Source: Escherichia phage W115. From it: a DNA stretch of 64,000 nt. The translations under genes were made by a program, and so were the position numbers. How positions within the stretch are numbered: position 1 is the stretch's first letter; the number at the start of each line of letters is the position of its first letter. The notes under the pieces were generated by a model. It saw only the letters and a list, made by a program, of their open reading frames with translations. It did not search any database and was not told where the DNA came from. Below, one piece after another: positions 1 to 64,000 of the stretch. The stretch lies in sequence record ON286974. One strand, written 5' to 3'.

Positions 1-1106
1 GTGCAATCACTATATTTTTCTTCCGCTGCCGCGATTGTCTCCAGATCTTTGGCGTACTTGCTGGTTGAATAAACTTCTCGGTTACGCCACTCTAACCCAG
101 CCTCATTGAATTTAACAATCTCGTCAAATACCCACCATCCAATGTAGATAAATGAAGTTTTGCGCCACGGGATCGGGTGTACGTAACGAAACATTTTAAC
201 AACTTCCATTGAACATTTTCTACTTGTACTTGTTGCAACTTCTACTGTTTCATCTTCGATCTGTTGATATAGTTTAGCAACACACCAGAATTTGGCTGTG
301 TCATCGTAAGTAGCACTCTCTTTGAACAGATGACCGTCTGGAGTGATAGAAAATCCTTCCAGTGCTTCGCCAACCTCACTACCGATCAGAGTCGGTGACA
401 TTTGCCCTTCGCGCTGCAAATACCAGTTATATTTGATCGTCAAATTAGGCATACCGCTAGAATCGCCTACAATGTTCTCTGACACAACATAATTAAGTAA
501 GATCTCATTACCTAGTGCCACGGTCTTTGATTCCACTACATCCTGATCTACGTTCATTGTTGCCAGCATGATTTTAGTCGATGCGCTATCGGCTGAATCT
601 TCCGACTCACCCCACACTTTTACAGTATACACGCCGTTTTTATCTGCTGTAAATTTTTGGATCGTAATATCCTGTGTTGTGTCTATAACGTCTTCGCCCT
701 TACTCCAACTATAATGTAGTTCATAGTTGTCTGCTGGAGTCTTCCCACCAGAAAATTTTACTGTTGCATGTAATTCTACGTCTGTTTGTGATGATACGTA
801 GAAATGCTGCGGTTCGGTGATATTTACGATTAATTCAGCTTCTTCCATGAGGAAAACTTCAGATTCTACTGATTCCATCGTATCGGTATCCTGTACCGTT
901 ACTTTATAGCTACCCGCATTTTCACTTGTTGCACCTACTACAGATAGCGTAGCTGTGCTATTTTCATGTGGTTGGTCGTCTTTTGTCCATGTATATGTCA
1001 AATTGCTGGGTAATGGTTCGTCACCCGCTACAGTCGCCGTTAAGGTGAAACCATCTCCAGCAAGAAAACATCTTTTGTCAGATTTAATTGATACTGTGAA
1101 AGTCAT
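1..1106 (-). CDS. hoc: Hoc-like outer capsid decoration protein, 3' end beyond window start
   Basis: Minus-strand ORF starting ATG at 1106 (MTFTVSIK...), running off the window edge; hand translation shows repeated Ig-like segments and C-terminal YVHPIPWRKTSFIYIGWWVFDEIV resembling the T4 Hoc capsid-binding region; position next to inh/uvsW as in T4. Confidence 0.6.
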   Translation of the reverse strand, partial: MTFTVSIKSDKRCFLAGDGFTLTATVAGDEPLPSNLTYTWTKDDQPHENSTATLSVVGATSENAGSYKVTVQDTDTMESVESEVFLMEEAELIVNITEPQHFYVSSQTDVELHATVKFSGGKTPADNYELHYSWSKGEDVIDTTQDITIQKFTADKNGVYTVKVWGESEDSADSASTKIMLATMNVDQDVVESKTVALGNEILLNYVVSENIVGDSSGMPNLTIKYNWYLQREGQMSPTLIGSEVGEALEGFSITPDGHLFKESATYDDTAKFWCVAKLYQQIEDETVEVATSTSRKCSMEVVKMFRYVHPIPWRKTSFIYIGWWVFDEIVKFNEAGLEWRNREVYSTSKYAKDLETIAAAEEKYSDC

Positions 1107-1275
1107 ATAAAGCCACTCCCATAGAAAATCCGAATTTAATTAATTGAAATAGTTGATTGCCATCAACCAGATAACCATTGCGAGATTCCAATACATGAGT
1201 ATTAGAATAGTGATGCAACGAGGCCGAAATAGTATCGATCTCGTCTGGGTATTTGTTCTGTTTGATGTAATACAT
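1084..1275 (-). CDS. hypothetical 63-aa ORF overlapping hoc start
   Basis: Track ORF; overlaps hoc start by about 20 nt; no clear RBS examined; may be spurious or a remnant. Confidence 0.2.
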   Translation of the reverse strand: MYYIKQNKYPDEIDTISASLHHYSNTHVLESRNGYLVDGNQLFQLIKFGFSMGVALYDFHSIN

Positions 1276-1371
1276 TGATTTTGTTAGACATGTAGTATCC
1301 TCTTTTTAATTGCATAACGGAACTACAATTAAAATTATAACAAATATTTCACAACTTTTATCACCCAAAAA

Positions 1372-2097
1372 TTACTTGAGTGTGTGGAATTGGCTGTGTT
1401 TAGTCTCTCGCACCTTGACAGACCCATCGCGTTTGATATAATAGATCAGCGACTTGAGGGTGTCGTGTACATACGCGTGCGGGAAACGTTCTGGATACTT
1501 CTTCCAATCTGGAGTATTAACGATCCAGTCGAAAATCCACCACGGGCAGGAGTAGTAACCACGACCGCCACCGATCAAGCAAATGGTCGGACGGAAGCCA
1601 GTAAGATCGCAAAATGAATCAGTGTCATGTGCTGGGGAACGATGCTCTGCTTCGTTAGAGAAAATGTTGGCTACCGGAGATTCCACTTTAACTTCCGGTG
1701 CTTCTTCAACATCTGACTTAACTTCTTCGACCACTGGTTCAACTGCCGGAGATTCTTCTTTTGTTTCTTCAATGACGATCTCAGGTTCTTTCATTGCTTC
1801 AACCAGAGACGGATCAACTTCGTCGAATACCACTTTATCATCTGCGGTGTCTGCTGCCAGAATAAGATCGTTAATACTGGTTCCTTCTGCCGGAGTTTCT
1901 TCTTCCATTTCGGAAGCCAGTTTAGTTAATTCTGTTTCTACGAACTCGATCATGTTCTCTAGCGAGAGCGTCTTTTTGACCTTTATATCAAATTGTTTTG
2001 CGTAGTCCGCTAATTCTGTTTTAGCGGCTTTCTGTGATTCTTTGTCGTCGGACGCCGCAATAGCGCGGAGTTCTTCGAAATATTCTTTATCAAACAT
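1372..2097 (-). CDS. inh: Inh-like protein (hoc-adjacent), acidic linker plus C-terminal WW motif
   Basis: 241-aa ORF between hoc and uvsW as in T4; Glu/Pro-rich middle; C-terminal YYSCPWWIFDWIV resembles the Hoc C-terminal WWVFDEIV motif. Confidence 0.45.
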   Translation of the reverse strand: MFDKEYFEELRAIAASDDKESQKAAKTELADYAKQFDIKVKKTLSLENMIEFVETELTKLASEMEEETPAEGTSINDLILAADTADDKVVFDEVDPSLVEAMKEPEIVIEETKEESPAVEPVVEEVKSDVEEAPEVKVESPVANIFSNEAEHRSPAHDTDSFCDLTGFRPTICLIGGGRGYYSCPWWIFDWIVNTPDWKKYPERFPHAYVHDTLKSLIYYIKRDGSVKVRETKHSQFHTLK

Positions 2098-2123
2098 GTT
2101 ATTCTCCTGATTGGGGGTGTTTG

Positions 2124-2131
2124 TATAAATA
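2124..2131 (+). promoter_or_regulatory. T4-type late promoter box TATAAATA upstream of uvsW
   Basis: Exact TATAAATA about 37 nt upstream of the uvsW ATG. Confidence 0.45.
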
Positions 2132-2167
2132 TTTGTATACTGTATTTATTGAGTGAGGCTATTCGCT

Positions 2168-3670
2168 ATGCAAGATATTAAAATTCACTTTCTGAACTAC
2201 TCCCATGTTCAAATTGAATGTAGCGATTCAATTTTATTAGAAATGCGAGATTATTTTAGTTTTGAAGTCGAGGGAGCGCGGTTTCAAAAAAGATTTAAGT
2301 ATGGTGGATGGGATGGGCGTATTCGTCTTTTAGATTACAACGGAAAGCTGCCAATCGGCCTAACTAAAACCGTGGGAATCTTCGCTAAAAATATGGGCTA
2401 TAGCGTATGGGTAGATCCTCGCTTATTCGAAAAAGAACAAGTTACAGAAGAAGAAATTACAAAATGGTGTAATGACTTAGAATTATATTCCGGTGCTAAC
2501 AGGATCACCCCGCATTGGTATCAATCAAAGGCCGTCTTTGAAGGTATTCATCATAAACGCCGTATGTTAGTTTTGCCTACGTCCGCTGGTAAATCTGCGA
2601 TTGCTTGTATGTTGTCTCGTTGGTACTTAGAGAACTACGAAGGGAAAGTGTTGATCATCGTTCCTACCACGTCGCTAGTGCTGCAAATGCGTGATGACTT
2701 TGTTGATTATCGCCAGTTTCCTTATGAAGCAATTCATACTATCATGAGCGGTACTAGTAAACACGTAGGTGATCGCCTGATCGTTGTTAGTACGTGGCAA
2801 TCTGCATGTAAACAACCTCGTGAGTGGTTCCAACAATTCGGGATGGTTATTGTTGACGAATGTCATAAAGCCACTGCTAAAAACCTGCTAAACATCGTTA
2901 CTGATATGGATCATTGCCAATTTAAGATCGGCATGACTGGTTCCCCTCGTGACGGGAAAGCTAACATGATGCAGTATGTCGGGCTTTTCGGTGATATTTC
3001 TAAGATCGTGAGTATTGACCGCCTGATGGAAGAAGGTCAGGTGACAAAACTGAAAATTAACTGTCTTTTCCTTCGTTATACCGATGAGGAATGTAGCGCG
3101 GTTAAGGGGCGAGAATATGCGGAAGAGATCAAGTATATTACGTCTAACCCACGACGAAATAAGTTTGCTTGTAATTTGGCGCTAAAACTCGCTAAGAAGG
3201 GCGAAAACGTATTCCTGATGTTCCGCAATACTAAGCACGGAAAACTTATGTATGACGCGTTACAGAAGGTACACGACAAGGTTTATTATATTGACGGTGG
3301 AGTTAAGACAGAAGAACGTGATGAATTTAAGAAAATGGCGGAGGGTGACACCGGGATCATTTGTGTTGCGTCTTATGGTGTGTTCTCTACTGGTGTTTCA
3401 ATTAAGAATTTGCACCATGTTATTTTCGGTCATCCAGTGAAGGAATCAACTATCGTTCGTCAGAGTATCGGTCGTGCATTGCGCAAACATGGTTCTAAGG
3501 ATATTGCAACGGTCTGGGATCTTATAGATCATCTGGCGGTGAAGACAAAGAGCAAGAATGCTAAGAAACAGTTTAGTCACCTTAATTATGCTCTTAAACA
3601 TGCCCTTGAAAGAATAAAAATTTACAACACCGACCGATTTGAATATGTCACGAAAACCATCGAGATTTAA
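2168..3670 (+). CDS. uvsW: UvsW DNA/RNA helicase
   Basis: Strong similarity to T4 UvsW along the length (MQDIKIHF..., LPTSAGKS Walker A, DECH box, VWDLIDH); track ORF begins at an upstream GTG, ATG at 2168 matches the T4 N-terminus. Confidence 0.9.
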   Translation: MQDIKIHFLNYSHVQIECSDSILLEMRDYFSFEVEGARFQKRFKYGGWDGRIRLLDYNGKLPIGLTKTVGIFAKNMGYSVWVDPRLFEKEQVTEEEITKWCNDLELYSGANRITPHWYQSKAVFEGIHHKRRMLVLPTSAGKSAIACMLSRWYLENYEGKVLIIVPTTSLVLQMRDDFVDYRQFPYEAIHTIMSGTSKHVGDRLIVVSTWQSACKQPREWFQQFGMVIVDECHKATAKNLLNIVTDMDHCQFKIGMTGSPRDGKANMMQYVGLFGDISKIVSIDRLMEEGQVTKLKINCLFLRYTDEECSAVKGREYAEEIKYITSNPRRNKFACNLALKLAKKGENVFLMFRNTKHGKLMYDALQKVHDKVYYIDGGVKTEERDEFKKMAEGDTGIICVASYGVFSTGVSIKNLHHVIFGHPVKESTIVRQSIGRALRKHGSKDIATVWDLIDHLAVKTKSKNAKKQFSHLNYALKHALERIKIYNTDRFEYVTKTIEI

Positions 3671-3713
3671 TAAATAGGGGCTTTAATGCCCCTTTATTCT
3701 ACGGAGATTAAAA

Positions 3714-3950
3714 ATGATTAGCTTTAAACGTTTTTTGGTTGAGGCCGCTATTGACGGTTTCATGCGTAAGATTTATTCTTGTAATACTATCGAGGGATTA
3801 AATGAACTTGAGGCATATTATGAGAAGCGCAAGAAAGAAACAGAATTGAAACCTGCTGATGATATTTCGATCCGTGATGCCATCGCTGGACGCCGTAAGC
3901 AATTGGAAGCGGACAACGAGCCAGAAGATGAGCCGGAAGAGGATTTTTAA
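3714..3950 (+). CDS. UvsW.1-like small acidic protein
   Basis: 78-aa ORF immediately downstream of uvsW, same position and size as T4 uvsW.1. Confidence 0.5.
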   Translation: MISFKRFLVEAAIDGFMRKIYSCNTIEGLNELEAYYEKRKKETELKPADDISIRDAIAGRRKQLEADNEPEDEPEEDF

Positions 3951-3956
3951 GATATA

Positions 3957-3985
3957 AAAAAGCCCCATCATTGATGGGGCAAAAT
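3957..3985. terminator. bidirectional rho-independent terminator between convergent uvsW.1 and uvsY.-2
   Basis: Hairpin gccccatca/tgatggggc flanked by A-run upstream and A/T-rich tract downstream. Confidence 0.6.
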
Positions 3986-4013
3986 AAACCAATTAAAATC
4001 GGTTATCAACAAA

Positions 4014-4190
4014 TTACATTAACAGCATTGTTTGCTCTACGAGTTGTTCTTGTTCTTCGCCGTTCGCATCTTCACTAATCGAACGTTCTGTTACTAGCTG
4101 TAAGCAGTAGCCAGTGTGAACAACGCCGTTTTCTGTCTGGACGGATAACGCATCCTCGACAGGTTGTTTACAACAAATACAGATTTTCAT
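4014..4190 (-). CDS. UvsY.-2-like small Cys-containing protein (58 aa)
   Basis: Unlisted sub-60-aa ORF MKICICCKQPVEDALSVQTENGVVHTGYCLQ... directly upstream of uvsY. Confidence 0.45.
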   Translation of the reverse strand: MKICICCKQPVEDALSVQTENGVVHTGYCLQLVTERSISEDANGEEQEQLVEQTMLLM

Positions 4191-4211
4191 AAAAATTCCT
4201 CCTGCATGTAT

Positions 4212-4619
4212 TTAGCGACCAGATTCCAGCATACGCAATTCTATAGCATTCTTGATCGCAAAGCCACGAGATTTAACGATATCAAGTGCGCGACCAGCGA
4301 AATCCATTACCATCTGGTAATATGCAATTTTCGTATCAAGCGGTAAGATCTCGTCGTCTGCTGCCATGACAACTTTCAATTCTGATTTCTCATATTCAGC
4401 ACGACACCAGTCATCACTACGGTTAGTGTAAAAGTCAAGACGATTTTTCATAGCCTTTTTCTTTTTAGCCTCAAGAGCAATCGTCTCTCTTTTCGCCTCG
4501 CTGTAAATCCTTAACCACTTTGAGTATACTACCGGATTATTCAGCGCCTCCCATTGCAACTTAGTCGCATCGATCTTCATGTCAGCTTCTAATTGTTCTT
4601 TCAAATCGTTTAGGTCCAT
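4212..4619 (-). CDS. uvsY: UvsY recombination mediator
   Basis: 135 aa; clear similarity to T4 UvsY (LQWEALNN..YSKWL, KSRGFAIK). Confidence 0.85.
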   Translation of the reverse strand: MDLNDLKEQLEADMKIDATKLQWEALNNPVVYSKWLRIYSEAKRETIALEAKKKKAMKNRLDFYTNRSDDWCRAEYEKSELKVVMAADDEILPLDTKIAYYQMVMDFAGRALDIVKSRGFAIKNAIELRMLESGR

Positions 4620-4666
4620 AATATCCCCTTATTCACACTAAGACCTATATCATATCACACACAAAA

Positions 4667-5053
4667 TCACTTTGCAAGTCTTATGCGTAGTTGTTCAAGA
4701 TCATCTGGGTTATCTATTACTGAAAAGTAGATTGATACTATGATTGAGTTATCGTCGTACTGCGGAGTTACTTCTACTGTCAGGTTTCGGACCCGTGGTT
4801 CATAGTTTCGGATCGCCTCATTGATGTTTTTTGATAAGGTATCCACCGTCAGTGGGTTCATGTTCTCAAACAGTGATTTATTGAGATCGCATCCAAACAG
4901 TGGATCAAATGGACGAGATCCCTTGCGAGTAGTCACGATCAGTAGAATAGAATCTTTAACCGCTTTAATCCCTATGTTCTTTTTAACGTCGTTATTCCAC
5001 GATCTGGATATATTGAGATCCAAATCAGTATACATCTGATTAATAGTTGCCAT
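4667..5053 (-). CDS. 25: baseplate wedge protein gp25
   Basis: Similarity to T4 gp25 (TTRKGSRPFDP.FGCDL, RNYEPR, FSVIDNPDD); start re-assigned to ATG at 5053 with GAGG RBS. Confidence 0.85.
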   Translation of the reverse strand: MATINQMYTDLDLNISRSWNNDVKKNIGIKAVKDSILLIVTTRKGSRPFDPLFGCDLNKSLFENMNPLTVDTLSKNINEAIRNYEPRVRNLTVEVTPQYDDNSIIVSIYFSVIDNPDDLEQLRIRLAK

Positions 5054-5061
5054 GTTATACC

Positions 5062-5691
5062 TCAAAGAATTTTAAGGAAACTGGATAGACCTGATAATGA
5101 ATATACACCAGATTCCCCGCATTCGCACTTGATCGGTACTGCCAGCGTGATTTGATTTCTTGTTAGCTCGTCGATCACTTCTTCCACTTTATCCGTGGTA
5201 AGCATATCCAGCACGCGGTCAAAGTCCTGTGCGTTCAGGTCGTCTATATTGAATTGCTGATCGCCGATCACGATATATTCGATACATGCAATTACCATCT
5301 GCATAATATCAACATCTTCTGTAAACTTAGGTTGACGAAATTTGATTTTTACTTGCCCTAAGTCCAGAATATACGGTTCAACTTCTGGTATCTGTGTGCG
5401 TGAAACATCAAGAGAGTATACTTTCTCTTTATTGCATACACCACACACCCAAGTAGCATCAATTTTCATCTTATTGAGGCTGTGACACCATAAGAGAAGA
5501 AAAATATATTCTGCTTCGCATTTCTCTAGCTCTAATGCATTGATCCCCGTACATTCATGTATGATCTCTATAACAACCTCTGACAGCTTGCCAGTCTCTT
5601 TTGCTGCTACCAGTTTTTGAAATTCGCCGAAGGTGAAAGCACGGGCGTGTATCAACTTTTCGCCTAATTGGATCTTGAAAAAGTATTGCAT
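5062..5691 (-). CDS. 26: baseplate hub subunit gp26
   Basis: 209 aa; position upstream of gp25 and divergent from gp51 as in T4. Confidence 0.7.
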   Translation of the reverse strand: MQYFFKIQLGEKLIHARAFTFGEFQKLVAAKETGKLSEVVIEIIHECTGINALELEKCEAEYIFLLLWCHSLNKMKIDATWVCGVCNKEKVYSLDVSRTQIPEVEPYILDLGQVKIKFRQPKFTEDVDIMQMVIACIEYIVIGDQQFNIDDLNAQDFDRVLDMLTTDKVEEVIDELTRNQITLAVPIKCECGESGVYSLSGLSSFLKIL

Positions 5692-5733
5692 AATAAAACA
5701 CCCTTTATAAACACATAGAATTATTTAGTATTT

Positions 5734-5741
5734 TATAAATA
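5734..5741 (+). promoter_or_regulatory. T4-type late promoter box TATAAATA upstream of gene 51
   Basis: Exact TATAAATA about 21 nt upstream of the gp51 ATG. Confidence 0.45.
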
Positions 5742-5761
5742 CCCGAAAGGGGGATTATACC

Positions 5762-6532
5762 ATGAATATTATCCGAATAAAACTACCGGAAGGTGTGCAG
5801 AGATTTAAACCATTCACGGTAAAAGATTATAGAGATTTCCTTCTGGTGTCAACTGAAATTAAGATGAATCCAGAAGAAGAACAAACGATTCTTGATGAGC
5901 TATTAGAAGAAATATATCCAGACGTAGATCCGGCATTTCGTGAATATATTTTCCTGAATGTCTTTACTAGTTCAATTGGTAAAACTAAGATACCGCTTTG
6001 TTTTACTTGCCCGACTTGCAACAAAGAAAGAAGAATGTTGCTTAACTTACAGGTTGAAGCACTAAAACCAATCGTTCTAGAGGCCGCAGGGCTTAAAATA
6101 ACTTTCCGGTATGTTAAACCATCAACCGACTATGCAAAAACGTTTCTGGATGCGATAGAGCGTGTATCTGATGGTATTAATGACTATCTATGGACTGAAT
6201 TGCCGGAAGAAGTTAGAGAACAGGTTATCGATTCAATCTCATTTTCTGAATTTGAAGAAGTTGTTAAGCAGATGCACACAATCAAGATCGAACAAAAGAT
6301 ATCTTGTTGTGAGAGTCATGACCTGAAATACATAGGTCTTCTTCCATTATTCAAATTGTTGTTGAATCCAGATGAGTTATTCATCTTTTATCGAATAAAC
6401 CATCTATTGGCAAAATCAAATTATTCTATCAGTGATCTTATGGACATGTTACCCGTCGAGAGAAACATTGCACTGACACTGGTCGAGAAAGACGTAAAAG
6501 AGGCAAACAATGCAAAGAACGGGGTTTCCTAA
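5762..6532 (+). CDS. 51: baseplate hub assembly protein gp51
   Basis: 256 aa; first gene of the conserved 51-27-28-29-48-54 block; CxxC pairs. Confidence 0.65.
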   Translation: MNIIRIKLPEGVQRFKPFTVKDYRDFLLVSTEIKMNPEEEQTILDELLEEIYPDVDPAFREYIFLNVFTSSIGKTKIPLCFTCPTCNKERRMLLNLQVEALKPIVLEAAGLKITFRYVKPSTDYAKTFLDAIERVSDGINDYLWTELPEEVREQVIDSISFSEFEEVVKQMHTIKIEQKISCCESHDLKYIGLLPLFKLLLNPDELFIFYRINHLLAKSNYSISDLMDMLPVERNIALTLVEKDVKEANNAKNGVS

Positions 6533-7619
6533 TGTCTCAATAAAACTTTATCAGGATTATGAGGCATTTCTAAATCATCGCTTTATAGAATTGGGTGCTA
6601 CCTTTGTTACAATGACTCTGCGTGATTCGATTCGTGGGGTGAACGAAGGATTGTTGCAATTCTATGATAATAAGGCGATGCATACAAAATTAAACGGGAG
6701 AGAGATCATTCAGATTTCGCTATCCACTGCTAATACAGATGAAGTGTTTAACCGAATCTATGGGATCTCTCATAGTAATGTAACAATTGACCAAAAATCC
6801 GACAACATTTTAACATTCCAGTTAAAGAGCTATCACGAATCATTAAACCTTAAATTTTCTCGCTCATTGACAAATAACGCGGTTAATAACGTAACTAGCA
6901 TGATTGATGCCATCTATAAGGAAGTTCCTTTATGGAAACCTACTATAAAGGGTGATAACGTTGTTATTCCTCGTTGTCCGTGGGTTAGTACCATAAATGA
7001 CTATATGGATTTTGTGAGGGCATACGGGCAAAGCGTAGAAACCGAGTCTTTCGTGTATTGCTGGGAAGATTTTGATGGTATAACGATCGCTGGACACGAT
7101 ACAATATTAAAAAATGAGCCAATACCAGCTATAATCTGTGAGCCTAGACTCATGGGGCAGTTTATTGATATGTCGCCTAATCTGATGGTTTTTAATTTCG
7201 AGTGGCAGACTAAGAGCAATGCTAAAGTTAAAAATTCATTTAGCAATGTAACATACACAACTATTGATTTTGTTACTAAGCAGTATAATAAAATTATTGT
7301 TGGTAATGGGGATAACATTGCACACTTTGCTCATGGTGGCGCTTATGGCGATTTAACTTATAAGAATGCGTTTTTGGAAGGTTCTAAACTTGCCACAATA
7401 GAACAATATGATTCATATGCTACCGCCGTGTGTCACGGTAATTTTTCGTTGCGCCCCGGTATGGTTATTCGATTCTTTGATGAGAAGCAACAAGCACGCA
7501 ATGATTTTATTGTTGACGAAGTTGTGCATGAAATTAGCCGAGAGCAATCATTAACTCACCTGTATATGATCGGTAACAGCGAAGAATTACAGGAAGTCAA
7601 ATTTGAAGGTAAGATATAA
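6510..7619 (+). CDS. 27: baseplate hub subunit gp27
   Basis: 369 aa; synteny and N-terminal similarity to T4 gp27 (GFPNVSIKLY). Confidence 0.7.
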   Translation: MQRTGFPNVSIKLYQDYEAFLNHRFIELGATFVTMTLRDSIRGVNEGLLQFYDNKAMHTKLNGREIIQISLSTANTDEVFNRIYGISHSNVTIDQKSDNILTFQLKSYHESLNLKFSRSLTNNAVNNVTSMIDAIYKEVPLWKPTIKGDNVVIPRCPWVSTINDYMDFVRAYGQSVETESFVYCWEDFDGITIAGHDTILKNEPIPAIICEPRLMGQFIDMSPNLMVFNFEWQTKSNAKVKNSFSNVTYTTIDFVTKQYNKIIVGNGDNIAHFAHGGAYGDLTYKNAFLEGSKLATIEQYDSYATAVCHGNFSLRPGMVIRFFDEKQQARNDFIVDEVVHEISREQSLTHLYMIGNSEELQEVKFEGKI

Positions 7620-8137
7620 TGACAGAAACTAAACCTATGTTAAAATTTGTTGTTCCTGTAAAAAAATTAGAGATAAACGGGAAACATATCAAGATCCCAA
7701 AAATGGGGATTAAGCAACATCGATTATTAAAAGATGTTCGTAGCTGTGATGAAACATTAAAGATTCTTCTTGATTCAATCTGTCCTGGGTTAAACGCTGC
7801 CGAGTCTGAATTGGTTATGCTTAACCTTTGTGCGTTTAATGGTAAGTGTCTGGAAGAAAAAGATGGTCTTAAGCTGTCTGATGTGTATATTTGTACAGAG
7901 ACTGAATTTACTTTAAATGGTAAAGTCTTTAAATTTAAAAATCCAATGTATACTTCTGACCCCATTATCGATGACGCTGATTTCTTGAGTCATCATTATC
8001 ACGATCCTAGTGTAGACTTCCATGATTTCCCAGCTTTTATTATGGATTGGGCTACAGGATTAAGAAAAACTATTGCACTGGATACACCGGAAGGTACTAT
8101 CTATGGTGGAATTAACATATTGGATCGCCTATCATGA
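7619..8137 (+). CDS. 28: baseplate hub distal subunit gp28
   Basis: 172 aa; synteny; overlapping stop/start with gp27. Confidence 0.65.
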   Translation: MTETKPMLKFVVPVKKLEINGKHIKIPKMGIKQHRLLKDVRSCDETLKILLDSICPGLNAAESELVMLNLCAFNGKCLEEKDGLKLSDVYICTETEFTLNGKVFKFKNPMYTSDPIIDDADFLSHHYHDPSVDFHDFPAFIMDWATGLRKTIALDTPEGTIYGGINILDRLS

Positions 8138-9867
8138 ATGACGCATTAACATCATTTCGCGGGATGCGCAAGGAAGCGGAAGAAAACCCGATTGATAAAC
8201 TTAACAAATTAGATAAACTTGATTCTATTGATAATTTGCAAGCCGCTACCGAATTGGTGGCGGAGACAGTAGAACAAAAATCTAATGAAGTTGTTGGTGC
8301 GGTAGAGGATAACACCGCAGCCAATGAATTGACGGCAGAGAATACCCAATCTACCGCTGGCAATACCCAAAAAACTTATGAAGAATTGCAAAAACTCAAT
8401 AATTTCTCTTCTCAGATGAATGAGAAATTACGTGGTTTTGGTGTTATGATGGAACGTAGATTTGGTGTTGTCAGTAAAATGGCTAGCGGTATTGGTGCGA
8501 TTGAAGAAGCACTGAAAAAACCGGAACAACCGCAAACAATGCCATCACCTCAGCCAGTTTTGCCTACTGTGCCGGAACAGCCTAATAATGACAACTATCA
8601 AGGTCTTCCAAAGAAAAAACCAGATGTTGAGGAACGGAAGAAAAAGAACGCCACAGATAAGCGTAATGCAGATTCTATGGAAAATCTTCTTAAAGTTGTT
8701 CGTGGAGGATTTAAAGAAACCATAGGTATCTCTAATAAGGTCTTAGGGATGTTATTTAAGATCACCTTGACCGCTATGGCAGAAGCCGCAAAATGGGGCG
8801 CTATTTTGATGGGTATTGTTTTTGCCATCGACACCCTTATGATTCATTTCAGATATTGGAGTGATTTATTCGAAACAAAATTCGATGAATTTATGGATAA
8901 GGCCGGAGAATGGGCTGGTCCTATTAGCGATATTTTAACTACTGTTCGTCAGGTTCGAGATTATTGGTCTAAAGGCGAATATGGGGAGTTAATTAAATCT
9001 CTTGTTATGGGTATTGGTGATGCATTCTATAAAACCTTTATCCAACTTGATCGAATTATCACTACTGGTATTGCTAAAATTCTTCGCATGATCCCTGGTA
9101 TGGGTGATTATGCCGATAAGTTAGAATATGGTGCTTTAAAATCTGCTGTCGCTCAAGGCTATACGCCAAATGAAAGAGAACTCGAATTAATGGATAAGAT
9201 CGAGTCTGAACACGAAGAAGACAAATATGGAGAGCGCACAGGATGGACAGGAAAAGCCCGTGATATTGGCGAAGCTATTGGGGATTCTATTAAGGATAAA
9301 GTTAACGAAGGTCTTGTTAGTCTGGGCTGGAGAGATCAAAAGGATGTTGACGCAGAGAAACGACAAGAAGAATTAAAACGCGGGGAATATAAGTCTGTTT
9401 CTGCTGAACAACGATCTGCTAGTCGTAAACTTAGAATTAAAAGCGAGGGCGCGATCAATAATATTAATGAAGTTATGGAGAATTTGAGCGGTGACTATGA
9501 CAAAGAAAGAATGGGAGAGTTGAAAAAGGATATTGATGTTTACCGTGAGCAAGTTCAAGATCCTACATTAGTTGAAAGTGATCGTTCTCAGTTAGAGCGT
9601 CTTATTGAAAAATTTGATGAGATGTATGCTGATAAAACTAAGGGTGTGGTTCCAACTAATCCTGTTCCTGCAACTGAAACGGAAACAGCAAAACAAGCGG
9701 AACGCACTGAACAAATGCAGAAACAAGCTGCAATCCAGCAACAAACGACAAATCAGACCTCAAACGTAAATAATACACAAATTGTAACAAACAATAGAAC
9801 TATTAAACAGGGTGCACCAACAACTAGAATTGATGCTCCCGGTACAATTAATATGGGGAACTTTTAA
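8134..9867 (+). CDS. 29: baseplate hub / tail length determinator gp29
   Basis: 577 aa; synteny; coiled-coil and hydrophobic internal segment. Confidence 0.7.
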   Translation: MNDALTSFRGMRKEAEENPIDKLNKLDKLDSIDNLQAATELVAETVEQKSNEVVGAVEDNTAANELTAENTQSTAGNTQKTYEELQKLNNFSSQMNEKLRGFGVMMERRFGVVSKMASGIGAIEEALKKPEQPQTMPSPQPVLPTVPEQPNNDNYQGLPKKKPDVEERKKKNATDKRNADSMENLLKVVRGGFKETIGISNKVLGMLFKITLTAMAEAAKWGAILMGIVFAIDTLMIHFRYWSDLFETKFDEFMDKAGEWAGPISDILTTVRQVRDYWSKGEYGELIKSLVMGIGDAFYKTFIQLDRIITTGIAKILRMIPGMGDYADKLEYGALKSAVAQGYTPNERELELMDKIESEHEEDKYGERTGWTGKARDIGEAIGDSIKDKVNEGLVSLGWRDQKDVDAEKRQEELKRGEYKSVSAEQRSASRKLRIKSEGAINNINEVMENLSGDYDKERMGELKKDIDVYREQVQDPTLVESDRSQLERLIEKFDEMYADKTKGVVPTNPVPATETETAKQAERTEQMQKQAAIQQQTTNQTSNVNNTQIVTNNRTIKQGAPTTRIDAPGTINMGNF

Positions 9868-10925
9868 TGAAAATTAGTGTTATCAATGATGCCGTTGATA
9901 GCTTTAAAGCGGGGGTTAAAACCTCCGCTGGTTTTACCTCAAAAAATAAAGGGAAAACATTAACCGCTCAATTCCCCGCTGAACGTGCTAGCGGTAATGA
10001 TGCTAGCGGTTATTATATCAACGACTTATATAATAATGGTCTGTTATTCACTGCATACGATTATACATCTCGTACTACTGGTTCGTTGCGTGATTTCAGG
10101 AAAAAGAAAAATGTTGCTAGCGGTTTTGGTGGTAGCGTTAATATCGCTGGTTTTGATTTAAATTTGGGTGGGAGAAATGCTGCATTTGACCGAGAGGCAA
10201 TTGCTAATATTCTTCTTCCTCGTAGTCAATCTGACGTTGACGCTGCTAGCCATAAGTTTAATGATGTTGGTGAATCTGTTATTTCTCGCGGTGGTGGTAC
10301 TTTAGGCGGTGCTCTTTCTAATATGGCATCTACTGCCGTTTTTGGTGGTATCGAAAGTATTACTGGTGGATACCTTGCCGATCACGGTGAACAGATTTAT
10401 AATACTGCGCGAAGCATGTATGCTGGTGCTGACGCACGAACTAAAAACTACGTATGGCATCTAACCCCACGTAGTATTGAAGACCTTCGCAATATTCTGA
10501 TCATATACGAAACGTTTTTAGAGTTGTCTTATGGGTCTAGTGGTATTTCCAGCACCGCAAAAGAATTAAAAGCGGAAGTTGATGCGTGGTATAAAAATAC
10601 ACTATTGAGAAAATCCACCCCAGAGGAAGCGAAGAGAAATGATACTCTGTTTGAAGGGATCACCGATTTTCTATCAAACGCAATTACTGTATCTAACCCG
10701 ACAATATGGATGATCTCTAACTTCGGCAAGCGTACATCGTTTGAAGGGCGTAGCGATGCATTTGGTCCCGCTCAGATCTCAAGTGTACGTCTGGACAAGT
10801 CGCCTGATGGTAAGTTTAATGGCCTTGCTATTTCTCCTAACTTGCCTAGTACATTTGTTCTGGAAGTATCATTTAGAGAGATCTTGACACTTTCCCGTGG
10901 TACTATATTTGGGAGTGTGGTATAA
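9867..10925 (+). CDS. 48: baseplate tail-tube junction protein gp48
   Basis: 352 aa; synteny. Confidence 0.7.
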   Translation: MKISVINDAVDSFKAGVKTSAGFTSKNKGKTLTAQFPAERASGNDASGYYINDLYNNGLLFTAYDYTSRTTGSLRDFRKKKNVASGFGGSVNIAGFDLNLGGRNAAFDREAIANILLPRSQSDVDAASHKFNDVGESVISRGGGTLGGALSNMASTAVFGGIESITGGYLADHGEQIYNTARSMYAGADARTKNYVWHLTPRSIEDLRNILIIYETFLELSYGSSGISSTAKELKAEVDAWYKNTLLRKSTPEEAKRNDTLFEGITDFLSNAITVSNPTIWMISNFGKRTSFEGRSDAFGPAQISSVRLDKSPDGKFNGLAISPNLPSTFVLEVSFREILTLSRGTIFGSVV

Positions 10926-11857
10926 TGTTTGATTTAAATGATTTTAACGAACAAGCCGCTAACCTTGACTTTCAGCGATCTAACTTATTCAGCGTGGCAT
11001 TTGCCACCACTCCAAGTAATAAGACACAAGCGATCCTAGAAAGTATGGGCGGTGCGGTATATGATATTATACCAAATGCATTAAATGACTATTTCGGGAT
11101 TACTCGTGGTGATTATACTGACGCATTAACAAATCTTGCTGTACAGGGTGTTAGGCGTGCTGTTGATTCATCCGGTGTCAAAAAGTATCTTTTAGGTGCA
11201 ATGTCATCCCGCGTAGTTCAATCTCTTCTGGGGCAATTTGATGTTGGTACATATGCGCTTGACTGGTTCAATATGGCATATAAGACAAGCGGTCTTCTGG
11301 TGTATGCTGTTAAGGTTCCAGAAAACAGATTGAATTATGAAATGGACCGTAACCACAATGCGCCAAACATTCGAATTACCGGACGTGATTTTGATCCGCT
11401 TGTATTGAGCTTTAGAATGGACTCTAGCGCATCAAACTATAGAGCAATGCAGGATTGGGTTAACTCAGTAGAAGACCCCGTGACAGGGCTTCGTGCGCTT
11501 CCTGTTGACGTTGAAGCAGATATTCAGGTTAACTTACATAACCGAATGGGAGTTCCTCACACAATCATGATGTTTAATGGTTGTGTTCCTGTTGGTGTGA
11601 GTGCACCGGAATTAACCTATGAAAACAACAACGAAATTACAACATTCGATGTTACTTTTGCGTATAGGACTATGCAAACTGGTGCTGTAGGAGAGCAAGC
11701 CGCGCGAGAATGGATTGAGGATAAGGCAATAAACGCAATAACAAACACTTTCGGCAATAATTTACTTGATAGTGGGTTATCTGCTGCTGGTAATGCTTTA
11801 TCGCGTCTAAATGGCGTTGGTGGGCGTGTGGTGAATACTGTCACTAACTGGTTCTGA
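10925..11857 (+). CDS. 54: baseplate tail-tube initiator gp54
   Basis: 310 aa; synteny; followed by terminator. Confidence 0.7.
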   Translation: MFDLNDFNEQAANLDFQRSNLFSVAFATTPSNKTQAILESMGGAVYDIIPNALNDYFGITRGDYTDALTNLAVQGVRRAVDSSGVKKYLLGAMSSRVVQSLLGQFDVGTYALDWFNMAYKTSGLLVYAVKVPENRLNYEMDRNHNAPNIRITGRDFDPLVLSFRMDSSASNYRAMQDWVNSVEDPVTGLRALPVDVEADIQVNLHNRMGVPHTIMMFNGCVPVGVSAPELTYENNNEITTFDVTFAYRTMQTGAVGEQAAREWIEDKAINAITNTFGNNLLDSGLSAAGNALSRLNGVGGRVVNTVTNWF

Positions 11858-11866
11858 TAAGCGAAA

Positions 11867-11893
11867 GGCGGGGATTATCCCCGCCTTTTTATT
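11867..11893. terminator. bidirectional rho-independent terminator after gp54 / after lipoprotein gene
   Basis: Hairpin ggcgggg-attat-ccccgcc followed by T-run; A-run on the other side. Confidence 0.7.
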
Positions 11894-12374
11894 TTGCTAA
11901 ATCATTGCAATATTTTAGTGCCTTAGTTTGAAATTCTGCGCTGTTAAGTTCTTCATAACGGTCATAATCACCGTTTAATGCTGCCTTTCTTGCTTCTTGC
12001 TCTATCTGCATGTCAGACATGATAATACAGCGATCCCGCGCTTTCATCTTCTCAAGTTGTATAGACTCTTCTTTCTGCTTGCGCAATTCTTCTTGACGCT
12101 TCTTTTCTTCTTGTGCTTTCTCTTCCCGCGCTTCTTTGATTGCCTCCTTGAACATCTGCGTTTGTGGTGCTAAACCAACTTTAACTCGATCTACGTCTCG
12201 ACGTTCCATTTTAGAAATAAAGCATGATTCGATCTGATCATCACTTGCATATGCTGCTTTACATTCACGAAGCAAGAAAACCGGATCTGATTTAGCATTC
12301 ATCATAGCTTCCATGTTGGCACAACCAGTAAGCATGAATGCAGCCGCAAGACCAATCAGTTTAATCATTTTCAT
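11889..12374 (-). CDS. predicted lipoprotein with coiled-coil, function unknown
   Basis: 161 aa; N-terminal signal peptide with lipobox LTGC; Lys/Glu-rich helix; start overlaps stop of upstream ART gene (ATGA). Confidence 0.55.
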   Translation of the reverse strand: MKMIKLIGLAAAFMLTGCANMEAMMNAKSDPVFLLRECKAAYASDDQIESCFISKMERRDVDRVKVGLAPQTQMFKEAIKEAREEKAQEEKKRQEELRKQKEESIQLEKMKARDRCIIMSDMQIEQEARKAALNGDYDRYEELNSAEFQTKALKYCNDLAK

Positions 12375-13195
12375 TTAGTCACCTCACCGAAAATTGTAAA
12401 TTGTCTACGATTCTCATCGCCGAAAGATTCTACTACGTCGTTTACCTTGACGCAAGTCCCGCGCGGTAAAATTACTTCACATTCGCAAGGGTTCCATGCA
12501 ATGGACCCAACAACAAAACCTTTATGATCTTTTACATCAATCACCCATGATACATTACAAGAATGTTGCATCTTTCCGGTCACGGATTCATATCGATTCT
12601 CACAATAAAGGCTAGTGCTGTTTGATAGCCAGCCTCCAAAGATGATCGGTGTCATGCTGGTCGATACAAAGTTTTTAAAGGTAAATTCCTTATCTTCAAT
12701 AATACGCTCTATTGTCTGAATGTCAAGATGTTGACCTCGATAAAGAGTACCGTTTAACTTTTCGGTTTTATCCATGACGCAATCCATCAAATCAACAATT
12801 TCTGATATCTCGTCGGTCATGTCCTCTTCCCCTAAGAGAGCACCATTTACCCATTCGTATTGTTCAGACACATAATCACAGATTGCATTATATTCTGCTG
12901 GGGTTATGTTGTTATGTTTGTAATGTTTGAATACATTATCTCCAAAGTCTTCGGAATGTACTTCATACATCACATTAATGATTTTCTTGACAAATCCATA
13001 ATCTTGCGTCTCGCGCTCAAGGAAGCGGATAACCTTCACATAATCATCAAAGTTAATCTGATCGCTGATCATCTCAGTGATCATGTAACCATTAATCCCC
13101 TCAATGTCATATGTTTCGATGTAATTATCCATACGTTCCATCATTGATTCGCGTGATTCTTCTGAAAGACGAAAATCCTGTAATTGTTTGAACAT
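12371..13195 (-). CDS. Alt-family ADP-ribosyltransferase paralog (short form)
   Basis: 274 aa; R-S-E motifs TLYRGQ, FVSTS, ECEVILPRG matching those in the adjacent 683-aa Alt; GGGAGG RBS. Confidence 0.65.
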   Translation of the reverse strand: MFKQLQDFRLSEESRESMMERMDNYIETYDIEGINGYMITEMISDQINFDDYVKVIRFLERETQDYGFVKKIINVMYEVHSEDFGDNVFKHYKHNNITPAEYNAICDYVSEQYEWVNGALLGEEDMTDEISEIVDLMDCVMDKTEKLNGTLYRGQHLDIQTIERIIEDKEFTFKNFVSTSMTPIIFGGWLSNSTSLYCENRYESVTGKMQHSCNVSWVIDVKDHKGFVVGSIAWNPCECEVILPRGTCVKVNDVVESFGDENRRQFTIFGEVTK

Positions 13196-13216
13196 TTTAA
13201 ACCTCCCATATAACAG

Positions 13217-13250
13217 AAAACGGGGCTAGTATAAAACTAGTCCCCGTTTG
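13217..13250 (-). terminator. rho-independent terminator downstream of alt
   Basis: Long hairpin aaacggggctagt-ataaa-actagtccccgttt. Confidence 0.6.
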
Positions 13251-13273
13251 AGTCAACCATTATTTCTTAAAAA

Positions 13274-15325
13274 TTACATTTTAAATTTATCTGGCATTGC
13301 GTCTACAGATACCAGATCAGCGATAAGCTGACGTAGAGTTGCCTTATCTGCTTTCTTACGTTCGGTTTTAGCTTCGCTAATGAAGCTGGAGAAAGACAGG
13401 TCAGAAGCAGGTTTAACAACACCTTCACGGATGAATGCATCACCGTCCGCGATCATCTCGCCAGATTCTTGTAATGCTGCCAGTTCATTTTTGTTCATAA
13501 TATGTGCCTCAATGTAATAAGTTTCTTGTGAATCCGTCGATGCCGTAGCACGAGTTACCGTATCAAAGGATAACACAACACCGCGAGGAAGTAAAATCTC
13601 GCATTCTTTGTAAGCAAATGCTTTGTTACCTACTGGCAACACAGGGATGTTTTCCGCGCCAGCAATGGAGAAAGCAACATTAGCGCCACCTTCACCGCGA
13701 GAGCCAGCCATAGAATCAACACCAGCAACGGCACTAGCCACGTTTGCATTCCAGCCGCCAAAAATGTTAGGTTCAAGGGAAGTGCTCACATAGTTTTTAA
13801 AGTAAAACGCTTTTTGCTTACGTGCAGTTTCCCACATTTGCGACCGGAAGTCCATACCACGATACAGAATAGTACCCGGATCAAGTTTAACGCCATAGTT
13901 GGAGAAGGCATTATCCAGTGCATCGCACATCTTGACCAATTCTTCTGGATCTGCGATGCCTTCAAACTCTTCCAGCTTACGGTCGGTTAGGAAGTTGTTC
14001 ATATTGATGTATGCTGCATCGGCATATTCGCTCAACACAAAACCTTCCGCGCCCGGCAGATCAAGATCAATATCTGCCATCATTTCACCCATGTTGCTAG
14101 CAATTGCTTCAAACATACCGGAAGCAACATTACGTAGGGCATCGGTTTTAATCTGGGTGATATGACTACGCAGCATTTCAGCTTTTACATCTGCTGGCAT
14201 AGACTGGTCTACTCGATCCATTGCCAGGGCGGTGATCTTGTTTTCGAATACTTCCTCGCTCATGATTTCTTTTAAGCGTTTGATTGATGCTGCGATAACT
14301 TCCGCAGACAACGGATCATATTGATCCTGAACTTTTACCAGTTCGCTTACTGCGTATTTTGCATCGGCTTCGCTTTCAAAAATAGTACGCATGAAACCAT
14401 AGCGAGTGATAATATCACTTGTCCAGTCATTCAGAGAACGGGCGGTTGAACGTTCTAAGGCTTGACGGTCAATCAGAGTATTAAACTGTTTCTTAGGTTC
14501 TGCTTCGGTGATATCTTCTTCCGGTTTAAGATTAATTTTTTCTGGATGATTCACATAGTCGCTGTTATAGGTCGCTTGAGTTTTCAGCATTTCTTCTTTA
14601 GTCAAACGAGATTTAGCCGCTACGCGTTGTTCTGCTTCCGAGTTTCGTTCTTCTTCTGACACAAGACTAGCCGCATACGCCTCATCTTTAGTCAGAGATT
14701 CACCAGTAGCCTTAGATACCCAGCGATCACCTAAATCACTTTCTACTTTAGTGAACAAGGATTCATCAAGTTTAATCCCTTTAATCTTATCAATCGCCAT
14801 CCCGCGACGCTTGACAACAACTAAAGCGATCTTTTTGCTGGTCATTACTTCCTGCTGGAATACTTCAAACTTCGGTGTACGACGCACCAAACGCTCTATA
14901 ACGCGCTTAACCAGTTCGGTCTTACCTTTCATGCGGGATACGTTAAAACGGAACATAACAGCGTCTAATTGCGCTTTACGGGCTGTTTCCATAACCACAT
15001 CAAAAGCACTTGCCATAACTGCAATCGGGTTATCTCCTAGACCATTTTTAAGCTGTACAATACGACCGCTTTTGTTCATTTCGCACAGTACAACATGTGC
15101 GGTCTTGTCACCCATACGAATGATTTTAGGTGTTTTGTTGGTGAAGTTACAAAGACGGACAATCACATCTTTATCGCGTGTCTGTACTGCAAAAAGCTGT
15201 TTAGGATTCTGCTTAGGCTTTAAGCACTGTACCGGAGCAATACTACCAAAGTTTTCTTCCTCTTCCGTCAACAGCCATTTCTCGAAAGATTCAATCATTA
15301 GATCGTCGATTTCTAAGTTAAACAT
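13274..15325 (-). CDS. alt: Alt ADP-ribosyltransferase (capsid-packaged)
   Basis: 683 aa, same size as T4 Alt; C-terminal ART motifs LYRG, YVSTS, YKECEILLPRG; location after gene 54. Confidence 0.8.
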   Translation of the reverse strand: MFNLEIDDLMIESFEKWLLTEEEENFGSIAPVQCLKPKQNPKQLFAVQTRDKDVIVRLCNFTNKTPKIIRMGDKTAHVVLCEMNKSGRIVQLKNGLGDNPIAVMASAFDVVMETARKAQLDAVMFRFNVSRMKGKTELVKRVIERLVRRTPKFEVFQQEVMTSKKIALVVVKRRGMAIDKIKGIKLDESLFTKVESDLGDRWVSKATGESLTKDEAYAASLVSEEERNSEAEQRVAAKSRLTKEEMLKTQATYNSDYVNHPEKINLKPEEDITEAEPKKQFNTLIDRQALERSTARSLNDWTSDIITRYGFMRTIFESEADAKYAVSELVKVQDQYDPLSAEVIAASIKRLKEIMSEEVFENKITALAMDRVDQSMPADVKAEMLRSHITQIKTDALRNVASGMFEAIASNMGEMMADIDLDLPGAEGFVLSEYADAAYINMNNFLTDRKLEEFEGIADPEELVKMCDALDNAFSNYGVKLDPGTILYRGMDFRSQMWETARKQKAFYFKNYVSTSLEPNIFGGWNANVASAVAGVDSMAGSRGEGGANVAFSIAGAENIPVLPVGNKAFAYKECEILLPRGVVLSFDTVTRATASTDSQETYYIEAHIMNKNELAALQESGEMIADGDAFIREGVVKPASDLSFSSFISEAKTERKKADKATLRQLIADLVSVDAMPDKFKM

Positions 15326-15365
15326 TTTATATCCTCTAGTTGATAACCTATAAACCTATATTTAT

Positions 15366-15392
15366 GAAAAAGGGGCTTAACGCCCCCATTTA
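15366..15392 (-). terminator. rho-independent terminator
   Basis: Hairpin ggggc-ttaac-gcccc with U-run on the minus-strand transcript. Confidence 0.5.
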
Positions 15393-15605
15393 TTATAATG
15401 CACCATCGAGCAATTGCTCTAAGGTGTATCCTGAATAGTCTTTTTCAATCAGGGTATATTTTCCTACTCGTTTAATACAGCCACGCATTTCAACGTATTC
15501 TGCGTAGTTGATGGTGCGAGTTGTTCCATCTTCCAGTAATGCAGTACCGATTTCGTTAATGCGGTCATAAGTTACGTCGGTAATGATGATTTCGATGTTA
15601 GCCAT
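15393..15605 (-). CDS. hypothetical small protein (70 aa)
   Basis: Track ORF with AGGAG RBS and own early promoter. Confidence 0.5.
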   Translation of the reverse strand: MANIEIIITDVTYDRINEIGTALLEDGTTRTINYAEYVEMRGCIKRVGKYTLIEKDYSGYTLEQLLDGAL

Positions 15606-15641
15606 TTGATACTCCTTAGTAGTTCGTTTCGGTATGGGTGT

Positions 15642-15670
15642 ATTATGATATACACCATCTGTTATGTCAA
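15642..15670 (-). promoter_or_regulatory. sigma70-type early promoter (TTGACA-17-CATAAT)
   Basis: Read on minus strand: GTTGACA, 17-nt spacer, CATAAT, upstream A-rich tract. Confidence 0.55.
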
Positions 15671-15676
15671 CAACTT

Positions 15677-15856
15677 TTAGAACATTTTTGAAATTAATTC
15701 TGCTTTGATTTCGCAGAGAACATCTAAAGATTTCTCGTCACCCGCTTTTGCTGCTTCTGCTTGCATTTTTGAAATGGCTTCAATGTCAGTGCAATTATAA
15801 GCCGCTTGAACTTTAGCGATTGCGATGATTGCCGATTCGATGGTTAAGTTTTTCAT
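15677..15856 (-). CDS. hypothetical small protein (59 aa)
   Basis: Unlisted ORF MKNLTIESAIIAIAKVQAAYNC... with GGAGAA RBS downstream of a PeSL promoter. Confidence 0.45.
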   Translation of the reverse strand: MKNLTIESAIIAIAKVQAAYNCTDIEAISKMQAEAAKAGDEKSLDVLCEIKAELISKMF

Positions 15857-15888
15857 GTTTGATTCTCCTTTCGTTTCGGTATGTGTGC

Positions 15889-15918
15889 ATTATAGGGGAT
15901 CACCGATCCCCCTGTCAA
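15889..15918 (-). promoter_or_regulatory. PeSL-type early promoter (stem-loop between -35 and -10)
   Basis: TTGACA then palindrome GGGGATCGGTGATCCCC then TATAAT on the minus strand. Confidence 0.6.
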
Positions 15919-15925
15919 CAATTTT

Positions 15926-16444
15926 TTAGTTATTTTTTAATTGCTCATCTTGCAATAGGGCAATCACATGCTGGCGATGTTCTTCCGATTGAGGCACACC
16001 GAAAAAGTTTGTTTTGTAGAAATACTCTAATCGGTCTTCTCGTGTGCTCTCTTCCATCATGATCGCGGGTAGTCCGAGATTTCGGAAACGTCGCTTTTCT
16101 GCTGGCGTAAAATCACTGTAATACAACATAGAATCATCATTACCAGCAATGCTAAACTCATCCTTCATAAAGGAGAATATTGCGTTTAAACGCTGTTTAC
16201 CGTCCACGATTTCGATCTCATAGCGAGAGCCATCATCAATCTTAGCCATTGCGATAGCACCAACCGGAAAATCATTAATCAGGTTTTCGATAAACATACG
16301 TTTGTTTTCGGTGTCCCATACCAAAGGACGCTGATAATCTGGGTTCATGTTGATATAGCCATCTTCTAACCATGCATCATAAACAGAGATGACAAAGTTT
16401 TTAGTATTGGTATAGTAACGGCGTTTAGGCGTTAAACGGTTCAT
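15926..16444 (-). CDS. DUF262/ParB-like N-terminal domain protein
   Basis: Motifs NPDYQRPLVWD and IVDGKQRL typical of the DUF262 (GmrSD N-terminal / ParB-like) fold; start re-assigned to ATG 16444 with AGGAGA RBS, 1 nt after upstream stop. Confidence 0.5.
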   Translation of the reverse strand: MNRLTPKRRYYTNTKNFVISVYDAWLEDGYINMNPDYQRPLVWDTENKRMFIENLINDFPVGAIAMAKIDDGSRYEIEIVDGKQRLNAIFSFMKDEFSIAGNDDSMLYYSDFTPAEKRRFRNLGLPAIMMEESTREDRLEYFYKTNFFGVPQSEEHRQHVIALLQDEQLKNN

Positions 16445-16445
16445 G

Positions 16446-16778
16446 TTATAGTCTCCTGAATGGATCATCACGTAAATCAATATCTTTTAAGAACTCATCC
16501 CATGAATGGCGGATATTGTTCTTAATTCTCCAGATAAGAGCAGGGATTGAACGCTCTCCCATCTGGAAGTATGGATCATATGATCCGTATGCCCAATATG
16601 CTACTACAATTCCACAATCAGCGCAATAGTATTCTATTTCACTTGCTGGCGACCAAAGTCCATCAATATGATCGGTGATCTTGCTTTCGATGTTATGGCT
16701 ATGACAATCAGGGCAACGGATGCAATGACCTTGTTTATCGTAATTTGACGTTAGCGAATACTTAAACAATCTCATCAT
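16446..16778 (-). CDS. Cys/His-rich zinc-ribbon protein
   Basis: 110 aa with CIRCPDCHSH ... CADCG; ATGA start/stop overlap with upstream gene. Confidence 0.5.
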   Translation of the reverse strand: MMRLFKYSLTSNYDKQGHCIRCPDCHSHNIESKITDHIDGLWSPASEIEYYCADCGIVVAYWAYGSYDPYFQMGERSIPALIWRIKNNIRHSWDEFLKDIDLRDDPFRRL

Positions 16779-17491
16779 AGATCCTTATTGGCTTCAAATA
16801 CTGCCTTTGCGAATCCTCGCGGGGTAAGTGACCTGATAGTCTTTGTTCTGGTTCCTTTCCCGCCTAGCTTAGAATGCTGTTTACTGTACCCTTTATTAAT
16901 CTGCAACGGTTTCTTTTCTGGCATTATAAAGCCTTGTCCGGTCCATAAGCAAGTCTTTTTTGGGTACATATCACGGGCGGCAATATACTCAGGAAACGTA
17001 GGATGTTTATCATCTTCCGGCAAATAACCGCCATATTCCCACGGATGGAACATGTAATCAGGCTTACGCCACATGCTAGAGATAACGCTTACAGGATTCT
17101 CTATCATGTATGGAACTCCTAGCCATTCACCCAAATAAGCGGTTATTTTAGCTGCCCGTACATCATGAACTTGAATCAATGGTCCTTGTTCTCGTTTCTT
17201 TCGTTCAAAGTGCGCAGCGCCACTAACAGCTAAATTGGTGCACGGTGGGAATGCAAAGATAATATCCGGTTTCCCCCATTCAAGGTCCATTGCTCTTTCC
17301 AGCCAGTTCAAATCAATCCAGGTGTTTACATAGGTAATGTTTTGATGTTCAAATCTGGTATTATATTTTTTGTATGTACCGTGGTCGGCGTCATCCGCAT
17401 TAAAGCAGACTACCTTATGACCTGCTTTAGCCCATTCTAGCCCCATTATCCCCGATCCGTCAAAGTTGCAGAATATTAATTTTTGTTTCAT
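16775..17491 (-). CDS. compact cytosine-C5 methyltransferase-like protein (putative)
   Basis: 238 aa; motif I-like FCNFDGSGIMG, ADDADHGTYKKYN, motif IV-like FAFPPC, ENP (ENV-like), C-terminal RSLTPRGFAKA resembling motif IX; no obvious target-recognition domain. Confidence 0.45.
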   Translation of the reverse strand: MKQKLIFCNFDGSGIMGLEWAKAGHKVVCFNADDADHGTYKKYNTRFEHQNITYVNTWIDLNWLERAMDLEWGKPDIIFAFPPCTNLAVSGAAHFERKKREQGPLIQVHDVRAAKITAYLGEWLGVPYMIENPVSVISSMWRKPDYMFHPWEYGGYLPEDDKHPTFPEYIAARDMYPKKTCLWTGQGFIMPEKKPLQINKGYSKQHSKLGGKGTRTKTIRSLTPRGFAKAVFEANKDL

Positions 17492-17733
17492 ATACGCCCC
17501 TTTAATCCAACACAGATTTTAGAAGGTTCTTTGCCGTGCCACATTAAGTAAATTCCGTTAGTACGGCCTTGTTTTGTATATGATTCTTTTCTGATCTTCT
17601 TATAGTGTCGTGCTTCCTCAGCCGATTGTTTAGAATGTCGATCATAAAGGAAGAGGAACAAAGGCCACCCATTAGCGACCTTAATGCAGTTATTCAAAAA
17701 TTCCTTATTTCGTTTAATTAATTTTCTTTTCAC
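17488..17733 (-). CDS. hypothetical basic protein (81 aa)
   Basis: Track ORF; GTG start overlapping upstream stop (GTGA); part of the coupled operon. Confidence 0.4.
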   Translation of the reverse strand: MKRKLIKRNKEFLNNCIKVANGWPLFLFLYDRHSKQSAEEARHYKKIRKESYTKQGRTNGIYLMWHGKEPSKICVGLKGRI

Positions 17734-17981
17734 GCTGCCCCCATTGGTTTGATAGTAACAGAATCTAAAAGACCTTTGTTAGCCAGTTCGCGGCAAGTTT
17801 TCAGATCCGCAACTTCCCAGCCAGCCGCAATCAGGTTATCAATCAGGCTGTTAGCAATTTCTTCGCTCATGAAAGAGCACTGTTTGCCGATGGTGTAGCG
17901 TACACGCTGTAATTTCAGTTTACGGAAGCCTTTAACGTTCAGGTCTTTAGCGATTTTCTTTGCGGTTTCGATGTTAGCCAT
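17730..17981 (-). CDS. hypothetical protein (83 aa), first gene of the coupled operon
   Basis: Track ORF with AGGAGA RBS directly downstream of a PeSL promoter. Confidence 0.5.
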   Translation of the reverse strand: MANIETAKKIAKDLNVKGFRKLKLQRVRYTIGKQCSFMSEEIANSLIDNLIAAGWEVADLKTCRELANKGLLDSVTIKPMGAA

Positions 17982-18021
17982 TGTTTGATTCTCCTAAGTG
18001 GTATCTCGTCTTGATGGTTGT

Positions 18022-18050
18022 ATTGTAGGGGAGTTATCCTCCCCTGTCAA
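18022..18050 (-). promoter_or_regulatory. PeSL-type early promoter
   Basis: TTGACA, palindrome AGGGGAGGATAACTCCCCT, TACAAT on minus strand. Confidence 0.55.
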
Positions 18051-18064
18051 CACTTTTTATAAAA

Positions 18065-18232
18065 TTATTTGTTAATTTCTGGTGCGTTGCTCGGATAGTA
18101 ACCTTCTTTAACACCCAGATATTTTGCAACCATCCCTACAATCTTCTGTGCTACTACAATGTCAAATTTCAGATAATCTTCGCCGTGGGTTTCAATGATA
18201 TATGCTTCACATGCTGCTTTAGTCTCGAACAT
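18065..18232 (-). CDS. hypothetical 55-aa protein, copy 1 of a duplicated gene
   Basis: MFETKAACEAYIIETHGEDYLKFDIVVAQKIVGMVAKYLGVKEGYYPSNAPEINK; near-identical DNA copy at 21852..22019. Confidence 0.5.
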   Translation of the reverse strand: MFETKAACEAYIIETHGEDYLKFDIVVAQKIVGMVAKYLGVKEGYYPSNAPEINK

Positions 18233-18265
18233 TTTGATTCTCCTATTTCGTTTCGGTATGTGTGT

Positions 18266-18295
18266 AGTATAGGGGATCTCCCGATCCCCGTCAAC
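18266..18295 (-). promoter_or_regulatory. PeSL-type early promoter
   Basis: TTGACG, palindrome GGGGATCGGGAGATCCCC, TATACT. Confidence 0.5.
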
Positions 18296-18308
18296 AACTT
18301 TTTTAAAA

Positions 18309-18590
18309 TTATTCGTGATTAGTTTCGATGTTATACATTTTGCACCAGTTCAGCCAATCACCCAGATCCTGATAGTTGATGCTTTTATCTGCTGCCATCG
18401 TTTTTGTCTTGATACCCATATGTGCGTTATGAGTAAGCATTTTTACAGTGAACTCAATTTTATCGCCTTTAGCTTTAACATCAACCAGTTTGGTCCACTG
18501 GCTACCAGCGCCGCGAATGTTCATACCAACGATGTTTCCGATGTATGCTTCTTTGTTTTTCAGGATTTCGGTTGCTTTGATGAATTTCAT
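18309..18590 (-). CDS. hypothetical protein (93 aa)
   Basis: Track ORF with GGAGAA RBS and upstream PeSL promoter. Confidence 0.5.
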   Translation of the reverse strand: MKFIKATEILKNKEAYIGNIVGMNIRGAGSQWTKLVDVKAKGDKIEFTVKMLTHNAHMGIKTKTMAADKSINYQDLGDWLNWCKMYNIETNHE

Positions 18591-18663
18591 TTTTGATTCT
18601 CCAGTTCGTTTCGGTATGGGTGTATTATGCTATGTTCTTACTTTGGTGTCAACAACTTTTTTT

Positions 18664-18933
18664 TTAGATATTTTCAGAAATAAATTTTAAAACTTGACGT
18701 AAATGTTTCTCATCTTTGATAGTTGCCGGAAGTTCTTCTTTTACTTCCTGTGCAAGATAGATATTTCCGTTCCAAGTGAAAGATCCGTCTTCGTTTACTC
18801 GATAGCTGAACATCCACTCGCAATCATTTTCGATTTCATATACACACAGAAGGGTGTAATCGTTAAAGCTATTGATTTCAATGTCGAAGCCGTGACGTTT
18901 TGCAAAGTTGGTAGTGGTTTTAGTCAGTGCCAT
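18664..18933 (-). CDS. hypothetical protein (89 aa)
   Basis: Track ORF with AGGAGAA RBS and upstream promoter cassette. Confidence 0.5.
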   Translation of the reverse strand: MALTKTTTNFAKRHGFDIEINSFNDYTLLCVYEIENDCEWMFSYRVNEDGSFTWNGNIYLAQEVKEELPATIKDEKHLRQVLKFISENI

Positions 18934-19024
18934 TGTTTGATTCTCCTAAGTGGTATCTCGTTTCGATGTGTGTATTATGCTATGGGCGTGATCTGGTGTC
19001 AACAACTTTTTTAAATTTTTGGAA

Positions 19025-19050
19025 ATAAAAAGCCGACACTAAGGTCGGCA
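19025..19050 (-). terminator. rho-independent terminator (gccgac-actaag-gtcggc family)
   Basis: Hairpin plus U-run on minus transcript; same hairpin recurs at 19529-19554. Confidence 0.55.
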
Positions 19051-19053
19051 CAT

Positions 19054-19308
19054 TTAAAAATTCTTGCTATATATGCAAGCCTCATAATCTAGAGGATGAC
19101 CGCCAATCCTACCAGGCTTAATATTCCAACCGCATCGATATTTGCTGACCATGCTAACCGTTTCGGTTCTTAGAGCATTTCTTTGCAAATCATACCCCCT
19201 AAATTCTTGTCTATAAGGACAGTCCGCTTTGCAAGTTGGTGGTTCTACGTCATTTAGCGGGTCAGAAGCAGTTGGCTTTATTATCAATTCTTTGTTTGCA
19301 ATAATCAT
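19054..19308 (-). CDS. hypothetical Cys-rich protein (84 aa)
   Basis: Start re-assigned to ATG 19308 (MIIANKELI...); four Cys. Confidence 0.4.
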   Translation of the reverse strand: MIIANKELIIKPTASDPLNDVEPPTCKADCPYRQEFRGYDLQRNALRTETVSMVSKYRCGWNIKPGRIGGHPLDYEACIYSKNF

Positions 19309-19441
19309 AAGCACATCCCATTGAAGACAATTTAACATCTTCGCAATAAGTGTTGAATCCGTCAAATACAATCACTTCGTATTTGACTCCATCGGCGATA
19401 GCTTTTACTTTATACCATCCATGCTTGTATAAAATCTTCAT
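19262..19441 (-). CDS. hypothetical Cys-containing protein (59 aa)
   Basis: Start re-assigned to ATG 19441 after GAGGGAAA RBS; overlaps next gene. Confidence 0.4.
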   Translation of the reverse strand: MKILYKHGWYKVKAIADGVKYEVIVFDGFNTYCEDVKLSSMGCAYDYCKQRIDNKANCF

Positions 19442-19528
19442 CTTTATTTCCCTCAATCTCGTTTCGATGTGTGTATTATGCTATAGGCTAGACCAGGTTG
19501 TCAACAACTTTTTTAAAATTTTATGCAA

Positions 19529-19554
19529 TAAAAAAGCCGACACTAAGGTCGGCT
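19529..19554 (-). terminator. rho-independent terminator (second copy of gccgac-actaag-gtcggc hairpin)
   Basis: Identical stem to 19032-19049 with U-run. Confidence 0.55.
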
Positions 19555-19561
19555 AATAAAA

Positions 19562-19870
19562 TCATTTAGACAAATAATCTTTCAGTGCAATCCGGTCGGC
19601 ATGTTCCGGCGTTACGTCAATCGCAATCACTTTAACTCGTGCTTTCTTGCGACCTGGGTTTTCTCGTAACCAGTGCTCATGACCGTGAACATTTTTATAC
19701 TGCGATGCTTCTTCGAAGGTACGGATCGGACCTGGGTAATCAGCGTAAAGGATCTCTAGATCTTCGGTGATGTAAAAATATACATCGTAATTGCTGTTCT
19801 CTAGTTTAAGCAGAGACTTTCGGAACATTGGGAGATTTTCGCGGGTAAATTCAAAGATATTATCTTTCAT
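19562..19870 (-). CDS. HxHW/VIAVDV small-protein family member A
   Basis: 102 aa; YFYITEDLEILYADY ... HGHEHW ... VIAIDV. Confidence 0.5.
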   Translation of the reverse strand: MKDNIFEFTRENLPMFRKSLLKLENSNYDVYFYITEDLEILYADYPGPIRTFEEASQYKNVHGHEHWLRENPGRKKARVKVIAIDVTPEHADRIALKDYLSK

Positions 19871-19894
19871 AGTATTATCCTCAATAGTTGGATG

Positions 19895-19916
19895 AAAAGG
19901 GGGGCTTAACGCCCCG
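19895..19916 (-). terminator. rho-independent terminator (ggggc-ttaac-gcccc family)
   Basis: Same hairpin core as 15372-15386. Confidence 0.45.
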
Positions 19917-19920
19917 TATA

Positions 19921-20208
19921 TTAAAACAGTCCTTCCTGTACACCGTAGTAGAGTTCATCGCTGATAATTTCATTAATGCGACGGTGTGCATATTCCTGAT
20001 TTGCGAAGTTATCAGCAAGTTCTACTTTAGTTTCTCCGTCATGAGTCCATTTAGTGATAACTTTACCATCTGCAAATTTGAAGTTGAACTCTTTAGCTAC
20101 TGCATCGCGTACCAGACGTGCGAACTTGTTATTACGGATTGCATTATCGGTTTCGTGTGCAGCGTGAGCGAATTTGTTAACTTTCAGAGTGATAGTAATG
20201 TATGCCAT
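19921..20208 (-). CDS. hypothetical protein (95 aa), paralog of 23218..23529
   Basis: Shares RLVRDAVAKEFNFK / REVRKALAKEFNTK segment with the 23218 gene. Confidence 0.5.
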   Translation of the reverse strand: MAYITITLKVNKFAHAAHETDNAIRNNKFARLVRDAVAKEFNFKFADGKVITKWTHDGETKVELADNFANQEYAHRRINEIISDELYYGVQEGLF

Positions 20209-20289
20209 AATTTGATTCTCCTAGTTAGAAAGTGTATCTCGTTTCGATGGGTGTATTATGCTATACACCCTCTCGCGTGTCAACACTTT

Positions 20290-20568
20290 TTATAAAATAA
20301 TTTTTTGATATTTTTCTATGATGTTTGTGTAATCCACATCAACCGCTATCACCGTTGCTTCGAATCCACCGTTTAGCCAATGGCTATGGTCATGATCGTG
20401 AAAGAAACCAAGACCAGTACGAAGACCTTCTTTATATTCGGCGCGTACATTTAGATCATCATCGATAAACAGATAAAACCATGAATTTTTACTAGGATTG
20501 ATGATACAACCTTTCAGATTAGGGAGAATATCACGACTAAGAATAAACTTATCACCTACTTTGAACAT
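20290..20568 (-). CDS. HxHW/VIAVDV small-protein family member B
   Basis: FYLFIDDDLNV ... HDHDHSHW ... VIAVDV; start re-assigned to ATG 20568 (GAGGA RBS). Confidence 0.5.
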   Translation of the reverse strand: MFKVGDKFILSRDILPNLKGCIINPSKNSWFYLFIDDDLNVRAEYKEGLRTGLGFFHDHDHSHWLNGGFEATVIAVDVDYTNIIEKYQKIIL

Positions 20569-20572
20569 AATA

Positions 20573-20893
20573 TTAGTCCTCATTTATAAGGTCAAACCAA
20601 TTGTTTTTCGCATAATGCTTAATGCGTGCTTGATCTGCTTCCGCTGGTGATAGATTCCATGCAACCACTACAACTTCTGACGCATCGTCATCCGTTTCTG
20701 ATACCCAATGATTGTGATTCATACAGTTATTTGCGATCGAGTGAGCAAATGATTTCATCACTGGAGACGTATAATCATAGTAACGGATTTTCAGATTTTC
20801 ATCAACGTACAAATAGATCGTATAAGGTTTATATTCAGTAACCAGTAACAGACAGTTACGCAATTCTGGGAAAATCTTTTTAGTTAATTTCAT
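20573..20893 (-). CDS. HxHW/VIAVDV small-protein family member C (divergent)
   Basis: IYLYVDENLKI ... NHNHW ... VVVVAW; start re-assigned to ATG 20893. Confidence 0.45.
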   Translation of the reverse strand: MKLTKKIFPELRNCLLLVTEYKPYTIYLYVDENLKIRYYDYTSPVMKSFAHSIANNCMNHNHWVSETDDDASEVVVVAWNLSPAEADQARIKHYAKNNWFDLINED

Positions 20894-20894
20894 T

Positions 20895-21113
20895 TTATAA
20901 TCCTCGGTCGCGGCTATAGTACACGGTACGCCATACAATTTCATGTTTCGTGTCGCTCCAGCACACGATCTCATTTACTCTTAAATCTTTGTTATCAACA
21001 AAAGATGAACATTGTGACGCTTCTTTCATCATTTTATCTGCTGTTTTCTCATCAAATACAGCACAGATTTCTTTATACACTCGATAATCTTTGAATTGAC
21101 TCTGAATACCCAT
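20895..21113 (-). CDS. hypothetical protein, paralog of 21073..21336
   Basis: Shared pattern KxYxxIxxV...AxKMMxxASxCxSF with the next gene; start re-assigned to internal ATG. Confidence 0.4.
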   Translation of the reverse strand: MGIQSQFKDYRVYKEICAVFDEKTADKMMKEASQCSSFVDNKDLRVNEIVCWSDTKHEIVWRTVYYSRDRGL

Positions 21114-21336
21114 AATTAACACCATTCCAACCAATTGTTTTTGAGAAAACGTTTATCCACTGTTGAGTGTAACATGTTTCTTTCCATGATACAATACGAG
21201 TAGAATAATGGTTTTTGTTTCCAGAAAAGGACGGGCATTTTGATGCATCTTCCATCATCTTTTCGGCGAACTCTGGTGCGTATACTCGCAGGATCTGTTG
21301 ATATGCTTTGTATTCTTTAAATTTGCTCATAATCAT
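21073..21336 (-). CDS. hypothetical protein, paralog of 20895..21113
   Basis: 87 aa; same motif pattern. Confidence 0.4.
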   Translation of the reverse strand: MIMSKFKEYKAYQQILRVYAPEFAEKMMEDASKCPSFSGNKNHYSTRIVSWKETCYTQQWINVFSKTIGWNGVNYGYSESIQRLSSV

Positions 21337-21595
21337 TCACTACCTTATCAGCTTCTTTTGTTGTTTTTACATCAACTGCGATAACTCGTAAAGGTTCGTC
21401 ATGGTTCCACCAGTGGTCATGAATATCAGCTTGTGATTTATCACCAAAGGAATCACGAATATCATTTTTACATTTATAGCTAATGTGACCTTCATAGTCA
21501 ACATAAAGGTAATTATCGAAAATCGGCGTTTTTAAGATCATACCGAAAAATCTTTCTTTGTGTGTCTTATCCAGCGTTGCAGTAATTCGCATCAT
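21317..21595 (-). CDS. HxHW/VIAVDV small-protein family member D
   Basis: YLYVDYEGHISY ... HDHWW ... VIAVDV. Confidence 0.5.
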   Translation of the reverse strand: MMRITATLDKTHKERFFGMILKTPIFDNYLYVDYEGHISYKCKNDIRDSFGDKSQADIHDHWWNHDEPLRVIAVDVKTTKEADKVVNDYEQI

Positions 21596-21607
21596 AATAT
21601 ATTCCTC

Positions 21608-21787
21608 TTAGAAAGGGATGGTCATTTCTTGAGCTTGTACATTCTCGTTAGGATTAAACTTCATCCAGCCGATATTGTCTACCAGCATATGCACATTTTT
21701 ATCATATCCTACGTGAGTAGTCAACACTAAATGTGCTTTATCTTCAATGATGAGTTCCATGTACTTCTGAACTTCGATAGCTTTCAT
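21608..21787 (-). CDS. hypothetical small protein (59 aa)
   Basis: Unlisted ORF MKAIEVQKYMELIIEDKAHLVLTTHVGYDKNVHMLVDNIGW... behind a PeSL promoter. Confidence 0.4.
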   Translation of the reverse strand: MKAIEVQKYMELIIEDKAHLVLTTHVGYDKNVHMLVDNIGWMKFNPNENVQAQEMTIPF

Positions 21788-21851
21788 TTTGATTCTCCGT
21801 TTGTTGTCTTGATGGGAGTATCTTACTACTCCCTTTAATCATTGTCAACTA

Positions 21852-22019
21852 TTATTTGTTAATTTCTGGTGCGTTGCTCGGATAGTAACCTTCTTTAACA
21901 CCAAGATATTTTGCAACCATTCCGGTGATCTTCTGTGCTACTACGATATCGAATTTCAGGTAGTCTTCACCGTGGTTTGCTACAATGTACGCTTCGCATT
22001 CTGCTTTAGTCTGGAACAT
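21852..22019 (-). CDS. hypothetical 55-aa protein, copy 2 of duplicated gene
   Basis: MFQTKAECEAYIVANHGEDYLKFDIVVAQKITGMVAKYLGVKEGYYPSNAPEINK; track ORF extends upstream through the promoter. Confidence 0.5.
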   Translation of the reverse strand: MFQTKAECEAYIVANHGEDYLKFDIVVAQKITGMVAKYLGVKEGYYPSNAPEINK

Positions 22020-22053
22020 TTTTGATTCTCCTATATCTCGTTGGTATGTGTGC

Positions 22054-22082
22054 ATTATAGGGGATCGGTGATCCCCTGTCAA
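22054..22082 (-). promoter_or_regulatory. PeSL-type early promoter
   Basis: TTGACA, palindrome GGGGATCACCGATCCCC, TATAAT. Confidence 0.6.
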
Positions 22083-22087
22083 CAACT

Positions 22088-22381
22088 TTATAATGCTTTA
22101 TATGCGTATTTCATAAATTTGTCTGCCACTTCATTGGCATGTTCAGATTCTACGCCTGATTCGAGAACAATAGCTAGGTCGGTTTCGTCATTCCCGCCGT
22201 ACCAATGATTTGATGTTCGATTTTTTTCAATTGGAAATTGGTCACTTTTATCTGTGCGACAAAATACATCTAAATGCTCGTCGATGTAAAAGATCCAATC
22301 TTCATAAAGAATAACGGTATTAGCAAGATTTTTATTGCCTTCAACGAAAGGTTCGGCTACAAACAAATTAGTATGTTCCAT
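22088..22381 (-). CDS. HxHW/VIAVDV small-protein family member E (divergent)
   Basis: IFYIDEHLDVF ... SNHW ... LAIVLE; start re-assigned to ATG 22381. Confidence 0.4.
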   Translation of the reverse strand: MEHTNLFVAEPFVEGNKNLANTVILYEDWIFYIDEHLDVFCRTDKSDQFPIEKNRTSNHWYGGNDETDLAIVLESGVESEHANEVADKFMKYAYKAL

Positions 22382-22397
22382 AGTATTTTCCTCAAAA

Positions 22398-22574
22398 TTA
22401 TACAGCTTCGTAAACTTCCCAATGTCCAACACCAGCACGCTTAACGAAAAGGTTTTCTTTGATGTTATTCATAAACGTCTGGATGGATTTAATGCGGTTT
22501 GAAGGTTTCCATTCTTCGTTTGCATTGCGTCGATACATCATAACATTACCAGTTCGCTTATATTCAGCAACCAT
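22398..22574 (-). CDS. hypothetical small protein (58 aa)
   Basis: Start re-assigned to ATG 22574 after GAGGATAA RBS. Confidence 0.35.
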   Translation of the reverse strand: MVAEYKRTGNVMMYRRNANEEWKPSNRIKSIQTFMNNIKENLFVKRAGVGHWEVYEAV

Positions 22575-22646
22575 TTTAAGACCACACATAATATTATCCT
22601 CAATTTGTGGGAGAGTATTACCCCTCCCAATGATTGTTATGTTATA

Positions 22647-22949
22647 TCACACAAAATGGCGTGTCAATGCTTCTTTTGCGGTTCCGCTAAGATTCTCGAT
22701 CTCTCCTGGCATAACATCAACCGCAAGAACTTCTACAACATCCTCTGATCCTAACCAGTGAGTATGACCTTTGTAGAACTTGATATCCCATTTATCGCTA
22801 TCGCTAGCCCACCACACATCACCGTCGATAAAGTTGATGTAAAGCACACTACGCCACATTGAATTAATTACTTTCAATACTGCGCCTTTCATCTCTTCCA
22901 CGGTGTGGTCTTCCATTTTGAAGACCTCGCCTACCTTAACTTTTGCCAT
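22647..22949 (-). CDS. HxHW/VIAVDV small-protein family member F
   Basis: LYINFIDGDVWW ... GHTHW ... VLAVDV. Confidence 0.5.
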   Translation of the reverse strand: MAKVKVGEVFKMEDHTVEEMKGAVLKVINSMWRSVLYINFIDGDVWWASDSDKWDIKFYKGHTHWLGSEDVVEVLAVDVMPGEIENLSGTAKEALTRHFV

Positions 22950-22966
22950 TTAGTCACCTCTCTTTA

Positions 22967-23146
22967 TTACATAACAATCACGCCAGCCGTTGAAAGTTGA
23001 TGTTTCAACTGAGCATTTTCTGCTACCGTCAAATCAATGATTTCTTGTGACGCTGCAATCATATAGCCATTGGTGATATTGTTTTGCATCAGTTCAATGG
23101 TTTCTTCGTTGTAGCGGATTTTAGCGATGATTTCGTTGAAGTTCAT
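22967..23146 (-). CDS. hypothetical small protein (59 aa)
   Basis: True start MNFNEIIAKIRYNEE...; upstream MLTGDHRSP... of the track ORF is promoter sequence. Confidence 0.4.
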   Translation of the reverse strand: MNFNEIIAKIRYNEETIELMQNNITNGYMIAASQEIIDLTVAENAQLKHQLSTAGVIVM

Positions 23147-23180
23147 AATTGATTCTCCTAGTTCGTTTCGGTATGTGTGT

Positions 23181-23209
23181 AGTATAGGGGATCGGTGATC
23201 CCCTGTCAA
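23181..23209 (-). promoter_or_regulatory. PeSL-type early promoter
   Basis: TTGACA, palindrome GGGGATCACCGATCCCC, TATACT. Confidence 0.55.
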
Positions 23210-23217
23210 CAACTTTT

Positions 23218-23529
23218 TTAAAGTTTTTCCATGATAACGGTCATAATTATATCTTCTGCGCGAGCGGTCAGATTATCAGCGTCAGCATGTGGGCGGTTGG
23301 TTGTTACAGAGATAACACCGTTGCGCACTGGTTTGATGTTGATATCAAGATGATCCGCGAAACGTTCGCCAGTTACAGAATGAATTTTGGTGTTAAATTC
23401 TTTTGCCAGTGCCTTGCGAACTTCACGAATCAGGGTAGCGTTTTTCAGTTGGTTCTCCGCGCTCATGGTCTTCTGGGTGTTCATGGTTCCGTCGAAGTCA
23501 ATCATTGGCAGCGTTACGATGTATTTCAT
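23218..23529 (-). CDS. hypothetical protein (103 aa), paralog of 19921..20208
   Basis: True start MKYIVTLPM...; shared REVRKALAKEFN segment. Confidence 0.45.
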   Translation of the reverse strand: MKYIVTLPMIDFDGTMNTQKTMSAENQLKNATLIREVRKALAKEFNTKIHSVTGERFADHLDINIKPVRNGVISVTTNRPHADADNLTARAEDIIMTVIMEKL

Positions 23530-23615
23530 TTTTGATTCTCCGTTTAAGAAAGTGTGTTTCGTTTTGATGTGTGTAGTATAGGGGATCACCGATCCCCTGT
23601 CAACAACTTTTTGAA

Positions 23616-24092
23616 TTATTTTTCTTGATGCTCGCGATCGTACTTTTCGAAATAAAATTCTACTGGCTGGTCGTGGATTGACAGCAAGCCAAAGCGTTTA
23701 GCCGCTCGCAATCCCATATTGCGCTGAATGTACTTCTGGAAGTTCTCGCGTATACACTTACGCCAGGATTCTAAGCCCATGCAGCTTTTATAAAGATTGC
23801 ATTGCACACATGCCGGATTCATGTTATCAAGTATATCATGCTCCGGTTTATGCATTCCTACAACCTTATACTTCCACGATCCATCATCATTACGGGCAAT
23901 TCGTCCATTTTCATCATAGACAACCTTTGAGCGTCGTAATACTGGTTTGATATGGTCTGCGTGCCAGCGATCCCCTAGTTCCTCGCCACAATAGGCACAA
24001 CGTCCACCGTATTTCATTTTCAGGATCTGACGTTGCTCTTTCTTTGACAATTTTTTAGGTTTAGGGGCTTTCGCCCCTTCATTATCACACAT
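23616..24092 (-). CDS. HNH endonuclease
   Basis: 158 aa; CAYCGEEL...HADHIKP...NMNPACVQCNLYK (HNH with Zn-binding Cys pairs); immediately downstream of DNA ligase. Confidence 0.65.
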   Translation of the reverse strand: MCDNEGAKAPKPKKLSKKEQRQILKMKYGGRCAYCGEELGDRWHADHIKPVLRRSKVVYDENGRIARNDDGSWKYKVVGMHKPEHDILDNMNPACVQCNLYKSCMGLESWRKCIRENFQKYIQRNMGLRAAKRFGLLSIHDQPVEFYFEKYDREHQEK

Positions 24093-25587
24093 CGAATACC
24101 TCTTTTACTGTATTTGCAGCGGTCTTGTCGTAGCGAATACGTTTGATGATTGGGAGAAATAAAGAGAACTCCGGTTCATCTTCTTTACGTGATTTGCTGC
24201 GGATATACCCGTTGCATGTCATCTCAATAACTTTTCCAATCAGGTTATGACGGTCAGCCCATAACATTTCTCGGTCGAGTTCATTTCGACGATCGAACGG
24301 AATTACACGTTCAGTACCATCATCACCTTTTTCGGTTGTAGTGTCGGTTAATCCCGATCCGGTGTTAGTCATCATTCGTCCGCACGCACTACGGACAGTA
24401 AAACCGCCTACCTTATTGGGGTCTTTACTATGCGGATATACATCAACAATTTCCGCGTCGAAGTCAATCACTTCTTTAAATTTAACCTGATCTTTACTAC
24501 GGCGATCTTCAAATACACCATGTAAATTTTTAAGGATAATACCTTCTAATCCCATGTTTACATAGCGATGATATACTTCGCGAGCTTCGTCGATGTTGTT
24601 AACTACAGTATTTTCGATTATCTGAACACGAGGATCGTTAAGTTCTTCAACAATCTGTTTTAGTTCTTCGAATCGATCTTTATATTGCTTCGTTGCTTTC
24701 TCGTTTCCGTAATACACATCACGGTCGATAACATCCCAGACAGTGTAAACAATACATTGGGCTTCTTCTTTTGGAATAGTTCCTTTAAGTGATTTGTTGA
24801 GTATACCATTTCCGGTCTGACGATCTGCAACAACGGATTCTTTCACTGCTTCCGCTACTGGCGTTAATGGCATTTCCTCTTCTTCAAATATCCATGACAG
24901 AGTACCATCATAAACGCTTTCAACGAAGTTCTGCGCTGGTGTTTGCGAAAGGGTAGGCATATATACCAATTCGCCATCTAGAACAATTCCACGGCCTCGT
25001 AGACGCTCTAAAACCGCAAACAAATCATCAAGCCCTTGATAGGTATTACCTGAGCGGGTATAGATTGCTAATGTTTCCCCGTCAATATCAGCCATACCAC
25101 GAGCGCCATCGCTTTTAAGTTGTGCATACGCCGGATACTTGATATTAGCAATAGTCTTATCAGAACATGACGATGCAAGGTGGCACGGTTGCTGAGGGAT
25201 CAGTTTCTTCCATACCTTGTTTGCGGTGGTAGCGGAACAACCGCATTCCAGATCACGATTCAGGACCATCATTGCAACTTTAGCATCATCCTCTGACAAG
25301 CAAGTCAGAGTATCGGTAACTAGCTGTAATGCTGCATTACCAGTTACTTGACGCGTGGCAAGTTTATTTTTAAAGACCTGTAATGCACCGGATAAAGACA
25401 ATACAGACGAATAGCGAGACGGTTTATCGTATTTCTTTACGCCAAACGTAACCTGTTTGCAATATGCCAGATAAAAGCATTCTTTCAGCGTTTCATTGCT
25501 CGCGGATTCTTTCAGAATCTTTTCTTTCAGCGATGTTTTGTCTGTTGCTGCAAGCTGGTTAATGATATTAAGAATTGACATTTTCAC
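24085..25587 (-). CDS. 30: ATP-dependent DNA ligase
   Basis: 500 aa; similarity to T4 DNA ligase incl. adenylation motif KSDGAR, DGELVY, EGIILK, FKEVID. Confidence 0.85.
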   Translation of the reverse strand: MKMSILNIINQLAATDKTSLKEKILKESASNETLKECFYLAYCKQVTFGVKKYDKPSRYSSVLSLSGALQVFKNKLATRQVTGNAALQLVTDTLTCLSEDDAKVAMMVLNRDLECGCSATTANKVWKKLIPQQPCHLASSCSDKTIANIKYPAYAQLKSDGARGMADIDGETLAIYTRSGNTYQGLDDLFAVLERLRGRGIVLDGELVYMPTLSQTPAQNFVESVYDGTLSWIFEEEEMPLTPVAEAVKESVVADRQTGNGILNKSLKGTIPKEEAQCIVYTVWDVIDRDVYYGNEKATKQYKDRFEELKQIVEELNDPRVQIIENTVVNNIDEAREVYHRYVNMGLEGIILKNLHGVFEDRRSKDQVKFKEVIDFDAEIVDVYPHSKDPNKVGGFTVRSACGRMMTNTGSGLTDTTTEKGDDGTERVIPFDRRNELDREMLWADRHNLIGKVIEMTCNGYIRSKSRKEDEPEFSLFLPIIKRIRYDKTAANTVKEVFDV

Positions 25588-26047
25588 CTCGTTTTGTTAA
25601 ACGTTCACGAATATCATTGAGGATACTACAAAATTCCGATTCAGTCAATATAGTCTTTAACGGATCAGTTCCACCTATGCTATGACGTAATTTCTTATTT
25701 CCGGTAGCAAGTAATGCTTTACAAAATTCTGGGTTATTCCGTGCCATCGTAACAAATGCCAGATGTACCAGTCTGTAATAATGCTCACTCATTCGATGAA
25801 TCGGGCGACCCTGAAAATATAACATGTGATTCTCAATCTTTTCAGTTCTTCCGGTTCTTTTTGCTTTGCCACCGTGCATCAAAAAGATTTCTCTTTGTCT
25901 CTGAGGGTTCTTAAATCTTAGCCCCTGTAAAAATCCTTCTGTGCTGTTAATATCGCAGCCAAATAAACGGAATGGTCTTTTATTGAAATTACTCAATTCA
26001 CCCGATGGATAAGGTCCACCCGCATAGATATCAATTTCAGAAGTCAT
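25568..26047 (-). CDS. NADAR (YbiA/DUF1768)-like protein, putative ADP-ribose processing enzyme
   Basis: 159 aa; IDIYAGGPYPSGELSNF...PF...STEGFLQGLRF matches the N-terminal NADAR signature (SNF...STEH.FQ..KF). Confidence 0.45.
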   Translation of the reverse strand: MTSEIDIYAGGPYPSGELSNFNKRPFRLFGCDINSTEGFLQGLRFKNPQRQREIFLMHGGKAKRTGRTEKIENHMLYFQGRPIHRMSEHYYRLVHLAFVTMARNNPEFCKALLATGNKKLRHSIGGTDPLKTILTESEFCSILNDIRERLTKRGENVNS

Positions 26048-26222
26048 TGAAACTAATCTCGCTAATCAGAGAGAACGGATCATAATCGTCATTAGGAATA
26101 TCGATAGTAATCGAATGAGGATTTACCCATACACCAAACTGGTCTTCTTCGGTGAATACTTCGGTATGGATTTCGTGGATGTTTACATTCATAGTTTTCA
26201 TAATAAATTCCTTAATAATCAA
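26037..26222 (-). CDS. hypothetical small protein (61 aa)
   Basis: Track ORF between gp31 and NADAR-like gene. Confidence 0.3.
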   Translation of the reverse strand: MIIKEFIMKTMNVNIHEIHTEVFTEEDQFGVWVNPHSITIDIPNDDYDPFSLISEISFNDF

Positions 26223-26244
26223 TAACTTACAAAATCATATAGCC

Positions 26245-26272
26245 AAAATATAGGCGGGATTATTTCCCGCCG
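26245..26272 (-). terminator. rho-independent terminator downstream of gene 31
   Basis: Hairpin ggcggga-ttatt-tcccgcc with U-run. Confidence 0.6.
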
Positions 26273-26282
26273 TTTAAAATCA

Positions 26283-26606
26283 TTAACCGTAAACTACCAC
26301 AATATTCTGTTTGTGCGTTACAGTCCATTTCAGGTCGATCTCTTCTTCCTTCTTAACGCCGTTAATAACGTCTGGATGAGGAACTTTATTCATCTTGCCA
26401 TGTGGCAGTAGAACAGTTTTACCCAGCAATTCTTTATCTACCGTCTCGCCAATATCAATAATCTTACCTACCAGCGGAATCTCGCCCATAGTGCGCTTTT
26501 GCTCAATAATGATCCCCATAGAGCTTTTTACTTCTGTCCCTGCGCTTTCTGCTTTAGCTTCAATGATCACATAGTCACCAAGTGCTTTAGGAGTTTTAAC
26601 GGTCAT
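26283..26606 (-). CDS. 31: gp31 co-chaperonin (GroES-like)
   Basis: 107 aa; similarity to T4 gp31 (GDYVIIEA, mobile loop, VPHP). Confidence 0.75.
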   Translation of the reverse strand: MTVKTPKALGDYVIIEAKAESAGTEVKSSMGIIIEQKRTMGEIPLVGKIIDIGETVDKELLGKTVLLPHGKMNKVPHPDVINGVKKEEEIDLKWTVTHKQNIVVVYG

Positions 26607-26647
26607 AATTTTATTACCTCTTCAAATCAATACAGTTTAATGATGAA

Positions 26648-26968
26648 TTATTTATAAATTTCGACGATCTGCGCTGGAGTCAGCCCGTCTACATTAATCA
26701 GACTATCAAGCCCAAAACTACGGAAACCTTCAACTGCAATTTCATATACTGGCAAAGATGTTTCTGATTCTTTACGCGGTTTTTCAACATTCGGAACTAA
26801 CCACTTTTCGTATGTTTCAAACGGCATCAGTGCCGGATCTCGCGTGGCGATCATCTCACGGACAGTACCATCTTTCTTAGTAAACTGCAAAGAGTGAGTA
26901 CCGACCGAAAACATTTTCTTTAGTGCTTCACGAAGTGCGATATTATCAACTTGTTCAGTCATTATCAA
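26648..26968 (-). CDS. hypothetical protein (106 aa)
   Basis: Track ORF between cd and gene 31. Confidence 0.4.
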   Translation of the reverse strand: MIMTEQVDNIALREALKKMFSVGTHSLQFTKKDGTVREMIATRDPALMPFETYEKWLVPNVEKPRKESETSLPVYEIAVEGFRSFGLDSLINVDGLTPAQIVEIYK

Positions 26969-27461
26969 TACCCTTCAAATCAGTCAATAATGCTTTTGGA
27001 ATACGAGTAACCGTAATGTCGGCTTTATCCAAAATATCAGCCCAATCACGCCCACCATTTCGATCATATGTGTCGCAATAGTATAGATGTTTAATACCAC
27101 TGTTTGCAATTGCTTTAGCGCAATCTGGACACGGTGAAGCAGTACACCACATACTAGCGCCTTCAATCGATACACCGCTACGGGCAGCAAACAAAATAGC
27201 ATTTAATTCAGCATGGATCTCGTTTTTCTGTGACCATGCACTATGTTCTGGTCGTTTTTCTGGGATCATTTTTCCGTCATCATCCAGCCAACCGCTTTTA
27301 TGTGCATGACAGCTACAATTTACTTGCCCTGCTGGAGTGCCATTAAATCCAGTAGAAATGATTCGCCCGTCTTTTTCGATCAGTGCGCCTACCTTCCACG
27401 AAACGCATTTAGAGTTCTTTGCGATTAGATAAGCGATCTGCATGTAAGTTTGTGACAACAT
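26955..27461 (-). CDS. cd: dCMP deaminase
   Basis: 168 aa; zinc-binding HAE ... PCPDC cytidine/deoxycytidylate deaminase signature. Confidence 0.8.
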   Translation of the reverse strand: MLSQTYMQIAYLIAKNSKCVSWKVGALIEKDGRIISTGFNGTPAGQVNCSCHAHKSGWLDDDGKMIPEKRPEHSAWSQKNEIHAELNAILFAARSGVSIEGASMWCTASPCPDCAKAIANSGIKHLYYCDTYDRNGGRDWADILDKADITVTRIPKALLTDLKGIDND

Positions 27462-27482
27462 AATATAATCCTCACATATTAA

Positions 27483-27686
27483 TTAACCGTATACGCGAAA
27501 GTATTCTACTGATCCGTCGCTATACTGTTTTACATTGAATGTATTCACGCCATGATCATTGCTCATAATGACATACACACTGCGACGCTCATCACTAAAC
27601 GGGTTAACTGGTGCTGGTTCAATTTCAACATTAAAACCACGTTTAGCAAGTGCTTCGCCTAATTGCTTGAGTTTATCGGTAAACAT
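27483..27686 (-). CDS. hypothetical small protein (67 aa)
   Basis: Track ORF downstream of pseT. Confidence 0.4.
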   Translation of the reverse strand: MFTDKLKQLGEALAKRGFNVEIEPAPVNPFSDERRSVYVIMSNDHGVNTFNVKQYSDGSVEYFRVYG

Positions 27687-28585
27687 TAAAAGTCTCCGTA
27701 GTTAACCTGAAAACATTCTACACCAATTGAGCGATACATGTCAACCACTTGATCACGGTCATCTACTGCCAAAACAACATGATATCGCGGTGCAATTTCA
27801 GAGAAGAAAATCTCTTTCTTTACTTCATGATCAGGACGACGATCATTAGTTTCACGTTGAAAGTGATCACTAGGTTCAATACCCTGTTCACGCAACCATT
27901 GCAGAGTATCTTCTTCGCAAACATCCTCACGACCTGAGCATGTAATGATACGATAGCCATTATCACGATACAGTTTAAGCATTTCGATCACTTGCGGACG
28001 TGGTTTATCTTCTTTGACCTTTGTCCAGTCAAACGGATGACGACCGCCCTTATCCGCTAATGTTCCATCAATATCAAAGATCACTGCCTTTGGCAGCATA
28101 GTATTCGGTTTGTATACTTCTTGACCCATATATTCCTGCATCAGATAAAATTGGTTGCGCAAATGAGAAAGTGGAATTGCTTTCTCGCCGCGATAGAAAT
28201 TACGTTTCTTTAGTGTCTCAAATGATTCATTGAACACTTGTTCAGTATACACCGCGTTAAATTCTTTTGCAAGTTCTTTGTAGAATACACGATGTTTTTC
28301 TTTCAGGTTGGTATCGGAGATAATGATACTCAATCCGCGTGATAGAGTCTCACGAGCAATCATTCTCTGAATAGACTCTACCAGCTTTTCTTTTTCCTTA
28401 GTATACTTGTATTTCAAATGTGAGTAAACACCAAACAACATAAGACGAAGATCATCACGATTCACATTACGATAATTACTAAACCGTTTACATGTTTCCA
28501 TCGCCCATGTAGTTTTACCGGACCCAGAACAACCAACGGTTAAAATCACTTCACATTTCGGCATTATTTCTCCTTCGGTTTGCAC
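27686..28585 (-). CDS. pseT: polynucleotide 5'-kinase / 3'-phosphatase
   Basis: 299 aa; Walker A GCSGSGKTT at N-terminus and HAD motif DIDGTLADK, as in T4 Pnk. Confidence 0.85.
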   Translation of the reverse strand: MQTEGEIMPKCEVILTVGCSGSGKTTWAMETCKRFSNYRNVNRDDLRLMLFGVYSHLKYKYTKEKEKLVESIQRMIARETLSRGLSIIISDTNLKEKHRVFYKELAKEFNAVYTEQVFNESFETLKKRNFYRGEKAIPLSHLRNQFYLMQEYMGQEVYKPNTMLPKAVIFDIDGTLADKGGRHPFDWTKVKEDKPRPQVIEMLKLYRDNGYRIITCSGREDVCEEDTLQWLREQGIEPSDHFQRETNDRRPDHEVKKEIFFSEIAPRYHVVLAVDDRDQVVDMYRSIGVECFQVNYGDF

Positions 28586-28896
28586 CGTTCCTCATTAAGT
28601 TCTTTTCGATAATAACACATGATCAACTTACTTTCAAGTGTATATCTCTTAATATCCGCAAGCCAGACTCTGAATTTTTGGGAGTCCTCCCACGACATAG
28701 AAACTCTAGGTTTACCGTCTATTGTATCAACTTTCAGGTCAATGTCAACTTTTTCTATTGGTGCTGGTAGTGGAGGATGTAATTTCGGTTCCTGTGAATA
28801 ATGGTCCATTGTACACGAAGAAAGCGCAAATACAATAGGCACAGCGAAGACATGGATTATGGCGGTCTGAAAATTCTTATGTGCTTTCTTAAACAT
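28564..28896 (-). CDS. o-spanin (outer-membrane lipoprotein, Rz1-like)
   Basis: Signal peptide MFKKAHKNFQTAIIHVFAVPIVFALSSC with lipobox, Pro-rich mature part; track ORF extends to 29016, start ambiguous. Confidence 0.5.
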   Translation of the reverse strand: MFKKAHKNFQTAIIHVFAVPIVFALSSCTMDHYSQEPKLHPPLPAPIEKVDIDLKVDTIDGKPRVSMSWEDSQKFRVWLADIKRYTLESKLIMCYYRKELNEERCKPKEK

Positions 28897-29012
28897 CCAG
28901 TGTATCACGAAAATTGAAAACACCATCAGGATAATAATGCTTGCACCTATCCACAGATAATCAACCAGATTAAAATTGCTTATCTGCTCTTGTGTAGACA
29001 ATATTTCTATGC

Positions 29013-29336
29013 TCATTTAGTAGCCTCCCTTAACTCTTCGGTAAACTCCTTAAATGAATCATTAAGCTGTTTCTCTACCAACTTGGGTTTTTGTGCTACT
29101 ACATAGCCTCGTGTAGCGTCTTTCATTGCTTTGTTTTGTTCTTCTGCAAACTTAGTTCTTATTCCGTACATCTCCTTTTGTAGTGAGTCTACGACCTTCA
29201 TCTTTTCATCGGTCTTTTTCTTATACTCTGTAAATTCCCGATTCAGTCGATCTACCTCCTTTTTATTTTCCCACCACATATTGCCACCTACCCCTAGCAA
29301 CACAGAGATGATAACAATGTATATCAGCTTTGACAT
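29013..29336 (-). CDS. i-spanin (inner-membrane, Rz-like)
   Basis: N-terminal TM helix MSKLIYIVIISVLLGV followed by Lys/Glu-rich coiled coil; adjacent to lipoprotein partner, position between rnlA and pseT as for T4 pseT.3/pseT.2. Confidence 0.55.
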   Translation of the reverse strand: MSKLIYIVIISVLLGVGGNMWWENKKEVDRLNREFTEYKKKTDEKMKVVDSLQKEMYGIRTKFAEEQNKAMKDATRGYVVAQKPKLVEKQLNDSFKEFTEELREATK

Positions 29337-29350
29337 ATTACCCCCAACGA

Positions 29351-29375
29351 CAAAAGGCGGGGAACTAGCCCCGCT
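29351..29375 (-). terminator. rho-independent terminator downstream of rnlA
   Basis: Hairpin gcgggg-aactag-ccccgc with U-run. Confidence 0.55.
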
Positions 29376-29380
29376 TATTA

Positions 29381-30550
29381 TTACCAATCAATCTTATCAG
29401 CCGGAATCAGTTTCTTATAATTCCGTAGATAGTAAGTTTTCATTGAATCCAGAATACGGTCATAATCAAGACCATCAAATGCAATCATCAGACACATGAA
29501 AATATATGCTTGTGCATCACCATGTTTACGTGATTCGATAGTCGCATTGGATGCATATGTCTTTCTGTCTTCTCCCGCGTGTGCGTTATAAAATTCTGTT
29601 GCTGTCGTGAAGGCATTGCGAAGAATAGACCTGAATGCCTCCTCGAATAGCTCGATTCGTTCCAGTGCTTCCGGTTCGCCTTCATATGCAGCACGCAAAT
29701 CATCGGTTTCGCTTTCTACGACATAGTAGATCAGATTATTAGGAAACATCGATGTGTTTTTAATGTTATGCACACCAATATACCATTCACTCTTCACTTT
29801 GAACATTTGACCGTCTTTAGTGCGTGCAACAATTCCTTCGATACCTTCTGCGGTCCGAACTTCATCAAGAATATTGCTAAAACGCGCTGAATCAACCTGT
29901 AACGCATTTACCAGATGAGGACGTAGGATTGCGTCAGCAAATAGCATTTGATGCGGTACGTACTCTCCTGTGACGTTATGGCGTACATTCAGAAGTGTTA
30001 GCGACGGTTCAGAATATTCTACAACAATTCGGTTGCTGGGTGCTGTATATTCAAAGTTGAAAGTATAATCAGACCCAATATCAGCAATCTTAGCGCGTAG
30101 ATCCGCATACTTCTCTGAATACAGAAGACCGTTTGCTCTCTCTGCCTGGCTTGAGTACAAGGCCGCTTTAGACTTCAACTGAACATAGCCGTTATCAATG
30201 TAGGTGCTTACTAGACTACCGTCCATTTTGTCCATGACCATTTCCACATCTTCCGGCTTAAAGCGAGCGCGATCATTCTCGCCTAAATTAAAAAACTTCT
30301 CCATAGGACGAGATGCAATGCGGACCGGACGACCTTTATCGTCAATTTCAAACATGATCCCGCGACACTCTAACGCATCTGGTTTATTCCACATTTCCGG
30401 TTTGCTCAAGTACAGATAACTAAAAATGCGCATACGGGTTTGCATCGCCGTAATTTCATCTTTGTAATAGAACGTATCAGATCCGTCACATAGTGCCATC
30501 AGATTTTTGAACAATGCTAAAACTTTTTTGTTGTTTTCTTTTGTTGACAT
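29381..30550 (-). CDS. rnlA: RNA ligase 1
   Basis: 389 aa; similarity to T4 Rnl1 (ALECRGIMFE, RPMEKFFNL, nucleotidyl-lysine motif KMDGSL). Confidence 0.85.
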   Translation of the reverse strand: MSTKENNKKVLALFKNLMALCDGSDTFYYKDEITAMQTRMRIFSYLYLSKPEMWNKPDALECRGIMFEIDDKGRPVRIASRPMEKFFNLGENDRARFKPEDVEMVMDKMDGSLVSTYIDNGYVQLKSKAALYSSQAERANGLLYSEKYADLRAKIADIGSDYTFNFEYTAPSNRIVVEYSEPSLTLLNVRHNVTGEYVPHQMLFADAILRPHLVNALQVDSARFSNILDEVRTAEGIEGIVARTKDGQMFKVKSEWYIGVHNIKNTSMFPNNLIYYVVESETDDLRAAYEGEPEALERIELFEEAFRSILRNAFTTATEFYNAHAGEDRKTYASNATIESRKHGDAQAYIFMCLMIAFDGLDYDRILDSMKTYYLRNYKKLIPADKIDW

Positions 30551-30947
30551 AATTTGTGTTCCATTCTGGTTTAAATTTGGTGATCAAAACAGGTTCTTCG
30601 ATATCGGCAGTGCTTATAATATCCTTACCCGTTGGATTCTCGATGTACAACTCAAAGCACTGTCGGTAATAGAATGTTACTGTCTTACCTTCCTCTAGCG
30701 CCTTATGAATATTCTTACTCTTGCGAGTATCCGCTGTTGGTGTTTGTCTGTTAATGCTAGTCCGGTAATAATTGATCCGCTTTCTGAGATTGACAGTCTG
30801 ACCAATGTATACCAGTTCATCATCAACAACAATAGCGTAAAGAACATTTAAACGGTTCTTCTGAGGCGGCAGAATCACATCACCATCTTTACACTCTAAA
30901 CATGAATATTTAACGAATCCATAGTTTTCTATTAGCTCATTAATCAT
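30486..30947 (-). CDS. denA: endonuclease II (GIY-YIG)
   Basis: 153 aa; VLYAIVVDDELVYIGQTVNLRKRINYYRT nearly identical in pattern to T4 EndoII GIY-YIG core. Confidence 0.8.
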   Translation of the reverse strand: MINELIENYGFVKYSCLECKDGDVILPPQKNRLNVLYAIVVDDELVYIGQTVNLRKRINYYRTSINRQTPTADTRKSKNIHKALEEGKTVTFYYRQCFELYIENPTGKDIISTADIEEPVLITKFKPEWNTNYVNKRKQQKSFSIVQKSDGTM

Positions 30948-30967
30948 TATCCTTTCCTCACGTCACA

Positions 30968-30991
30968 ACAAAGGCGGGATTTCTCCCGCCC
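30968..30991 (-). terminator. rho-independent terminator
   Basis: Hairpin ggcggga-tttc-tcccgcc with U-run. Confidence 0.55.
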
Positions 30992-30997
30992 ACCTTA

Positions 30998-31396
30998 TTA
31001 ACTTTCCAGAATATCGCGAGCTTCGTTACGCTCCTTGATGATTTTCAGGACAAATTCCAGTTTTTCTTTGTTCAGTGTTCCGTTTTCCATTGCTTCTTTG
31101 ACGGTAAACACTCCGCCACCTTGCCCGTATACAGTGACAGTGATTTCACCTAACATCGTGGTATGAAAACCGCCAATTTTCGGTGATTCGAAAGAAACAA
31201 TTACCTCGCGAACAGTATTACCGTCGTTGATTTCTGAGAGGGTAATGTCGTTTTTGTAGGCGGTTGCTTTAACCATACGGATCAGCATAGTCTGATCTGG
31301 GGAGATGGTCATTTTGTCCATTGCATGTTGCAATGCAGCGTAACCGAAAACTTTAACGAAGTCCAGAACATCTTTGCGAGTTTGAAATTTAATCAT
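30998..31396 (-). CDS. hypothetical protein (132 aa)
   Basis: Track ORF with GGAG RBS and upstream PeSL promoter. Confidence 0.5.
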   Translation of the reverse strand: MIKFQTRKDVLDFVKVFGYAALQHAMDKMTISPDQTMLIRMVKATAYKNDITLSEINDGNTVREVIVSFESPKIGGFHTTMLGEITVTVYGQGGGVFTVKEAMENGTLNKEKLEFVLKIIKERNEARDILES

Positions 31397-31466
31397 CTTG
31401 GTACTCCTTAGTTGTTTTGGTGTGGGAGTATCTTACTACTCCCGTGATATGCTGTCAACTGCTTTT

Positions 31467-31616
31467 TTATGCAACCGCAAACATCAACATTTGAACATTC
31501 TTGGCTGTCTGGCTTTCAAAGTTCTGACATTCTTTGATAATGTCCTCTACTTTCTCGCCGGAGATCTCCGCGTAAGTTTCGATTGCCATTTTCAGTACCG
31601 CGTCAAAGTTGTTCAT
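31467..31616 (-). CDS. hypothetical small protein (49 aa)
   Basis: Unlisted ORF MNNFDAVLKMAIETYAEISGEKVEDIIKECQNF... behind a PeSL promoter. Confidence 0.35.
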   Translation of the reverse strand: MNNFDAVLKMAIETYAEISGEKVEDIIKECQNFESQTAKNVQMLMFAVA

Positions 31617-31683
31617 TTGATTCTCCTTAAAGTGTATTTCGTTTCGATGGGGGTATATTACTACCCCCGTTTCATGCTGTCAA

Positions 31684-31902
31684 CTACTTTTTAATGACAA
31701 GTTCGAATTTTGCTACCTTGCGTCCTCGTTTATTGAAAGCAACCCACGGACGGTTTTCAATGTAGAACAATTCTTCACCAATAATGAATACTGGCTGATT
31801 GTAAAGGCGACCCATCAGGTCACGCTGGCGAATGGTAGTAGATTCGTATACTTCGCCTACTACAAAGTGTTTGCTGATAGAGTCGGTGCAAGTAAATTTC
31901 AT
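31684..31902 (-). CDS. hypothetical protein (72 aa)
   Basis: Track ORF with GGAGAA RBS and PeSL promoter. Confidence 0.45.
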   Translation of the reverse strand: MKFTCTDSISKHFVVGEVYESTTIRQRDLMGRLYNQPVFIIGEELFYIENRPWVAFNKRGRKVAKFELVIKK

Positions 31903-31970
31903 TTTGATTCTCCTTTGTTTTCTTGATGGGAGTATCTTACTACCCCCCGTTATTCAGTGTCAACTACTTT

Positions 31971-32189
31971 TTACTTGTTGTATTCATTCCACCACTGGGT
32001 GAGCTTATCAATTATTTTTGTGTTTCTATCCAACTTCTCCCACCGTTTTCTAGGGTTTATCAACCGGAATAGGTAAGGTGTACTTGTTAAGTGAACTCGG
32101 TCAATGTAGTGATTGATGTACTGCTTTTCGATTCTAAGTTTCATCTTTTTACGATGAAAATATGCAATGACTTGTTCTTCTGTTTCCAT
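31971..32189 (-). CDS. hypothetical basic protein (72 aa)
   Basis: Track ORF with GGAGGAA RBS and PeSL promoter. Confidence 0.45.
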   Translation of the reverse strand: METEEQVIAYFHRKKMKLRIEKQYINHYIDRVHLTSTPYLFRLINPRKRWEKLDRNTKIIDKLTQWWNEYNK

Positions 32190-32289
32190 ATGTTCCTCCG
32201 TTTCGATGGGTGCATTATGCTATACCCCGATCCGATTGTCAACACCCAATAACAAAAAAGTCGCCACTATGGGCGACTTTGAACAAACA

Positions 32290-32766
32290 TTAATCATGAC
32301 CGTGATTTGCAATATCCGCTCGCGTCTTATCTTTGTGATTTCCTACGTCAAAGACACGATAACCATTTTCACGCAAAACTTTAATCACTTCTGGGTTATC
32401 CTCAAAGACTCCGACAACTTCATCTTTATCAAAGGATTTAATTACCTCTAATTTTATGTGATAGTCTTTACGGGAATCGGTACGGCCTCTCATAAAGATT
32501 TTATCAAAACACACCCCGTTAGAAATTAACCAATCAATTGTTTCCATGTAAGCATGTGAACTTCGTCCGGTGAGGATGTAAATCAAATGCCCGTTGTCGG
32601 AAAGAGCATTAATAACACGAATTACATCGTAAATGGGGGAATCACCCCCACATGCCTTGTTATATTCGATCCATGACTCGACTTTATCAAGATTTTCAGT
32701 TGGCATCTTTGCTAGTCGATGCGTTGGATCTGTGATCGTAAAATCTAAATCGACAAAATATATCAT
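32290..32766 (-). CDS. HAD-family phosphatase (possible nucleotidase)
   Basis: 158 aa; motif I DLDFT, motif II TGR, C-terminal FEDN; start overlaps nrdB stop (ATGA). Confidence 0.5.
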   Translation of the reverse strand: MIYFVDLDFTITDPTHRLAKMPTENLDKVESWIEYNKACGGDSPIYDVIRVINALSDNGHLIYILTGRSSHAYMETIDWLISNGVCFDKIFMRGRTDSRKDYHIKLEVIKSFDKDEVVGVFEDNPEVIKVLRENGYRVFDVGNHKDKTRADIANHGHD

Positions 32767-33923
32767 AGATATTTCCCGAATCGGTTGTAGTCATCGTCTG
32801 TTAAATCGGTATTAACCTGAGATACCAGATACATAATCTCTACTTCCTGCGCTGCATTCTGTACTTCGTCAGAGTTCAACCATTTACGCATCCACGGTAA
32901 CGGATGACGACGAACACTAAACGGGCTTTTCAGTCCGGCAGCACGCATACGGGAATCTGCCAGGTATTCTACATAGGTTTTCAGAATTTCCGGTGACAGG
33001 TTAGGAATTGCCCCCATTGCGAATAGGTGGTCTACCCATTCTTTTTCTTGCTCGACAACATCCAGAAAGATTTTCGTTGCTTCGCCTTCAAGTTCTTCCG
33101 CAATCTGTTTCCACTCATCACCATCAACCCCCGTTTGCCATTGACGAATAATGTATTGTGTGCCTTTTAAGTGAAGTTGTTCATCACGCGCAATAAATTT
33201 CATGATCTTCGCGTTACCTTCCAGTAAACCACGTTCGGCAAAGCTGAAAGTACATGCAAAGGACACATAAAAACGAATTGCTTCCAGTGCATTGACGCAG
33301 TGTGCACACAGATAAATCGAAGCCATCAGATCTCGTTTTGTATCTTCAAAAAATCTTCTTGCATCATCTAATGCTGTCTGGTCGTCTCGTTCTTCCCAAT
33401 AACGGAGATCTTCTTTTGCATTCTCATACTTACGAATCCAATAAAGAACATCATCATAATATTTCCCGATAGATTCCGCTCGCTTCATGATAGCAGGGTT
33501 ATCGATGATCTGGTCGAACTCACTAGCCGGATCAATGAAACAGTTACGCATAATGTGTGTATAGCTTCGGCTATGAATTGTTTCGCTGAATGTCCATGTT
33601 TGCAACCATGTATCGAGAGTTGGATCAGATACAATTGGACCAAATGCTGCGGACGGTGCGCGACCTTGAATAGAATCAAGTAATGTCTGATACTTCAAGT
33701 TTTCTGTGAAGAAACGCTTTTCGACGTCACCCATATTAAGATATTGAATGCGGTCAGTTGCAAGCGAGATCTCTTCTGGACGCCAGAAAAATGACAATTG
33801 CTTTTCGATCAGTTCTTCAAATACTTGATGACGCTGAATATCATAGCGAGCGATACCCAACCCACTACCCAGAAACATTGGTTCGTTCATAATATCAACA
33901 TGTTCGCGGTTAAATACGCTCAT
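32763..33923 (-). CDS. nrdB: ribonucleotide reductase small subunit
   Basis: 386 aa; strong similarity to T4 NrdB (FFWRPEE, SETIHSRSYTHI, RDEQLHLKGTQYI); uninterrupted. Confidence 0.9.
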   Translation of the reverse strand: MSVFNREHVDIMNEPMFLGSGLGIARYDIQRHQVFEELIEKQLSFFWRPEEISLATDRIQYLNMGDVEKRFFTENLKYQTLLDSIQGRAPSAAFGPIVSDPTLDTWLQTWTFSETIHSRSYTHIMRNCFIDPASEFDQIIDNPAIMKRAESIGKYYDDVLYWIRKYENAKEDLRYWEERDDQTALDDARRFFEDTKRDLMASIYLCAHCVNALEAIRFYVSFACTFSFAERGLLEGNAKIMKFIARDEQLHLKGTQYIIRQWQTGVDGDEWKQIAEELEGEATKIFLDVVEQEKEWVDHLFAMGAIPNLSPEILKTYVEYLADSRMRAAGLKSPFSVRRHPLPWMRKWLNSDEVQNAAQEVEIMYLVSQVNTDLTDDDYNRFGKYL

Positions 33924-33938
33924 TAATTCACCTCACTA

Positions 33939-34106
33939 TCACTTTTTAACACAAAAGAACTTAGTATTTCTGTTTATTTCGCTATCCTGCTGCAATTCCT
34001 GCACAGCTTCAAAACAATTTTGATATGATGAAAACTCTACGCTGGTAACAGTTCCTTTATTATATACGCCTACGCTAACGGAAAGCAATAACCATAATGT
34101 AGCCAT
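33939..34106 (-). CDS. hypothetical small hydrophobic protein (55 aa), paralog 1
   Basis: Unlisted ORF MATLWLLLSVSVGVYNKG...; TAATG overlap with paralog 2. Confidence 0.4.
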   Translation of the reverse strand: MATLWLLLSVSVGVYNKGTVTSVEFSSYQNCFEAVQELQQDSEINRNTKFFCVKK

Positions 34107-34279
34107 TAGTTCACCTTTTGTTTTTCAACGCAATATAGATTCATAAAGCGTTTATTGTCTTCGCGGATAATCTCGCGAACTTTAACGCAATCCTGCTTTG
34201 TTGCAAACTCAATGCTTGACATATTTCCGTAATTATACATTGAATTGCTGATTGCAATCAATAACCATACAGTAGCCAT
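34106..34279 (-). CDS. hypothetical small hydrophobic protein (57 aa), paralog 2
   Basis: Unlisted ORF MATVWLLIAISNSMYNYG...; TAATG overlap with upstream gene. Confidence 0.4.
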   Translation of the reverse strand: MATVWLLIAISNSMYNYGNMSSIEFATKQDCVKVREIIREDNKRFMNLYCVEKQKVN

Positions 34280-34446
34280 TATCCTACAACCTCAAAACAT
34301 TTATCATCAGGAAGAATCGCCCATTCTACACCGTATTCATCCTCGACGTAGTAGCAAGTCCCATCATGTCGAGCATCATATTCATCACCAACAACAAAGC
34401 TATCAGCTAGCTCAAAATCTACAGCAACACATTTTAATTTGGTCAT
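34279..34446 (-). CDS. hypothetical small protein (55 aa)
   Basis: True start MTKLKCVAVDF... after RBS; the track ORF N-terminus is promoter sequence. Confidence 0.4.
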   Translation of the reverse strand: MTKLKCVAVDFELADSFVVGDEYDARHDGTCYYVEDEYGVEWAILPDDKCFEVVG

Positions 34447-34514
34447 AATAAAATACTCACTTGTTTTTGATGGTTGTATTATAGCGGGGATTTCTCCCCG
34501 CGTCAACACTTATT

Positions 34515-36758
34515 TTACAGCTTGCAAGATGAGCACTCGCTAGCGTCTTCCGTACCATCAGCACCGTCGCGAACGTTCGCATAATACAGGGTTTTCAGAC
34601 CGTAATATTGAGCAAACAACATATCATCTAACACATCAGCAATATCGACTTTACCAGTCTTATAAGTGCTTGGATCGTATGATGTATTGGAACTAATCGC
34701 CTGATCCACAAACTTCTGCATGATCGCTGCCAGTGTCAGATAAGGCTTGTTACCTTTCTTGATCAGTGTCCAAAGCAGGTCAATAACATCAGCATTATTC
34801 TCTACGTTCGGAATAACCTGATTAAATTGCCCTTCTTTCGATCCTTTAACCGATACAATCCCGCGAGGCGGTTCAATACCATTTGTGCTGTTAGACACCT
34901 GAGAGGACGACTCACAAGGCATCAGAGCCGAAAGCGTACTATTACGAATGCCATATTTTTTCAGGTCTTCGCGCAGTTCTTCCCAATCCATCTCATACAC
35001 CGGATCAACCAGTTCATCTACTGTCTTTTTGTACCAGTCGATAGGCAGTTCACCGCGACCATAACGTGTTTCGTGCATCAGTTCGCAAGCACCCTTCTCT
35101 TTTGCTAGCTGCACACTAGCTTTAATCAGAGCATATTGCAAGCGTTCAAACGTTTTATGCGTAAACTCGCTAGCGTCTTCATATGTGAAGAAATTATCCG
35201 CGAGATACGATGCAAAGTTAGTCACCCCAACACCCAGAGAGCGACGTTTTTTGGCTGTCAGAGCTTGCTCTACAGGATAATCCTGATAATCTAACAGGTT
35301 GTCAAGTGCACGCACCATAACCATAGCAATGCGTTCTACTTCTTCCATGTTTTCGATATCGAAATTACCTAAAACATATGCTGCCAAAGTACATAGGCTG
35401 ATCTCTGAATCATCACGACCCATCGGTTTTGTTGGCAGAGCAATTTCACAACACAGGTTAGATTGTTTAATCGGTGCTACATTACGAATAAACGCCCCGT
35501 GATTGTTCATGTTGTCTGTGAACGTTGGGTAGATTCGACCAGTGTTAAAACGTTCAATTGCCACCGCTAAAAACAGGTCTTCGGCTTTAACACGAGTTTT
35601 ACGAACACTCGGATCTTTTTCCAGTTTTTCGTAAAGCTGACGGAAACCTTCCTCATCTCGGAAGTATAGATCCCACAACAAGCCACCTGCAACATCTGGA
35701 CTAAACAGAGTAATGTAATCCCGTTTAAGGAATCGCTCTACCATCAGGTTATTAATCTGTACGCCGTAATCAAGATGACGAATGCGGTTATCTTCTACCC
35801 CTTTGTTATTCTTTAACACAATCAGACTTTCAAACTCTAAATGCCACATTGGGTAATAGAGAGTCGCCGCCCCGCCACGAATACCGCCTTGTGAGCATGA
35901 CTTAACGGCAGTCTGAAAATGTTTCCAGAATGGGATAACGCCAGTATGACGAACTTCACCATGCCCGATCTTAGATCCTTCCGCGCGAATCATGCCAGCG
36001 TTGATACCGATACCAGCACGCTTGCTAATATACTTAATGATTGCATTTGCGGTTTCATTAATACCCTGCAATGAGTCATCACTTTCAATCACCACACACG
36101 AACTAAATTGGCGTGTTGGGGTACGCACACCTGCCATAATCGGAGTAGGCAGAGAGATTTGCTTATTCGCAACAGCATTATAAAAATCAATCACATGTTC
36201 AAGTCGATTTTCTGTCTCTTCTTGATGCAAGCACATACCGATCAGCATATACGCAAATTGCGGTGTTTCGATGATTTTCTTAGTGCTGCGATCCTGAACA
36301 AGATATTTCTCTTTTAACTGCATCGCACCAGCATAGGTCATTTTAAAATCAAGTTTATGGTCGATGAATTTCTCCAGATATTCCACTTCTTCACGGGAAT
36401 ATTTTTGCAGAATTTCGCGATCATATTTTCCGGTTTCAATATTACGCTCAATATGGCTGTAAAAATCAATCGGTTGGAATTGACCGTATACTGATTTACG
36501 AAGCGCGAACATTGCAAGGTTACTTGCTACATATTGATAATCGGGTGTTTCGACAGTAATGTTATCTGCTGCGACCTTAATCAATACTTTCTGGATATCA
36601 TTGGTAGACATACCTTCTGTCAGAAGTGGTTCAACCATATCAAACAATTCATATGGATCAACGTTATGACCTTCGGCTGCCGCTTCCAGAATTTTCATTA
36701 CTTTTTCTTTTTCAAACGGAACAGTCAGACCGGAAGACTTAACAACATTTTTAATCAT
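34515..36758 (-). CDS. nrdA: ribonucleotide reductase large subunit
   Basis: 747 aa; ATP-cone N-terminus, catalytic NLCCEIALPT, C-terminal Cys pair; similarity to T4 NrdA. Confidence 0.9.
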   Translation of the reverse strand: MIKNVVKSSGLTVPFEKEKVMKILEAAAEGHNVDPYELFDMVEPLLTEGMSTNDIQKVLIKVAADNITVETPDYQYVASNLAMFALRKSVYGQFQPIDFYSHIERNIETGKYDREILQKYSREEVEYLEKFIDHKLDFKMTYAGAMQLKEKYLVQDRSTKKIIETPQFAYMLIGMCLHQEETENRLEHVIDFYNAVANKQISLPTPIMAGVRTPTRQFSSCVVIESDDSLQGINETANAIIKYISKRAGIGINAGMIRAEGSKIGHGEVRHTGVIPFWKHFQTAVKSCSQGGIRGGAATLYYPMWHLEFESLIVLKNNKGVEDNRIRHLDYGVQINNLMVERFLKRDYITLFSPDVAGGLLWDLYFRDEEGFRQLYEKLEKDPSVRKTRVKAEDLFLAVAIERFNTGRIYPTFTDNMNNHGAFIRNVAPIKQSNLCCEIALPTKPMGRDDSEISLCTLAAYVLGNFDIENMEEVERIAMVMVRALDNLLDYQDYPVEQALTAKKRRSLGVGVTNFASYLADNFFTYEDASEFTHKTFERLQYALIKASVQLAKEKGACELMHETRYGRGELPIDWYKKTVDELVDPVYEMDWEELREDLKKYGIRNSTLSALMPCESSSQVSNSTNGIEPPRGIVSVKGSKEGQFNQVIPNVENNADVIDLLWTLIKKGNKPYLTLAAIMQKFVDQAISSNTSYDPSTYKTGKVDIADVLDDMLFAQYYGLKTLYYANVRDGADGTEDASECSSCKL

Positions 36759-36826
36759 ATTACCTCACTTCATATTTTAGCAGGAACAAGTTTATCCTCC
36801 ATATTGGGGGCTTTCGCCCCCTTTGT

Positions 36827-38047
36827 TTATACTGCCATTTGAGCGGTGATGGCTGGATGGCTTTGATAGTTGTGAATTTTAAAGTCTTTCGGAGTTTTTG
36901 TCAATACCTCATCTAAAGATTTAAATTCCGGCAACTCAATTGTTGGTTTATCAAACGGAACACGGCTTAACTGTTCCATGACTTGATCAAAATGGTTTTT
37001 GTAAATGTGAGTATCTCCACCAGAGAAAATCAGTTCTCCTACCTCAAGATCACACATTTTCGCTATGATGTGAGTTAACAGCGCATAGCTGGCAACATTA
37101 AAGGGCAAGCCCAAAAAGCTGTCTACGCTTCGCTGAAACCACATACAAGACAGTTTACCTTCATTGACGTAGAATTGTACGAACGGATGACATACACCCA
37201 ATACAGCATTATGTGTTCCTTGTACGTTCCATGAGTCAATAATGATCCGGCGATCCGTTGGATTGTTTTTAATTTGTTCGATCACATTTTGTAACTGGTC
37301 TTCCCAAATCTTCGGGCGATAGACATATTCTTCATCGTCTTTAGTGCTTGATGTGTCTACGTCCATACTAACAAACATCGTGGTATCCGGTGCTATAATA
37401 TCCCCACCCAGATAATCACTATCAAGCAGATAACCGAAATAACCGTCATCTACCCATTCCTGGAATCCCCACAAGCAATATGCATCATTAACAAAATTAG
37501 ATTGAGTCTTCCAGTGGTCTGCTACCAGAATATAATCAAACTCTTCATAACGCATACCACGCCAGATAGCACATAAACGGTCTTCTGTTTCATTGGTTGG
37601 CGTAAAGTCTTCTACCCACGGGTGTTTAAATGTATGTGTATATTTGCTCTTAACGCGCTTAATTTTGATTTCACCGTGTGGATGAATCGGTTTGCGTCGC
37701 CATGCCATGCCATACATATTGCCGACATTATAACCATTGAATCGCAAAGGATTCTTTTCTTTCATATCAAGACAGTTGCCGCGCCAAATGTCGAAGGCTT
37801 CTTCGTCAAACTTACCGCGTGTAATTTCCTGTAAGCGACGGCGGTCAAGTGATCCCTCCATAAACCATAGCAACTCGCCAATTATAGAGGCTGTAGCCAT
37901 CTTTTTGGTGGTCAGTAATGGAAAACCCTTGCTTAAATCAATTCGCATCTCTGCGCCGAATTTAGAGAGCGTACCTACCCCCGTGCGGTCTTCACGAGGC
38001 CAGCCATTATCAAGAACATCACGCAACAGTTTCAAATATTCTTTCAT
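36827..38047 (-). CDS. td: thymidylate synthase with large internal insertion
   Basis: 406 aa; N-terminal DRTGVGT, active-site region LGVCHPFVQFY, C-terminal FSGGDTHIY; about 110 extra residues inserted relative to T4 Td. Confidence 0.8.
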   Translation of the reverse strand: MKEYLKLLRDVLDNGWPREDRTGVGTLSKFGAEMRIDLSKGFPLLTTKKMATASIIGELLWFMEGSLDRRRLQEITRGKFDEEAFDIWRGNCLDMKEKNPLRFNGYNVGNMYGMAWRRKPIHPHGEIKIKRVKSKYTHTFKHPWVEDFTPTNETEDRLCAIWRGMRYEEFDYILVADHWKTQSNFVNDAYCLWGFQEWVDDGYFGYLLDSDYLGGDIIAPDTTMFVSMDVDTSSTKDDEEYVYRPKIWEDQLQNVIEQIKNNPTDRRIIIDSWNVQGTHNAVLGVCHPFVQFYVNEGKLSCMWFQRSVDSFLGLPFNVASYALLTHIIAKMCDLEVGELIFSGGDTHIYKNHFDQVMEQLSRVPFDKPTIELPEFKSLDEVLTKTPKDFKIHNYQSHPAITAQMAV

Positions 38048-38288
38048 CCCACATCACCTTTTTCTTGTTGATTGCTTTCTTACGCAGTTTTGCTACTGTC
38101 TCGTCAATATCGATAAAGACAACGCCACGGTCGAATACAGTTGCAGGTCTTGAGATATCGCTATTTTCTTGCACAGGAAGCCATGATGCGCTCGCTTCAT
38201 CATAGAGATATTGTAAACCGTAATAATCTACGGCTACTGCGTAGTTTTCACTGGTAGCCGTCCATAATTGAATAATACCGACTTTCAT
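38019..38288 (-). CDS. hypothetical protein (89 aa)
   Basis: Start re-assigned to ATG 38288 (MKVGIIQLW...), TAATG overlap with upstream mini-ORF; overlaps td start. Confidence 0.4.
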   Translation of the reverse strand: MKVGIIQLWTATSENYAVAVDYYGLQYLYDEASASWLPVQENSDISRPATVFDRGVVFIDIDETVAKLRKKAINKKKVMWDERIFETVA

Positions 38289-38380
38289 TATTGTTCCCGT
38301 CCGCAATGTAAGCACCGACTACCAGCAAACATCAAAGATTCACCACAATGTTTGCACTCATAATCTGTCAGAATTTTCAT
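38288..38380 (-). CDS. zinc-ribbon mini-protein (30 aa)
   Basis: Unlisted ORF MKILTDYECKHCGESLMFAGSRCLHCGREQ; starts 1 nt after frd stop (TAACATG). Confidence 0.35.
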   Translation of the reverse strand: MKILTDYECKHCGESLMFAGSRCLHCGREQ

Positions 38381-38381
38381 G

Positions 38382-38951
38382 TTACGCCTTCTTACGTTCT
38401 AAAATTTGTTCGCTGATCAGGTAATCATCAAGGAAGTAATTATGTTCTTCTTTGGTTGCAAAGTCAAAATATAATTCCTGAATCATTTCCTTAGAGATTC
38501 CAACATCATATTCAAATGGATCGTTGACCCCTGAACGTTGAACATACGTTAACACAATACGGTCCGCAAAGTCAACCGCTTTTTCAATCAGGGAAGGTCC
38601 GCCGATAACACTTACCAAACCTTGCGTTTTCTCTAGGGCTTTTAACAGATCCTTCAATTCAATTCCAGTATACACATCAGGTTGGTCGCCGTTTTTAGCT
38701 TTCGGTTCTGGCTTGCTGGTATCGGTACTAATAACCACATTCAAACGTCCCCAAAGTGCTTTAGGCAGACTTTCAAAGGTATTACGTCCCATTACTACCG
38801 CAGCAAAATCAACCTCGCCAATAGTGCGGATTTTAAAGTTTTCCATATCTTTTTTGATTGGACGCCCCCACGGTAAACCGCCTTTAAAACCAAAAGCCCA
38901 ATTTTCATCCGACATTTTAGTGTCACCAATCGCAAATACACATTGAATCAT
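38382..38951 (-). CDS. frd: dihydrofolate reductase
   Basis: 189 aa; DHFR-like pattern (AIGDTK, LPWGRP, GRNTFESLP, VIGGPSL). Confidence 0.8.
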   Translation of the reverse strand: MIQCVFAIGDTKMSDENWAFGFKGGLPWGRPIKKDMENFKIRTIGEVDFAAVVMGRNTFESLPKALWGRLNVVISTDTSKPEPKAKNGDQPDVYTGIELKDLLKALEKTQGLVSVIGGPSLIEKAVDFADRIVLTYVQRSGVNDPFEYDVGISKEMIQELYFDFATKEEHNYFLDDYLISEQILERKKA

Positions 38952-38966
38952 AATATAAATCTCCTA

Positions 38967-39296
38967 TCAAATCAGTTTAAAGAAGTTTTCGTTTACATTT
39001 TCTTCGGTGATTGCTGTCTTAAATTCTTGACCGTTATCCGGTGTGATGAAATAACGGTCAGAATAATCACGATAACGTTTTAAGTGAGATACACCAACAT
39101 TAACACCATTTTCCCAAAAACGAAAGGTAATCATTTTTGGTTCATATCGATAGTCGCTGGTTAACACAGTACCATCACCGCGACGGGCTTCATAAACCGT
39201 AATACATTCACGATTAGCGGCTTTTAGGCATTCTTCAATAGTGCCACATGAGATAATACTTACTTTTTCATCTACGATTTGTTCTACAGTCCACAT
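38967..39296 (-). CDS. hypothetical protein (109 aa)
   Basis: True start MWTVEQIVDEK... after GAGAGGA RBS; track N-terminus is promoter. Confidence 0.45.
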   Translation of the reverse strand: MWTVEQIVDEKVSIISCGTIEECLKAANRECITVYEARRGDGTVLTSDYRYEPKMITFRFWENGVNVGVSHLKRYRDYSDRYFITPDNGQEFKTAITEENVNENFFKLI

Positions 39297-39343
39297 AATA
39301 TAATCCTCTCTTTGTTTCGATATGTACATTATACACTATTGCG

Positions 39344-40360
39344 TTACGCTGTCAACTCTTTTTCAAAAGTTTTTACGATATACATGATAGTGCTCAATTC
39401 AGACGGCGCGACTGTTTCTGTGTAGCCATCCGGCATATCTTCTTTTGAGATATAGGAAGTTTTACCTTTCATCGCTTCCTTGATCTTGTTCTCTAATTCT
39501 AAGATCTTTTGACCGTCTTGTAAAGTCAATTCATAAAAGATCTCGTGGTCGAATTTAGATTTCGCTGATTGGTTTCTCATTCGTTCTTGTGTTGTTAAAT
39601 TGGTTATTCCAAATTTGATTCCATAAAAACATGATTTTTTAATTAGTTTTTGAATGTATAGTGTTCCGTGTTTTAAAGTGTTGTATCCAAATCTAGCACA
39701 ACTTGAACATCTATTTCCTGATAGAAACCCGTTAATTGTTGGTGTAAATGTATGACCATTACAACATTGCAATTTTAATTTTGTTGTATTTCCTTTCCAT
39801 TCACCTATAAATCCATTGAATAGTATGTTTTCTTTATCAAAGATTGGTTTAATTCTAATAATATAGTCATCTTTGGGTATTGATTTTAATTCTTTCAGTT
39901 TTAACCGGTAGCATTCTTGGCAGCGTCTTCCATTTTTGAAATTGTTAATTGTTGGTGTAAATGTATGTCCATTACAACATTGTAGATTTAATTTTGTCGA
40001 TGACCTTTTCCATTCACCTATAAATCCATTGAATAGTATGTTTTCTTTATCAAAGATTGGAGTTAACTTATGTAGATGTTCATCTTCCGAAAAAGATTTC
40101 ATCCTTCCATTCTTTATGTCTGCACATTTATGACAGCGATTTCCAGCGTTGAAATTGTTAATTGTTATTGTAAATGTATGACCATTACAACATTGCAATT
40201 TTAATTTTGTTGTATTTCCTTTCCATTCACCTATAAATCCAATAAACTTTATATTTTCTTTAAAGAATGTTGGTTTTAATTCTTCGTAGTAATTCACTGG
40301 AGATTTTGAATTGTGAGCTTTTCTAACCCATTCAATCTCATGTGCTTGACGTACTAACAT
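39344..40360 (-). CDS. protein with three tandem Cys-rich repeats (putative Zn-binding), function unknown
   Basis: Three repeats of about 70 aa, FDKENILFNGFIGEWK...TKL.LQCCNGHTFT.TINNF..G.RC..C; start re-assigned to ATG 40360 after GGAGGATAA RBS. Confidence 0.55.
   Translation of the reverse strand: MLVRQAHEIEWVRKAHNSKSPVNYYEELKPTFFKENIKFIGFIGEWKGNTTKLKLQCCNGHTFTITINNFNAGNRCHKCADIKNGRMKSFSEDEHLHKLTPIFDKENILFNGFIGEWKRSSTKLNLQCCNGHTFTPTINNFKNGRRCQECYRLKLKELKSIPKDDYIIRIKPIFDKENILFNGFIGEWKGNTTKLKLQCCNGHTFTPTINGFLSGNRCSSCARFGYNTLKHGTLYIQKLIKKSCFYGIKFGITNLTTQERMRNQSAKSKFDHEIFYELTLQDGQKILELENKIKEAMKGKTSYISKEDMPDGYTETVAPSELSTIMYIVKTFEKELTA
39720..40280. repeat. three tandem DNA repeats of about 210-215 bp inside the Cys-rich repeat gene
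   Basis: Near-identical stretches around 39730-39850, 39945-40060 and 40155-40275. Confidence 0.6.
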
Positions 40361-40443
40361 AATTTTATCCTCCGTTGTTTCTATGGGTGCATTATACATT
40401 ACCACATCAGCATGTCAATACATTTTCATAAAATTTTAGGCAA

Positions 40444-40471
40444 TAAAAAAAGCCTCCCCGAAGGAAGGCTT
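40444..40471 (-). terminator. rho-independent terminator downstream of gene 32
   Basis: Hairpin agcctccc-cgaa-ggaaggct with U-run. Confidence 0.55.
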
Positions 40472-40480
40472 TAAAATTCA

Positions 40481-41455
40481 TTACATCCCTAACAGAGCGT
40501 CAAGATCATCCAGATCAGAAGCGGAGGAAGTACCGCCACCCAGATCCAGCGATGCCATCAGGTCATCAGCGGAAGAATCTAACGCCGTGCTAGCTGCGTT
40601 AATACCAACTACAGTGCTAGCTGCGTTAATACCAGAATCGAATGCATTCATCTGTGCGTCAAAATCGTCAAGCTGGCTGTTAATCGCTGCCGCAGCACTG
40701 GAAGCCGCAGCACCAGCTACCATAGAAACGCCCATAGTTTTCTTAAATTTGGTTTCCAGTTCATCGAACGGTTTAAACTGGCTAGGCGCTACAATCTCAC
40801 TCAGGTCAACCATGTTTTCCATCAGATATTTCTGATATGCTTCGTCTTCAATTTTCGGAAGCTGTGATTGCTGCATGAAACGAGAATCATCATAGTTCTG
40901 GTGTTTATCAACCTTCTTAGCTTTCAGGAGGAAGTTAGCACCGGAGAACACACAAGTTACATCTACCGGAACTTCGCCCATGTCGGTATTCACGTTCACC
41001 ATTGCAACGATCTTATCATAAATTTTCTGACCGAAGCGGAATTTGAATACCTTACCTTCATTTTCTGGTGCTTGAGGATCTTTCAGTACCAGAATGTTTG
41101 CGTAGTAAGACGCTTTACGCTTAATCAGTTGCCATTCGGTTTTATCGGTATTGTACAGGTCTTTTTCGTTAATATATTTGCACACAGGGCAAGAATCAAA
41201 ATCACCGTGGGTGCTGGAGCAGTTTTCCCAATACCATTTGCCATTAACTTTGAAGGAATGGTTTACCAGTTTCACAATCGGCAGACCGTCTTCTGTCTTC
41301 GACGGCAGGAAGCGAATCAGGGCTTCACCGTTACCTGCTGCATCAGTCTTAATCTTCCACTCTTTCGGATCTTCTTTGGAGAAACCGTTGCCACCTTTCA
41401 GTGCGGCCAGTTGAGCTTGCAGTTTGGAAGAATCTTGGCGTTTAAACATATTCAC
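40481..41455 (-). CDS. 32: gp32 single-stranded DNA-binding protein
   Basis: 324 aa; strong similarity to T4 gp32 (IRFLPSK, zinc site CSSTHGD...[10 protein letters not shown], acidic C-terminus). Confidence 0.9.
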
Positions 41456-41485
41456 TATTCCTTCTTTTGATTGATTTACTAGACT

Positions 41486-41513
41486 ATTATACAGATTTAA
41501 ATTTACTTGTCAA
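41486..41513 (-). promoter_or_regulatory. sigma70-type promoter upstream of gene 32 (TTGACA-16-TATAAT)
   Basis: Read on minus strand; overlaps the 3' end of gene 59. Confidence 0.5.
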
Positions 41514-42190
41514 CTATTTGTTTCGGCTTTTAATTGAGATATTTCTTTACACTCTTTAACTACTTTAACAAATAATGCTCTTGCTTTTGCGGCGTCAATA
41601 ACAAGTAGTTTCTTGTACGCCTTCATTTTAACACTATAAGTTTGCCAAATCAAGTCTTTGGCTACCTTGTCGTGTTCGTCGATTATATTTAGAAAGCTAT
41701 CTAACAACATAAACGACTCAAACGATATAATCCGATTTTGCAGTAGTTTAAAGATACCGCTAGTTTCGGTTGCGGGATTATATGTAATTAGCTCTTTAAG
41801 AGTAACCCCGCGTTTCTCTGAGAAGTATACAAGACTTTTAATGTCATCGTCAAATCTTGTTGCTGCATCGGTTATCTTTCCTATGTATTCCATATAAAAG
41901 CCGTATGCGTCAACATCAGTGATTTCACCTACCCATGCATCGGTATTAGCTACCAGATTGCTTAGGAATAGGAAGTATAATTCTCTTAGATTGTACTTTT
42001 CCGCTAATTTTGCGAAATAATACTTATCTCTGCGTTTATTGAATGCGGCATCAGACAACCGCATCCTCCAATTGTATTTTACGCAATCATAACGCCCGTT
42101 CATGTGAGCTTTCATCATGCAATATAACATATACACAGATTTAGCATTAATTCGCATATCTGGATCTGGAGGAAGACGGTTTCTGATCAT
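41510..42190 (-). CDS. 59: gp59 helicase loader
   Basis: 226 aa; similarity to T4 gp59 (KYNWRMR.SDAA..KRRDKY, FLSNLVAN.DAW, FESFMLLDSFLNIID). Confidence 0.85.
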   Translation of the reverse strand: MIRNRLPPDPDMRINAKSVYMLYCMMKAHMNGRYDCVKYNWRMRLSDAAFNKRRDKYYFAKLAEKYNLRELYFLFLSNLVANTDAWVGEITDVDAYGFYMEYIGKITDAATRFDDDIKSLVYFSEKRGVTLKELITYNPATETSGIFKLLQNRIISFESFMLLDSFLNIIDEHDKVAKDLIWQTYSVKMKAYKKLLVIDAAKARALFVKVVKECKEISQLKAETNS

Positions 42191-42199
42191 ACATACCCC

Positions 42200-42469
42200 T
42201 TAAATATCGAGAGTGTTGGTCGGTTCGTCGATCACTCCCTTCCTGAGCGTTCTATTTACTATACATTCTTGTGTGATCTTGTCAATAATGGACACCGGAA
42301 TATACTTCTGATAGTGACCATATTCGATAGAGTTTTCCTCTACAAACTGCGTTGTCGCTTCAAGATAAGTCAATCCCTCTTCAACAACCAGTTTTTCGAT
42401 TGCAAGACCGTTTGCTGTTTTATTCGCGGCTTTTACCGCATGTTCATTAAGCATTGAACACCCGATCAT
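42200..42469 (-). CDS. 33: gp33 late transcription co-activator
   Basis: 89 aa; LTYLEATTQFVEENSI matches T4 gp33 core. Confidence 0.7.
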   Translation of the reverse strand: MIGCSMLNEHAVKAANKTANGLAIEKLVVEEGLTYLEATTQFVEENSIEYGHYQKYIPVSIIDKITQECIVNRTLRKGVIDEPTNTLDI

Positions 42470-42722
42470 AGAGTTCTACCGCTTCGTCGCGTTCTGCTTC
42501 GAAGGTTTCGCGCTGTTGCTGGTGATACAGTTTAAACAGAATGCCCCACATTTTACCATCTACGCCTAATTCTTCTTTAGCACGCTGTTTGATCTCTTTG
42601 ATCTTATCGCCATATGCTTCTTGAATGGTTTTCTGATCGCTGGCTTCTTTAATCAGTTGTGCCAGGGTATTTCCGTGTACATTTTCGTCAAATACTACTT
42701 TTTCTTTTTTCTGTTCAGTCAT
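42447..42722 (-). CDS. dsbA: DsbA double-stranded DNA-binding protein
   Basis: 91 aa; similarity to T4 DsbA (ELGVDGKM, LYH, FEAE..E.VELYD.VF). Confidence 0.75.
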   Translation of the reverse strand: MTEQKKEKVVFDENVHGNTLAQLIKEASDQKTIQEAYGDKIKEIKQRAKEELGVDGKMWGILFKLYHQQQRETFEAERDEAVELYDRVFNA

Positions 42723-42726
42723 AATA

Positions 42727-43326
42727 TTAACCCTCTTTAGTAATTAATTGAAAACCACGTTCAGCTTTTGATATTTCGCTAGGACTTAAATCGTCACCAA
42801 CATATTCTAGCATCATTTCTCGGATAATGTCAAGTGCTTTTTCATCACCTGATTTTAACTCGAACTCAAGTTCATAATGAGCAGTGTCGCCCAATCCTTC
42901 GCCTACTTTGCCATAATAGAAAGTGTCTTTGCACATTTCCACTATACCACAACCCATATCTAGAGTCAATGACTTGCGATATGTCATTACTTGCATTATT
43001 GTAGTGATATAGTCGGAGTTTACCCCTAGACTATCAATAAAATGGACGAACTCATCCCAATTTGAAAATGTCATTTCCTCGCGGTTGAATAGTCCAGATT
43101 CATTATCACCCATTTTGACCATGATCTCTGATTTTCTACAGTCAAGTCGTGCATAAATTCCTTTTTGACGTAGCGCATGATCTTCGGTATCATAATAAAA
43201 TTCGTGTTTTAATATGTTATCTCGGTCTAAGAGATTGTACCCGTCATACATTACCACCCACAAATCACAGATGGTTTCGACGCCAATTTGTGAGTGTGCA
43301 TAGTATTTTAATTCAAGTTCTTTCAT
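42727..43326 (-). CDS. CYTH-like (triphosphate tunnel metalloenzyme) domain protein
   Basis: 199 aa; N-terminal ELELK (ExExK) motif and C-terminal YELEFELK acidic motif typical of CYTH/CyaB/ThTPase; inserted between dsbA and rnh. Confidence 0.45.
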   Translation of the reverse strand: MKELELKYYAHSQIGVETICDLWVVMYDGYNLLDRDNILKHEFYYDTEDHALRQKGIYARLDCRKSEIMVKMGDNESGLFNREEMTFSNWDEFVHFIDSLGVNSDYITTIMQVMTYRKSLTLDMGCGIVEMCKDTFYYGKVGEGLGDTAHYELEFELKSGDEKALDIIREMMLEYVGDDLSPSEISKAERGFQLITKEG

Positions 43327-43336
43327 GTGTCAACCC

Positions 43337-44284
43337 TTAGAACTCACCAATTTTCTGTAACATTTTAACTAACGCATTTGTTACAAAATAGTTATAAATT
43401 TTACCGCGTGGTGCTGGTTTAGATTTCTCCCATGCTAACAAAATTTCATATTCGATGTTATCAGGAATAAATTCAAAATCAATAAGTTCGCGGTTTTCGT
43501 CAAAGCGTCGTGCTTCTTCCTCTGTCATCAAAGACTTTGGATCTTCGGCATCGAAAATTTGCTCTAACCATTTGGTTGCAATTGGTTTAGCTCGTTCTCC
43601 TTCCAGTCGTGAGATAATGAAATCACTACGGCACTTGATCGAAGCTACACCGTCTTTTGCGTCACCCTTAACACATTTTACCATAAGGTCTTTGTAAGGG
43701 CTACCATATTTGCATTTCTTCCATGCTTTCTGTACTGGTGCCCACTGTTTCACATTTTTGTATTTGTGCAACTGTGTGTAGTCACCATCGCCGGAGTTGA
43801 TTAGCACCTGGCGACCTTCTACAGAAAACTTTTTAGTTAATACAGCGATTATATCATCCGCTTCAACTTTGTCAACCTTAATAACGTGATAAGGCATGTT
43901 CTCTTTAAACTCTTCGGTGATCTTATTGATCGCAGCAAAGATCATCTCCCAATCACGCGGATCTGCGTCTCGTTTTTCCTTACGGTTGCGTTTATAGTAA
44001 GGTGCGATATCACGTCGCCAGTAACCTTTGCTTGAATCAAAGGCAAGTACCGTAATTGGGTATTGCTCTTTGAATTTTGTCATATTATAACGCATGGTGT
44101 CAAGAATAAGATGACGAATCATGCCTTCATTAATAGGATCTTCCGGTTTAAAGGTATGCGAGATAGTAGCAATCATAAGCTGCGACATATCAATCAAATG
44201 CACACCTTCCGGCAGTTTATCTTCTGGATCATCGAAGAAATCATTAAGTGTAGCGGTAGTTTTTGTAAATGGGTTATACGTCAT
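43337..44284 (-). CDS. rnh: RNase H / 5'-3' flap exonuclease
   Basis: 315 aa; FEN-type N-terminus (HLIDMSQL), position before gene 34 as in T4. Confidence 0.75.
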   Translation of the reverse strand: MTYNPFTKTTATLNDFFDDPEDKLPEGVHLIDMSQLMIATISHTFKPEDPINEGMIRHLILDTMRYNMTKFKEQYPITVLAFDSSKGYWRRDIAPYYKRNRKEKRDADPRDWEMIFAAINKITEEFKENMPYHVIKVDKVEADDIIAVLTKKFSVEGRQVLINSGDGDYTQLHKYKNVKQWAPVQKAWKKCKYGSPYKDLMVKCVKGDAKDGVASIKCRSDFIISRLEGERAKPIATKWLEQIFDAEDPKSLMTEEEARRFDENRELIDFEFIPDNIEYEILLAWEKSKPAPRGKIYNYFVTNALVKMLQKIGEF

Positions 44285-44286
44285 AA

Positions 44287-44472
44287 TTAAGTTCTCTCCA
44301 CTCTCACAACAACATATTCGCCAAACGAGTTAGATACTTCACGATCATACCCGTATTTCTCCATAACTCGCAGAATTGCATTGTTTAATTCGGCACGGAA
44401 ATAATTGTAATCCTTATCAGGGATTCTGTCAACTACCCATTTTGCACCTTCTGACAAATCAACTTTAACCAT
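44287..44472 (-). CDS. hypothetical small protein (61 aa)
   Basis: Track ORF directly upstream of rnh. Confidence 0.4.
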   Translation of the reverse strand: MVKVDLSEGAKWVVDRIPDKDYNYFRAELNNAILRVMEKYGYDREVSNSFGEYVVVRVERT

Positions 44473-44510
44473 AATATATCATCCTCTTTTGTTTCTATCA
44501 AGCCTTATTT

Positions 44511-44518
44511 TATAAATA
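44511..44518 (+). promoter_or_regulatory. T4-type late promoter box TATAAATA upstream of gene 34
   Basis: Exact TATAAATA about 29 nt upstream of gp34 ATG; AAGGAG RBS. Confidence 0.5.
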
Positions 44519-44546
44519 TGAACATACTATAAAAGGAGACCCAATA

Positions 44547-47500
44547 ATGGCAGATTTTTCTCAACATTTCAAGGCCACATTTGGCTTTGACGCTGGTAAT
44601 GAAAAGGTCGTCAATGTAGCATTGGCTGATAAGAATGTCAACACCGATGCGGTCAACGTTGAATTTTTCAATTACCATAATGGTATTACTCAGTATGACA
44701 CAACTCGCGGTTATGATCAATACGGAACTACAATCTATCAAAACCGTCCGTATTATGCAAAAGAAGATATCACAAAGCCAGCAGGTGATTTTGACCCGAC
44801 TAAATGGCAAGCACTGCGCACGGACCCACGTTGGGATTATATTGCAGCAACTTCCGGTGATACTCCTTTAAAGTCTGGTGATTATATCGCAGCAGATGGT
44901 CAATTTGCAAACTTGACTTTCTCTATGCCAACTAAACCAGCAGAGGGAGACACTATAACAGTAAAAGATATCGGTGGCAAGTGTGGTGTTAACGAATTAT
45001 CGTTCTTGAGTACAGGACATGAGTTTTACCATAATGGTAATGTATATAACAGAAAATGGTATTGCACTACCCCGTATGCAATGAACTATTTCATCTTTGT
45101 TCGGAATCGTTGGCATGTTTATCAGACAGGAACAGAGCCACGCGGTGTGTACGCACAGCCAGCGATTGATGCTATTCAAATGCAGAATGGTGATCAGGTA
45201 TTTCGTCGTAGTTCGTTGGGTAATATTACCTTAGTGCTTCCTAAGTTTGCCAACAATGGCGACATGATCCAGACTACAGACCTTGACGGATTAACCGCAA
45301 CCAACCACGTTACGGTTAAAGTTCATGAGCACGCAGAAGAACAATCAATTGGCACGTCCGGTCTAAAAGAGATTATCGGTAAGCGTAGCGGTCATGGTGT
45401 ATTCATCTTTGACAAGACGGAAAACTTATGGCGTTTGTGGGATGGTGATCAGTCTGTTCGTCTTAAACCGATCATCAATGACACTCGCTTGCAACCTAAT
45501 AGCTATGTTGCTGTATTTGGTGGTCGTGATGTTACTCTGACGCTGCCGACCAATGTCGAGCCGGGTGATCGTATTCAAGTTTCTATGCAGTATATGCACG
45601 GAAACCAGACTTGCCGAATCATTACCTCAGAAGAGGATACAAAAATCCTTATGCAGAAAAACATGGTTCAGTTTCCTAAGCGTAGCGAGTACCCATTCAA
45701 TGGGACCGATACATGGACTGGAGTGTCTGAATTGTCTTTCAACGCTGCAAATGATTATGTACCTTATCTGGAGTTCTCTTATTCAGAAGGTGATGATGGT
45801 AAGAAATACTGGTTGGTGGCACATGCTCACCCGATTGTAGAACGAGTAGATCCGACTCGTAAAGATCGTGTTGGTGTAATTGCACTGGCTACCCAGACTG
45901 AAACGAATAAAAACCATGAAGAGAATCCTAGCGACGAAGTTGCTGTAACACCAAAAATGCTGGCTAATAAAACAGCCAACGAAACTCGACGCGGTATTGC
46001 TCGCATTGCGACTCAAGCGGAAACGCATCAAGATACTGGTTCCAACTTCCTGGATGATGTTATCGTTACACCCAAAAAGTTAAATGACTGTGTTGCTACC
46101 GAAGCCCGTCGTGGTGTGATGGAAATTGCAACCCAGCACGAAACCAATGAAGGTTTAGACGATACCCGCGCTATTACTCCTAAGAAATTAGAAGAACGTC
46201 GCGCTTCCGAAGATCTAGCTGGTATTGCTGAAATTGTTCAGGCTGGCGGTAGTGCTGCCGCTCGACGTGGCGAAGCTGGTACAGGGATCTATAACATCAA
46301 CGACCATGCTAAAATTGTTACGCCACAAAACATCAACGAAGTCAAGGCGACCGAAACTTCCCGTGGTGTTGGCTATCTGGCAACTGACGCGGAAGTGCAA
46401 GGGGCTACAGAATCAACCCCGCAAGATGCTTTACTAATCACGACTCGCACGCTAACGAAACGTACTGCTACCGAATCGCGCACTGGTATCGCTGAAATTG
46501 CAACTCAGGAAGAAACAAACTTAGGTCAAAGTGATAACCATATCATCACGCCTAAAAAGCTGCATACTCGCCGCGCAACTGAAACTTTACATGGTTTAGC
46601 AGAAATTGCAACTCAACCGGAGTTTGACGCAGGTCGTGACGATTCTCGCATTTCTACCCCATTGAAGATTAAAACCTTCTTTGAGAATGCACAGCGTTTG
46701 AAAGTAGATCCGACTCAGGGGCTTAACCTTACTGGTGATTTGTGGCAAGGTATCATGATCAGCGGTCTGGATGCAACCGAAGACACAAAAGGTGTCGCTA
46801 AAGTTGCTACTACTCAGCTTACTGACGCTGGTCAAGATGATACTACAATCATCACGCCTAAAAAGCTGCAAGGCAAAAAGGCCACCGAAGGTAAAGAAGG
46901 CATTATCCGAGTTGGTACTCAAGCCGAAACCGTGGCTGGTATTATGGACAATGTAGCAATTTCTCCGAAGAACTTCAAATATGTTGTTCAGACAGAGGAT
47001 ACATGGAAAGCAACCGAAGCGCGTCGTGGATTCTTGAAAGTTGCTACTCAGGAAAACTGTTTTGTTGGTGATAATCTGCAAGGTTCTACTCAAGAACTAG
47101 GAAACTACCAGCATGACGGAATTGCTGTTACCCCTAAAGGATTAAACTACGCACTTGCTAATTTCTTACCTAAGATGGCAACCGCTCAGAATAGTTTGAA
47201 ATTGGGTAACGTAGAGGCCTCTAAATGGGCGCGTAGAGACATTGACCAGACCATTGAGAGCAATTACACGTTTAATAAAAACGTTAACGTGAAGGGCGAT
47301 TTAGAGTGCTTAAAATCTGGTTCCTTTGAAACTCTGTCTGTGACTAAGAACTCGACCGATGTTCCGAGTAATGGTCATCTGGTGTTGGGTGAGCGTGGAG
47401 TTGACGGTCACACCGGAATTACTCTGCATGGCACAACCGCATCGGAAGGCATGAAAAACTCTTGGTCTATTATCGTTGGTGGTACTGGAACAGCGCAAGT

Positions 47501-48287
47501 TGTTGATAGTGATGCTATCGCTTTCGGTAAAATCAATGATGGTGGAGTCGTTGAGCATTACGCCTTTGCTATGAAACACAATGGCGACGCGACAGCATAT
47601 AGAGACTTTATTGCAGGTCGTAACCTGTATGCGAAACAAGGCGGTTTATACATTGTTGACCAGTCTAATCCGGCAATGACTCGTTCCCCAGATGGTATGC
47701 TGAATATCGGTCACGGTGGAAGTGTTAACATCAAGGCAGGGCATCAAACGTTAACTACAGAGATCGCCGGACAGAAATATCAGATCGTACACGCAGGAAA
47801 CGCTGACGAAGTTCTTAACCGTCAGTTTGTTAAGAATGCTGGCGATACAATGGTCGGTAAGCTGACTATGGATAATGCGCCTATTGTTTCTGTTAAGCAT
47901 GAAGCTAGCGCGGCAACCGCTCCGGCAATCGGTAACATCGGTTTCTGGAATATGCGAGTTACTACCCAGAACATCAAAGAAACTTATCCAGAGAAGAAAA
48001 ACGGTACTCTGATGCAATGGGGTACTGACGCGGACGGGCTTACCCAGCTTTGGTCCCCTGATGGTACTCATAAACATTATATCCGTTCCGGTACTGGTGG
48101 TCAATGGACCGCATGGGGTGAAATTTACACCAAACAGAATAAGCCTACCGCTCAGGAAATCGGGGCAGTAGTTGCAGAAGGTGGTTTAATGAACTCTATG
48201 ACGGTTCGTGATTGGATCAAAGTTGGTAATGTTAAAATCATCGCCAATAATCTGACTCGTACCGTAGACTTTATCTGGGAAGACTAA
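44547..48287 (+). CDS. 34: long tail fibre proximal subunit gp34
   Basis: 1246 aa; N-terminus similar to T4 gp34; repeated ATQ.E motifs. Confidence 0.85.
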   Translation: MADFSQHFKATFGFDAGNEKVVNVALADKNVNTDAVNVEFFNYHNGITQYDTTRGYDQYGTTIYQNRPYYAKEDITKPAGDFDPTKWQALRTDPRWDYIAATSGDTPLKSGDYIAADGQFANLTFSMPTKPAEGDTITVKDIGGKCGVNELSFLSTGHEFYHNGNVYNRKWYCTTPYAMNYFIFVRNRWHVYQTGTEPRGVYAQPAIDAIQMQNGDQVFRRSSLGNITLVLPKFANNGDMIQTTDLDGLTATNHVTVKVHEHAEEQSIGTSGLKEIIGKRSGHGVFIFDKTENLWRLWDGDQSVRLKPIINDTRLQPNSYVAVFGGRDVTLTLPTNVEPGDRIQVSMQYMHGNQTCRIITSEEDTKILMQKNMVQFPKRSEYPFNGTDTWTGVSELSFNAANDYVPYLEFSYSEGDDGKKYWLVAHAHPIVERVDPTRKDRVGVIALATQTETNKNHEENPSDEVAVTPKMLANKTANETRRGIARIATQAETHQDTGSNFLDDVIVTPKKLNDCVATEARRGVMEIATQHETNEGLDDTRAITPKKLEERRASEDLAGIAEIVQAGGSAAARRGEAGTGIYNINDHAKIVTPQNINEVKATETSRGVGYLATDAEVQGATESTPQDALLITTRTLTKRTATESRTGIAEIATQEETNLGQSDNHIITPKKLHTRRATETLHGLAEIATQPEFDAGRDDSRISTPLKIKTFFENAQRLKVDPTQGLNLTGDLWQGIMISGLDATEDTKGVAKVATTQLTDAGQDDTTIITPKKLQGKKATEGKEGIIRVGTQAETVAGIMDNVAISPKNFKYVVQTEDTWKATEARRGFLKVATQENCFVGDNLQGSTQELGNYQHDGIAVTPKGLNYALANFLPKMATAQNSLKLGNVEASKWARRDIDQTIESNYTFNKNVNVKGDLECLKSGSFETLSVTKNSTDVPSNGHLVLGERGVDGHTGITLHGTTASEGMKNSWSIIVGGTGTAQVVDSDAIAFGKINDGGVVEHYAFAMKHNGDATAYRDFIAGRNLYAKQGGLYIVDQSNPAMTRSPDGMLNIGHGGSVNIKAGHQTLTTEIAGQKYQIVHAGNADEVLNRQFVKNAGDTMVGKLTMDNAPIVSVKHEASAATAPAIGNIGFWNMRVTTQNIKETYPEKKNGTLMQWGTDADGLTQLWSPDGTHKHYIRSGTGGQWTAWGEIYTKQNKPTAQEIGAVVAEGGLMNSMTVRDWIKVGNVKIIANNLTRTVDFIWED

Positions 48288-48320
48288 TTAAAGGGGGCGA
48301 AAGCCCCCTATGGGGTTATT

Positions 48321-49460
48321 ATGACACAAGATATAGAATTACGCAATACTGGAATTAGGTTTGCGCATTTCGACGAAGACTCTGCGACATTTACCAGCAT
48401 TTCAGAAAATAACTCTGTGATGTATAAGCTGGAAGTGCGCGGATCTAATGCGGATTCTACCAAACCAGCAAGGATTAGATTTAATGGAGTGGAGATCGTT
48501 GGCACTGGCTATGAAAATGGCCTAAATTTTAAAGTTCTTACTCCAACTGGACAACTACACGAAGAAAAGGTATTCTATGGTCGCGGTGCTGTTTTGGCAA
48601 TGCGTGATTATCTTTCTTTGCTGAAAGGTGACTATATCATTGCGATGGCAACGCATGGAGAATTGTTTGCAGATCCGATAAGTGATGTTGTATTTTCTAA
48701 GATGGGATCTGTATCATTCCCGAATCACATTTTGCTACAGCAAATGCCTCGTGTATCCTATGCAGCAATTTATTCTACTAAAATGGGTAAAATTGTGTGC
48801 GAAGGGATGCAAGCGACCAACGGGGAAGGACAAGATTCATCTATACAAATTGAGAAGGTTTATGATACTATAGATGATCTTGCTATAACAGGAACACCAC
48901 AACGATTTTTAGATTATCCGGTTGAGTATGTTAGCGAAGATGCCGAACATTTCGAGCTAATACAATGGCCTCATGATGAGACCAGCGCCCCACTTGAGGA
49001 TTTTAACATAAAGGCAGGTGACAAACTATCAATATCCTTTGAATTGTTCCGTGATAGTGCCGCAGCCGCAGCCAACGTAACAGCGCGTTTCTATCACAAC
49101 TACTTCACCGATGGACAATATCAAACTGGTGTTCGATACAATGCCAGCAAAAAAGACCAATGGGAAAAGTTTGAAGCCGTCTATACCGTACCGGAAGGAG
49201 TTGATAGTGTAGTAACTGGTTGTATCAGATATCCAACCAACTCCAATGAAGGTATTGTTAAAATTAGAAACATACTAATAACGCCGATCAGTGGAGTCGT
49301 CAAAACTACTGGTCCTACTTCATTTGGTGTTAATGGTGTTAGAACAACTCATATTCAGGATAACGGTGATTTTACTAACCCTGTAATGAGTCTTCTTAAA
49401 CTACCCAGAGATAATAAACACATCACATCCAACAACTTTAAAGAGTTCGATGTTGATTAA
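48321..49460 (+). CDS. 35: long tail fibre hinge protein gp35
   Basis: 379 aa; synteny; FGVNGVR motif. Confidence 0.7.
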   Translation: MTQDIELRNTGIRFAHFDEDSATFTSISENNSVMYKLEVRGSNADSTKPARIRFNGVEIVGTGYENGLNFKVLTPTGQLHEEKVFYGRGAVLAMRDYLSLLKGDYIIAMATHGELFADPISDVVFSKMGSVSFPNHILLQQMPRVSYAAIYSTKMGKIVCEGMQATNGEGQDSSIQIEKVYDTIDDLAITGTPQRFLDYPVEYVSEDAEHFELIQWPHDETSAPLEDFNIKAGDKLSISFELFRDSAAAAANVTARFYHNYFTDGQYQTGVRYNASKKDQWEKFEAVYTVPEGVDSVVTGCIRYPTNSNEGIVKIRNILITPISGVVKTTGPTSFGVNGVRTTHIQDNGDFTNPVMSLLKLPRDNKHITSNNFKEFDVD

Positions 49461-49470
49461 CATTTTTAAC

Positions 49471-49500
49471 AAGCCGATCCATGTGGTCGGCTTTATTTTT
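49471..49500 (+). terminator. rho-independent terminator after gene 35
   Basis: Hairpin agccgatcc-atg-tggtcggct followed by T-run. Confidence 0.6.
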
Positions 49501-49620
49501 ATACAGTTGGTTAAATTGTAACCAAAACGAAGAAAGATCTTTAGAATAATAGAAATTTGTTTCGGTTAAAAATTAGTCAGTGCCTACGGCACGTCGCGAA
49601 GCGATATTTTGTTAACATTC

Positions 49621-49628
49621 TATAAATA
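49621..49628 (+). promoter_or_regulatory. T4-type late promoter box TATAAATA upstream of gene 36
   Basis: Exact TATAAATA about 34 nt upstream of gp36 ATG. Confidence 0.5.
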
Positions 49629-49661
49629 CTCGGAACTATAACTAATTTTTGAGGTTACTTT

Positions 49662-51152
49662 ATGGCAGATTTGAAATATGGATCTACTGTAGGTGGATCG
49701 CCCATTTGGACGCAAGGAAACTTGACGATCCAGCCAGCGGGGGATCAGCTTTTCTACAAAGGTCATAAAATCTATACCGCTTTTGATAGACCTTCGGCTA
49801 CCGATTTTGATGCTGTTAGTGCATCCGAAGGTGGCACATTTCAAAAGCAAGTTCATTTCGAGGAAGGTTTAAGCGTAGGTAGCGCATCGGCTGGAGAAAC
49901 CAAAAAGAATGGTATCTTTAAAGGGCAGAGTGACGCTGCTAATTTTGACGGCGTAAGCTGGGGTTTGCATTCATGGAAGTCAATCGGCTTTGTTAATGCC
50001 CGTGATGGCGTTATCATGGCGTATATTGACACCACAACGGGCGAATTTAAGTCTAAAGGGACTATCGAAGGGACAACCATTAAAGATACAGGTCAACGCG
50101 TCTATAGCCCTGTTAATAAACCAACGAATAATGATTTGGATTTAGTTTCCCGTCGCGGTGATACTCTCACAGGAACATATAATTTAAACACTGTCACTGT
50201 TAAACTATCGGTTGATTCGAAATTAATTGCAAGGGAACGTGATTTAATTAATTTTGATGCGACTAAGATCTATTATGGTAACGTTCTTGATACGTTGGTC
50301 TTCCGAAGTAAAGATGAGCCTACCATTTTTGTTAATGGCAAAGAAGGTCGTTTTTATCACACCAACAATAAACCAACTAAAGCCGATGTTGGACTAGGTA
50401 ATGTCACCAATGATGCACAGGTTAAACGTGCTGGTGATATTATGGAAGGTAACTTGCAAGCGCCTAGAATGTTGGCGACAAACGATCCTGCTGGTCCTAA
50501 TGAATTGGTTCGTTTGAGCTACTTTGAGAGAAAATCAATGGTAGCAAATCCAACCATCATTGGAAACGTTGATTGGAACACTCTTATTAATCGCGGTATC
50601 TATCGTGTGGAAAATGCTGGGTCGGGTACTAATAAACCGTCTGATAGCTATTATAACGGCGTTTTGATGGTATATCGCCCAGAAGATGCGGTCGGTACTC
50701 GTCGAATTGTTCAGGTGTATTATCCTGAATCTATTGACCATCCGATGTGCTGGCGTTCGTGTTCTAATGAATCATGGACTGCATGGAACTATGTAGATCA
50801 CCGTAAATTAGCCGATATTCGCTATGTTAACGTAACTGGCGATACCATGACAGGACCGTTAACTGTTCCGGCTGCAAATGGCGTTAGAACAGCTAAAACT
50901 AACTATAACGGGGATAACTGTTATGCGGCGTTAAGCGGTGCTGATGGTACTGCTATGATTCACCGCATTAGTGATATTAAAGGGACCGAAAAGCTGGGGA
51001 TCACCCACGACTCAAAGGTCGTGTTTTTCCGTTCTAGAAACAATACTCAAACCGTGGACCGCTATCAGCTTTATCATGAAGGTAATAAACCTACTCCGGC
51101 TGATGTTGGAGCGGTTCCACTTAATGCGGTGATTGATTTTGGTACTTTCTAA
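49662..51152 (+). CDS. 36: long tail fibre distal connector gp36 (enlarged)
   Basis: 496 aa; N-terminus MADLKYGSTVGGSPIWTQGN like T4 gp36 but more than twice as long. Confidence 0.7.
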   Translation: MADLKYGSTVGGSPIWTQGNLTIQPAGDQLFYKGHKIYTAFDRPSATDFDAVSASEGGTFQKQVHFEEGLSVGSASAGETKKNGIFKGQSDAANFDGVSWGLHSWKSIGFVNARDGVIMAYIDTTTGEFKSKGTIEGTTIKDTGQRVYSPVNKPTNNDLDLVSRRGDTLTGTYNLNTVTVKLSVDSKLIARERDLINFDATKIYYGNVLDTLVFRSKDEPTIFVNGKEGRFYHTNNKPTKADVGLGNVTNDAQVKRAGDIMEGNLQAPRMLATNDPAGPNELVRLSYFERKSMVANPTIIGNVDWNTLINRGIYRVENAGSGTNKPSDSYYNGVLMVYRPEDAVGTRRIVQVYYPESIDHPMCWRSCSNESWTAWNYVDHRKLADIRYVNVTGDTMTGPLTVPAANGVRTAKTNYNGDNCYAALSGADGTAMIHRISDIKGTEKLGITHDSKVVFFRSRNNTQTVDRYQLYHEGNKPTPADVGAVPLNAVIDFGTF

Positions 51153-51156
51153 TTTT

Positions 51157-51182
51157 AGCGGGGATTATCTCCCCGCTTTTCT
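51157..51182 (+). terminator. rho-independent terminator after gene 36
   Basis: Hairpin gcgggga-ttatc-tccccgc followed by T-run. Confidence 0.6.
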
Positions 51183-51222
51183 AAATAATATTATTCTAAT
51201 AACCGTTTAAGGATTTTATAAA

Positions 51223-54138
51223 ATGGCAGATTTAAGCAGAATCCAATTTAAACGCACTAGCACTAAAGGTCGTAAACCGGATGCTAGTACGATGAATCCG
51301 GGGGAATTGGCAATCAACCTTGCGGATCAATATCTTCTTACTAAAAATGATTCCGGTGATATTATCAATTTAAGTTGTCCTCCGGTGTATGACCGCGATG
51401 TTACAATGGCGGGTAAGGTTAAAGGTAATAATTATATCTTAGGTAAAACCGCCAACTATCTGGAAGATCAGACAGCGCGAGATCTTAACTATTTTGGTGC
51501 TTTCCGTACCAATGGTCTTGATGGTTTTCTCGAACTCACGCTAAACGTTCCTCATTCTTCTGGTGTTCAGCATGGTCGAGGATTTACTTTCCAGTATGGA
51601 CACACAGGAAACCGTGTAGAAACTTATGGTTATAATAAAGAAGGACAAAAAGCATTTAGTTATAAAATGTATCACGAAGGTGATAAACCAACTCCAGGAG
51701 AATTGAACGTCTATAGCAAACAAGAAATTGACAGAATGTTTATTAAAAACGTTAAAATGTCTGTTCCTTCCGGTGACGCAACTCGTGGTTACTTTAAGAT
51801 CGCGACCGCAATGATTCCGCAGAATGGTCGAATGGCATTTTTACGGATTTACGGCGGAAACGGATATAATGTTAACTCCTACGATCAGGTGGATTTCCTT
51901 GAAATTGTGATTCGTGGTGGTAATAATAACCCTAAAGGTGTTAGTATTGCTGCATATCGTCGTAATTCTTTGAACGTCCATGAAGTATTTGCAATTAATA
52001 CTTCCGGTGATAACTATGACATTTATGTTAACTATGGTCGTTACACCGATAACGTTATTGTAGAGTTTGGAAAAACTGTTGATGTTGCATTGACTGTTCA
52101 TGATGTTCCTGAATTTTCGGCGACTAAACCAGCAACCGGAACTAAATTTGATGCTCGTGTTATTACAATGTTCAACACCGAAAACAAAGCCGGAACGTTG
52201 ATGTTTGATAATAACGGTCAAGGAACGTATGATATTATCAGCTTGAATAACTCGACTGATAGCAATAAAAAATATCTTCGTAAGTTTCGTAGCAAATCCG
52301 CAGAAACAATATGGCATGAAGTTGTCGAGGGTAGCGTATATCGTTTAGCTACGGGCGTTACTGATCAGTCAGACCAACTAAAAATTGATTTTAATGGGGT
52401 TACTGTAAATCGTCTTTTCGTTAAGGGAAATAATGCTATCAGAATGGAGCGTAGAGACGGACAAAGTAATTACCTAGAATTTTATGATTATCGTTCCGGT
52501 GCTAACCGCCGTCAAGGTTATCTAGGATATGGTGACGGTACTACTAACACCGTACAGTTAGTAAATGAATTAACGGAAGGTACTAACTCATTACGACTGG
52601 ATGATACTGGTCAGGTTACGCTGTCAGTAGGCAAAACAAAAATTGTATATACCAACGGACAATATTATTCCGCTAACTCTGATGCATTCCGTATGATTTA
52701 CGGCAATTATGGCGCATTCTGGCGAAATGATGGTCAAAAAGTATATTTGTTGTCTACTGCCGAAAATGATCGTTTTGGTGGATGGAACGGCAACCGACCA
52801 TTCATTTACGACCTGTCAACTGGTAAAGTTACTTTAGGTGGCGACGGTAACGAAGGCGCATTAGTTCTCGAAAGAGATAGCCGTGCGGCTAGATTTGCAG
52901 GTGACATTTATGTCGGTAACGGGATGTTAACCTTTGATGCTGGGCGATTAAATTCTCGTGATTACTTCCGATTTAATCATTGGGGCGATAGCAATAACGC
53001 TCGTGATAACATCTTACAGCTTGACGATAGCAAGGGTGCTCATTTTACCACTGAACGTACTTTAGCAACTGGTGCAATTAAAACTAAATTCTTCGGTGAT
53101 TTGGAATCTGCTGGTCAAATTAAATGGGGTAAAGGGACCGCCACATCTACGTTTAATATACGTGTGTGGGGTGCTGATGCTCGTAAACAGGTGTTTGAGT
53201 GTGCTGATGAAAGCGGTTGGCATTGGTATACCCAACGTCCGGGCGGTCCAGATACTTCTGCAATTGAGTTTGTCATCAATGGTACTGTTAAACCTCAAGC
53301 AATCCACACTGGCGGTAATATCACGCTTAACGGTGCTGATATTGAATTTAAACGAAGCGGTAACAAGCATTTATGGTTTAGAGATCCGAACGGCTTAGAG
53401 TTGGGTCTGTTGTACTGCGATGATGCTGGTGTTATGCGTATTCGTGGGGAGAAATCGACCGAAGTATGGAAATTCTCAGCAAAACAGATTCATCTGGAAA
53501 CTGGTACTGCCGGAAATGGTGTAGGCTTGCTTCGTGGTGCTGTAGGTGGTGGCGCATGGACTCAATGGCGAGATCGTGGCACTGGCTTGCAGGTTGATTG
53601 TCAGCAATCTGAAAACTCAGCGCATAACGTATGGAGAGCTACGCATCAAGGAAAATACCACATCGCGGCAATGGGTGTACACGTTCCTGGTGGTACTATC
53701 GGAAATGCTATGGTGCGTATTCACGTACACGATGCAACTTTTGACTTTAGCGCAACTGGTGATTTCCAAGCAGGTCGTAACGGTAATTTTAACGATGTGT
53801 ACATTCGTTCTGATGCTCGCCTGAAAATCAATAAGGAAGAGTATAAAGAGAATGCTACCGATAAAGTTAATCGCTTGACGGTATACACCTATGACAAGGT
53901 TAAATCTTTAAGTGACCGTACTGTCATTGCTCATGAAGTTGGTATTATTGCTCAGGATCTTGAGAAAGAATTGCCAGAAGCAGTAAAAACCTCGAAGATC
54001 GGCGACGGTGATACACCAGAAGAGATCTTAACAATTTCTAACTCTGCTGTCAACGCTCTTTTAATTAAGGCGTTTCAGGAAATGAGCGAAGAATTGAAAG
54101 CCGTTAAAGCTGAACTAGCGGAACTTAAAAAGAATTAA
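51223..54138 (+). CDS. 37: long tail fibre distal subunit gp37 with C-terminal intramolecular chaperone domain
   Basis: 971 aa; N-terminus like T4 gp37; C-terminal 107 aa carry SDARLKINKEEY...GIIAQDLEKELPEAV...coiled-coil typical of the self-cleaving chaperone (peptidase S74-type) domain. Confidence 0.8.
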   Translation: MADLSRIQFKRTSTKGRKPDASTMNPGELAINLADQYLLTKNDSGDIINLSCPPVYDRDVTMAGKVKGNNYILGKTANYLEDQTARDLNYFGAFRTNGLDGFLELTLNVPHSSGVQHGRGFTFQYGHTGNRVETYGYNKEGQKAFSYKMYHEGDKPTPGELNVYSKQEIDRMFIKNVKMSVPSGDATRGYFKIATAMIPQNGRMAFLRIYGGNGYNVNSYDQVDFLEIVIRGGNNNPKGVSIAAYRRNSLNVHEVFAINTSGDNYDIYVNYGRYTDNVIVEFGKTVDVALTVHDVPEFSATKPATGTKFDARVITMFNTENKAGTLMFDNNGQGTYDIISLNNSTDSNKKYLRKFRSKSAETIWHEVVEGSVYRLATGVTDQSDQLKIDFNGVTVNRLFVKGNNAIRMERRDGQSNYLEFYDYRSGANRRQGYLGYGDGTTNTVQLVNELTEGTNSLRLDDTGQVTLSVGKTKIVYTNGQYYSANSDAFRMIYGNYGAFWRNDGQKVYLLSTAENDRFGGWNGNRPFIYDLSTGKVTLGGDGNEGALVLERDSRAARFAGDIYVGNGMLTFDAGRLNSRDYFRFNHWGDSNNARDNILQLDDSKGAHFTTERTLATGAIKTKFFGDLESAGQIKWGKGTATSTFNIRVWGADARKQVFECADESGWHWYTQRPGGPDTSAIEFVINGTVKPQAIHTGGNITLNGADIEFKRSGNKHLWFRDPNGLELGLLYCDDAGVMRIRGEKSTEVWKFSAKQIHLETGTAGNGVGLLRGAVGGGAWTQWRDRGTGLQVDCQQSENSAHNVWRATHQGKYHIAAMGVHVPGGTIGNAMVRIHVHDATFDFSATGDFQAGRNGNFNDVYIRSDARLKINKEEYKENATDKVNRLTVYTYDKVKSLSDRTVIAHEVGIIAQDLEKELPEAVKTSKIGDGDTPEEILTISNSAVNALLIKAFQEMSEELKAVKAELAELKKN

Positions 54139-54180
54139 GGAAAAATCCCAGGGAAGGGAAACTACTAAGGAGAAACGGCT

Positions 54181-54420
54181 ATGGTCTATAATATCGTCAT
54201 TGGTGCTTTGTCTAGTTTCGGAATGAAACTATTATCAAAGTTAATTAGTGAAAAGATGCTCACTAAAATTTTCTTCTACTGCGCTCGTCGTCTTGCGGCC
54301 TATACCAATACGCCAATTGATGATCGTTTTGTGGAAGAACTTTATAAGGAGTTTAATAAAGATCAATCAGAAGATAGCAACGAGCAAGATAAACCTAGTG
54401 ATAGTCAAGTACCTAAATAA
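54181..54420 (+). CDS. hypothetical small protein (79 aa) at the position of gene 38
   Basis: Strong TAAGGAG RBS; hydrophobic N-terminus, acidic C-terminus. Confidence 0.45.
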   Translation: MVYNIVIGALSSFGMKLLSKLISEKMLTKIFFYCARRLAAYTNTPIDDRFVEELYKEFNKDQSEDSNEQDKPSDSQVPK

Positions 54421-54453
54421 GAGTACACTGTCATAGTTATCTTAGGGCATTAT

Positions 54454-55110
54454 ATGCAAGTTTCTGAAAAAGAGAAAGACTTTGCTATCTCAAATGTCCT
54501 GCGCGCTATTTTCACAACTAAAAGCACGGAGTTGCTCGTACTTCGTGTTTTTGCTGCCGTCGTGTTGTCCATATTAGCATTTGTCGTTTATAGTAAAAAC
54601 GAGTTATTTGCGCTTTATAAAGAGACTCGTTATGAGACTTATGCTCACGTTCTCCAGGTAGAGAAAGACCGCAATTTTGATAATGCAGCACAGGAGCAGT
54701 TACAGATAGTTCATGTGTCGGCTGATGCCGATTTTTCTGCTGTTTTTAGTTTTCGTCCGAAAAACCTAAACTATTTTGTTGATTTGGTGGCATATGAAGG
54801 AAAGCTACCGCACACAATCGATGAAAAAAATTTAGGCGGATTCCCTATCAATAAAACGAGTGAAGAATATCGTAGGCATCTTTTAGGTAAATCATATTTT
54901 ACCGATAAAGATTTCCAGTATATTCCATCAAGAGAAAAGAAATTAGAGAATATCGATATAGGTTTCATGTATTCTTGTCCTATATTCAATCTCGATAATG
55001 TCTATTCTGGTAGTATCGCCATTGCATGGAGGAATAAACCAGATATTGACATTGAGAATTTAGATACTCTTTGCAATCAATCTGCCAGAATCCTCGGAAG
55101 GATTAGATAA
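54454..55110 (+). CDS. t: holin
   Basis: 218 aa; single N-terminal TM and periplasmic domain with strong similarity to T4 holin T (LQIVHVSADADFSAVFSFRPKNLNYFVDLVAYEGKLP, ARILGR). Confidence 0.9.
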   Translation: MQVSEKEKDFAISNVLRAIFTTKSTELLVLRVFAAVVLSILAFVVYSKNELFALYKETRYETYAHVLQVEKDRNFDNAAQEQLQIVHVSADADFSAVFSFRPKNLNYFVDLVAYEGKLPHTIDEKNLGGFPINKTSEEYRRHLLGKSYFTDKDFQYIPSREKKLENIDIGFMYSCPIFNLDNVYSGSIAIAWRNKPDIDIENLDTLCNQSARILGRIR

Positions 55111-55116
55111 CTTAAA

Positions 55117-55149
55117 AGGGGAAGCCTTTCGGCCTCCCCTTCTTTTTTA
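55117..55149. terminator. bidirectional rho-independent terminator after t
   Basis: Hairpin ggggaagcc-tttc-ggcctcccc with T-run; A-run on other side. Confidence 0.65.
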
Positions 55150-55395
55150 TTGGCGCATAGAAGCCCCTGAATCACATTTTGACGCTGTATGATGAAAACA
55201 TGTAGCGTACCAGTCATCGGCTTGTTTGTCTTCGTCAGAAAACGCGTAATTTCGTTGTATACCGTTTTCTACTTTGACCAGTGCGATAGCTGTTTCTGGA
55301 AGATCAATCAATCGGACAAAATCGCCATCTTCCCATTCTACACGAGCAATATCATAGCCCATCTCAAAGTATACAATCGCTTGTTCTAATTTCAT
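55147..55395 (-). CDS. DUF2829-like small protein (Tad2-like candidate)
   Basis: 82 aa; N-terminal LEQAIVYFEMGYDIARVEW and C-terminal KQADDW resemble the DUF2829 signature. Confidence 0.4.
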   Translation of the reverse strand: MKLEQAIVYFEMGYDIARVEWEDGDFVRLIDLPETAIALVKVENGIQRNYAFSDEDKQADDWYATCFHHTASKCDSGASMRQ

Positions 55396-55721
55396 TCTGG
55401 AAACTTCCCGTAAACATTCTCTGCCAACTTACGTGCATCTTTTACAATATCTTTCATGTAATGGCTATAATTTTTAGCTAAATCAATGATGCAATCAACA
55501 AAGAAGTAATAGCGTCGCAGTGCTACCAGCTCAACATCTTCAAGATGACCATTTTCCCCAATCGCTGAAATATGTTTAAATTCCTTTCGGATCGCGTCCA
55601 TCGCTACATTAACTTCTTTTATAATATCTTTCGTATTATATGCACCTCGACTAATCAAAATTTTGGTTAGGTCTTCTGCTTTTTCGTGAAAGTTGTCAAT
55701 TTCAAACTCGATCATAATCAC
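55392..55721 (-). CDS. hypothetical protein (109 aa), paralog of 55830..56162
   Basis: Both proteins share the architecture and the C-terminal ENVYGKF/ENIFGKF motif. Confidence 0.45.
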   Translation of the reverse strand: MIMIEFEIDNFHEKAEDLTKILISRGAYNTKDIIKEVNVAMDAIRKEFKHISAIGENGHLEDVELVALRRYYFFVDCIIDLAKNYSHYMKDIVKDARKLAENVYGKFPE

Positions 55722-55829
55722 CTCTCATAATTTCACGCTGTTGTGTCAACATTTTTTCGTGGTTTGCTAATTCTATACATTGTAATAGCATAACCAGTGC
55801 AATTTTCAATGATTCATCATCTTTCATAA

Positions 55830-56162
55830 TCAAAATTTACCGAAAATATTCTCTGTCATAATTCTTGCTTCGTCGATTATTTTCGTCATGTTCATGGTGT
55901 AGTTATGATCATTTAGTGCCTTAATGACAACGAGCAAGGAATCTAAAAACACTCGATACCGGGTATATTCTACGCTATTTGTGAATACCGATGTTTTCTC
56001 TACTTTATCGATCAGATAGCCTAAAGCCGATAGCGCCTCGTTTACTTCCCTTGTTACTTTATCGGCGCTAAACAACACCGGATAAAGACGCGGTGTGATT
56101 AACCGCGCTGCCTCTTTCAATTCGGTCGCTTTCCATGATTCATATTTGTCATAGTTAAACAT
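55830..56162 (-). CDS. hypothetical protein (110 aa), paralog of 55392..55721
   Basis: See paralog. Confidence 0.45.
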   Translation of the reverse strand: MFNYDKYESWKATELKEAARLITPRLYPVLFSADKVTREVNEALSALGYLIDKVEKTSVFTNSVEYTRYRVFLDSLLVVIKALNDHNYTMNMTKIIDEARIMTENIFGKF

Positions 56163-56174
56163 TGTATAATCTCC

Positions 56175-56507
56175 TTACAGATGAAAACCTGTTACGATCA
56201 CCGCATCGATCATACCGCTAGGAATAAACGGTTCGCCCTCTTTTATTTCAACTTTGAATTGATGCCATTTCGCTAATACTTCTTCCGGTACACCCAGCGA
56301 TTCGGCGTCTGCTTTAGTTTCATCCATAATCCAACTAGGCTGCATGAGAGCATAGTTTACATAGTCCATTTCTGGGGTCATGTCATCAATGTTAATATAT
56401 TTGCAGTTGACGCGTTTCAGAATTTCAAATTCTTTATTGTCAACCTGTACCATGTATAATTCAGTAGTTTCTGGAATCAGTTCCCACACAATCAGTACAT
56501 TTTTCAT
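56175..56507 (-). CDS. hypothetical protein (110 aa)
   Basis: Track ORF. Confidence 0.4.
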   Translation of the reverse strand: MKNVLIVWELIPETTELYMVQVDNKEFEILKRVNCKYINIDDMTPEMDYVNYALMQPSWIMDETKADAESLGVPEEVLAKWHQFKVEIKEGEPFIPSGMIDAVIVTGFHL

Positions 56508-56515
56508 AGTTCACC

Positions 56516-56884
56516 TCACTTAACAAAGATTTTCTTTAATGCTTTCAGGATCGTTGCTTCCGGCGCTTCTTCCGGTGGAGGAAGCAATTCTACCACTTCC
56601 TCTTCCAACTCGATATAGTCTACCAGATATTCTACATAGAATGCAAGTGCTTCCATGAAATTAGATGCTACATCCGATTCACCACAAGCGCCTACATGCA
56701 TTGTATAAACATCACTGCGATCAAGTTTGTGGATGCTTCCCAGATAGTTTCGGTTATACCAGACTTCCCACACTTTCAGCTTTCCGGTTTTGGTTGCTGT
56801 TTTATAATCGGTTTCGTAATGATGCAATTGACGTTGCAAATCATTGATAATAACACATTTTTCGTAATTGTTTTGAATTTCCAT
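56516..56884 (-). CDS. hypothetical protein (122 aa)
   Basis: Track ORF. Confidence 0.4.
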   Translation of the reverse strand: MEIQNNYEKCVIINDLQRQLHHYETDYKTATKTGKLKVWEVWYNRNYLGSIHKLDRSDVYTMHVGACGESDVASNFMEALAFYVEYLVDYIELEEEVVELLPPPEEAPEATILKALKKIFVK

Positions 56885-56894
56885 GATGTAATCC

Positions 56895-57086
56895 TCACTT
56901 ATCGTTAAGAAGTTCTAAAACTTTCTGTCGTACTTTGTCAATATTAGTTGATTCAAAAACTGTACGGTATCCCCAGCTTTGACCGTATGAGCGGTTGCAA
57001 TCTCCATATCCCCATTGTTCAACCTGGTAGTATTCAAGGAATGGATGCTGCCGAACTATGATACCATCGCGATTAAAAATTACCAT
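56895..57086 (-). CDS. hypothetical small protein (63 aa)
   Basis: Track ORF. Confidence 0.35.
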   Translation of the reverse strand: MVIFNRDGIIVRQHPFLEYYQVEQWGYGDCNRSYGQSWGYRTVFESTNIDKVRQKVLELLNDK

Positions 57087-57109
57087 AATATAATCCTCAC
57101 GTCAACAAC

Positions 57110-57403
57110 TTATTTTCGGTTGTGGTCGCGATATGTTTTAAAATATCCCTCGTACCACGGTAAAATATCTGGATTTTTACCACTATACAGACCTTTAACC
57201 ATCATGTCAATAAGGCCATCTGGTGTCTGATAGTTTCCAGCTTTTATAAGCTCTCTGATTAAAATCTCTCTGTATATGTCTTTCGGATCTTCGTAATCAA
57301 CTTGTATTGTGGTTGTGGTTGTGGTCTCATTCAATTTGGTTTCTGGAGTATCTCGCATTGCATCCCACCAATCTTTTGTGACCTTCATGTTATTGAATTG
57401 CAT
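57110..57403 (-). CDS. hypothetical protein (97 aa)
   Basis: Track ORF with Thr-rich linker. Confidence 0.4.
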   Translation of the reverse strand: MQFNNMKVTKDWWDAMRDTPETKLNETTTTTTIQVDYEDPKDIYREILIRELIKAGNYQTPDGLIDMMVKGLYSGKNPDILPWYEGYFKTYRDHNRK

Positions 57404-57414
57404 AATTTAACCTC

Positions 57415-58173
57415 TTACTTGCAAACGTATTGATCTACATCAATTGCGCCACCGAATGTAGGATGACGTTTTTCAAATCGAATAGTTCCGTCGTTTGGTT
57501 CGAAAACGGAGTATTCATATAGATCTTTCTTGCCAACATTCTTATAAAACCCGCCTTTAGTCATAACGGTTTCTTGTACGTTTGCTTTGTGTACGTTGTA
57601 TTCATCAATGTATACAAAATCAACCATCTTCCCATTTTTAATGGTTACTTTAAGATCCCCTGGCTGGTTTCCATATTTTGCATACAGTGGAGCCTCTTTA
57701 ATTTTGGTGGAAATTCCATCTTTCATACTCCACTCATAACGAACGGTGCATTGATAGGTAAAAGTTTCAACCTTCGGTTCTTCCACCACTTTTTCTTCCT
57801 GTTTCGGTTGTTCTTCGTCAACCTTCACGGAAGTCTCTGAATCGCTTTCTGACGCGGTCTCTTCTTTAGGTAATACATTCATCAAGTTTTGGATTTGAGC
57901 GTTGTATACAGCCTCCAGTGGCTGAATCTGCCCGATATTGATCATTGTATCACGAACAGTTTTATTCCAGTTGCGTTGCTCTTGTTTCAGAGACGGATCA
58001 ATCTTAACAGCTTTAACATATACTTCATGAAGTTTAGAGTCCAGTGCGGAGATAGACTCATTAGAACAAATAAACTTCTCTGATTTGGTAGTAGCTTTAG
58101 CGCAATCAAAGGACGCAGCGTTAGCACCGAAAGCAGTAGCAGAAAGAACGATAGCAGCGATAATGTTTTTCAT
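57415..58173 (-). CDS. secreted protein with LprI-like (DUF1311) N-terminal domain
   Basis: 252 aa; signal peptide MKNIIAAIVLSATAFGANA; FDCAKATTKSEKFICSNESISALDSKLHEVY ... QEQRNW pattern of DUF1311; acidic linker; Cys-flanked beta-rich C-terminal domain. Confidence 0.5.
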   Translation of the reverse strand: MKNIIAAIVLSATAFGANAASFDCAKATTKSEKFICSNESISALDSKLHEVYVKAVKIDPSLKQEQRNWNKTVRDTMINIGQIQPLEAVYNAQIQNLMNVLPKEETASESDSETSVKVDEEQPKQEEKVVEEPKVETFTYQCTVRYEWSMKDGISTKIKEAPLYAKYGNQPGDLKVTIKNGKMVDFVYIDEYNVHKANVQETVMTKGGFYKNVGKKDLYEYSVFEPNDGTIRFEKRHPTFGGAIDVDQYVCK

Positions 58174-58242
58174 AATATATTCCTCAGTGTTTTGTCTTGA
58201 TGGGAGTATCTTACTACTCCCTTAATCCGGTGTCAACTATTT

Positions 58243-58398
58243 TTAAATTTCTTCTACAGTAAAGTCTTCAATGTTATTGTGCTCGGAGAACGTTGCCAGA
58301 CCAGCATTCCATGCATCATCCTCAGAGAAGAATACACCGTAACGTTCATATCCTTTAGCGCCTTCAAATTTAACCATTAATTTGTGAGTATGTTTCAT
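58243..58398 (-). CDS. hypothetical small protein (51 aa)
   Basis: True start MKHTHKLMVKF...; track N-terminus is PeSL promoter. Confidence 0.35.
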   Translation of the reverse strand: MKHTHKLMVKFEGAKGYERYGVFFSEDDAWNAGLATFSEHNNIEDFTVEEI

Positions 58399-58468
58399 TT
58401 TGATTCTCCTTCGTTGTCTTGATGAGTTCATTGTAGGGGATCGCCGATCCCCTGTCAACAACTATTTT

Positions 58469-58681
58469 TTAATTTTTACCCGCTCGTGCATTAATACGCA
58501 TTTTCTGAATAGCCATGATCTGGCTTACTGCTTCTTCTTTACGTTCTTGCGTGATAACGTGACCAGATTCCGCAAACTCTCCCGCAACTTCTTCTACGAT
58601 CTCGCGAACTTGAGAACGTCCAAAGATGCGGTTTCCTTCGTAGCTCATAAACTCGGTTACTACTTGCTCGATAGATTTCAT
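58469..58681 (-). CDS. hypothetical protein (70 aa)
   Basis: Track ORF with GGAGAA RBS. Confidence 0.4.
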   Translation of the reverse strand: MKSIEQVVTEFMSYEGNRIFGRSQVREIVEEVAGEFAESGHVITQERKEEAVSQIMAIQKMRINARAGKN

Positions 58682-58747
58682 GTGATTCTCCTTTCGTTTC
58701 GGTGTGGGAGTATGTTAATACTCCCATTTCTTTACGTCAACCAGTTT

Positions 58748-58990
58748 TTAGAAATTTTTCGCTTCTTCTTCGGTCATCATCACCGCGCATTCGTGCATAA
58801 CTTTGAAAACCGGGTCAATCATATCGAATGCTTCGCTGGACAGTTTACGAGAAGCGATTTTGATTGCTTCAACGTCTTCTACTACAGGAACAAAAACAGT
58901 TTTCAGTTCGTCGAGCACGGCAGCTTCTTTTTCATTCAGGAAGATCCCAGCGTCGTACAGTGCAACTTCGATAACATTAACTTTAACCAT
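58748..58990 (-). CDS. hypothetical protein (80 aa)
   Basis: True start MVKVNVIEVALYDAG... after GGAGGAAATAAAA RBS. Confidence 0.4.
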   Translation of the reverse strand: MVKVNVIEVALYDAGIFLNEKEAAVLDELKTVFVPVVEDVEAIKIASRKLSSEAFDMIDPVFKVMHECAVMMTEEEAKNF

Positions 58991-59030
58991 TTTTATTTCC
59001 TCCAGTTCGTTTCGGTATGGGAGTATAATA

Positions 59031-59255
59031 CTACCGATGACCTTTGGCGTCAACTGCTTTTTTATTATTTTCGTGAAAATTTTTCGTCGCCTCATGTGCT
59101 TTTCGCTGGGCTTCTTGTTGTGCTTGCTGGCGTGCTGCCTCTTGTGAAGCCATAACGGAAGCATTTGCAGCAGTTACAGCCGCTACCATCGCTGCGGTAT
59201 TAGCATTTACAGTACATGCACTAGCCAGCAAAGCAATTGCAATCATTTTCTTCAT
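59031..59255 (-). CDS. small secreted/lipoprotein-like protein (74 aa)
   Basis: Signal peptide MKKMIAIALLASAC with possible lipobox; Ala/Gln-rich helix. Confidence 0.4.
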   Translation of the reverse strand: MKKMIAIALLASACTVNANTAAMVAAVTAANASVMASQEAARQQAQQEAQRKAHEATKNFHENNKKAVDAKGHR

Positions 59256-59422
59256 AGTTTCCCCTTTAGGTTATCTTCGACCTTCACCCATTCCGCGTAT
59301 TCTTGCGCGGCTACTTTTGGATTTAGTCCGTCTTCGTACATTGCTTCAAGTAATTCTTCGTCGGTGGGCTTATACCCTAGATAAGCCTTCACCTGATTTT
59401 TCCAAATTTTATACCAGTTCAT
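59252..59422 (-). CDS. hypothetical small protein (56 aa)
   Basis: True start MNWYKIWKNQVKAY... Confidence 0.35.
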   Translation of the reverse strand: MNWYKIWKNQVKAYLGYKPTDEELLEAMYEDGLNPKVAAQEYAEWVKVEDNLKGKL

Positions 59423-59426
59423 ATTA

Positions 59427-59699
59427 TCACCAGTCAAGAGCGCGTGTCTCTGCGTCTTCCCATGCTTGATCCATAACAGCCTTGAAAACATATTCTAAAG
59501 TATCATCTTTAGAGAATCCGAAGACCTTAGACGGAATATCTTCAATTGCTACTCCCGCGACTTCTGCATTACGCGCTTGGCAATAATGCAACTCTAAGTT
59601 ATCGAGATAGCGACCGCCTAATTTCTCCATATCATCCCAGCATTTCCAGTAACCTACTTTATTTGCAATCGCTAACACCTTGCTGTTTTCGTTGTTCAT
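59427..59699 (-). CDS. hypothetical protein (90 aa)
   Basis: True start MNNENSKVLAIANKVGYWKCW... after GGAGAA RBS. Confidence 0.4.
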   Translation of the reverse strand: MNNENSKVLAIANKVGYWKCWDDMEKLGGRYLDNLELHYCQARNAEVAGVAIEDIPSKVFGFSKDDTLEYVFKAVMDQAWEDAETRALDW

Positions 59700-59761
59700 C
59701 TTTGATTCTCCTTTTGTTTGGTATGTGTGTATTATGCAATGATGGATTTGTGAAGTCAACA

Positions 59762-59790
59762 ACTTTTTAAAATAAAAAAGCCGACCACAC
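59762..59790 (-). terminator. rho-independent terminator
   Basis: Hairpin gccga-ccacacgga-tcggc preceded by A-run (U-run on minus transcript); related to the hairpin at 49471-49500. Confidence 0.55.
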
Positions 59791-59809
59791 GGATCGGCTT
59801 AATAATCAG

Positions 59810-60205
59810 TTACTTACTAAATTTCTTTTTGGCTTCGTCTACCGCATGAGATGCCAGTACCGCAGCCGCATGTGCACTTTTATCTGTGTTGCAGAGAACG
59901 CCCAGATAAACATCACGCCAAAGTTTAATCATCTCGTAGATCATATCAATATCATTTTCTTGTTTGTTGGCGATGCTATTCGTCGTTATCTGGTAAGGTA
60001 ACGGCTTGATCTGTACTGGTTCCGCCATCGGGCTAATCGGTTTCGGATCAGTCATAATAGGTGCTGTTGTGGGTGGTGTTTTCCATACGTCATTATTCCA
60101 CGGTTTAATCGTTGTATCGTAAAGTTTATAAGGATTTTTGTCTGGATTAACCATCCAGGCATGATGAGTACCCAAACCATTTGAAGTGATGCGTCGTTCA
60201 GTCAT
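59810..60205 (-). CDS. hypothetical Pro-rich protein (131 aa)
   Basis: Track ORF downstream of gene 52. Confidence 0.4.
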   Translation of the reverse strand: MTERRITSNGLGTHHAWMVNPDKNPYKLYDTTIKPWNNDVWKTPPTTAPIMTDPKPISPMAEPVQIKPLPYQITTNSIANKQENDIDMIYEMIKLWRDVYLGVLCNTDKSAHAAAVLASHAVDEAKKKFSK

Positions 60206-60407
60206 ACTTTCCCTCCAAAAATTCTTTCATCAAATAGTCTATCGTTGCTCTGTGTTCTGGTGTGTTTGTTATCTCTGCTAACTTATTCAGAGATTCAATA
60301 GTGATCCGGTTGGCTTCTTCCATAGTCTCAACGACCATTGGCACAATCTTTTTATTGTTGTACACAAATGCAATATAACCGCCTTCTGGATATTCTTTCA
60401 TAATCAA
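60198..60407 (-). CDS. hypothetical small protein (69 aa)
   Basis: Track ORF coupled to gene 52 stop. Confidence 0.4.
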   Translation of the reverse strand: MIMKEYPEGGYIAFVYNNKKIVPMVVETMEEANRITIESLNKLAEITNTPEHRATIDYLMKEFLEGKYD

Positions 60408-61765
60408 CCCTTCTTAAGTTCTTTAAGATCTTTCTTATATTCCTTCATTGCGGTCGTCTTTGTCCAATACTCATATTCACTATGATGTTTATCGGCATCT
60501 TTGACCAGTCGATCATACTCTTCTTGAGTAACGCTATACAATGGCATAGAAACTAGCTTATCGGCGTATGGACGCAGTTTTTCATGTCCATTGATGGATT
60601 GCATTACCTCGGCCTTTTTCTTGCCCTGTAGCTCGATTTCGCCCTTAATTACGCGGTCGATAAATTCAGCTTTAGCCATTGCATAATTGTATGCTTCCAG
60701 TGTTTCCGCTTGCATCAATTCAATGCGTTTATCGACATACCCTAATCGGATTTCGACGAATCGACGGATCAGATCGCTCGCTTTCTCGAATACTTCAACT
60801 AAACCACGTTCATTAACCACTACGATATTCTGGGCTACTAACTGCGTTAGTTTAAAATCCTTCATGATTTGCTCATGTCGAGCGGATTCATCTTCGCTTT
60901 TGAAATAATCGCGTTTCAGTGTTACTTCAAATCTGAATCCGTCCTTAGAGCAACGGTCATTATACGATACAATCAGATCTTTTTCTTCCAGTGCATCAAG
61001 TACCGCTACATATTCTTCACGGTCGAACTTATAAGGAACTTCTGATATTGTCAGCTTAGTCTTGCCGTTTAGTTCATATGTACCCTCAAGAATCACACCA
61101 TCGCGATCATCTCGCGGGATAACTTTACCCGTGAATTTCGGGAATTGAACACTAGGTTCTTTATCCAGTTTTCCGGCAAGTGCTAGCTCTGTGCATTCAA
61201 TGAGGCTTTCCAGTGAATGCGGTAAAATGTCAGTTTTATACCCTGTAGCAATACCACTAATACCATTAGCCAATACCATTGGCACAACTGGCAAGTAGAA
61301 CGCTGGCGGGATGTGTTCCAGATCTTCGTGCTTGGGTGCGCAATTCATATCTTTATAGATTTTAAAGAAGTTTTCATGCACGCGAGCAAAGATATAACGT
61401 GCCGCACCTGCTTTCTGGACTAAACGCGATCCGAAGTTACCTTGACCGTCAAGCAGTGGAGTATTATTGCTCCATGTATTCGCCATAAGTGATCCGGCTT
61501 CTACGGCATTAGTTTCCCCGTGGTGATAACCCAACTCGGCAACACCAGATCCAATATCTGCCATCTTACGGAATTTCTTACGGTCGCCTTTACTCTTTTG
61601 CAAAGCACATTCCATAACAAAGCGTTGCACTGGTTTAAGCCCATCTACTAATTGAGGAATCCCGCGTTCCTCGGCAGAATAGATCGCATATTCCTTAGCT
61701 TCATTATGTACAATGCTTTCAAGGCTGCGGTAAGTAACTGATTTATTCATCTTCACCTCATACAC
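60404..61765 (-). CDS. 52: DNA topoisomerase II medium subunit gp52
   Basis: 453 aa; strong similarity to T4 gp52 (KPVQRFV, GYHHGE, LLDGQGNFGSR, ARYIFAR, catalytic-Tyr region). Confidence 0.9.
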   Translation of the reverse strand: MYEVKMNKSVTYRSLESIVHNEAKEYAIYSAEERGIPQLVDGLKPVQRFVMECALQKSKGDRKKFRKMADIGSGVAELGYHHGETNAVEAGSLMANTWSNNTPLLDGQGNFGSRLVQKAGAARYIFARVHENFFKIYKDMNCAPKHEDLEHIPPAFYLPVVPMVLANGISGIATGYKTDILPHSLESLIECTELALAGKLDKEPSVQFPKFTGKVIPRDDRDGVILEGTYELNGKTKLTISEVPYKFDREEYVAVLDALEEKDLIVSYNDRCSKDGFRFEVTLKRDYFKSEDESARHEQIMKDFKLTQLVAQNIVVVNERGLVEVFEKASDLIRRFVEIRLGYVDKRIELMQAETLEAYNYAMAKAEFIDRVIKGEIELQGKKKAEVMQSINGHEKLRPYADKLVSMPLYSVTQEEYDRLVKDADKHHSEYEYWTKTTAMKEYKKDLKELKKG

Positions 61766-62120
61766 GCTTACAAATCACATTCTTTACTTTATCAGATTTA
61801 TCAGCCCAATCCAATAGCCATTTTAACGGAAGGATTGACACAATAAACGGGGCAGCAATCAAAGCAAACATGATACACCTGATAATCAGGAAAACGCAAG
61901 TGACAAAACTAGCGATAGTGATCCCGACAAAACAAAATACCATAGAAAACAGAGTAATGATATAGAAAGGCCAGAATACCCACTCCCGCATCTTAACGCC
62001 TTTGTATTCTCTGAATTGCTTAAAATCTACAAACAACTCTCGGATAGACGCGTACAGGACAGAAAAATCATCTTTCATTGCTCTGAATGAGCAATCTTCT
62101 ATTTTAGAATGACCTAGCAT
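61758..62120 (-). CDS. predicted membrane protein (120 aa)
   Basis: Two long hydrophobic segments. Confidence 0.45.
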   Translation of the reverse strand: MLGHSKIEDCSFRAMKDDFSVLYASIRELFVDFKQFREYKGVKMREWVFWPFYIITLFSMVFCFVGITIASFVTCVFLIIRCIMFALIAAPFIVSILPLKWLLDWADKSDKVKNVICKRV

Positions 62121-62122
62121 TA

Positions 62123-62416
62123 TTAACCGCCTTTAACCATTGATACAGGAATTGTTTTCTGATTTGTGTATAAGTGGCCTACTTCAATTTTTTCTTGAAT
62201 CACCACGACGTTACAATATCCACTGTCTTTAAGTTTTCTGATAATGACTCGCTTTTGTTCGTCGGTGATAGGATTGACTGTTCTCACCAATTCACCGCAA
62301 ATAATAGCACCATCTTTACAATTACCAGTAACTTTCATGCTACGACCGTGAACAACAACCACGTCACCGTAAATCACATTTTCGTCGTCGTATTTGGTAA
62401 TAACCGTGACCGTCAT
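62123..62416 (-). CDS. hypothetical protein (97 aa)
   Basis: Track ORF. Confidence 0.4.
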   Translation of the reverse strand: MTVTVITKYDDENVIYGDVVVVHGRSMKVTGNCKDGAIICGELVRTVNPITDEQKRVIIRKLKDSGYCNVVVIQEKIEVGHLYTNQKTIPVSMVKGG

Positions 62417-62430
62417 AATGTATTCCCTCT

Positions 62431-62453
62431 AAGAAAGGCCGCGCAAAGCGGCC
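62431..62453 (-). terminator. rho-independent terminator
   Basis: Hairpin ggccgc-gcaaa-gcggcc with U-run on minus transcript. Confidence 0.55.
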
Positions 62454-62461
62454 TATGTTGA

Positions 62462-62794
62462 TTATTGTTCTACAGTATAACCGTTGTTTTCAAGCCATGC
62501 AATAACAATCTTTTCGCCAATTTCATCGAGCATTTCATCAGCGCCATATTCTTTAATGAAAGTCGATGGATCATTATTGCTTACTACGTGCTGGATCACA
62601 ACATGTTCAGGAATTGCGTCTAGTAGTTCGCTATGATCATACTCATTAACGATATCTTCAACACTAACATTATTAACCAAATCAACATCATCCATAGTCA
62701 CAGTAACGCGACCGGACGGACGCAATGAATATTGGCTACTTTCAACTTCAACATGTGCACTTTCGCAAGTAACTTTCATATCAACCATAATCAA
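62462..62794 (-). CDS. hypothetical acidic protein (110 aa)
   Basis: Track ORF. Confidence 0.4.
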   Translation of the reverse strand: MIMVDMKVTCESAHVEVESSQYSLRPSGRVTVTMDDVDLVNNVSVEDIVNEYDHSELLDAIPEHVVIQHVVSNNDPSTFIKEYGADEMLDEIGEKIVIAWLENNGYTVEQ

Positions 62795-62802
62795 TTCCTC
62801 TG

Positions 62803-63804
62803 TTAGTAATGGCTAAAACCTTCGGTCACATCTTCAACCACATAGTAACGATGACAGCGCATTTTGGCATTTGCATAATCTTTCGGGATACTTACAACGT
62901 GACGCGGATCAACTTTGCATTTAATGATTCGGCCTCGTCCACCGCCATAGTGCGGAATATAGTGTTTCGCTGCAACGTGGAGGCCATTAGAGCAAGTGCG
63001 ATCATCATCTGGGTCCACGTCTTTACGCTTCATTTTAACCGTGCGACCTGGGCTATTATCAAACGTATGCGTAAAGAAATCTTTATAATCAACATCAACA
63101 CGTTTCCATGCATAGAAACAACCATCTTCCACGATCTCAATGTCGTTGTGCTCTAAGAAGTCAAATAGACGATCTACGGCCTTACGGCTAGGGTTTTTCT
63201 TGCACTTCTCAAAGAAGTTCAGATAGTGCGTATATGGCTTATTCTCTTTAATCGACTCCACAACTCGACGAGTCAGATTATTATCAAGAACAATATTATG
63301 ATAATACACAATACCATTTTCGATACGGAAAGCACCGTGATAATATACTTCAACCGCTTTCTTAATGTCAATCAGCGTAATAGCTTTGATGAAATCATTA
63401 TGTTTAATCGCTTCCAGTGCTTCATTAAAGTTAACATGTGATGGATCAGCAGTATAAACAATGTCACCACATGTAATAGTAATAAACTTAGTTGAGGCTA
63501 TGGCTACGATTTTTGAGGAAGTAGTCACGGGCTTTTTTGCGCGTTCACCGCCTTTTCCTTTACTGGTTTTACGGCGTGCTTTACGTTTTTCTAGTGCCTT
63601 ACGACCTTCCGCTACTGCGTCTTTCTGAATCAGTAATACGCGGGAAGCAGTACGACGAGATACACCAAATGCTGCCGCAAGTGCTTCGCGGGTAGTAAAC
63701 TTACCTTCACCCCACTGTTTAGCCAGTTTGATTTGTTTCGCAGAATCCAGGCATTGAACGTTACGGTCAGAGACGGTGATTTTTGCTTTAGTCATAGTAT
63801 TCAT
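62803..63804 (-). CDS. putative DNA-binding protein with N-terminal HTH and Cys/His-rich C-terminal domain
   Basis: 333 aa; N-terminus REALAAAFGVSRRTASRVL HTH-like; basic linker; C-terminal Cys/His-rich region. Confidence 0.4.
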   Translation of the reverse strand: MNTMTKAKITVSDRNVQCLDSAKQIKLAKQWGEGKFTTREALAAAFGVSRRTASRVLLIQKDAVAEGRKALEKRKARRKTSKGKGGERAKKPVTTSSKIVAIASTKFITITCGDIVYTADPSHVNFNEALEAIKHNDFIKAITLIDIKKAVEVYYHGAFRIENGIVYYHNIVLDNNLTRRVVESIKENKPYTHYLNFFEKCKKNPSRKAVDRLFDFLEHNDIEIVEDGCFYAWKRVDVDYKDFFTHTFDNSPGRTVKMKRKDVDPDDDRTCSNGLHVAAKHYIPHYGGGRGRIIKCKVDPRHVVSIPKDYANAKMRCHRYYVVEDVTEGFSHY

Positions 63805-63857
63805 TCCTCTATTAGTTGGGCGACTATCGCCGCCCGATTCACATCATTATACCAGAA

Positions 63858-63989
63858 TTACTTTGCTTCGACAACCTTGCGGATTGTGCGGTCTGATACA
63901 TTATAGATTCGTGCCAGTTCGCCTTTAGTCAAGCCGCGAGCGTATTGTTTACGGATGGTTTCTTTCTGGATAGCGGTCAGTTTAGTCAT
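63858..63989 (-). CDS. small HTH protein (43 aa)
   Basis: Unlisted ORF MTKLTAIQKETIRKQYARGLTKGELARIYNVSDRTIRKVVEAK with GAGGTG RBS; HTH-like. Confidence 0.4.
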   Translation of the reverse strand: MTKLTAIQKETIRKQYARGLTKGELARIYNVSDRTIRKVVEAK

Positions 63990-64000
63990 AATATCACCTC

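Follow-up and report, generated by a model that had tools for sequence, protein, structure and literature searches.

The window, by which we mean the whole 64,000-nucleotide stretch of W115 DNA that was analysed, comes from an RB49-like T4-type coliphage and includes the hyperplastic region that runs from alt to gene 30, limited by alt and a DNA methyltransferase gene on one side and by HNH and DNA ligase gp30 genes on the other. In T4, the small alt.1 alone separates alt from gene 30; the whole block is therefore lineage-specific accessory DNA. No T4 homolog of the six genes considered below was found in the T4 alt-to-gene-30 and 30.x region, and the HxHW motif that characterizes their products is also absent there. 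These six open reading frames, singled out in a preliminary description of the sequence, are all present on the minus strand (A to F in Table 1). Each has a GAGG-type Shine-Dalgarno sequence 6–9 nt 5' of its ATG; B starts 4 nt past the stop codon of C, so that its Shine-Dalgarno sequence lies inside the 3' end of C. The predicted proteins have isoelectric points of 4.5–6.4 (E, at 4.5, being the most acidic) and no apparent signal peptide or hydrophobic segment.

Table 1. Features of the alt-to-gene-30 region of W115 (positions are those of the window; an empty cell means that no strand applies or is given)
Feature	Position	Strand	Remarks
Member A	19562..19870	minus	102 aa; RB49 ORF197 equivalent; HEHW at 19670-19681; phrog_9345
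Member B	20290..20568	minus	92 aa; ORF199 equivalent; HSHW at 20377-20388; phrog_17255
Member C	20573..20893	minus	106 aa; ORF200 equivalent; HNHW at 20705-20716; phrog_9345
Member D	21317..21595	minus	92 aa; ORF203 equivalent; HDHW at 21410-21421; phrog_15972
Member E	22088..22381	minus	97 aa; ORF206 equivalent; SNHW at 22202-22213; phrog_15965
Member F	22647..22949	minus	100 aa; ORF208 equivalent; HTHW at 22755-22766; phrog_16486
PeSL early promoter	23181..23209	minus	TTGACA-17-TATACT with GGGGATC...GATCCCC stem-loop between hexamers; heads ORF209 - F - ORF207 - E
PeSL206/205 promoter	22054..22082	minus	12/12 consensus; just downstream of E; heads ORF205 - ORF204 - D - ORF202 - ORF201 - C - B
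PeSL promoter	20255..20283	minus	upstream of ORF198 and A
Terminator-like hairpin	19901-19915		between ORF198 and A
Terminator-like hairpin	19535-19554		3' of A
172-nt direct repeat, copy 1	18064..18235		ORF191/ORF205 gene duplicate
172-nt direct repeat, copy 2	21851..22022		87% identical to copy 1

The region had been described as early and promoter-rich, and the counts agree: at a threshold of at least 10/12 there are 13 sigma-70 matches where 3.7 ± 1.9 would be expected, every one of them on the minus strand, and at the stricter threshold of at least 11/12 there are 8 sites where 0.35 would be expected. The region has eight copies of a 66-nt repeat with TTGACA-17-TATA(A/C)T, and several of them contain a GGGGATC/GATCCCC stem between the hexamers. 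The two copies of the 172-nt repeat bracket a 3.8-kb block that holds A–D. Neither Rfam nor tRNA scans gave a match in the region.

This organization is that of the PeSL-flanked ORFan cassettes of T4-type hyperplastic regions (Arbiol et al. 2010, PMC2839356, where PeSLs are defined; 2014 follow-up, PMC4122927), of which the following features were found: (i) a hyperplastic location with conserved core genes on either side, (ii) flanking PeSLs, each with a stem-loop and a consensus sigma-70 promoter whose upstream region is AT-rich, and (iii) variable presence among close relatives, with a crossover inside a PeSL. A lacZ fusion of PeSL206/205 yielded ~13,000 Miller units, the activity of a strong promoter (PMC2839356); together with the promoter sequences, this reporter assay of one PeSL suggests that the six genes are early ones. 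Both the phage group and the locus are shared with that study, in which the six genes are among the 'ORFans' of RB49/phi1 ORFs 190-211. The portions of the paper reached by term searches handle these genes as unrelated database orphans and do not state the paralogy of ORFs 197, 199, 200, 203, 206 and 208; its subject is the vehicle (the cassette), not the proteins carried.

That the six genes form one paralogous family, as first proposed by eye, was established by two profile-based comparisons that gave homology well above chance. In leave-one-out HMM searches, the omitted member was sought among all 353 ORFs of the window and was in every case the top non-training match (E values: A 5e-14, B 2e-8, C 5e-12, D 3e-9, E 9.5e-5 and F 4e-7), the best unrelated window ORF scoring 0.02 or worse. 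With hhalign and subfamily profiles enriched in orthologs, all 15 pairs were recovered at 73–99% probability (E ≤ 3e-5). Neither method revealed a seventh member among the 353 ORFs, and a paralogy of ORF198 and ORF210 suspected by eye was unsupported by BLASTP at E ≤ 0.01. The preliminary description had set C and E apart as divergent; this holds for E, which is an outlier together with F, but not for C, which is the nearest paralog of A (52 bits; hhalign E 9e-22). Orthologs of the six are already held in five PHROG families (Table 1), one of them shared by A and C, each labelled 'unknown function' and kept separate from the others; because of the leave-one-out HMM and hhalign results, we join them here as a single superfamily.

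The HxHW-type motifs originally reported were found again in all six proteins (Table 1) and are followed, from A to F, by VIAIDV, VIAVDV, VVAWNL, VIAVDV, VLESGV and VLAVDV. The SNHW of W115 E is HNHW in most E orthologs. A comparison of 33 diverse family members showed that HW is invariant and the other histidine of the motif near-invariant; the paired histidines and the tryptophan are the sole invariant signature of the family, kept by paralogs that are only 20–30% identical to each other. AlphaFold2 models of A (pLDDT 86, pTM 0.81) and B (pLDDT 86, pTM 0.80) are two independent and confident predictions that share one topology. The predicted layout is a short strand 1, a helix and three further strands, followed by a variable loop specific to each paralog, the H-x-H-W element opening a short helix, strand 5 (V-I/L-A-x-D-V) and a C-terminal helix. 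The family consists of soluble, acidic-to-neutral alpha/beta proteins of ~95 amino acids, and no solved counterpart of the predicted fold was recognized. Since only three residues are invariant, a purely structural role of the motif would also fit.

The preliminary description could not match the family to a named one, and our searches lead to the same conclusion: scans of Pfam, NCBIfam and PADLOC and a profile search of PDB sequences stayed at noise level, their best matches (PROCT, E 0.003; T4_Y03C, 0.1; DUF4314, 0.1) being at chance level. Characterized anti-defence, host-takeover or ligand-binding proteins gave no significant match, either in sequence or in fold. Readings of the histidine motif as a HIT triad, a cupin motif or an HNH motif were rejected: those motifs are spaced differently and have other residues around them, and no family or fold match spoke for any of the three. 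The HxHxDH motif of the metallo-beta-lactamase superfamily, set in an alpha-beta/beta-alpha sandwich of ~200 amino acids or more, was not found, nor was the catalytic Cys-His pair of the papain-like fold (Cif, C39 peptidases). The closest known systems include the small DUF2829-fold phage proteins Tad2 and AcrIIA7, anti-defence binders or sponges (both of which we take to belong to DUF2829) and the Tas1 immunity protein PA14_01140 (PDB 6ox6_B). None of the 33 members matched Pfam DUF2829 at E ≤ 1, and no significant fold similarity to the solved Tad2 or AcrIIA7 structures was detected. Searching the literature for RB49 locus tags or protein accessions gave no results, and the main text of the accessory-gene preprint of Silas et al. 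(10.1101/2023.04.06.535777) mentions none of RB49, Krischvirus, T4-like, JSE or Phi1.

A census of 20 loci gave 2 to 6 family members per genome, with no member found in all isolates. Cognac has E and F only and is missing the 3.8-kb A–D block; phiS, G5211 and PTE-Eco09 have A–D without E and F; FL04 has only F and an ORF207::E fusion; in JSE and KMB43 the place of B is taken by a second C-like gene, and A and E of JSE are frameshifted. The Cognac junction is a chimera in which the body of ORF191 (ORFan191) switches to PeSL206/205 sequence at the SD/ATG. Members come and go in blocks via PeSL/repeat recombination. All members whose genomic context was traced belong to Krischvirus or to a diverged T4-like relative; a contig of the latter (ligase 72% identical) has two members at the same locus, between ligase/HNH and alt. 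A scan of IMG/VR with one protein gave two loci only. A 203-aa protein in which two family domains are fused in tandem was seen in one contig only (L002, short and metagenomic) and could reflect an assembly or frameshift artefact.

Our leading reading, which we put forward tentatively, is that the six are immediate-early accessory proteins acting stoichiometrically, as small binding modules rather than enzymes. The conserved HxHW element would provide a common putative interaction, ligand or metal site, and, through the variable loop and the surface beside HxHW, each paralog would recognize a different host factor, most plausibly one of host defence or takeover; the single natural tandem fusion hints that the proteins may form homo- or heterodimers. 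A somewhat unlikely alternative is that each is a KOW/SH3-like module whose binding partner is nucleic acid, the ribosome or RNA polymerase and through which host or phage gene expression would be adjusted early in infection. We also regard as unlikely that each is a small metal-dependent enzyme, such as a hydrolase or phosphoesterase whose substrate is a nucleotide signal or a modified nucleotide; the two histidines would then coordinate the catalytic metal, perhaps where the subunits of an oligomer meet, and the paralogs would have different substrates. Similarly improbable is a bolder proposal of a new fold class of dimeric counter-defence proteins with the HxHW pocket (for a metal or nucleotide signal) at the interface, each of six or more paralogs neutralizing a different host immune signal or effector, within an 'anti-defence island' of Krischvirus shuffled by PeSLs. 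Neither metal or nucleotide binding nor an anti-defence role was backed by homology or a significant fold match. The proteins might instead counter co-infecting phages or other mobile elements and not host immunity, by excluding superinfection or by inhibiting homing endonucleases or satellites. The early accessory context suits this reading equally well, and HNH endonuclease and DNA methyltransferase genes border the region; the proteins are, however, without the membrane segments that superinfection-exclusion proteins often have, and we consider it quite improbable.

The preliminary description had also suggested diversifying duplication, and this claim did not stand. Distinct F-, B-, D-, C- and E-like members already exist in diverged relatives, which makes the six subfamilies old, and each of the six ortholog groups is under purifying selection (dN/dS 0.10–0.29, with synonymous divergence reaching 0.55). 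The variable loop 5' of the motif has a dN/dS of 0.02–0.35, which is not elevated, and in B, C, D and F not one nonsynonymous change falls in the motif codons. Positive selection was found neither overall nor in the variable loop; arms-race genes often show it, and the lack of any such sign in these sequences counts against our leading reading. That the genes are functionless passengers, kept only through copying by PeSL recombination and mini-circles, would agree with their PeSL-bounded cassettes and with the lack of a member common to every isolate (see also PMC2839356), but is very improbable: this constraint in all six groups argues strongly against it, and the invariance of the motif among such distant paralogs and the retention of subfamilies in the relatives with the 72% identical ligase also speak against it.

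The 'ORFans' of T4-like hyperplastic regions are normally taken as unrelated; here, 6 of ~20 genes are one old family, which turns five 'unknown' PHROGs into a single testable target. Should the proteins serve anti-defence or host takeover, as in the binding-module reading that we favour, the family would add a new protein class, and PeSL shuffling would be spreading a family of related effectors, not random cargo. The natural isolates without A–D (Cognac) or without E–F (phiS, G5211 and PTE-Eco09) are ready-made isogenic-like comparisons.

The six small minus-strand ORFs A–F (A at the low-coordinate end) constitute a single paralogous family. The preliminary description had proposed this and had quoted the motif of each ORF; the ORFs were found at the coordinates it gave and the motifs are exact, with a GAGG-type ribosome-binding site 6–9 nt ahead of each ATG. 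BLASTP scores between members range from 52 bits (A–C) down to about 22 bits (E–F). When each member in turn was omitted from an HMM searched against the full set of 353 window ORFs (40 aa or longer), it invariably ranked first among the non-training matches (E 5e-14 to 9.5e-5), with unrelated ORFs at E 0.02 or worse. Subfamily profiles, built after orthologs and diverged members had been collected, were related by hhalign in 15 of 15 pairs (probability 73–99%, E ≤ 3e-5). Neither HMM nor hhalign searches found a seventh member among the window ORFs. C and E had been regarded as divergent; this holds for E, together with F, and not for C, the paralog nearest to A. Searches of Pfam, NCBIfam, PADLOC and PDB sequences were all negative, in agreement with the lack of a named family noted initially, and PHROGs splits the six into five separate families of unknown function. 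The HW dipeptide of the HxHW motif does not vary across 33 diverse members, and conservation of the His two residues ahead of HW reaches at least 90%. HNHW is found in most E orthologs and the window copy departs from it (table); the first His can therefore be replaced in one lineage or more, and RB49 appears to share this variant (its subfamily score is identical to that of the window).

Coordinates of family members and associated features (L numbers denote related loci or contigs)
Feature	Location	Remark
A	window 19562–19870	RB49p197, 'hypothetical protein'
B	window 20290–20568	RB49p199, 'hypothetical protein'
C	window 20573–20893	RB49p200, 'hypothetical protein'
D	window 21317–21595	RB49p203, 'hypothetical protein'
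E	window 22088–22381	RB49p206, 'hypothetical protein'
F	window 22647–22949	RB49p208, 'hypothetical protein'
Motif of E	window 22202–22213	SNHW
172-nt direct repeat	window 18064–18235 and 21851–22022	87% identical copies
PeSL tail and hairpin	window 19007–19062 and 19511–19566	duplicated
ORF195/196-like block	window 19054–19456	
Hairpin between ORF198 and A	window 19901–19915	
ORF201 equivalent	window 20895–21113	
ORF202 equivalent	window 21073–21336	
ORF205 gene match	window 21880–22039	160 nt
Tandem fusion	L002 823–1434	203 aa
ORF207::E fusion	L006 (FL04) 6240–6758	172 aa
88-aa gene beside F	L011 7428–7694	JSE EpJSE_00215
88-aa gene beside F	L013 7312–7578	
88-aa gene beside F	L018 7200–7466	
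ORF resembling ORF201/202 by eye	L025 9451–9660	69 aa

Window 19000–23600 is 95–98% identical to genomes of Krischvirus (RB49-like T4-type coliphages, Straboviridae). The family lies within a run of ~25 small genes, flanked at one end by alt and a gene for a DNA methyltransferase and at the other by genes for an HNH endonuclease and DNA ligase (gene 30); in T4, alt.1 alone separates alt from gene 30, and no family member was found in that region. Among 1.84 billion representative proteins searched exhaustively with HMMER, just 19 clusters reached E ≤ 0.001. All 90 word-index matches were orthologous to one of the six members, many being on phage-sized contigs (163–176 kb) and the remainder on shorter contigs only. 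A diverged T4-like metagenomic contig (ligase 72% identical) carries two E-like members between ligase/HNH and alt, and a 2.1-kb contig of another relative (L002) encodes, in order, F-like, tandem fusion, D-like and C-like genes. The subfamilies are therefore older than the split of these relatives, and the locus has been conserved. A–F thus represent a real, old and lineage-restricted paralog family.

The tandem fusion, known from this one short metagenomic contig only, is a single ORF joining two B-like domains, each with HNHW. An 88-aa gene beside F in JSE, G37-3 and G2248, absent from the window, shows a weak alignment over the full length of the family profile (E about 0.004, six-sequence search), with HPGNGHL where HxHW is expected, and probably represents an additional, degenerate subfamily. 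The 88-aa JSE protein C4MZ33, possibly the product of the same gene, was matched weakly by Foldseek (E 8e-3).

AlphaFold2 models of A and B, computed from family alignments (pLDDT 86 for both; pTM 0.81 and 0.80, respectively), share one predicted topology: a short strand, a helix, three strands of which the last two form the Y-L-Y-I-D hairpin, a loop of lower confidence, a short helix opening at HxHW, strand five (V-I/L-A-x-D-V) and a C-terminal helix opening at E-A-D. The loop ahead of HxHW shows the greatest length and sequence variation between paralogs. No hydrophobic segment is obvious in the proteins, and their pI values lie between 4.5 and 6.4. With Foldseek, BFVD yielded no confident match beyond uncharacterised Krischvirus-phage proteins and unnamed entries, leaving a confidently predicted fold without a match.

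The region had also been described as promoter-rich, and 8 promoter matches of at least 11/12 were indeed observed against 0.35 expected, all on the coding strand. It is densely populated by PeSL elements, the 'promoter-early stem-loop' cassettes described for RB49 and phi1 (PMC2839356): a 66-nt repeat present in eight copies has near-consensus -35 and -10 hexamers, several copies with a G/C-rich stem between them. PeSL206/205 lies directly downstream of E; according to that account its lacZ expression was strong (about 13,000 Miller units) in the only wild-type clone that was recovered. Member A lacks its own promoter and is preceded by a G/C-rich terminator-like hairpin, which the annotation of phage G37-3 gives as a terminator, so that its expression would require read-through.

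Presence and absence were scored in 20 Krischvirus loci. The complete F-E-D-C-B-A set occurs in 12, that of the window among them; Cognac has E and F only, phiS, G5211 and PTE-Eco09 have A–D only, and FL04 has only F and an ORF207::E fusion (one ORF, arising from a genuine fusion or from a frameshift in sequencing). In JSE and KMB43 a second C-like gene takes the usual position of B, A and E are frameshifted in JSE, and one IMG/VR locus has a truncated B and lacks A. No single member is common to all isolates. In the window, a 3.8-kb block containing A–D is bracketed by the 172-nt repeat, a duplicated 55-aa ORF (RB49 ORF191/ORF205 equivalents, 89% aa identity). Cognac lacks this block and retains one chimeric copy at the junction, in which ORF191 sequence switches to PeSL206/205 sequence at the SD/ATG, the same crossover zone as that mapped in PeSL mini-circles by Arbiol et al. 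(PMC2839356).

Pooled Nei-Gojobori dN/dS values for A to F are 0.23, 0.10, 0.29, 0.22, 0.21 and 0.15; those for the 16-codon loop ahead of the motif are 0.02 to 0.35, and motif codons in C and D show much synonymous and zero nonsynonymous change. A–F are functional genes under constraint, not junk, and an ongoing arms race is not visible at the close-ortholog level. Early-promoter context and cassette-wise turnover accompany purifying selection. We tentatively propose, at slightly less than even confidence, that A–F are small stoichiometric binders, expressed immediate-early, for host takeover or counter-defence. HxHW would be a functional site common to all paralogs, the adjacent variable loop would set paralog specificity, and dimerisation may occur, as the fusion seen only once suggests. 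It is unlikely that they are KOW/SH3-like expression regulators and slightly less likely that they are small metal-dependent enzymes; a factor in inter-element competition is improbable. Functionless passengers are contradicted by selection and very improbable.

Databases already list A–F as hypothetical proteins, and the surrounding cassette mechanism is published; term searches of the accessible literature returned no statement of A–F paralogy and no mention of locus tags or accessions. What is added is the unification of six genes into one family, its invariant signature, the lack of a solved structural counterpart and the existence of natural deletion variants. A–F form a new family inside a known kind of system, the early accessory genes in hyperplastic regions of T4-type phages, and their value is chiefly that of a well-defined candidate in functional screens.

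Other small elements share the locus. The ORF195/196-like block, flanked by the duplicated PeSL tail and terminator hairpin (GCCGACACTAAGGTCGGC, then a T-run), looks like another PeSL cassette; many relatives lack it, their matches beginning only at query position 457. The ORF201 and ORF202 equivalents, adjacent paralogs (40% identity, E 1e-15) overlapping by ~40 nt, form another small paralog family lying among A–F, and an ORF in diverged contig L025 resembles them by eye. A stretch within the small ORF205 gene is matched at 69% identity in Escherichia phage vB_EcoS_swi2, an unrelated 47.6-kb siphovirus, which suggests that this mini-gene has been exchanged horizontally between phage families.

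What the first reader, a model, noticed from the sequence alone, without database searches (positions are those of the whole stretch)
25568..26047. NADAR-like protein next to DNA ligase: possible reversal of DNA ADP-ribosylation
The 159-aa ORF carries the NADAR/YbiA signature (GELSNF ... PF ... STEGFLQGLRF). NADAR enzymes have been shown to remove ADP-ribose from guanine in DNA modified by DarT-type toxins. Its start overlaps the ligase gene, placing it in a DNA-repair context. The same genome segment encodes two Alt-family ADP-ribosyltransferases, so both sides of ADP-ribose chemistry are present.
Basis: partly seen in the sequence, partly recalled or inferred. Interest (0 to 1): 0.5.

Follow-up and report, generated by a model that had tools for sequence, protein, structure and literature searches.

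The report
Phage AdfN (gp30.3) anti-DarT NADAR enzyme

Summary

T4 gp30.3 was renamed AdfN in 2025. It hydrolyses ADP-ribose from guanine in DNA in vitro and is necessary and sufficient for T-even phages to escape DarTG1.

Corrections:
- The 3' end of the gene, not its start, overlaps the ligase start, by 14 nt.
- The ligase adjacency is inherited T4 gene order (pseT-cd-31-30.3-30-alt), not evidence of a repair pathway.
- The two Alt-type ADP-ribosyltransferases are real but lie about 10 kb away, and I found no published link to NADAR substrates.

One point of difference: the phosphate-binding Lys (T4 K43) is Arg44 here, as in only 6 of 169 aligned family domains. In E. coli C7 DarG1, K95R kept in vitro activity but lost in vivo rescue.

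The parts
25568..26047 (-). adfN / gene 30.3: 159-aa core-only NADAR domain of the phage type (His in the last strand)
25937..25939 (-). Codon for Glu37, equivalent to T4 AdfN E36, E. coli C7 DarG1 E88 and Phytophthora NADAR E43 (contacts the distal ribose)
   Evidence: Alignment with T4. Glu in 161 of 169 aligned family domains. Role taken from PMC11543638 and PMC11825919.
25916..25918 (-). Codon for Arg44, at the position of the phosphate-coordinating Lys (T4 K43, E. coli C7 K95, Phytophthora K50); a rare natural Lys-to-Arg variant
   Evidence: Lys in 158 and Arg in 6 of 169 aligned domains. Among intact domains Arg occurs only in the RB49 clade (window, P0001, P0002) and P0144. The K95R phenotype in DarG1 is from PMC11543638.
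25682..25684 (-). Codon for His122, the residue that marks phage NADARs (Glu in YbiA-type, Asp in DarG1-type)
   Evidence: Invariant in A1 and A2. His in 157 of 169 domains. It directly follows the last predicted strand, 119-121. Family rule from PMC11543638 and PMC11125620.
25568..25640 (-). Region encoding the intact C-terminal helix (residues 136-157), the part lost in the inactive RB69 allele
   Evidence: AF2 helix 136-157. The alignment reaches the last residue of T4 AdfN. The RB69 truncation of 15 residues reduces activity (PMC11825919).
25568..25581 (-). 14-nt overlap between the end of adfN and the ATG of DNA ligase gene 30; the ligase ribosome-binding site GAGGTG (about 25587-25592) lies inside adfN
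   Evidence: Sequence read directly. Same boundaries are annotated in phage kaaroe.
26037..26201 (-). ORF 31.-1 (54 aa), whose stop overlaps the adfN start by 11 nt; restricted to Krischvirus; context only
   Evidence: Sequence. PHROG 15277. tblastn finds it in only 59 Krischvirus-type records. No similarity to T4 gp30.4.
24085..25581 (-). Gene 30, ATP-dependent DNA ligase (498 aa from the ATG); neighbour by synteny, not part of the mechanism
   Evidence: PF01068 E 2.8e-22. NCBIfam ligase models. Annotation in kaaroe.
26253..26271 (-). GC-rich hairpin followed by a T-rich tail, downstream of gene 31 and upstream of the 31.-1/adfN/30 block (terminator-like; consensus match only)
   Evidence: sequence.
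13274..15325 (-). Alt orthologue (683 aa), an ADP-ribosyltransferase; context only
   Evidence: PF03496 E 2e-09. 27% identical to T4 Alt over the full length, E 1e-61.
12371..13195 (-). Short paralogue with an ART domain only (274 aa); context only
   Evidence: PF03496 E 5.9e-16. 36% identical to the Alt catalytic core, E 9e-16.

Best explanation
The ORF is the Krischvirus (RB49-type) orthologue of T4 adfN (gene 30.3). It is a stand-alone, core-only NADAR ADP-ribosylglycohydrolase.

Proposed mechanism:
1. On a host carrying DarTG1, infection activates the DarT1 toxin, which attaches ADP-ribose to guanine N2 in phage DNA and blocks replication.
2. The phage enzyme, made during infection, binds the ADP-ribose moiety. 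Glu37 and His122 flank the distal ribose, and Arg44 (Lys in nearly all relatives) holds the diphosphate.
3. It hydrolyses the ribose-guanine N-glycosidic bond, releasing free ADP-ribose and restoring an intact guanine. Replication can then proceed.

The enzyme acts as an orphan antitoxin mimic. No DarT partner and no ligation step are involved.

Shown here: family membership, fold, conservation of the catalytic positions, an intact C-terminus and synteny. Shown by others for T4 AdfN only: enzymatic activity, guanine specificity and anti-DarTG1 function. Inferred: that these properties carry over to this 38%-identical protein, and the roles assigned to individual residues.
For: - PF08010: 132.5 bits, E 1.2e-38.
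- 100% identical to RB49 gp30.3. The window is 99% identical to Krischvirus phage kaaroe over 12 kb.
- 38% identity to T4 gp30.3 over residues 3-150, E 2e-30.
- Gene order shared with T4 and an Acinetobacter T4-like phage: pseT, cd, 31, 30.3, 30, alt.
- hhalign against E. coli YbiA: 92.6% probability, E 4.6e-7, covering residues 14-152.
- AF2 model with pLDDT 94.3 and pTM 0.89. Foldseek finds only YbiA and Phytophthora NADAR-ADPr.
- E37 and H122 are present and are the majority residue in the family. The C-terminal helix is intact.
- Literature: T4 AdfN removes ADP-ribose from DarT1-modified DNA; E36A and K43A impair it; the gene is necessary and sufficient against DarTG1; it has no effect on DarTG2 (thymidine) (PMC11825919).
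- T4 gp30.3 hydrolyses G-ADPr but not T-ADPr in vitro (PMC11125620) and not C-ADPr (PMC12945103).
- adfN is conditionally essential on DarTG1 hosts in a transposon screen.
Against: - No experiment exists for this protein or for any Krischvirus. Literature searches for Krischvirus or RB49 together with DarT found nothing relevant.
- Identity to the tested T4 enzyme is only 38%.
- The phosphate-binding Lys is Arg here. In E. coli C7 DarG1, K95R kept in vitro hydrolysis but failed to rescue cells from DarT1 (PMC11543638).
- T4 AdfN works fully only during T-even infection and appears to need an unidentified phage factor. Whether RB49 supplies that factor is unknown.
- The generic Pfam NADAR model is below threshold, and PADLOC and NCBIfam give no hit.
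Confidence: 0.78

Rival explanations
1. The enzyme is an active NADAR hydrolase, but its main physiological substrate in RB49 infection is not DarT1-modified DNA. It could instead be guanine-ADP-ribosylated RNA, or low-molecular-weight ADP-ribose derivatives made by other host immune systems.
For: Iyer and co-workers argued on contextual grounds that phage NADARs mostly target soluble ADPr derivatives (PMC9503650). All NADAR families tested also remove G-ADPr from RNA (PMC12945103). The Arg44 variant could alter ligand handling.
Against: The only phenotype shown for the family is anti-DarTG1, through DNA de-ADP-ribosylation. The active-site positions are otherwise those of T4 AdfN. I found no data showing a soluble substrate for the gp30.3 type.
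Confidence: 0.1
2. The RB49-clade protein is an attenuated or non-protective allele. Arg44 in place of Lys lowers efficiency enough that the phage is not protected in vivo, comparable to the defective RB69 allele.
For: E. coli C7 DarG1 K95R is active in vitro but cannot rescue cells from DarT1 (PMC11543638). T4 AdfN K43A gives only partial rescue. Arg is rare at this position, in 6 of 169 domains.
Against: The protein is at least 95% identical in all 59 close records. A 69%-identical relative (P0002) keeps Arg, E37 and H122, which points to purifying selection on a working enzyme. Arg keeps the positive charge, and K95R is catalytically competent in vitro. The protein has no frameshift or truncation.
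Confidence: 0.08
3. The protein reverses or tunes ADP-ribosylation made by the phage's own Alt-type transferases. This is the 'both sides of ADP-ribose chemistry' idea.
For: Two ART-domain genes lie in the same early region. Iyer and co-workers noted that NADAR genes in T4-like phages are expressed early along with ARTs.
Against: The papers read here report NADAR activity only on nucleic-acid bases (G, and C for some families); none reports activity on protein-linked ADP-ribose. From background knowledge, not tested here, T4 Alt modifies arginine in proteins. In T4 the adfN phenotype is explained by DarT1 alone. The ART genes are 10-13 kb away, separated by about 25 ORFs.
Confidence: 0.03
4. 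The protein works together with the adjacent DNA ligase in a two-step DNA repair pathway. This is the 'DNA-repair context' idea.
For: The two genes overlap by 14 nt and are probably co-transcribed and translationally coupled.
Against: The hydrolysis described for NADARs removes ADP-ribose from the base and leaves no nick. Adjacency is not conserved: T4 has two genes between them, an Acinetobacter phage has one, and an Aeromonas phage has no ligase nearby. Short overlaps recur along this block: adfN overlaps both neighbours, and the downstream HNH ORF overlaps the ligase 3' end.
Confidence: 0.01

Closest known systems
T4 AdfN (gp30.3), anti-DarT factor NADAR; Pfam PF08010 Phage_30_3
   Same: Orthologue: 38% identity over the full length. 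Same core-only NADAR domain of about 150-160 aa. Same Glu (E36/E37) and the family-specific His (H123/H122). Intact C-terminal helix. Same position in the pseT-cd-31-30.3-30-alt early region of a T4-type myovirus infecting E. coli.
   Different: Arg44 replaces Lys43. Genes 30.1 and 30.2 are absent, so adfN abuts and overlaps the ligase gene. No internal 30.3' ORF of 40 aa or more on the coding strand. The upstream partner ORF (31.-1) is unrelated to T4 30.4. Untested experimentally.
DarG1 antitoxin NADAR of DarTG1 (E. coli C7, Geobacter/Trichlorobacter lovleyi; PDB 8BAT)
   Different: No adjacent DarT toxin gene, so it is an orphan. It lacks the N-terminal beta-beta-alpha extension proposed to bind ssDNA (159 aa against about 219 aa). 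It has His where DarG1 has the catalytic Asp. T4 AdfN, unlike DarG1, cannot neutralise DarT1 in uninfected cells.
E. coli YbiA (PDB 2B3W), YbiA-type NADAR / N-glycosidase of riboflavin intermediates
   Different: YbiA type has Glu in the last strand where this protein has His. YbiA has an extra N-terminal segment, is chromosomal in a LexA-controlled operon, and does not protect against DarT1 in vivo.
AdfN(Bas32) and AdfN(Bas60), NADARs of T5-like and Vequintavirinae phages
   Same: Phage-encoded orphan NADARs that counter DarTG1 and are specific for guanine adducts.
   Different: They belong to other branches of the NADAR tree, were acquired independently, and work without phage infection, unlike the gp30.3 type.

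Membership tests
Phage NADAR / gp30.3 / AdfN family (Pfam PF08010) | Match to the family profile above the curated threshold | tested here: met
   132.5 bits against a cut-off of 36, E 1.2e-38, covering profile positions 2-138 of 138. PHROG 652 E 2.5e-45.
Phage NADAR / gp30.3 / AdfN family (Pfam PF08010) | Full-length homology to T4 gp30.3 and a syntenic position in a T4-type genome | tested here: met
   38% identity, E 2e-30, residues 3-150 against 2-152. Gene order pseT, cd, 31, 30.3, 30, alt.
Phage NADAR / gp30.3 / AdfN family (Pfam PF08010) | Histidine at the last-strand position that is Glu in YbiA-type and Asp in DarG1-type NADARs | tested here: met
   H122 is invariant in A1 and A2 and is His in 157 of 169 family domains. 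It follows predicted strand 119-121. The rule is stated in PMC11543638 and PMC11125620.
Phage NADAR / gp30.3 / AdfN family (Pfam PF08010) | Catalytic Glu (T4 E36) and, seven residues later, a basic residue that binds the ADPr phosphates (T4 K43) | tested here: met
   E37 is present. Position 44 is Arg, not Lys: the charge is kept, the residue identity is not. Lys occurs in 158 and Arg in 6 of 169 domains.
Phage NADAR / gp30.3 / AdfN family (Pfam PF08010) | Intact C-terminal helix, whose loss inactivates the RB69 allele | tested here: met
   Predicted helix 136-157. The alignment runs to the C-terminus of T4 AdfN.
Phage NADAR / gp30.3 / AdfN family (Pfam PF08010) | Hydrolysis of guanine-ADP-ribose in DNA, and protection of the phage from DarTG1 | not testable with these tools
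   Shown only for T4 AdfN. No published test of RB49 or Krischvirus was found.
NADAR superfamily (YbiA-like fold; Pfam PF08719) | Match to the generic NADAR sequence profile above the curated threshold | tested here: not met
   15.5 bits against a cut-off of 35.1, E 0.021. PF08010 is a separate Pfam model for this divergent branch. A family profile against YbiA gives hhalign probability 92.6%, E 4.6e-7, and hmmsearch E 0.011.
NADAR superfamily (YbiA-like fold; Pfam PF08719) | The NADAR alpha+beta fold: a helical core flanked by two small sheets | tested here: met
DarG1 antitoxin (type IV antitoxin of DarTG1) | Encoded next to a DarT1 toxin gene | tested here: not met
   The neighbours are 31.-1 and DNA ligase. 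The only ART-domain genes found are Alt-type (PF03496) and lie 10-13 kb away. PADLOC gives no hit for this ORF.
DarG1 antitoxin (type IV antitoxin of DarTG1) | N-terminal extension of the core fold, and catalytic Asp (E. coli C7 D171) | tested here: not met
   159 aa, with the conserved core starting at about residue 5. His122 sits at the equivalent position. The features are described in PMC11543638.
YbiA-type N-glycosidase | Conserved Glu in the last strand | tested here: not met
   His122 instead. In the hhalign alignment the YbiA Glu-His dipeptide straddles this position.

The most novel reading that the evidence does not exclude
The RB49 clade carries a rare natural Lys-to-Arg change at the ADP-ribose phosphate-binding position (Arg44). 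In the bacterial antitoxin DarG1 the same change separates in vitro hydrolysis from in vivo protection. The Krischvirus enzyme may therefore have shifted substrate preference or efficiency, for example towards RNA-linked or another transferase's guanine adducts, or it may depend on a compensating phage factor. Comparing it with T4 AdfN could help identify the unknown T-even-specific requirement for AdfN activity.
Probability: 0.12. Interest if true: 0.35.

Novelty: already known. Interest (0 to 1): 0.15.

Why it matters
The result shows that the first-stage reader can recognise a real counter-defence enzyme from sequence alone. The biology itself is published. gp30.3 proteins were classed as His-type phage NADARs years ago, and T4 gp30.3 (AdfN) was shown in 2024-2025 to de-ADP-ribosylate guanine in DNA and to defeat DarTG1.

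The practical value here is annotation. In the phage records listed the gene is mostly labelled 'hypothetical protein' (including phage kaaroe), and it could be named adfN in Krischvirus genomes.

The only open point is the Arg44 variant. It offers a cheap natural experiment on the role of the phosphate-binding lysine, and on why AdfN of T4 works fully only in T-even infections.

Tried and rejected
1. A single-sequence phmmer search of PDB gave a hit to DltA, the D-alanine carrier-protein ligase (7vhv, E 3.8e-4). The family-profile search did not reproduce it and returned only YbiA. Both fold searches lack it. I treat it as spurious.

2. I asked whether the upstream overlapping ORF 31.-1 is a conserved partner, a candidate for the T-even factor that AdfN needs. 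It is restricted to 59 Krischvirus-type records and has no similarity to T4 gp30.4, which occupies the equivalent position. Rejected.

3. I asked whether bacterial gp30.3-type NADARs sit in toxin-antitoxin-like pairs. A Falkowbacteria contig has two copies, each followed by an ORF of about 134 aa. A Clostridia MAG has one copy with a 191-aa ORF overlapping it by 4 nt. The neighbour ORFs have no Pfam match and the two Falkowbacteria ones are not similar to each other. No support, so I dropped it.

4. PADLOC and NCBIfam gave no hit for the ORF. This is uninformative, because neither library returned any model for this family.

5. The promoter and terminator consensus scans were at background level (18 promoter-like sites against 15.2 expected; 3 terminator-like against 3.8). 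The only feature worth noting is a clean hairpin after gene 31. I base no claim about transcription on them.

6. Literature searches for any test of RB49 or Krischvirus against DarTG found nothing relevant. The supplementary accession table of the AdfN paper is not held, so I could not check whether RB49 gp30.3 was in their tree.

7. I could not measure distances between residues 37, 44 and 122 in the model, because model coordinates are not exposed to the scripting tool.
Full report
**1. The observation**

The window has an ORF at 25568..26047 on the minus strand, with an ATG start, a TAA stop and 159 codons.

The ORF is certainly a gene.
- It scores 132.5 bits (E 1.2e-38; curated cut-off 36) on Pfam PF08010 'Bacteriophage protein GP30.3', across the whole profile.
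- It matches PHROG 652 at E 2.5e-45.
- tblastn finds it in 1509 phage records. In 59 of these it is at least 95% identical, including a 100% match to gp30.3 of Escherichia phage RB49.
- A profile search of 1.84 billion cluster representatives finds 1665 relatives at E <= 1e-3 and 457 at E <= 1e-30.

The surrounding 12 kb is 99% identical to Krischvirus phage kaaroe (species Krischvirus RB49), so the window is an RB49-type T4-like genome.

**2. Corrections to the observation**

It is the other end.

On the minus strand the sequence GGTGAAAATGTCAATTCTTAA reads in two frames. In one frame it gives ...G-E-N-V-N-S-stop for gp30.3. In the +1 frame it gives ATG-TCA-ATT-CTT (M-S-I-L) for the ligase. 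The overlap is 14 nt (25568..25581), and the ligase ribosome-binding site GAGGTG lies inside gp30.3. Phage kaaroe is annotated with the same boundaries.

The start of gp30.3 (ATGACTTCTGA) overlaps by 11 nt the stop of a 54-aa ORF, called 31.-1 in the RB49 record. A clean hairpin with a T-rich tail follows gene 31, just upstream of this three-gene block. Promoter and terminator scans were otherwise at background.

The positions that are nearly invariant across 169 aligned family domains are L18, S19, N20, F26, E37, Q41, K44 (Arg here), Q51, A62, K63, R85, H122, G125, L134, T135 and E138.

**3. What it is**

The protein is 38% identical to T4 gp30.3 from end to end (E 2e-30).

It occupies the same place in the conserved T4-type early region. 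In the window the order on the minus strand is pseT (27686..28585), cd (26955..27461), 31 (26283..26606), 31.-1, 30.3, 30, then a variable block and alt (13274..15325). T4 has pseT, cd, 31, rIII, 30.9-30.4, 30.3, 30.2, 30.1, 30, alt.1, alt.

The generic Pfam NADAR model is hit only weakly (15.5 bits against a cut-off of 35.1). More sensitive tests are clear.
- A profile of 14 family members finds E. coli YbiA as its only PDB sequence hit.
- hhalign of that profile against YbiA gives 92.6% probability and E 4.6e-7 over residues 14-152.
- An AlphaFold2 model built on 12 sequences has mean pLDDT 94.3 and pTM 0.89.
- Foldseek against PDB returns only YbiA (2B3W, E 3e-6) and Phytophthora NADAR bound to ADP-ribose (8BAU, E 1e-3).

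The protein is therefore a NADAR-fold domain with no extra elements.

**4. What is already known about this family**

The literature held in the library covers it fully.
- Schuller et al. 2023 (PMC11543638) showed that NADARs hydrolyse guanine-N2-ADP-ribose made by DarT1. They noted that the catalytic Glu of the YbiA type is Asp in DarT-associated NADARs and His in phage NADARs.
- A 2024 study (PMC11125620) calls the phage branch 'gp30.3 proteins'. It showed that T4 gp30.3 removes G-ADPr but not T-ADPr in vitro, and does not rescue uninfected cells from DarT1.
- Johannesman et al. 2025 (PMC11825919) mapped DarTG1 resistance of T-even phages to gene 30.3 and renamed it adfN. They showed it is necessary and sufficient for counter-defence, that E36A and K43A impair it, and that the RB69 allele, 15 residues shorter, is defective. 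The enzyme works fully only during T-even infection, for unknown reasons.
- A 2025 transposon screen independently found 30.3/adfN conditionally essential on DarTG1 hosts.
- A 2026 paper found that the T4 enzyme does not remove cytidine-ADPr.

**5. Catalytic positions in this protein**

- T4 E36 corresponds to E37 here (codon 25937-25939).
- The phage-specific His corresponds to H122 (codon 25682-25684), immediately after the last predicted strand.
- The C-terminal helix, residues 136-157, is intact and slightly longer than in T4.

The one departure is at the phosphate-binding Lys (T4 K43, E. coli C7 DarG1 K95, Phytophthora K50). Here it is Arg44 (codon 25916-25918). Across 169 aligned domains this position is Lys in 158 and Arg in 6. 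Among intact domains Arg occurs only in the RB49 clade (the window, P0001 and the 69%-identical P0002) and in one other representative.

Schuller et al. report that K95R in E. coli C7 DarG1 keeps in vitro hydrolysis but no longer rescues cells from DarT1. I take Arg44 as most likely compatible with function, for three reasons: the charge is kept, the protein is conserved within the clade, and there are no disabling lesions. It is still the one feature here that is not simply a copy of T4.

**6. Mechanism proposed**

On DarTG1 hosts, DarT1 ADP-ribosylates guanines in phage DNA and stalls replication. The phage NADAR binds the ADP-ribose. By homology with the Phytophthora co-crystal contacts, Glu37 and His122 sit around the distal ribose and Arg44 on the diphosphate. 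The enzyme cleaves the ribose-guanine bond, releasing ADP-ribose and leaving an undamaged base.

My tests establish the family, the fold and the residues. The activity and the biological role are shown for the T4 orthologue only. Their transfer to this protein, and the residue roles, are inference. Confidence is about 0.78.

**7.

*Ligase context.* The chemistry leaves no strand break, so no ligase step follows from it. Adjacency is also not conserved. T4 has 30.1 and 30.2 between the two genes. An Acinetobacter T4-like phage has a 220-aa HAD-like ORF between them. An Aeromonas Tulanevirus has the gene next to an endonuclease and nrd genes, with no ligase nearby. The tight overlap in RB49 reflects loss of the intervening genes and the usual compact packing of this block.

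*Alt genes.* ORF 13274..15325 is a full-length Alt orthologue (27% identity over 680 aa, E 1e-61). ORF 12371..13195 is a 274-aa paralogue with an ART domain only. It carries the LYRG, STS and ECE-x-LPRG motifs. Both are real, but they lie 10-13 kb away. NADAR activity has been reported only on nucleic-acid bases in the papers read here, and the T4 adfN phenotype is fully explained by DarT1. I give this link about 3%.

**8. Rivals**

- Main substrate other than DarT1-modified DNA (RNA G-ADPr or soluble ADPr derivatives, as Iyer et al. 2022 argued for phage NADARs in general): about 10%.
- Attenuated allele because of Arg44: about 8%.
- Reversal of Alt-type modification: about 3%.
- Coupled repair with the ligase: about 1%.

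**9. Membership**

The protein meets every testable criterion of the gp30.3/AdfN phage NADAR family, with the caveat that the basic residue is Arg rather than Lys.

It is not a DarG1 antitoxin: there is no adjacent DarT, no N-terminal extension, and His in place of Asp. It is not a YbiA-type enzyme: it has His in place of Glu. It works like DarG1 without being one, which is what the 'orphan antitoxin-like' label in the 2025 paper means.

**10. Things that led nowhere**

- A phmmer hit to DltA (7vhv, E 3.8e-4) was not reproduced by profile or fold searches.
- ORF 31.-1 is restricted to Krischvirus and unrelated to T4 30.4, so it is not a conserved partner.
- Bacterial chromosomal members exist, in a Falkowbacteria contig (two copies) and in a Clostridia MAG next to nucleoside-catabolism genes. 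Their downstream neighbours have no family match and are not similar to each other, so I found no evidence for a toxin partner.
- PADLOC and NCBIfam gave no hit for the ORF.
- No paper tests RB49 or any Krischvirus against DarTG.

**11. Verdict**

- Novelty: already known.
- Interest: 0.15.
- The only residual question is whether the natural Lys-to-Arg change at position 44 alters efficiency or specificity (probability about 0.12; interest if true about 0.35).

Noticed in passing
window 15326..24084 (minus-strand ORFs): An 8.7-kb variable block of about 25 small ORFs sits between alt and the ligase gene, where T4 has only alt.1. Almost all are annotated as hypothetical in the closest phage, kaaroe.
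   Followed up: partly
window 15926..16480 (-): A 184-aa protein consists only of the DUF262/GmrSD N-terminal domain (Pfam E 6e-20). It matches the PADLOC models NsnA (2e-20) and PD-T4-2_A (6e-12). This is half of a defence-type nuclease carried by a lytic phage, with no C-terminal nuclease domain in the ORF.
   Followed up: partly
window 16775..17491 (-): A 238-aa ORF annotated 'Dcm' in phage kaaroe. It has no Pfam hit at E <= 0.01 and only weak PADLOC type II methyltransferase matches.
   Followed up: no
window 21852..22085 and 22967..23212 (-): Two TTG-started mechanical ORFs begin with nearly the same peptide (MLTGDHRSPIMHTY and MLTGDHRSPILHTY). This points to a repeated intergenic sequence upstream of small early genes, possibly a reused regulatory cassette.
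   Followed up: no
window 23616..24092 (-): A 158-aa HNH endonuclease ORF (Pfam E 5e-06) whose start overlaps the 3' end of the ligase gene by 8 nt; probably a homing-type endonuclease. T4 has no such gene here.
   Followed up: no
window 12371..13195 (-): A short 274-aa paralogue of Alt with an ART domain only and an intact LYRG / STS / ECE motif set. It sits where T4 has only the decayed alt.-1/alt.-2 duplication remnants.
   Followed up: partly
L006 3089-3691 and 6001-6669; L007 6001-6462: His-type gp30.3 NADARs also occur in what look like bacterial chromosomal contigs. A Candidatus Falkowbacteria contig has two copies near gyrB and dnaX. A Clostridia MAG has one copy at the end of a deoC / PNP / cytidine deaminase / pyrimidine-nucleoside phosphorylase cluster. 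Each is followed by an uncharacterised ORF.
   Followed up: partly
proteins P0014, P0022, P0031, P0058, P0087 and others: About a third of the top 150 family representatives (55 of 161 proteins held) are 240 aa or longer, so the gp30.3 domain is fused to other regions. Several are tandem duplications in which one copy has lost the Glu or the His.
   Followed up: no
L004 4476-5138; L001 6475-7311: The gene immediately downstream of 30.3 differs between T4-like phages. The Acinetobacter phage has a weakly HAD/NT5C-like 220-aa ORF, T4 has gp30.2 (278 aa, no Pfam match), and RB49 has nothing.
   Followed up: partly

Follow-up and report, generated by a model that had tools for sequence, protein, structure and literature searches.

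The td gene of Escherichia phage W115 probably encodes a functional enzyme in which an in-frame cassette resembling a homing endonuclease survives, unspliced, as a degenerate relic. In the thymidylate synthase (Td), a domain of 132 residues takes the place of a surface loop; it is co-translated with the enzyme and would be retained in the mature protein. Its ancestor would be a cassette inserted in frame, with relatives among free-standing phage proteins, small and basic, whose annotation reads HNH homing endonuclease or DNA-binding protein. The gene is located in a 64,000-nucleotide stretch of DNA (the window; sequence record ON286974), whose source is an RB49-like Krischvirus. The td genes of Krischvirus phages (RB49, Phi1 and others) share 96-98% nucleotide identity with that of the window, and the same gene, insert included, was identified in 58 of 58 matching phage records (Krischvirus and relatives) at 90-98% nucleotide identity. 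The features of the gene are as follows.

36827..38047, minus strand: td coding sequence, an uninterrupted ORF of 406 codons plus stop codon (36827-36829)
37697..38047, minus strand: N-terminal thymidylate synthase segment (aa 1-117), aligned to E. coli ThyA residues 1-82 and onward, ending at the invariant Y112..W116-R117
37301..37696, minus strand: in-frame insert (aa 118-249, 132 aa), one contiguous block in the alignment, standing in for the canonical surface loop of 10-33 aa
37358..37663, minus strand: insert core (Td aa 129-230), a predicted helical bundle and beta hairpin, homologous to the free-standing phage family labelled 'HNH endonuclease'
37301..37357, minus strand: C-terminal connector of the insert (aa 231-249, ...EEYVYRPKIWE), a returning strand kept in aligned insert-bearing synthases and reduced in P0006
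36830..37300, minus strand: C-terminal thymidylate synthase segment (aa 250-406), aligned to E. coli ThyA residues 110-264 (165 bits)
37190-37192, minus strand: codon of the catalytic Cys286, within the C-terminal segment

The ORF is preceded by a Shine-Dalgarno-like sequence (AAGGTGAT). Its product matches Pfam family PF00303 in two stretches (E 1.3e-84, 283.9 bits, cutoff 24.3) and belongs to the ThyA type by its match to NCBIfam TIGR03284 (284 bits, cutoff 108). The hallmarks of ThyA, as known from E. coli, are the phosphate-binding residues R21, R126', R127' and R166, Asn177 for dUMP specificity, the catalytic Cys-His, and E58, D169, H207 and Y209. In an alignment of 21 sequences, Td residues R21, E58, R266-R267, C286-H287, R306-S307, D309, N317, H347 and Y349 occupy invariant or nearly invariant columns, with D250 of Td equivalent to D110 of E. 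coli ThyA. The catalytic Cys region and the C-terminus are intact, as a preliminary description of the sequence had it. An AlphaFold model of full-length Td (pLDDT 91, pTM 0.90) was compared with E. coli ThyA using Foldseek, giving a TM score of 0.91-0.94 when normalised to the target and of about 0.60 when normalised to the query; the modelled enzyme fold is therefore complete and the insert additional. We infer that the td product works as a ThyA-type thymidylate synthase.

Td of phage T4 consists of 286 aa (PDB 1tis), and the same description had contrasted this length, correctly, with the 406 aa found here, attributing the difference to a single in-frame insertion of some 110 residues between MYGMAWRR and NNPTDRR. 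These bounds are essentially right. In the 21-sequence alignment all of the extra length falls in a single block, aa 118-249, which is enclosed by the invariant pairs W116-R117 and D250-Q251, and it is not spread along the protein. Where this block has 132 aa, three canonical enzymes have a loop of 10, 11 and 28 aa, which runs from the YGxxWR helix to the DQ(L/I) helix (E. coli residues 100-109). The GC content of the insert resembles that of its flanks. The insert is predicted to be a compact, confidently folded extra domain kept in the mature protein: a folded additional domain was obtained in the full-length model (per-block pLDDT 84-97) and also when the insert was modelled alone (pLDDT 86.9, pTM 0.81), and none of the solved thymidylate synthase structures in the Foldseek comparison covers it. 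Predicted secondary structure elements are helices at 153-171, 177-189 and 195-201 and strands at 206-209 and 224-227, followed by connector strands at 241-245 and 248-250. The connector motif (YVYRPKIW / HVVRPIIW / FVWRQRVY) is common to short and long inserts in the alignment.

Surface insertions are known in other ThyA enzymes, namely the 50-residue small-domain insert of Lactobacillus casei and, in eukaryotes, an insert in the loop that follows the WR motif; E. coli loop 100-109 is, we assume, the one that carries the first of the eukaryotic inserts. The L. casei insert presumably lies before the YGxQWR motif, and the offset of 52 in thymidylate synthase numbering is consistent with the alignment to E. 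coli ThyA and the Foldseek comparison; equivalence to the insert of the window was rejected. Like Td of the window, ThyA enzymes with lineage-specific insertions retain the thymidylate synthase fold and catalytic set and carry their extra residues in the variable small-domain region. Those insertions measure 12-50 residues, whereas that of the window measures 132 aa, is modelled as an autonomous folded domain and is homologous to an unrelated phage family.

This homology was detected by profile comparison. The insert of the window alone matched the PHROG 2081 family ('HNH endonuclease') at E 0.065 only, while a profile of short inserts aligned with the profile of the free-standing family (hhalign) with a probability of 98.5% and E 2.6e-15, over insert residues 12-113. 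Longer inserts in other thymidylate synthases matched PHROG 2081 at E 1e-16 to 1.7e-33, with further matches to PHROGs 953, 374, 8790 and 3377, and a long insert used as tblastn query retrieved the Krischvirus td at E 1e-11. By tblastn, the insert module is present in 1,440 phage records. A word-indexed homologue search retrieved nothing with the insert alone and eight synthases only with the insert alignment; the free-standing family was reached solely by an exhaustive profile search, which returned 9,997 cluster representatives at E<=1e-3. The best 148 profile matches comprise 66 thymidylate synthases, with the module filling a gap of 170-380 aa, and 82 non-synthases.

Annotation labels the free-standing relatives, phage proteins that are small and basic, 'HNH endonuclease' or 'DNA-binding protein'. 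One of 174 aa (VPHD391_0038) is encoded by Vibrio phage D391 between the DNA primase and DNA polymerase genes, and another of 218 aa (ESCO9_00008) by Escherichia phage ESCO9 between the genes for the alpha and beta subunits of ribonucleotide reductase; the genomic setting of these relatives is homing-gene-like. Some 100 residues of the PHROG 2081, 953 and 374 family are homologous to the insert of the window, with which they share a helical core (W..M / V..RW..F.NF..D) and a hairpin (L-D-x-D ... T-x-F) that reads L-D-S-D in the window and L-D-K-D in the family. The free-standing proteins are basic and possess an N-terminal beta module, whereas the window copy is embedded in an enzyme, acidic, and lacks both that module and the part that follows the hairpin.

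The 'HNH' label of this family originates from PHROG and GenBank annotation. Neither the insert nor the long inserts nor the free-standing relatives matched an HNH family of Pfam or NCBIfam, and searches of the same three groups against Pfam, NCBIfam and PDB sequences as a whole gave nothing meaningful; weak matches to Cas3-like_C and F-box were dismissed as noise. The family position that aligns by eye with the catalytic His is occupied by Lys. A structural zinc site in the module was considered and rejected, as the candidate Cys/His residues are not among the columns at least 90% conserved in the free-standing family. No demonstrated case of nuclease activity was found for any family member, free-standing or embedded. 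Searches of the literature on the thymidylate synthase of RB49 and Krischvirus, and on thymidylate synthases with HNH or other domain insertions, yielded no account of the insert; a survey of actinobacteriophage inteins deals with ThyX inteins and is not relevant here. The identification of the insert as a homologue of the phage 'HNH'/DNA-binding family, based on sequence comparison, is a new finding.

Long inserts of 245-285 aa, basic in charge, occupy the same loop in jumbo phages and in many metagenomic thymidylate synthases; carriers include Klebsiella jumbo phages phiKp_21 and KP13-7, Escherichia phages UE-S1 and ph0011, and dozens of metagenomic clusters. They share with Td of the window the site of insertion, the connector strands, a homologous central module and the flanks NPxRFNGYNxGNMY and NAVLG(V/I)CHP. 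The long inserts keep the D-K-D / YS..TC / N motifs, some of them with a NUMOD-like helix-turn-helix, and look intact; beside them, the insert of the window looks like a deletion derivative. Presence or absence of the long form at this one fixed site is polymorphic. The core of synthase P0017 (284-aa insert) is 86% identical to that of the insert-less P0105 and 64% identical to that of the nearest insert-bearing enzyme, a pair which indicates that the cassette is both gained and lost. The insert is likewise absent from Muenster (347 kb) and CMSTMSU (386 kb), two jumbo phages whose synthase cores are 61-65% identical to those of carriers KP13-7, UE-S1 and ph0011. Long cassettes in otherwise insert-less enzyme lineages are, as judged from these comparisons, the pattern of a site-specific mobile element. 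Insert and core identities run mostly in parallel across the synthases, so that most of the history appears to be vertical descent; a few pairs make the case for mobility. Within Krischvirus no presence/absence polymorphism was seen, all 58 genomes having the insert.

The ancestral cassette was presumably a homing element. Full-length copies, with the conserved residues of the family kept, are those at the same loop in the synthases of jumbo phages and many metagenomic viruses, and the Krischvirus cassette would have decayed by deletion of its N-terminal beta module and C-terminal part, replacement of polar residues and a flip of charge to acidic. The insert of the window is about 110 residues shorter than the long inserts and has lost the N-terminal beta module as well as all that follows the hairpin (the C-terminal helix/NUMOD-like part). 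Six of ten family-invariant polar residues (D249, R285, K341, S356, C360, N368) are lost from it. Its net charge is -10, against a family median of +9, and its pI is 4.85, compared with 8.3-9.4 for the long inserts and a median of 9.2 for the small free-standing proteins. It therefore does not possess the full module set, invariant polar residues and basic charge of the PHROG 2081-like family. The present domain would most likely no longer bind or cut DNA, and we infer that in Krischvirus it has no DNA-directed function. It would persist as a compact, folded appendage, since it is hard to remove cleanly and an essential enzyme would suffer from misfolding. What results seems to be a selfish-gene-like module permanently embedded in an essential enzyme.

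The insert is under purifying selection (dN/dS about 0.2 among close relatives, against 0.01-0.04 for the core). This value and the invariant motifs would be explained equally well if the remnant had gained its own function. The truncated acidic module may have been kept for the benefit of the phage, for example by docking the synthase to partners in the T4-type dNTP-synthesising complex or the replisome or by regulating the enzyme, a possibility that we regard as real but distinctly less probable than a decayed relic. It would account for the blocks DAYCLWG.QE.VD and APDT and residue F108, which are invariant across the short-insert clade, in enzymes only 54-62% identical overall and with inserts 36-55% identical, and for the charge, which is consistently shifted towards acidic or neutral throughout the short-insert enzymes. 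The predicted fold is compact and confident, and the pTM of the whole protein suggests a fixed orientation of the domain. Furthermore, extra surface segments of T4 Td have been proposed to mediate complex formation. The same signals are, however, expected from merely keeping an embedded domain folded; the rate of evolution is about ten times higher in the insert than in the core, the insert tolerates an indel of 4 codons, T4 and most relatives do without it, and no partner or motif was identified.

That the insert still acts as a homing element, with sequence-specific DNA binding or cleavage driving it into insert-less td alleles, is very improbable. Its relationship to a family with homing-gene-like genomic behaviour speaks for such activity, and a divergent recombination patch in phages ELT3 and KFS-EC, which starts about 5 codons downstream of the insert, is readable as a conversion tract. 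Against it stand the reversal of charge, the loss of both terminal parts and of the invariant polar residues described above, and the occupation of the site in all matching records, which leaves no target in the lineage.

The genomic context of td includes two further genes of nucleotide metabolism.

34515..36758, minus strand: nrdA, an uninterrupted ORF of 747 aa
32763..33923, minus strand: nrdB, an uninterrupted ORF of 386 aa

The gene order frd - td - nrdA - small ORFs - nrdB is common to the window and RB49. The preliminary description had pointed to the lack of introns in td and nrdB and of intein motifs in the insert. Both absences were borne out: the two ORFs are continuous, and a search of the whole window against Rfam at gathering thresholds gave 0 matches, with no recognisable group I intron. 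The missing introns, presented there as noteworthy, are simply the Krischvirus state, such absence being ordinary outside T4 and its closest relatives; the informative point is the origin of the insert, which that description left open. It is scarcely conceivable that a mature Td of normal length results from self-splicing, be it of an intein or a group I intron, or is hidden by a faulty assembly, and sequence analysis, within its reach, has refuted this already: the size and position do resemble those of an intein in a conserved enzyme, and the td gene of T4 is intron-bearing, but Hint/intein families of Pfam gave no match to the insert (E<=10) or to the long inserts (E<=1), the junctions R117|R118 (WR|RKP...) and E249|D250 (...IWE|DQL) show no conserved Cys/Ser/Thr nucleophile and no His-Asn, Rfam identifies no intron, the frame stays open from end to end and dN/dS is below 1, and the identical arrangement in 58 independent genomes excludes a frameshift, sequencing or assembly error.

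An unspliced homing insertion, the ShiLan domain, has been described in a mycobacteriophage DNA methylase; the insertion itself contains an out-of-frame gene for an HNH endonuclease (PMC11855218). The proposal made for this domain is that it is tolerated because it protrudes from the protein, and that it spreads in the way homing elements do (PMC11855218). The two insertions are alike in being read through in frame within a phage enzyme gene and in having no intein or intron features (PMC11855218). They differ in host gene and endonuclease family, and in that the endonuclease-like module of the window is itself in frame. A hidden out-of-frame ORF of the ShiLan kind was sought and rejected, as no alternative-frame ORF of at least 50 aa occurs in the inserts except short antisense ones. 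The only other ORFs overlapping the insert of the window encode 41 aa (same strand, other frame) and 70 aa (opposite strand), and the sole other ORF in the KP13-7 thyA insert encodes 78 aa and is antisense. Inteins and mini-inteins offer another parallel, as in-frame insertions at a conserved site of a nucleotide-metabolism enzyme with full and shortened forms in different lineages. Unlike them, the insert of the window has neither a Hint splicing domain nor junction nucleophiles, and splicing is not expected.

To our knowledge, homing endonuclease genes are thought to survive in essential genes only inside self-splicing introns or inteins, or else between genes. A cassette that is simply translated as part of an essential enzyme, within a surface loop that permits it, would add a fourth strategy of survival, and the comparisons suggest that such embedded cassettes are widespread in phage ThyA genes. 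More speculatively, and with fairly low confidence, many phage thymidylate synthases may host an undescribed selfish class, in which a homing-endonuclease-like protein is a permanent in-frame enzyme domain, neither intron-encoded nor intein-embedded. The long basic forms of such a class may exploit the obligate dimer of thymidylate synthase to pair two nuclease or DNA-binding modules, and the Krischvirus insert would be its 'mini' end-stage, possibly since co-opted. With thousands of clusters and members in 1,440 phage genomes, the module family is large; it lies outside Pfam and the PDB, carries an 'HNH endonuclease' label without a recognisable HNH motif and merits biochemical characterisation. 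For enzyme engineering, it is of use that the ThyA loop after the WR motif tolerates folded insertions of 130-285 residues. The free-standing protein, the intact embedded domain and the decayed embedded domain would form a natural series, which could serve the study of how selfish modules become fixed domains.

The thymidylate synthase (TS) gene of the window, td, lies within a T4-type gene order (gene 32, a variable ORF, frd, td, nrdA, small ORFs, nrdB) and is preceded by a ribosome-binding-like stretch (AAGGTGAT). The features discussed here are as follows.

36827..38047, minus strand: td, an unbroken frame of 406 codons
39344..40405, minus strand: 353-aa ORF between gene 32 and frd, matching PF21817
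33939..34106 and 34106..34279, minus strand: 55-aa and 57-aa ORFs between nrdA and nrdB, similar in sequence
30486..30947, minus strand: 153-aa ORF with a borderline GIY-YIG catalytic domain

At the DNA level td is 96-98% identical to its counterparts in RB49, Phi1 and other members of Krischvirus; nucleotide comparison showed the full-length gene to be present in 58 phage records. The window thus belongs to an RB49-like coliphage, in whose genus the long td is a stable feature; sequencing error, which the preliminary description had considered, is excluded as its cause. The gene itself has been public since the RB49 genome. Its start codon lies 29 nt inside a preceding 98-aa ORF (38019..38315, overlap 38019..38047) that has no Pfam match; RB49, Phi1 and others are annotated with this same overlap, which suggests translational coupling.

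Pfam PF00303 matches Td in two stretches (E 1.3e-84), and E. coli ThyA aligns with residues 1-82 and, at 165 bits, with residues 250-406; Td of T4 has 286 aa (PDB 1tis). Alignment of Td with seventeen insert-bearing and three canonical synthases placed all of the excess in one block between invariant W116-R117 and invariant D250-Q251 (D250 being D110 of E. coli ThyA), bearing out the earlier view of a single in-frame insert rather than residues spread along the protein. This block measures 132 aa in Td (residues 118-249), 127-140 aa in five relatives 54-98% identical overall, 163-284 aa in eleven other synthases, and 10, 11 and 28 aa in three canonical enzymes. It stands in place of loop 100-109 (E. 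coli numbering), the carrier of the first eukaryotic insert. By established TS numbering (L. casei Y146 being E. coli Y94, an offset of 52 also seen in our comparisons), the classical L. casei insert lies upstream of the YGxQWR motif, so that of Td is at a different site. Conservation of R21, E58, R266-R267, C286-H287, R306-S307, D309, N317, H347 and Y349, together with the ThyA alignment, upholds the claim that the catalytic Cys region and C-terminus are intact. Furthermore, an AlphaFold2 model built from the alignment (mean pLDDT 91, pTM 0.90) predicts a complete enzyme fold, with TM-scores against E. coli ThyA, among the solved structures searched, of 0.91-0.94 (target-normalised) and about 0.60 (query-normalised). 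The preliminary description had asked whether the insert is a separate domain: in the model it is confidently folded (pLDDT 84-97 in 10-residue blocks) and additional to the TS fold, with two short outgoing strands, helices 153-171, 177-189 and 195-201, a hairpin (206-209/224-227) and two returning strands. Structure comparison of the model found no counterpart of the insert in solved TS structures.

Splicing or artefact as the origin of the long Td is effectively excluded. No Hint or intein family was matched at E<=10, and the junctions (WR|RKP... and ...IWE|DQL) possess neither a conserved Cys/Ser/Thr nor His-Asn, in agreement with the reported lack of intein motifs. An intron was likewise rejected: the frame is open, synonymous changes exceed replacements per site, and Rfam at gathering thresholds gave no match in the 64-kb window. 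Both td and nrdB are uninterrupted, as described, which is normal outside T4 and its closest relatives. With a GC content like that of its flanks, the insert is by composition no recent arrival.

As a 131-aa query on its own, the insert matches PHROG 2081 ('HNH endonuclease') only faintly (E 0.065). The long inserts of jumbo-phage and metagenomic synthases match the same profile at E 1e-16 to 1.7e-33 (positions ~14-216 of 433), as well as PHROGs 953, 374, 8790 and 3377, all of which bear HNH or restriction endonuclease labels. An exhaustive search by HMMER, for which the insert profile was the query, gave 9,997 cluster representatives at E<=1e-3 and 3,086 at E<=1e-10. Among the top 148 hits, 66 carry a module of 170-380 aa with TS sequence flanking it on either side, or on a single side in incomplete proteins; the other 82 are non-synthases, many of them proteins of 170-300 aa consisting of little but the module. 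Profile-profile comparison of the seven short inserts with these 82 free-standing proteins gave a probability of 98.5% (E 2.6e-15, insert residues 12-113). Using a long insert, tblastn recovered Krischvirus td at E 1e-11 and 1,440 phage records in all, the hits being annotated as HNH endonuclease, DNA-binding protein or hypothetical. Two of the free-standing genes inspected occupy positions typical of free-standing homing endonuclease genes: in Vibrio phage D391 a 174-aa ORF separates the DNA primase and DNA polymerase genes, and in Escherichia phage ESCO9 one of 218 aa separates the genes for RNR alpha and beta. The module matched nothing in Pfam, NCBIfam or PDB sequences and, in an alignment by eye, the family has a conserved Lys (L-D-K-D) where the HNH catalytic His is expected, so 'endonuclease' is an annotation and the activity putative. 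Nine module-bearing metagenomic proteins of 565-676 aa (P0144, P0146, P0228, P0251, P0253, P0255, P0260, P0270 and P0216) match the C-terminal half of the window's TS over a short stretch only, and may be more distant TS-like enzymes, such as pyrimidine hydroxymethylases, with the same cassette.

Sequence comparison gives evidence that the embedded cassette has been gained and lost among synthases, those with and without it being interleaved. The TS core of one carrier, P0017 (284-aa insert), is 86% identical to that of an insert-less synthase, P0105 (33-aa loop), and only 64% identical to its closest insert-bearing relative. It has canonical flanks (GDLGRVYG / MALPPCH type) and lacks the NGYNxGNMY / NAVLGxCHP flanks shared by the window's clade, while its insert is closest to other TS inserts, with the same connector strands. 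Among cultured jumbo phages, the long insert is found in KP13-7/phiKp_21, UE-S1 and ph0011 but is missing from Muenster and CMSTMSU, where the TS core is 61-65% identical. Such contrasts, limited in number, carry the case for mobility; in other synthases core and insert identity run parallel, and the history thus looks mostly vertical.

Allelic variation was also seen among Krischvirus td genes. A four-codon in-frame indel lies within the insert (window ~37532..37537, td codons 171-172), in the linker right after its first long helix: RB49, KFS-EC, Makalu003 and UPWr_E1 possess an extra SEYN(L/Q)F segment (Td of 410-411 aa) that is absent from the window, Phi1 and ELT3 (406-408 aa). ELT3 and KFS-EC also depart from the window over 36983..37288 (codons ~254-355), a stretch that starts ~5 codons downstream of the insert and spans the catalytic Cys region, with 13-30 mismatches per 60 nt; elsewhere in td, insert included, there are 0-4 mismatches, bar the KFS-EC indel. 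This is a sharp patch of recombination from a diverged td allele.

Compared with long inserts, the Krischvirus insert has lost ~60 residues of the N-terminal beta-rich module and everything beyond the hairpin, including a segment that is NUMOD-type helix-turn-helix-like in some long inserts. The free-standing family conserves certain polar residues at 90% or more; of these, the Krischvirus insert retains D320, D340, D342 and T359 and has lost the equivalents of D249, R285, K341, S356, C360 and N368. Small free-standing members have a median pI of 9.2 and net charge of +9, and long inserts a pI of 8.3-9.4; short inserts have a pI of 4.8-6.8, and the window's carries -10 (its central module -12), an inversion that argues against DNA binding. 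A still-active element in the Krischvirus copy is unlikely. The remnant nevertheless does not drift freely: across seven Krischvirus genes its dN/dS is 0.08-0.46, typically ~0.2, against 0.01-0.04 for the TS core in comparisons unaffected by the recombinant patch (small counts, 5-12 substitutions per class), and the DAYCLWG.QE.VD and APDT blocks are invariant among enzymes just 54-62% identical overall. On the best-supported account, a ThyA predicted to be functional carries the degenerate relic of a homing-endonuclease-like cassette, in frame and unspliced, and the relic would stay folded as part of an enzyme that the phage needs and into which it is welded. As the main rival reading, the acidic remnant would have been co-opted, perhaps to mediate contacts between proteins of the T4-type dNTP-synthesising complex; structural constraint and new function both fit the present data on the insert, which cannot separate them.

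In the 353-aa ORF, a tandem DNA repeat (39731..40262; 213 bp, 2.5 copies, 80% match) encodes three zinc-ribbon repeats of CapR homology (Pfam PF21817, E 1.1e-22); the GC content is 0.27-0.31 against ~0.42 in the surroundings. In RB49 another ORF fills this slot, a 485-aa 'endonuclease' in which CapR and DUF723 domains occur, and the slot looks like a variable site for homing-gene-like ORFs. The 153-aa ORF, probably a seg-like free-standing endonuclease gene, matches Pfam PF01541 (GIY-YIG) at E 1.5e-4 and 22.5 bits, just below the cutoff of 22.6, and overlaps the start of a downstream 389-aa ORF (29381..30550) by 65 nt. The 55-aa and 57-aa products are clearly alike (MATLWLLLSVSVGVYNKG... and MATVWLLIAISNSMYNYG...) and are tandem paralogues with a hydrophobic N-terminus; RB49 is annotated with three such hypothetical genes between nrdA and nrdB.

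The nearest published precedent found is the ShiLan domain of a mycobacteriophage methylase (PMC11855218), a homing insertion that is likewise unspliced and lies in a phage enzyme. There the HNH endonuclease occupies another reading frame (PMC11855218), whereas no sizeable alternative-frame ORF was found within the Td insert. No description of the RB49-like td insert or of embedded TS cassettes was found in the literature searched, outside which the RB49 genome paper lies. The preliminary description was correct in observation and interpretation and incomplete in missing the nature of the extra domain. What seems new is that this domain is recognised as belonging, in decayed form, to a large and uncharacterised family of homing-gene-like character, with members in the same ThyA loop of many phages. 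As a relic, the window's copy is of moderate importance; the class would be more important if the long forms prove active.
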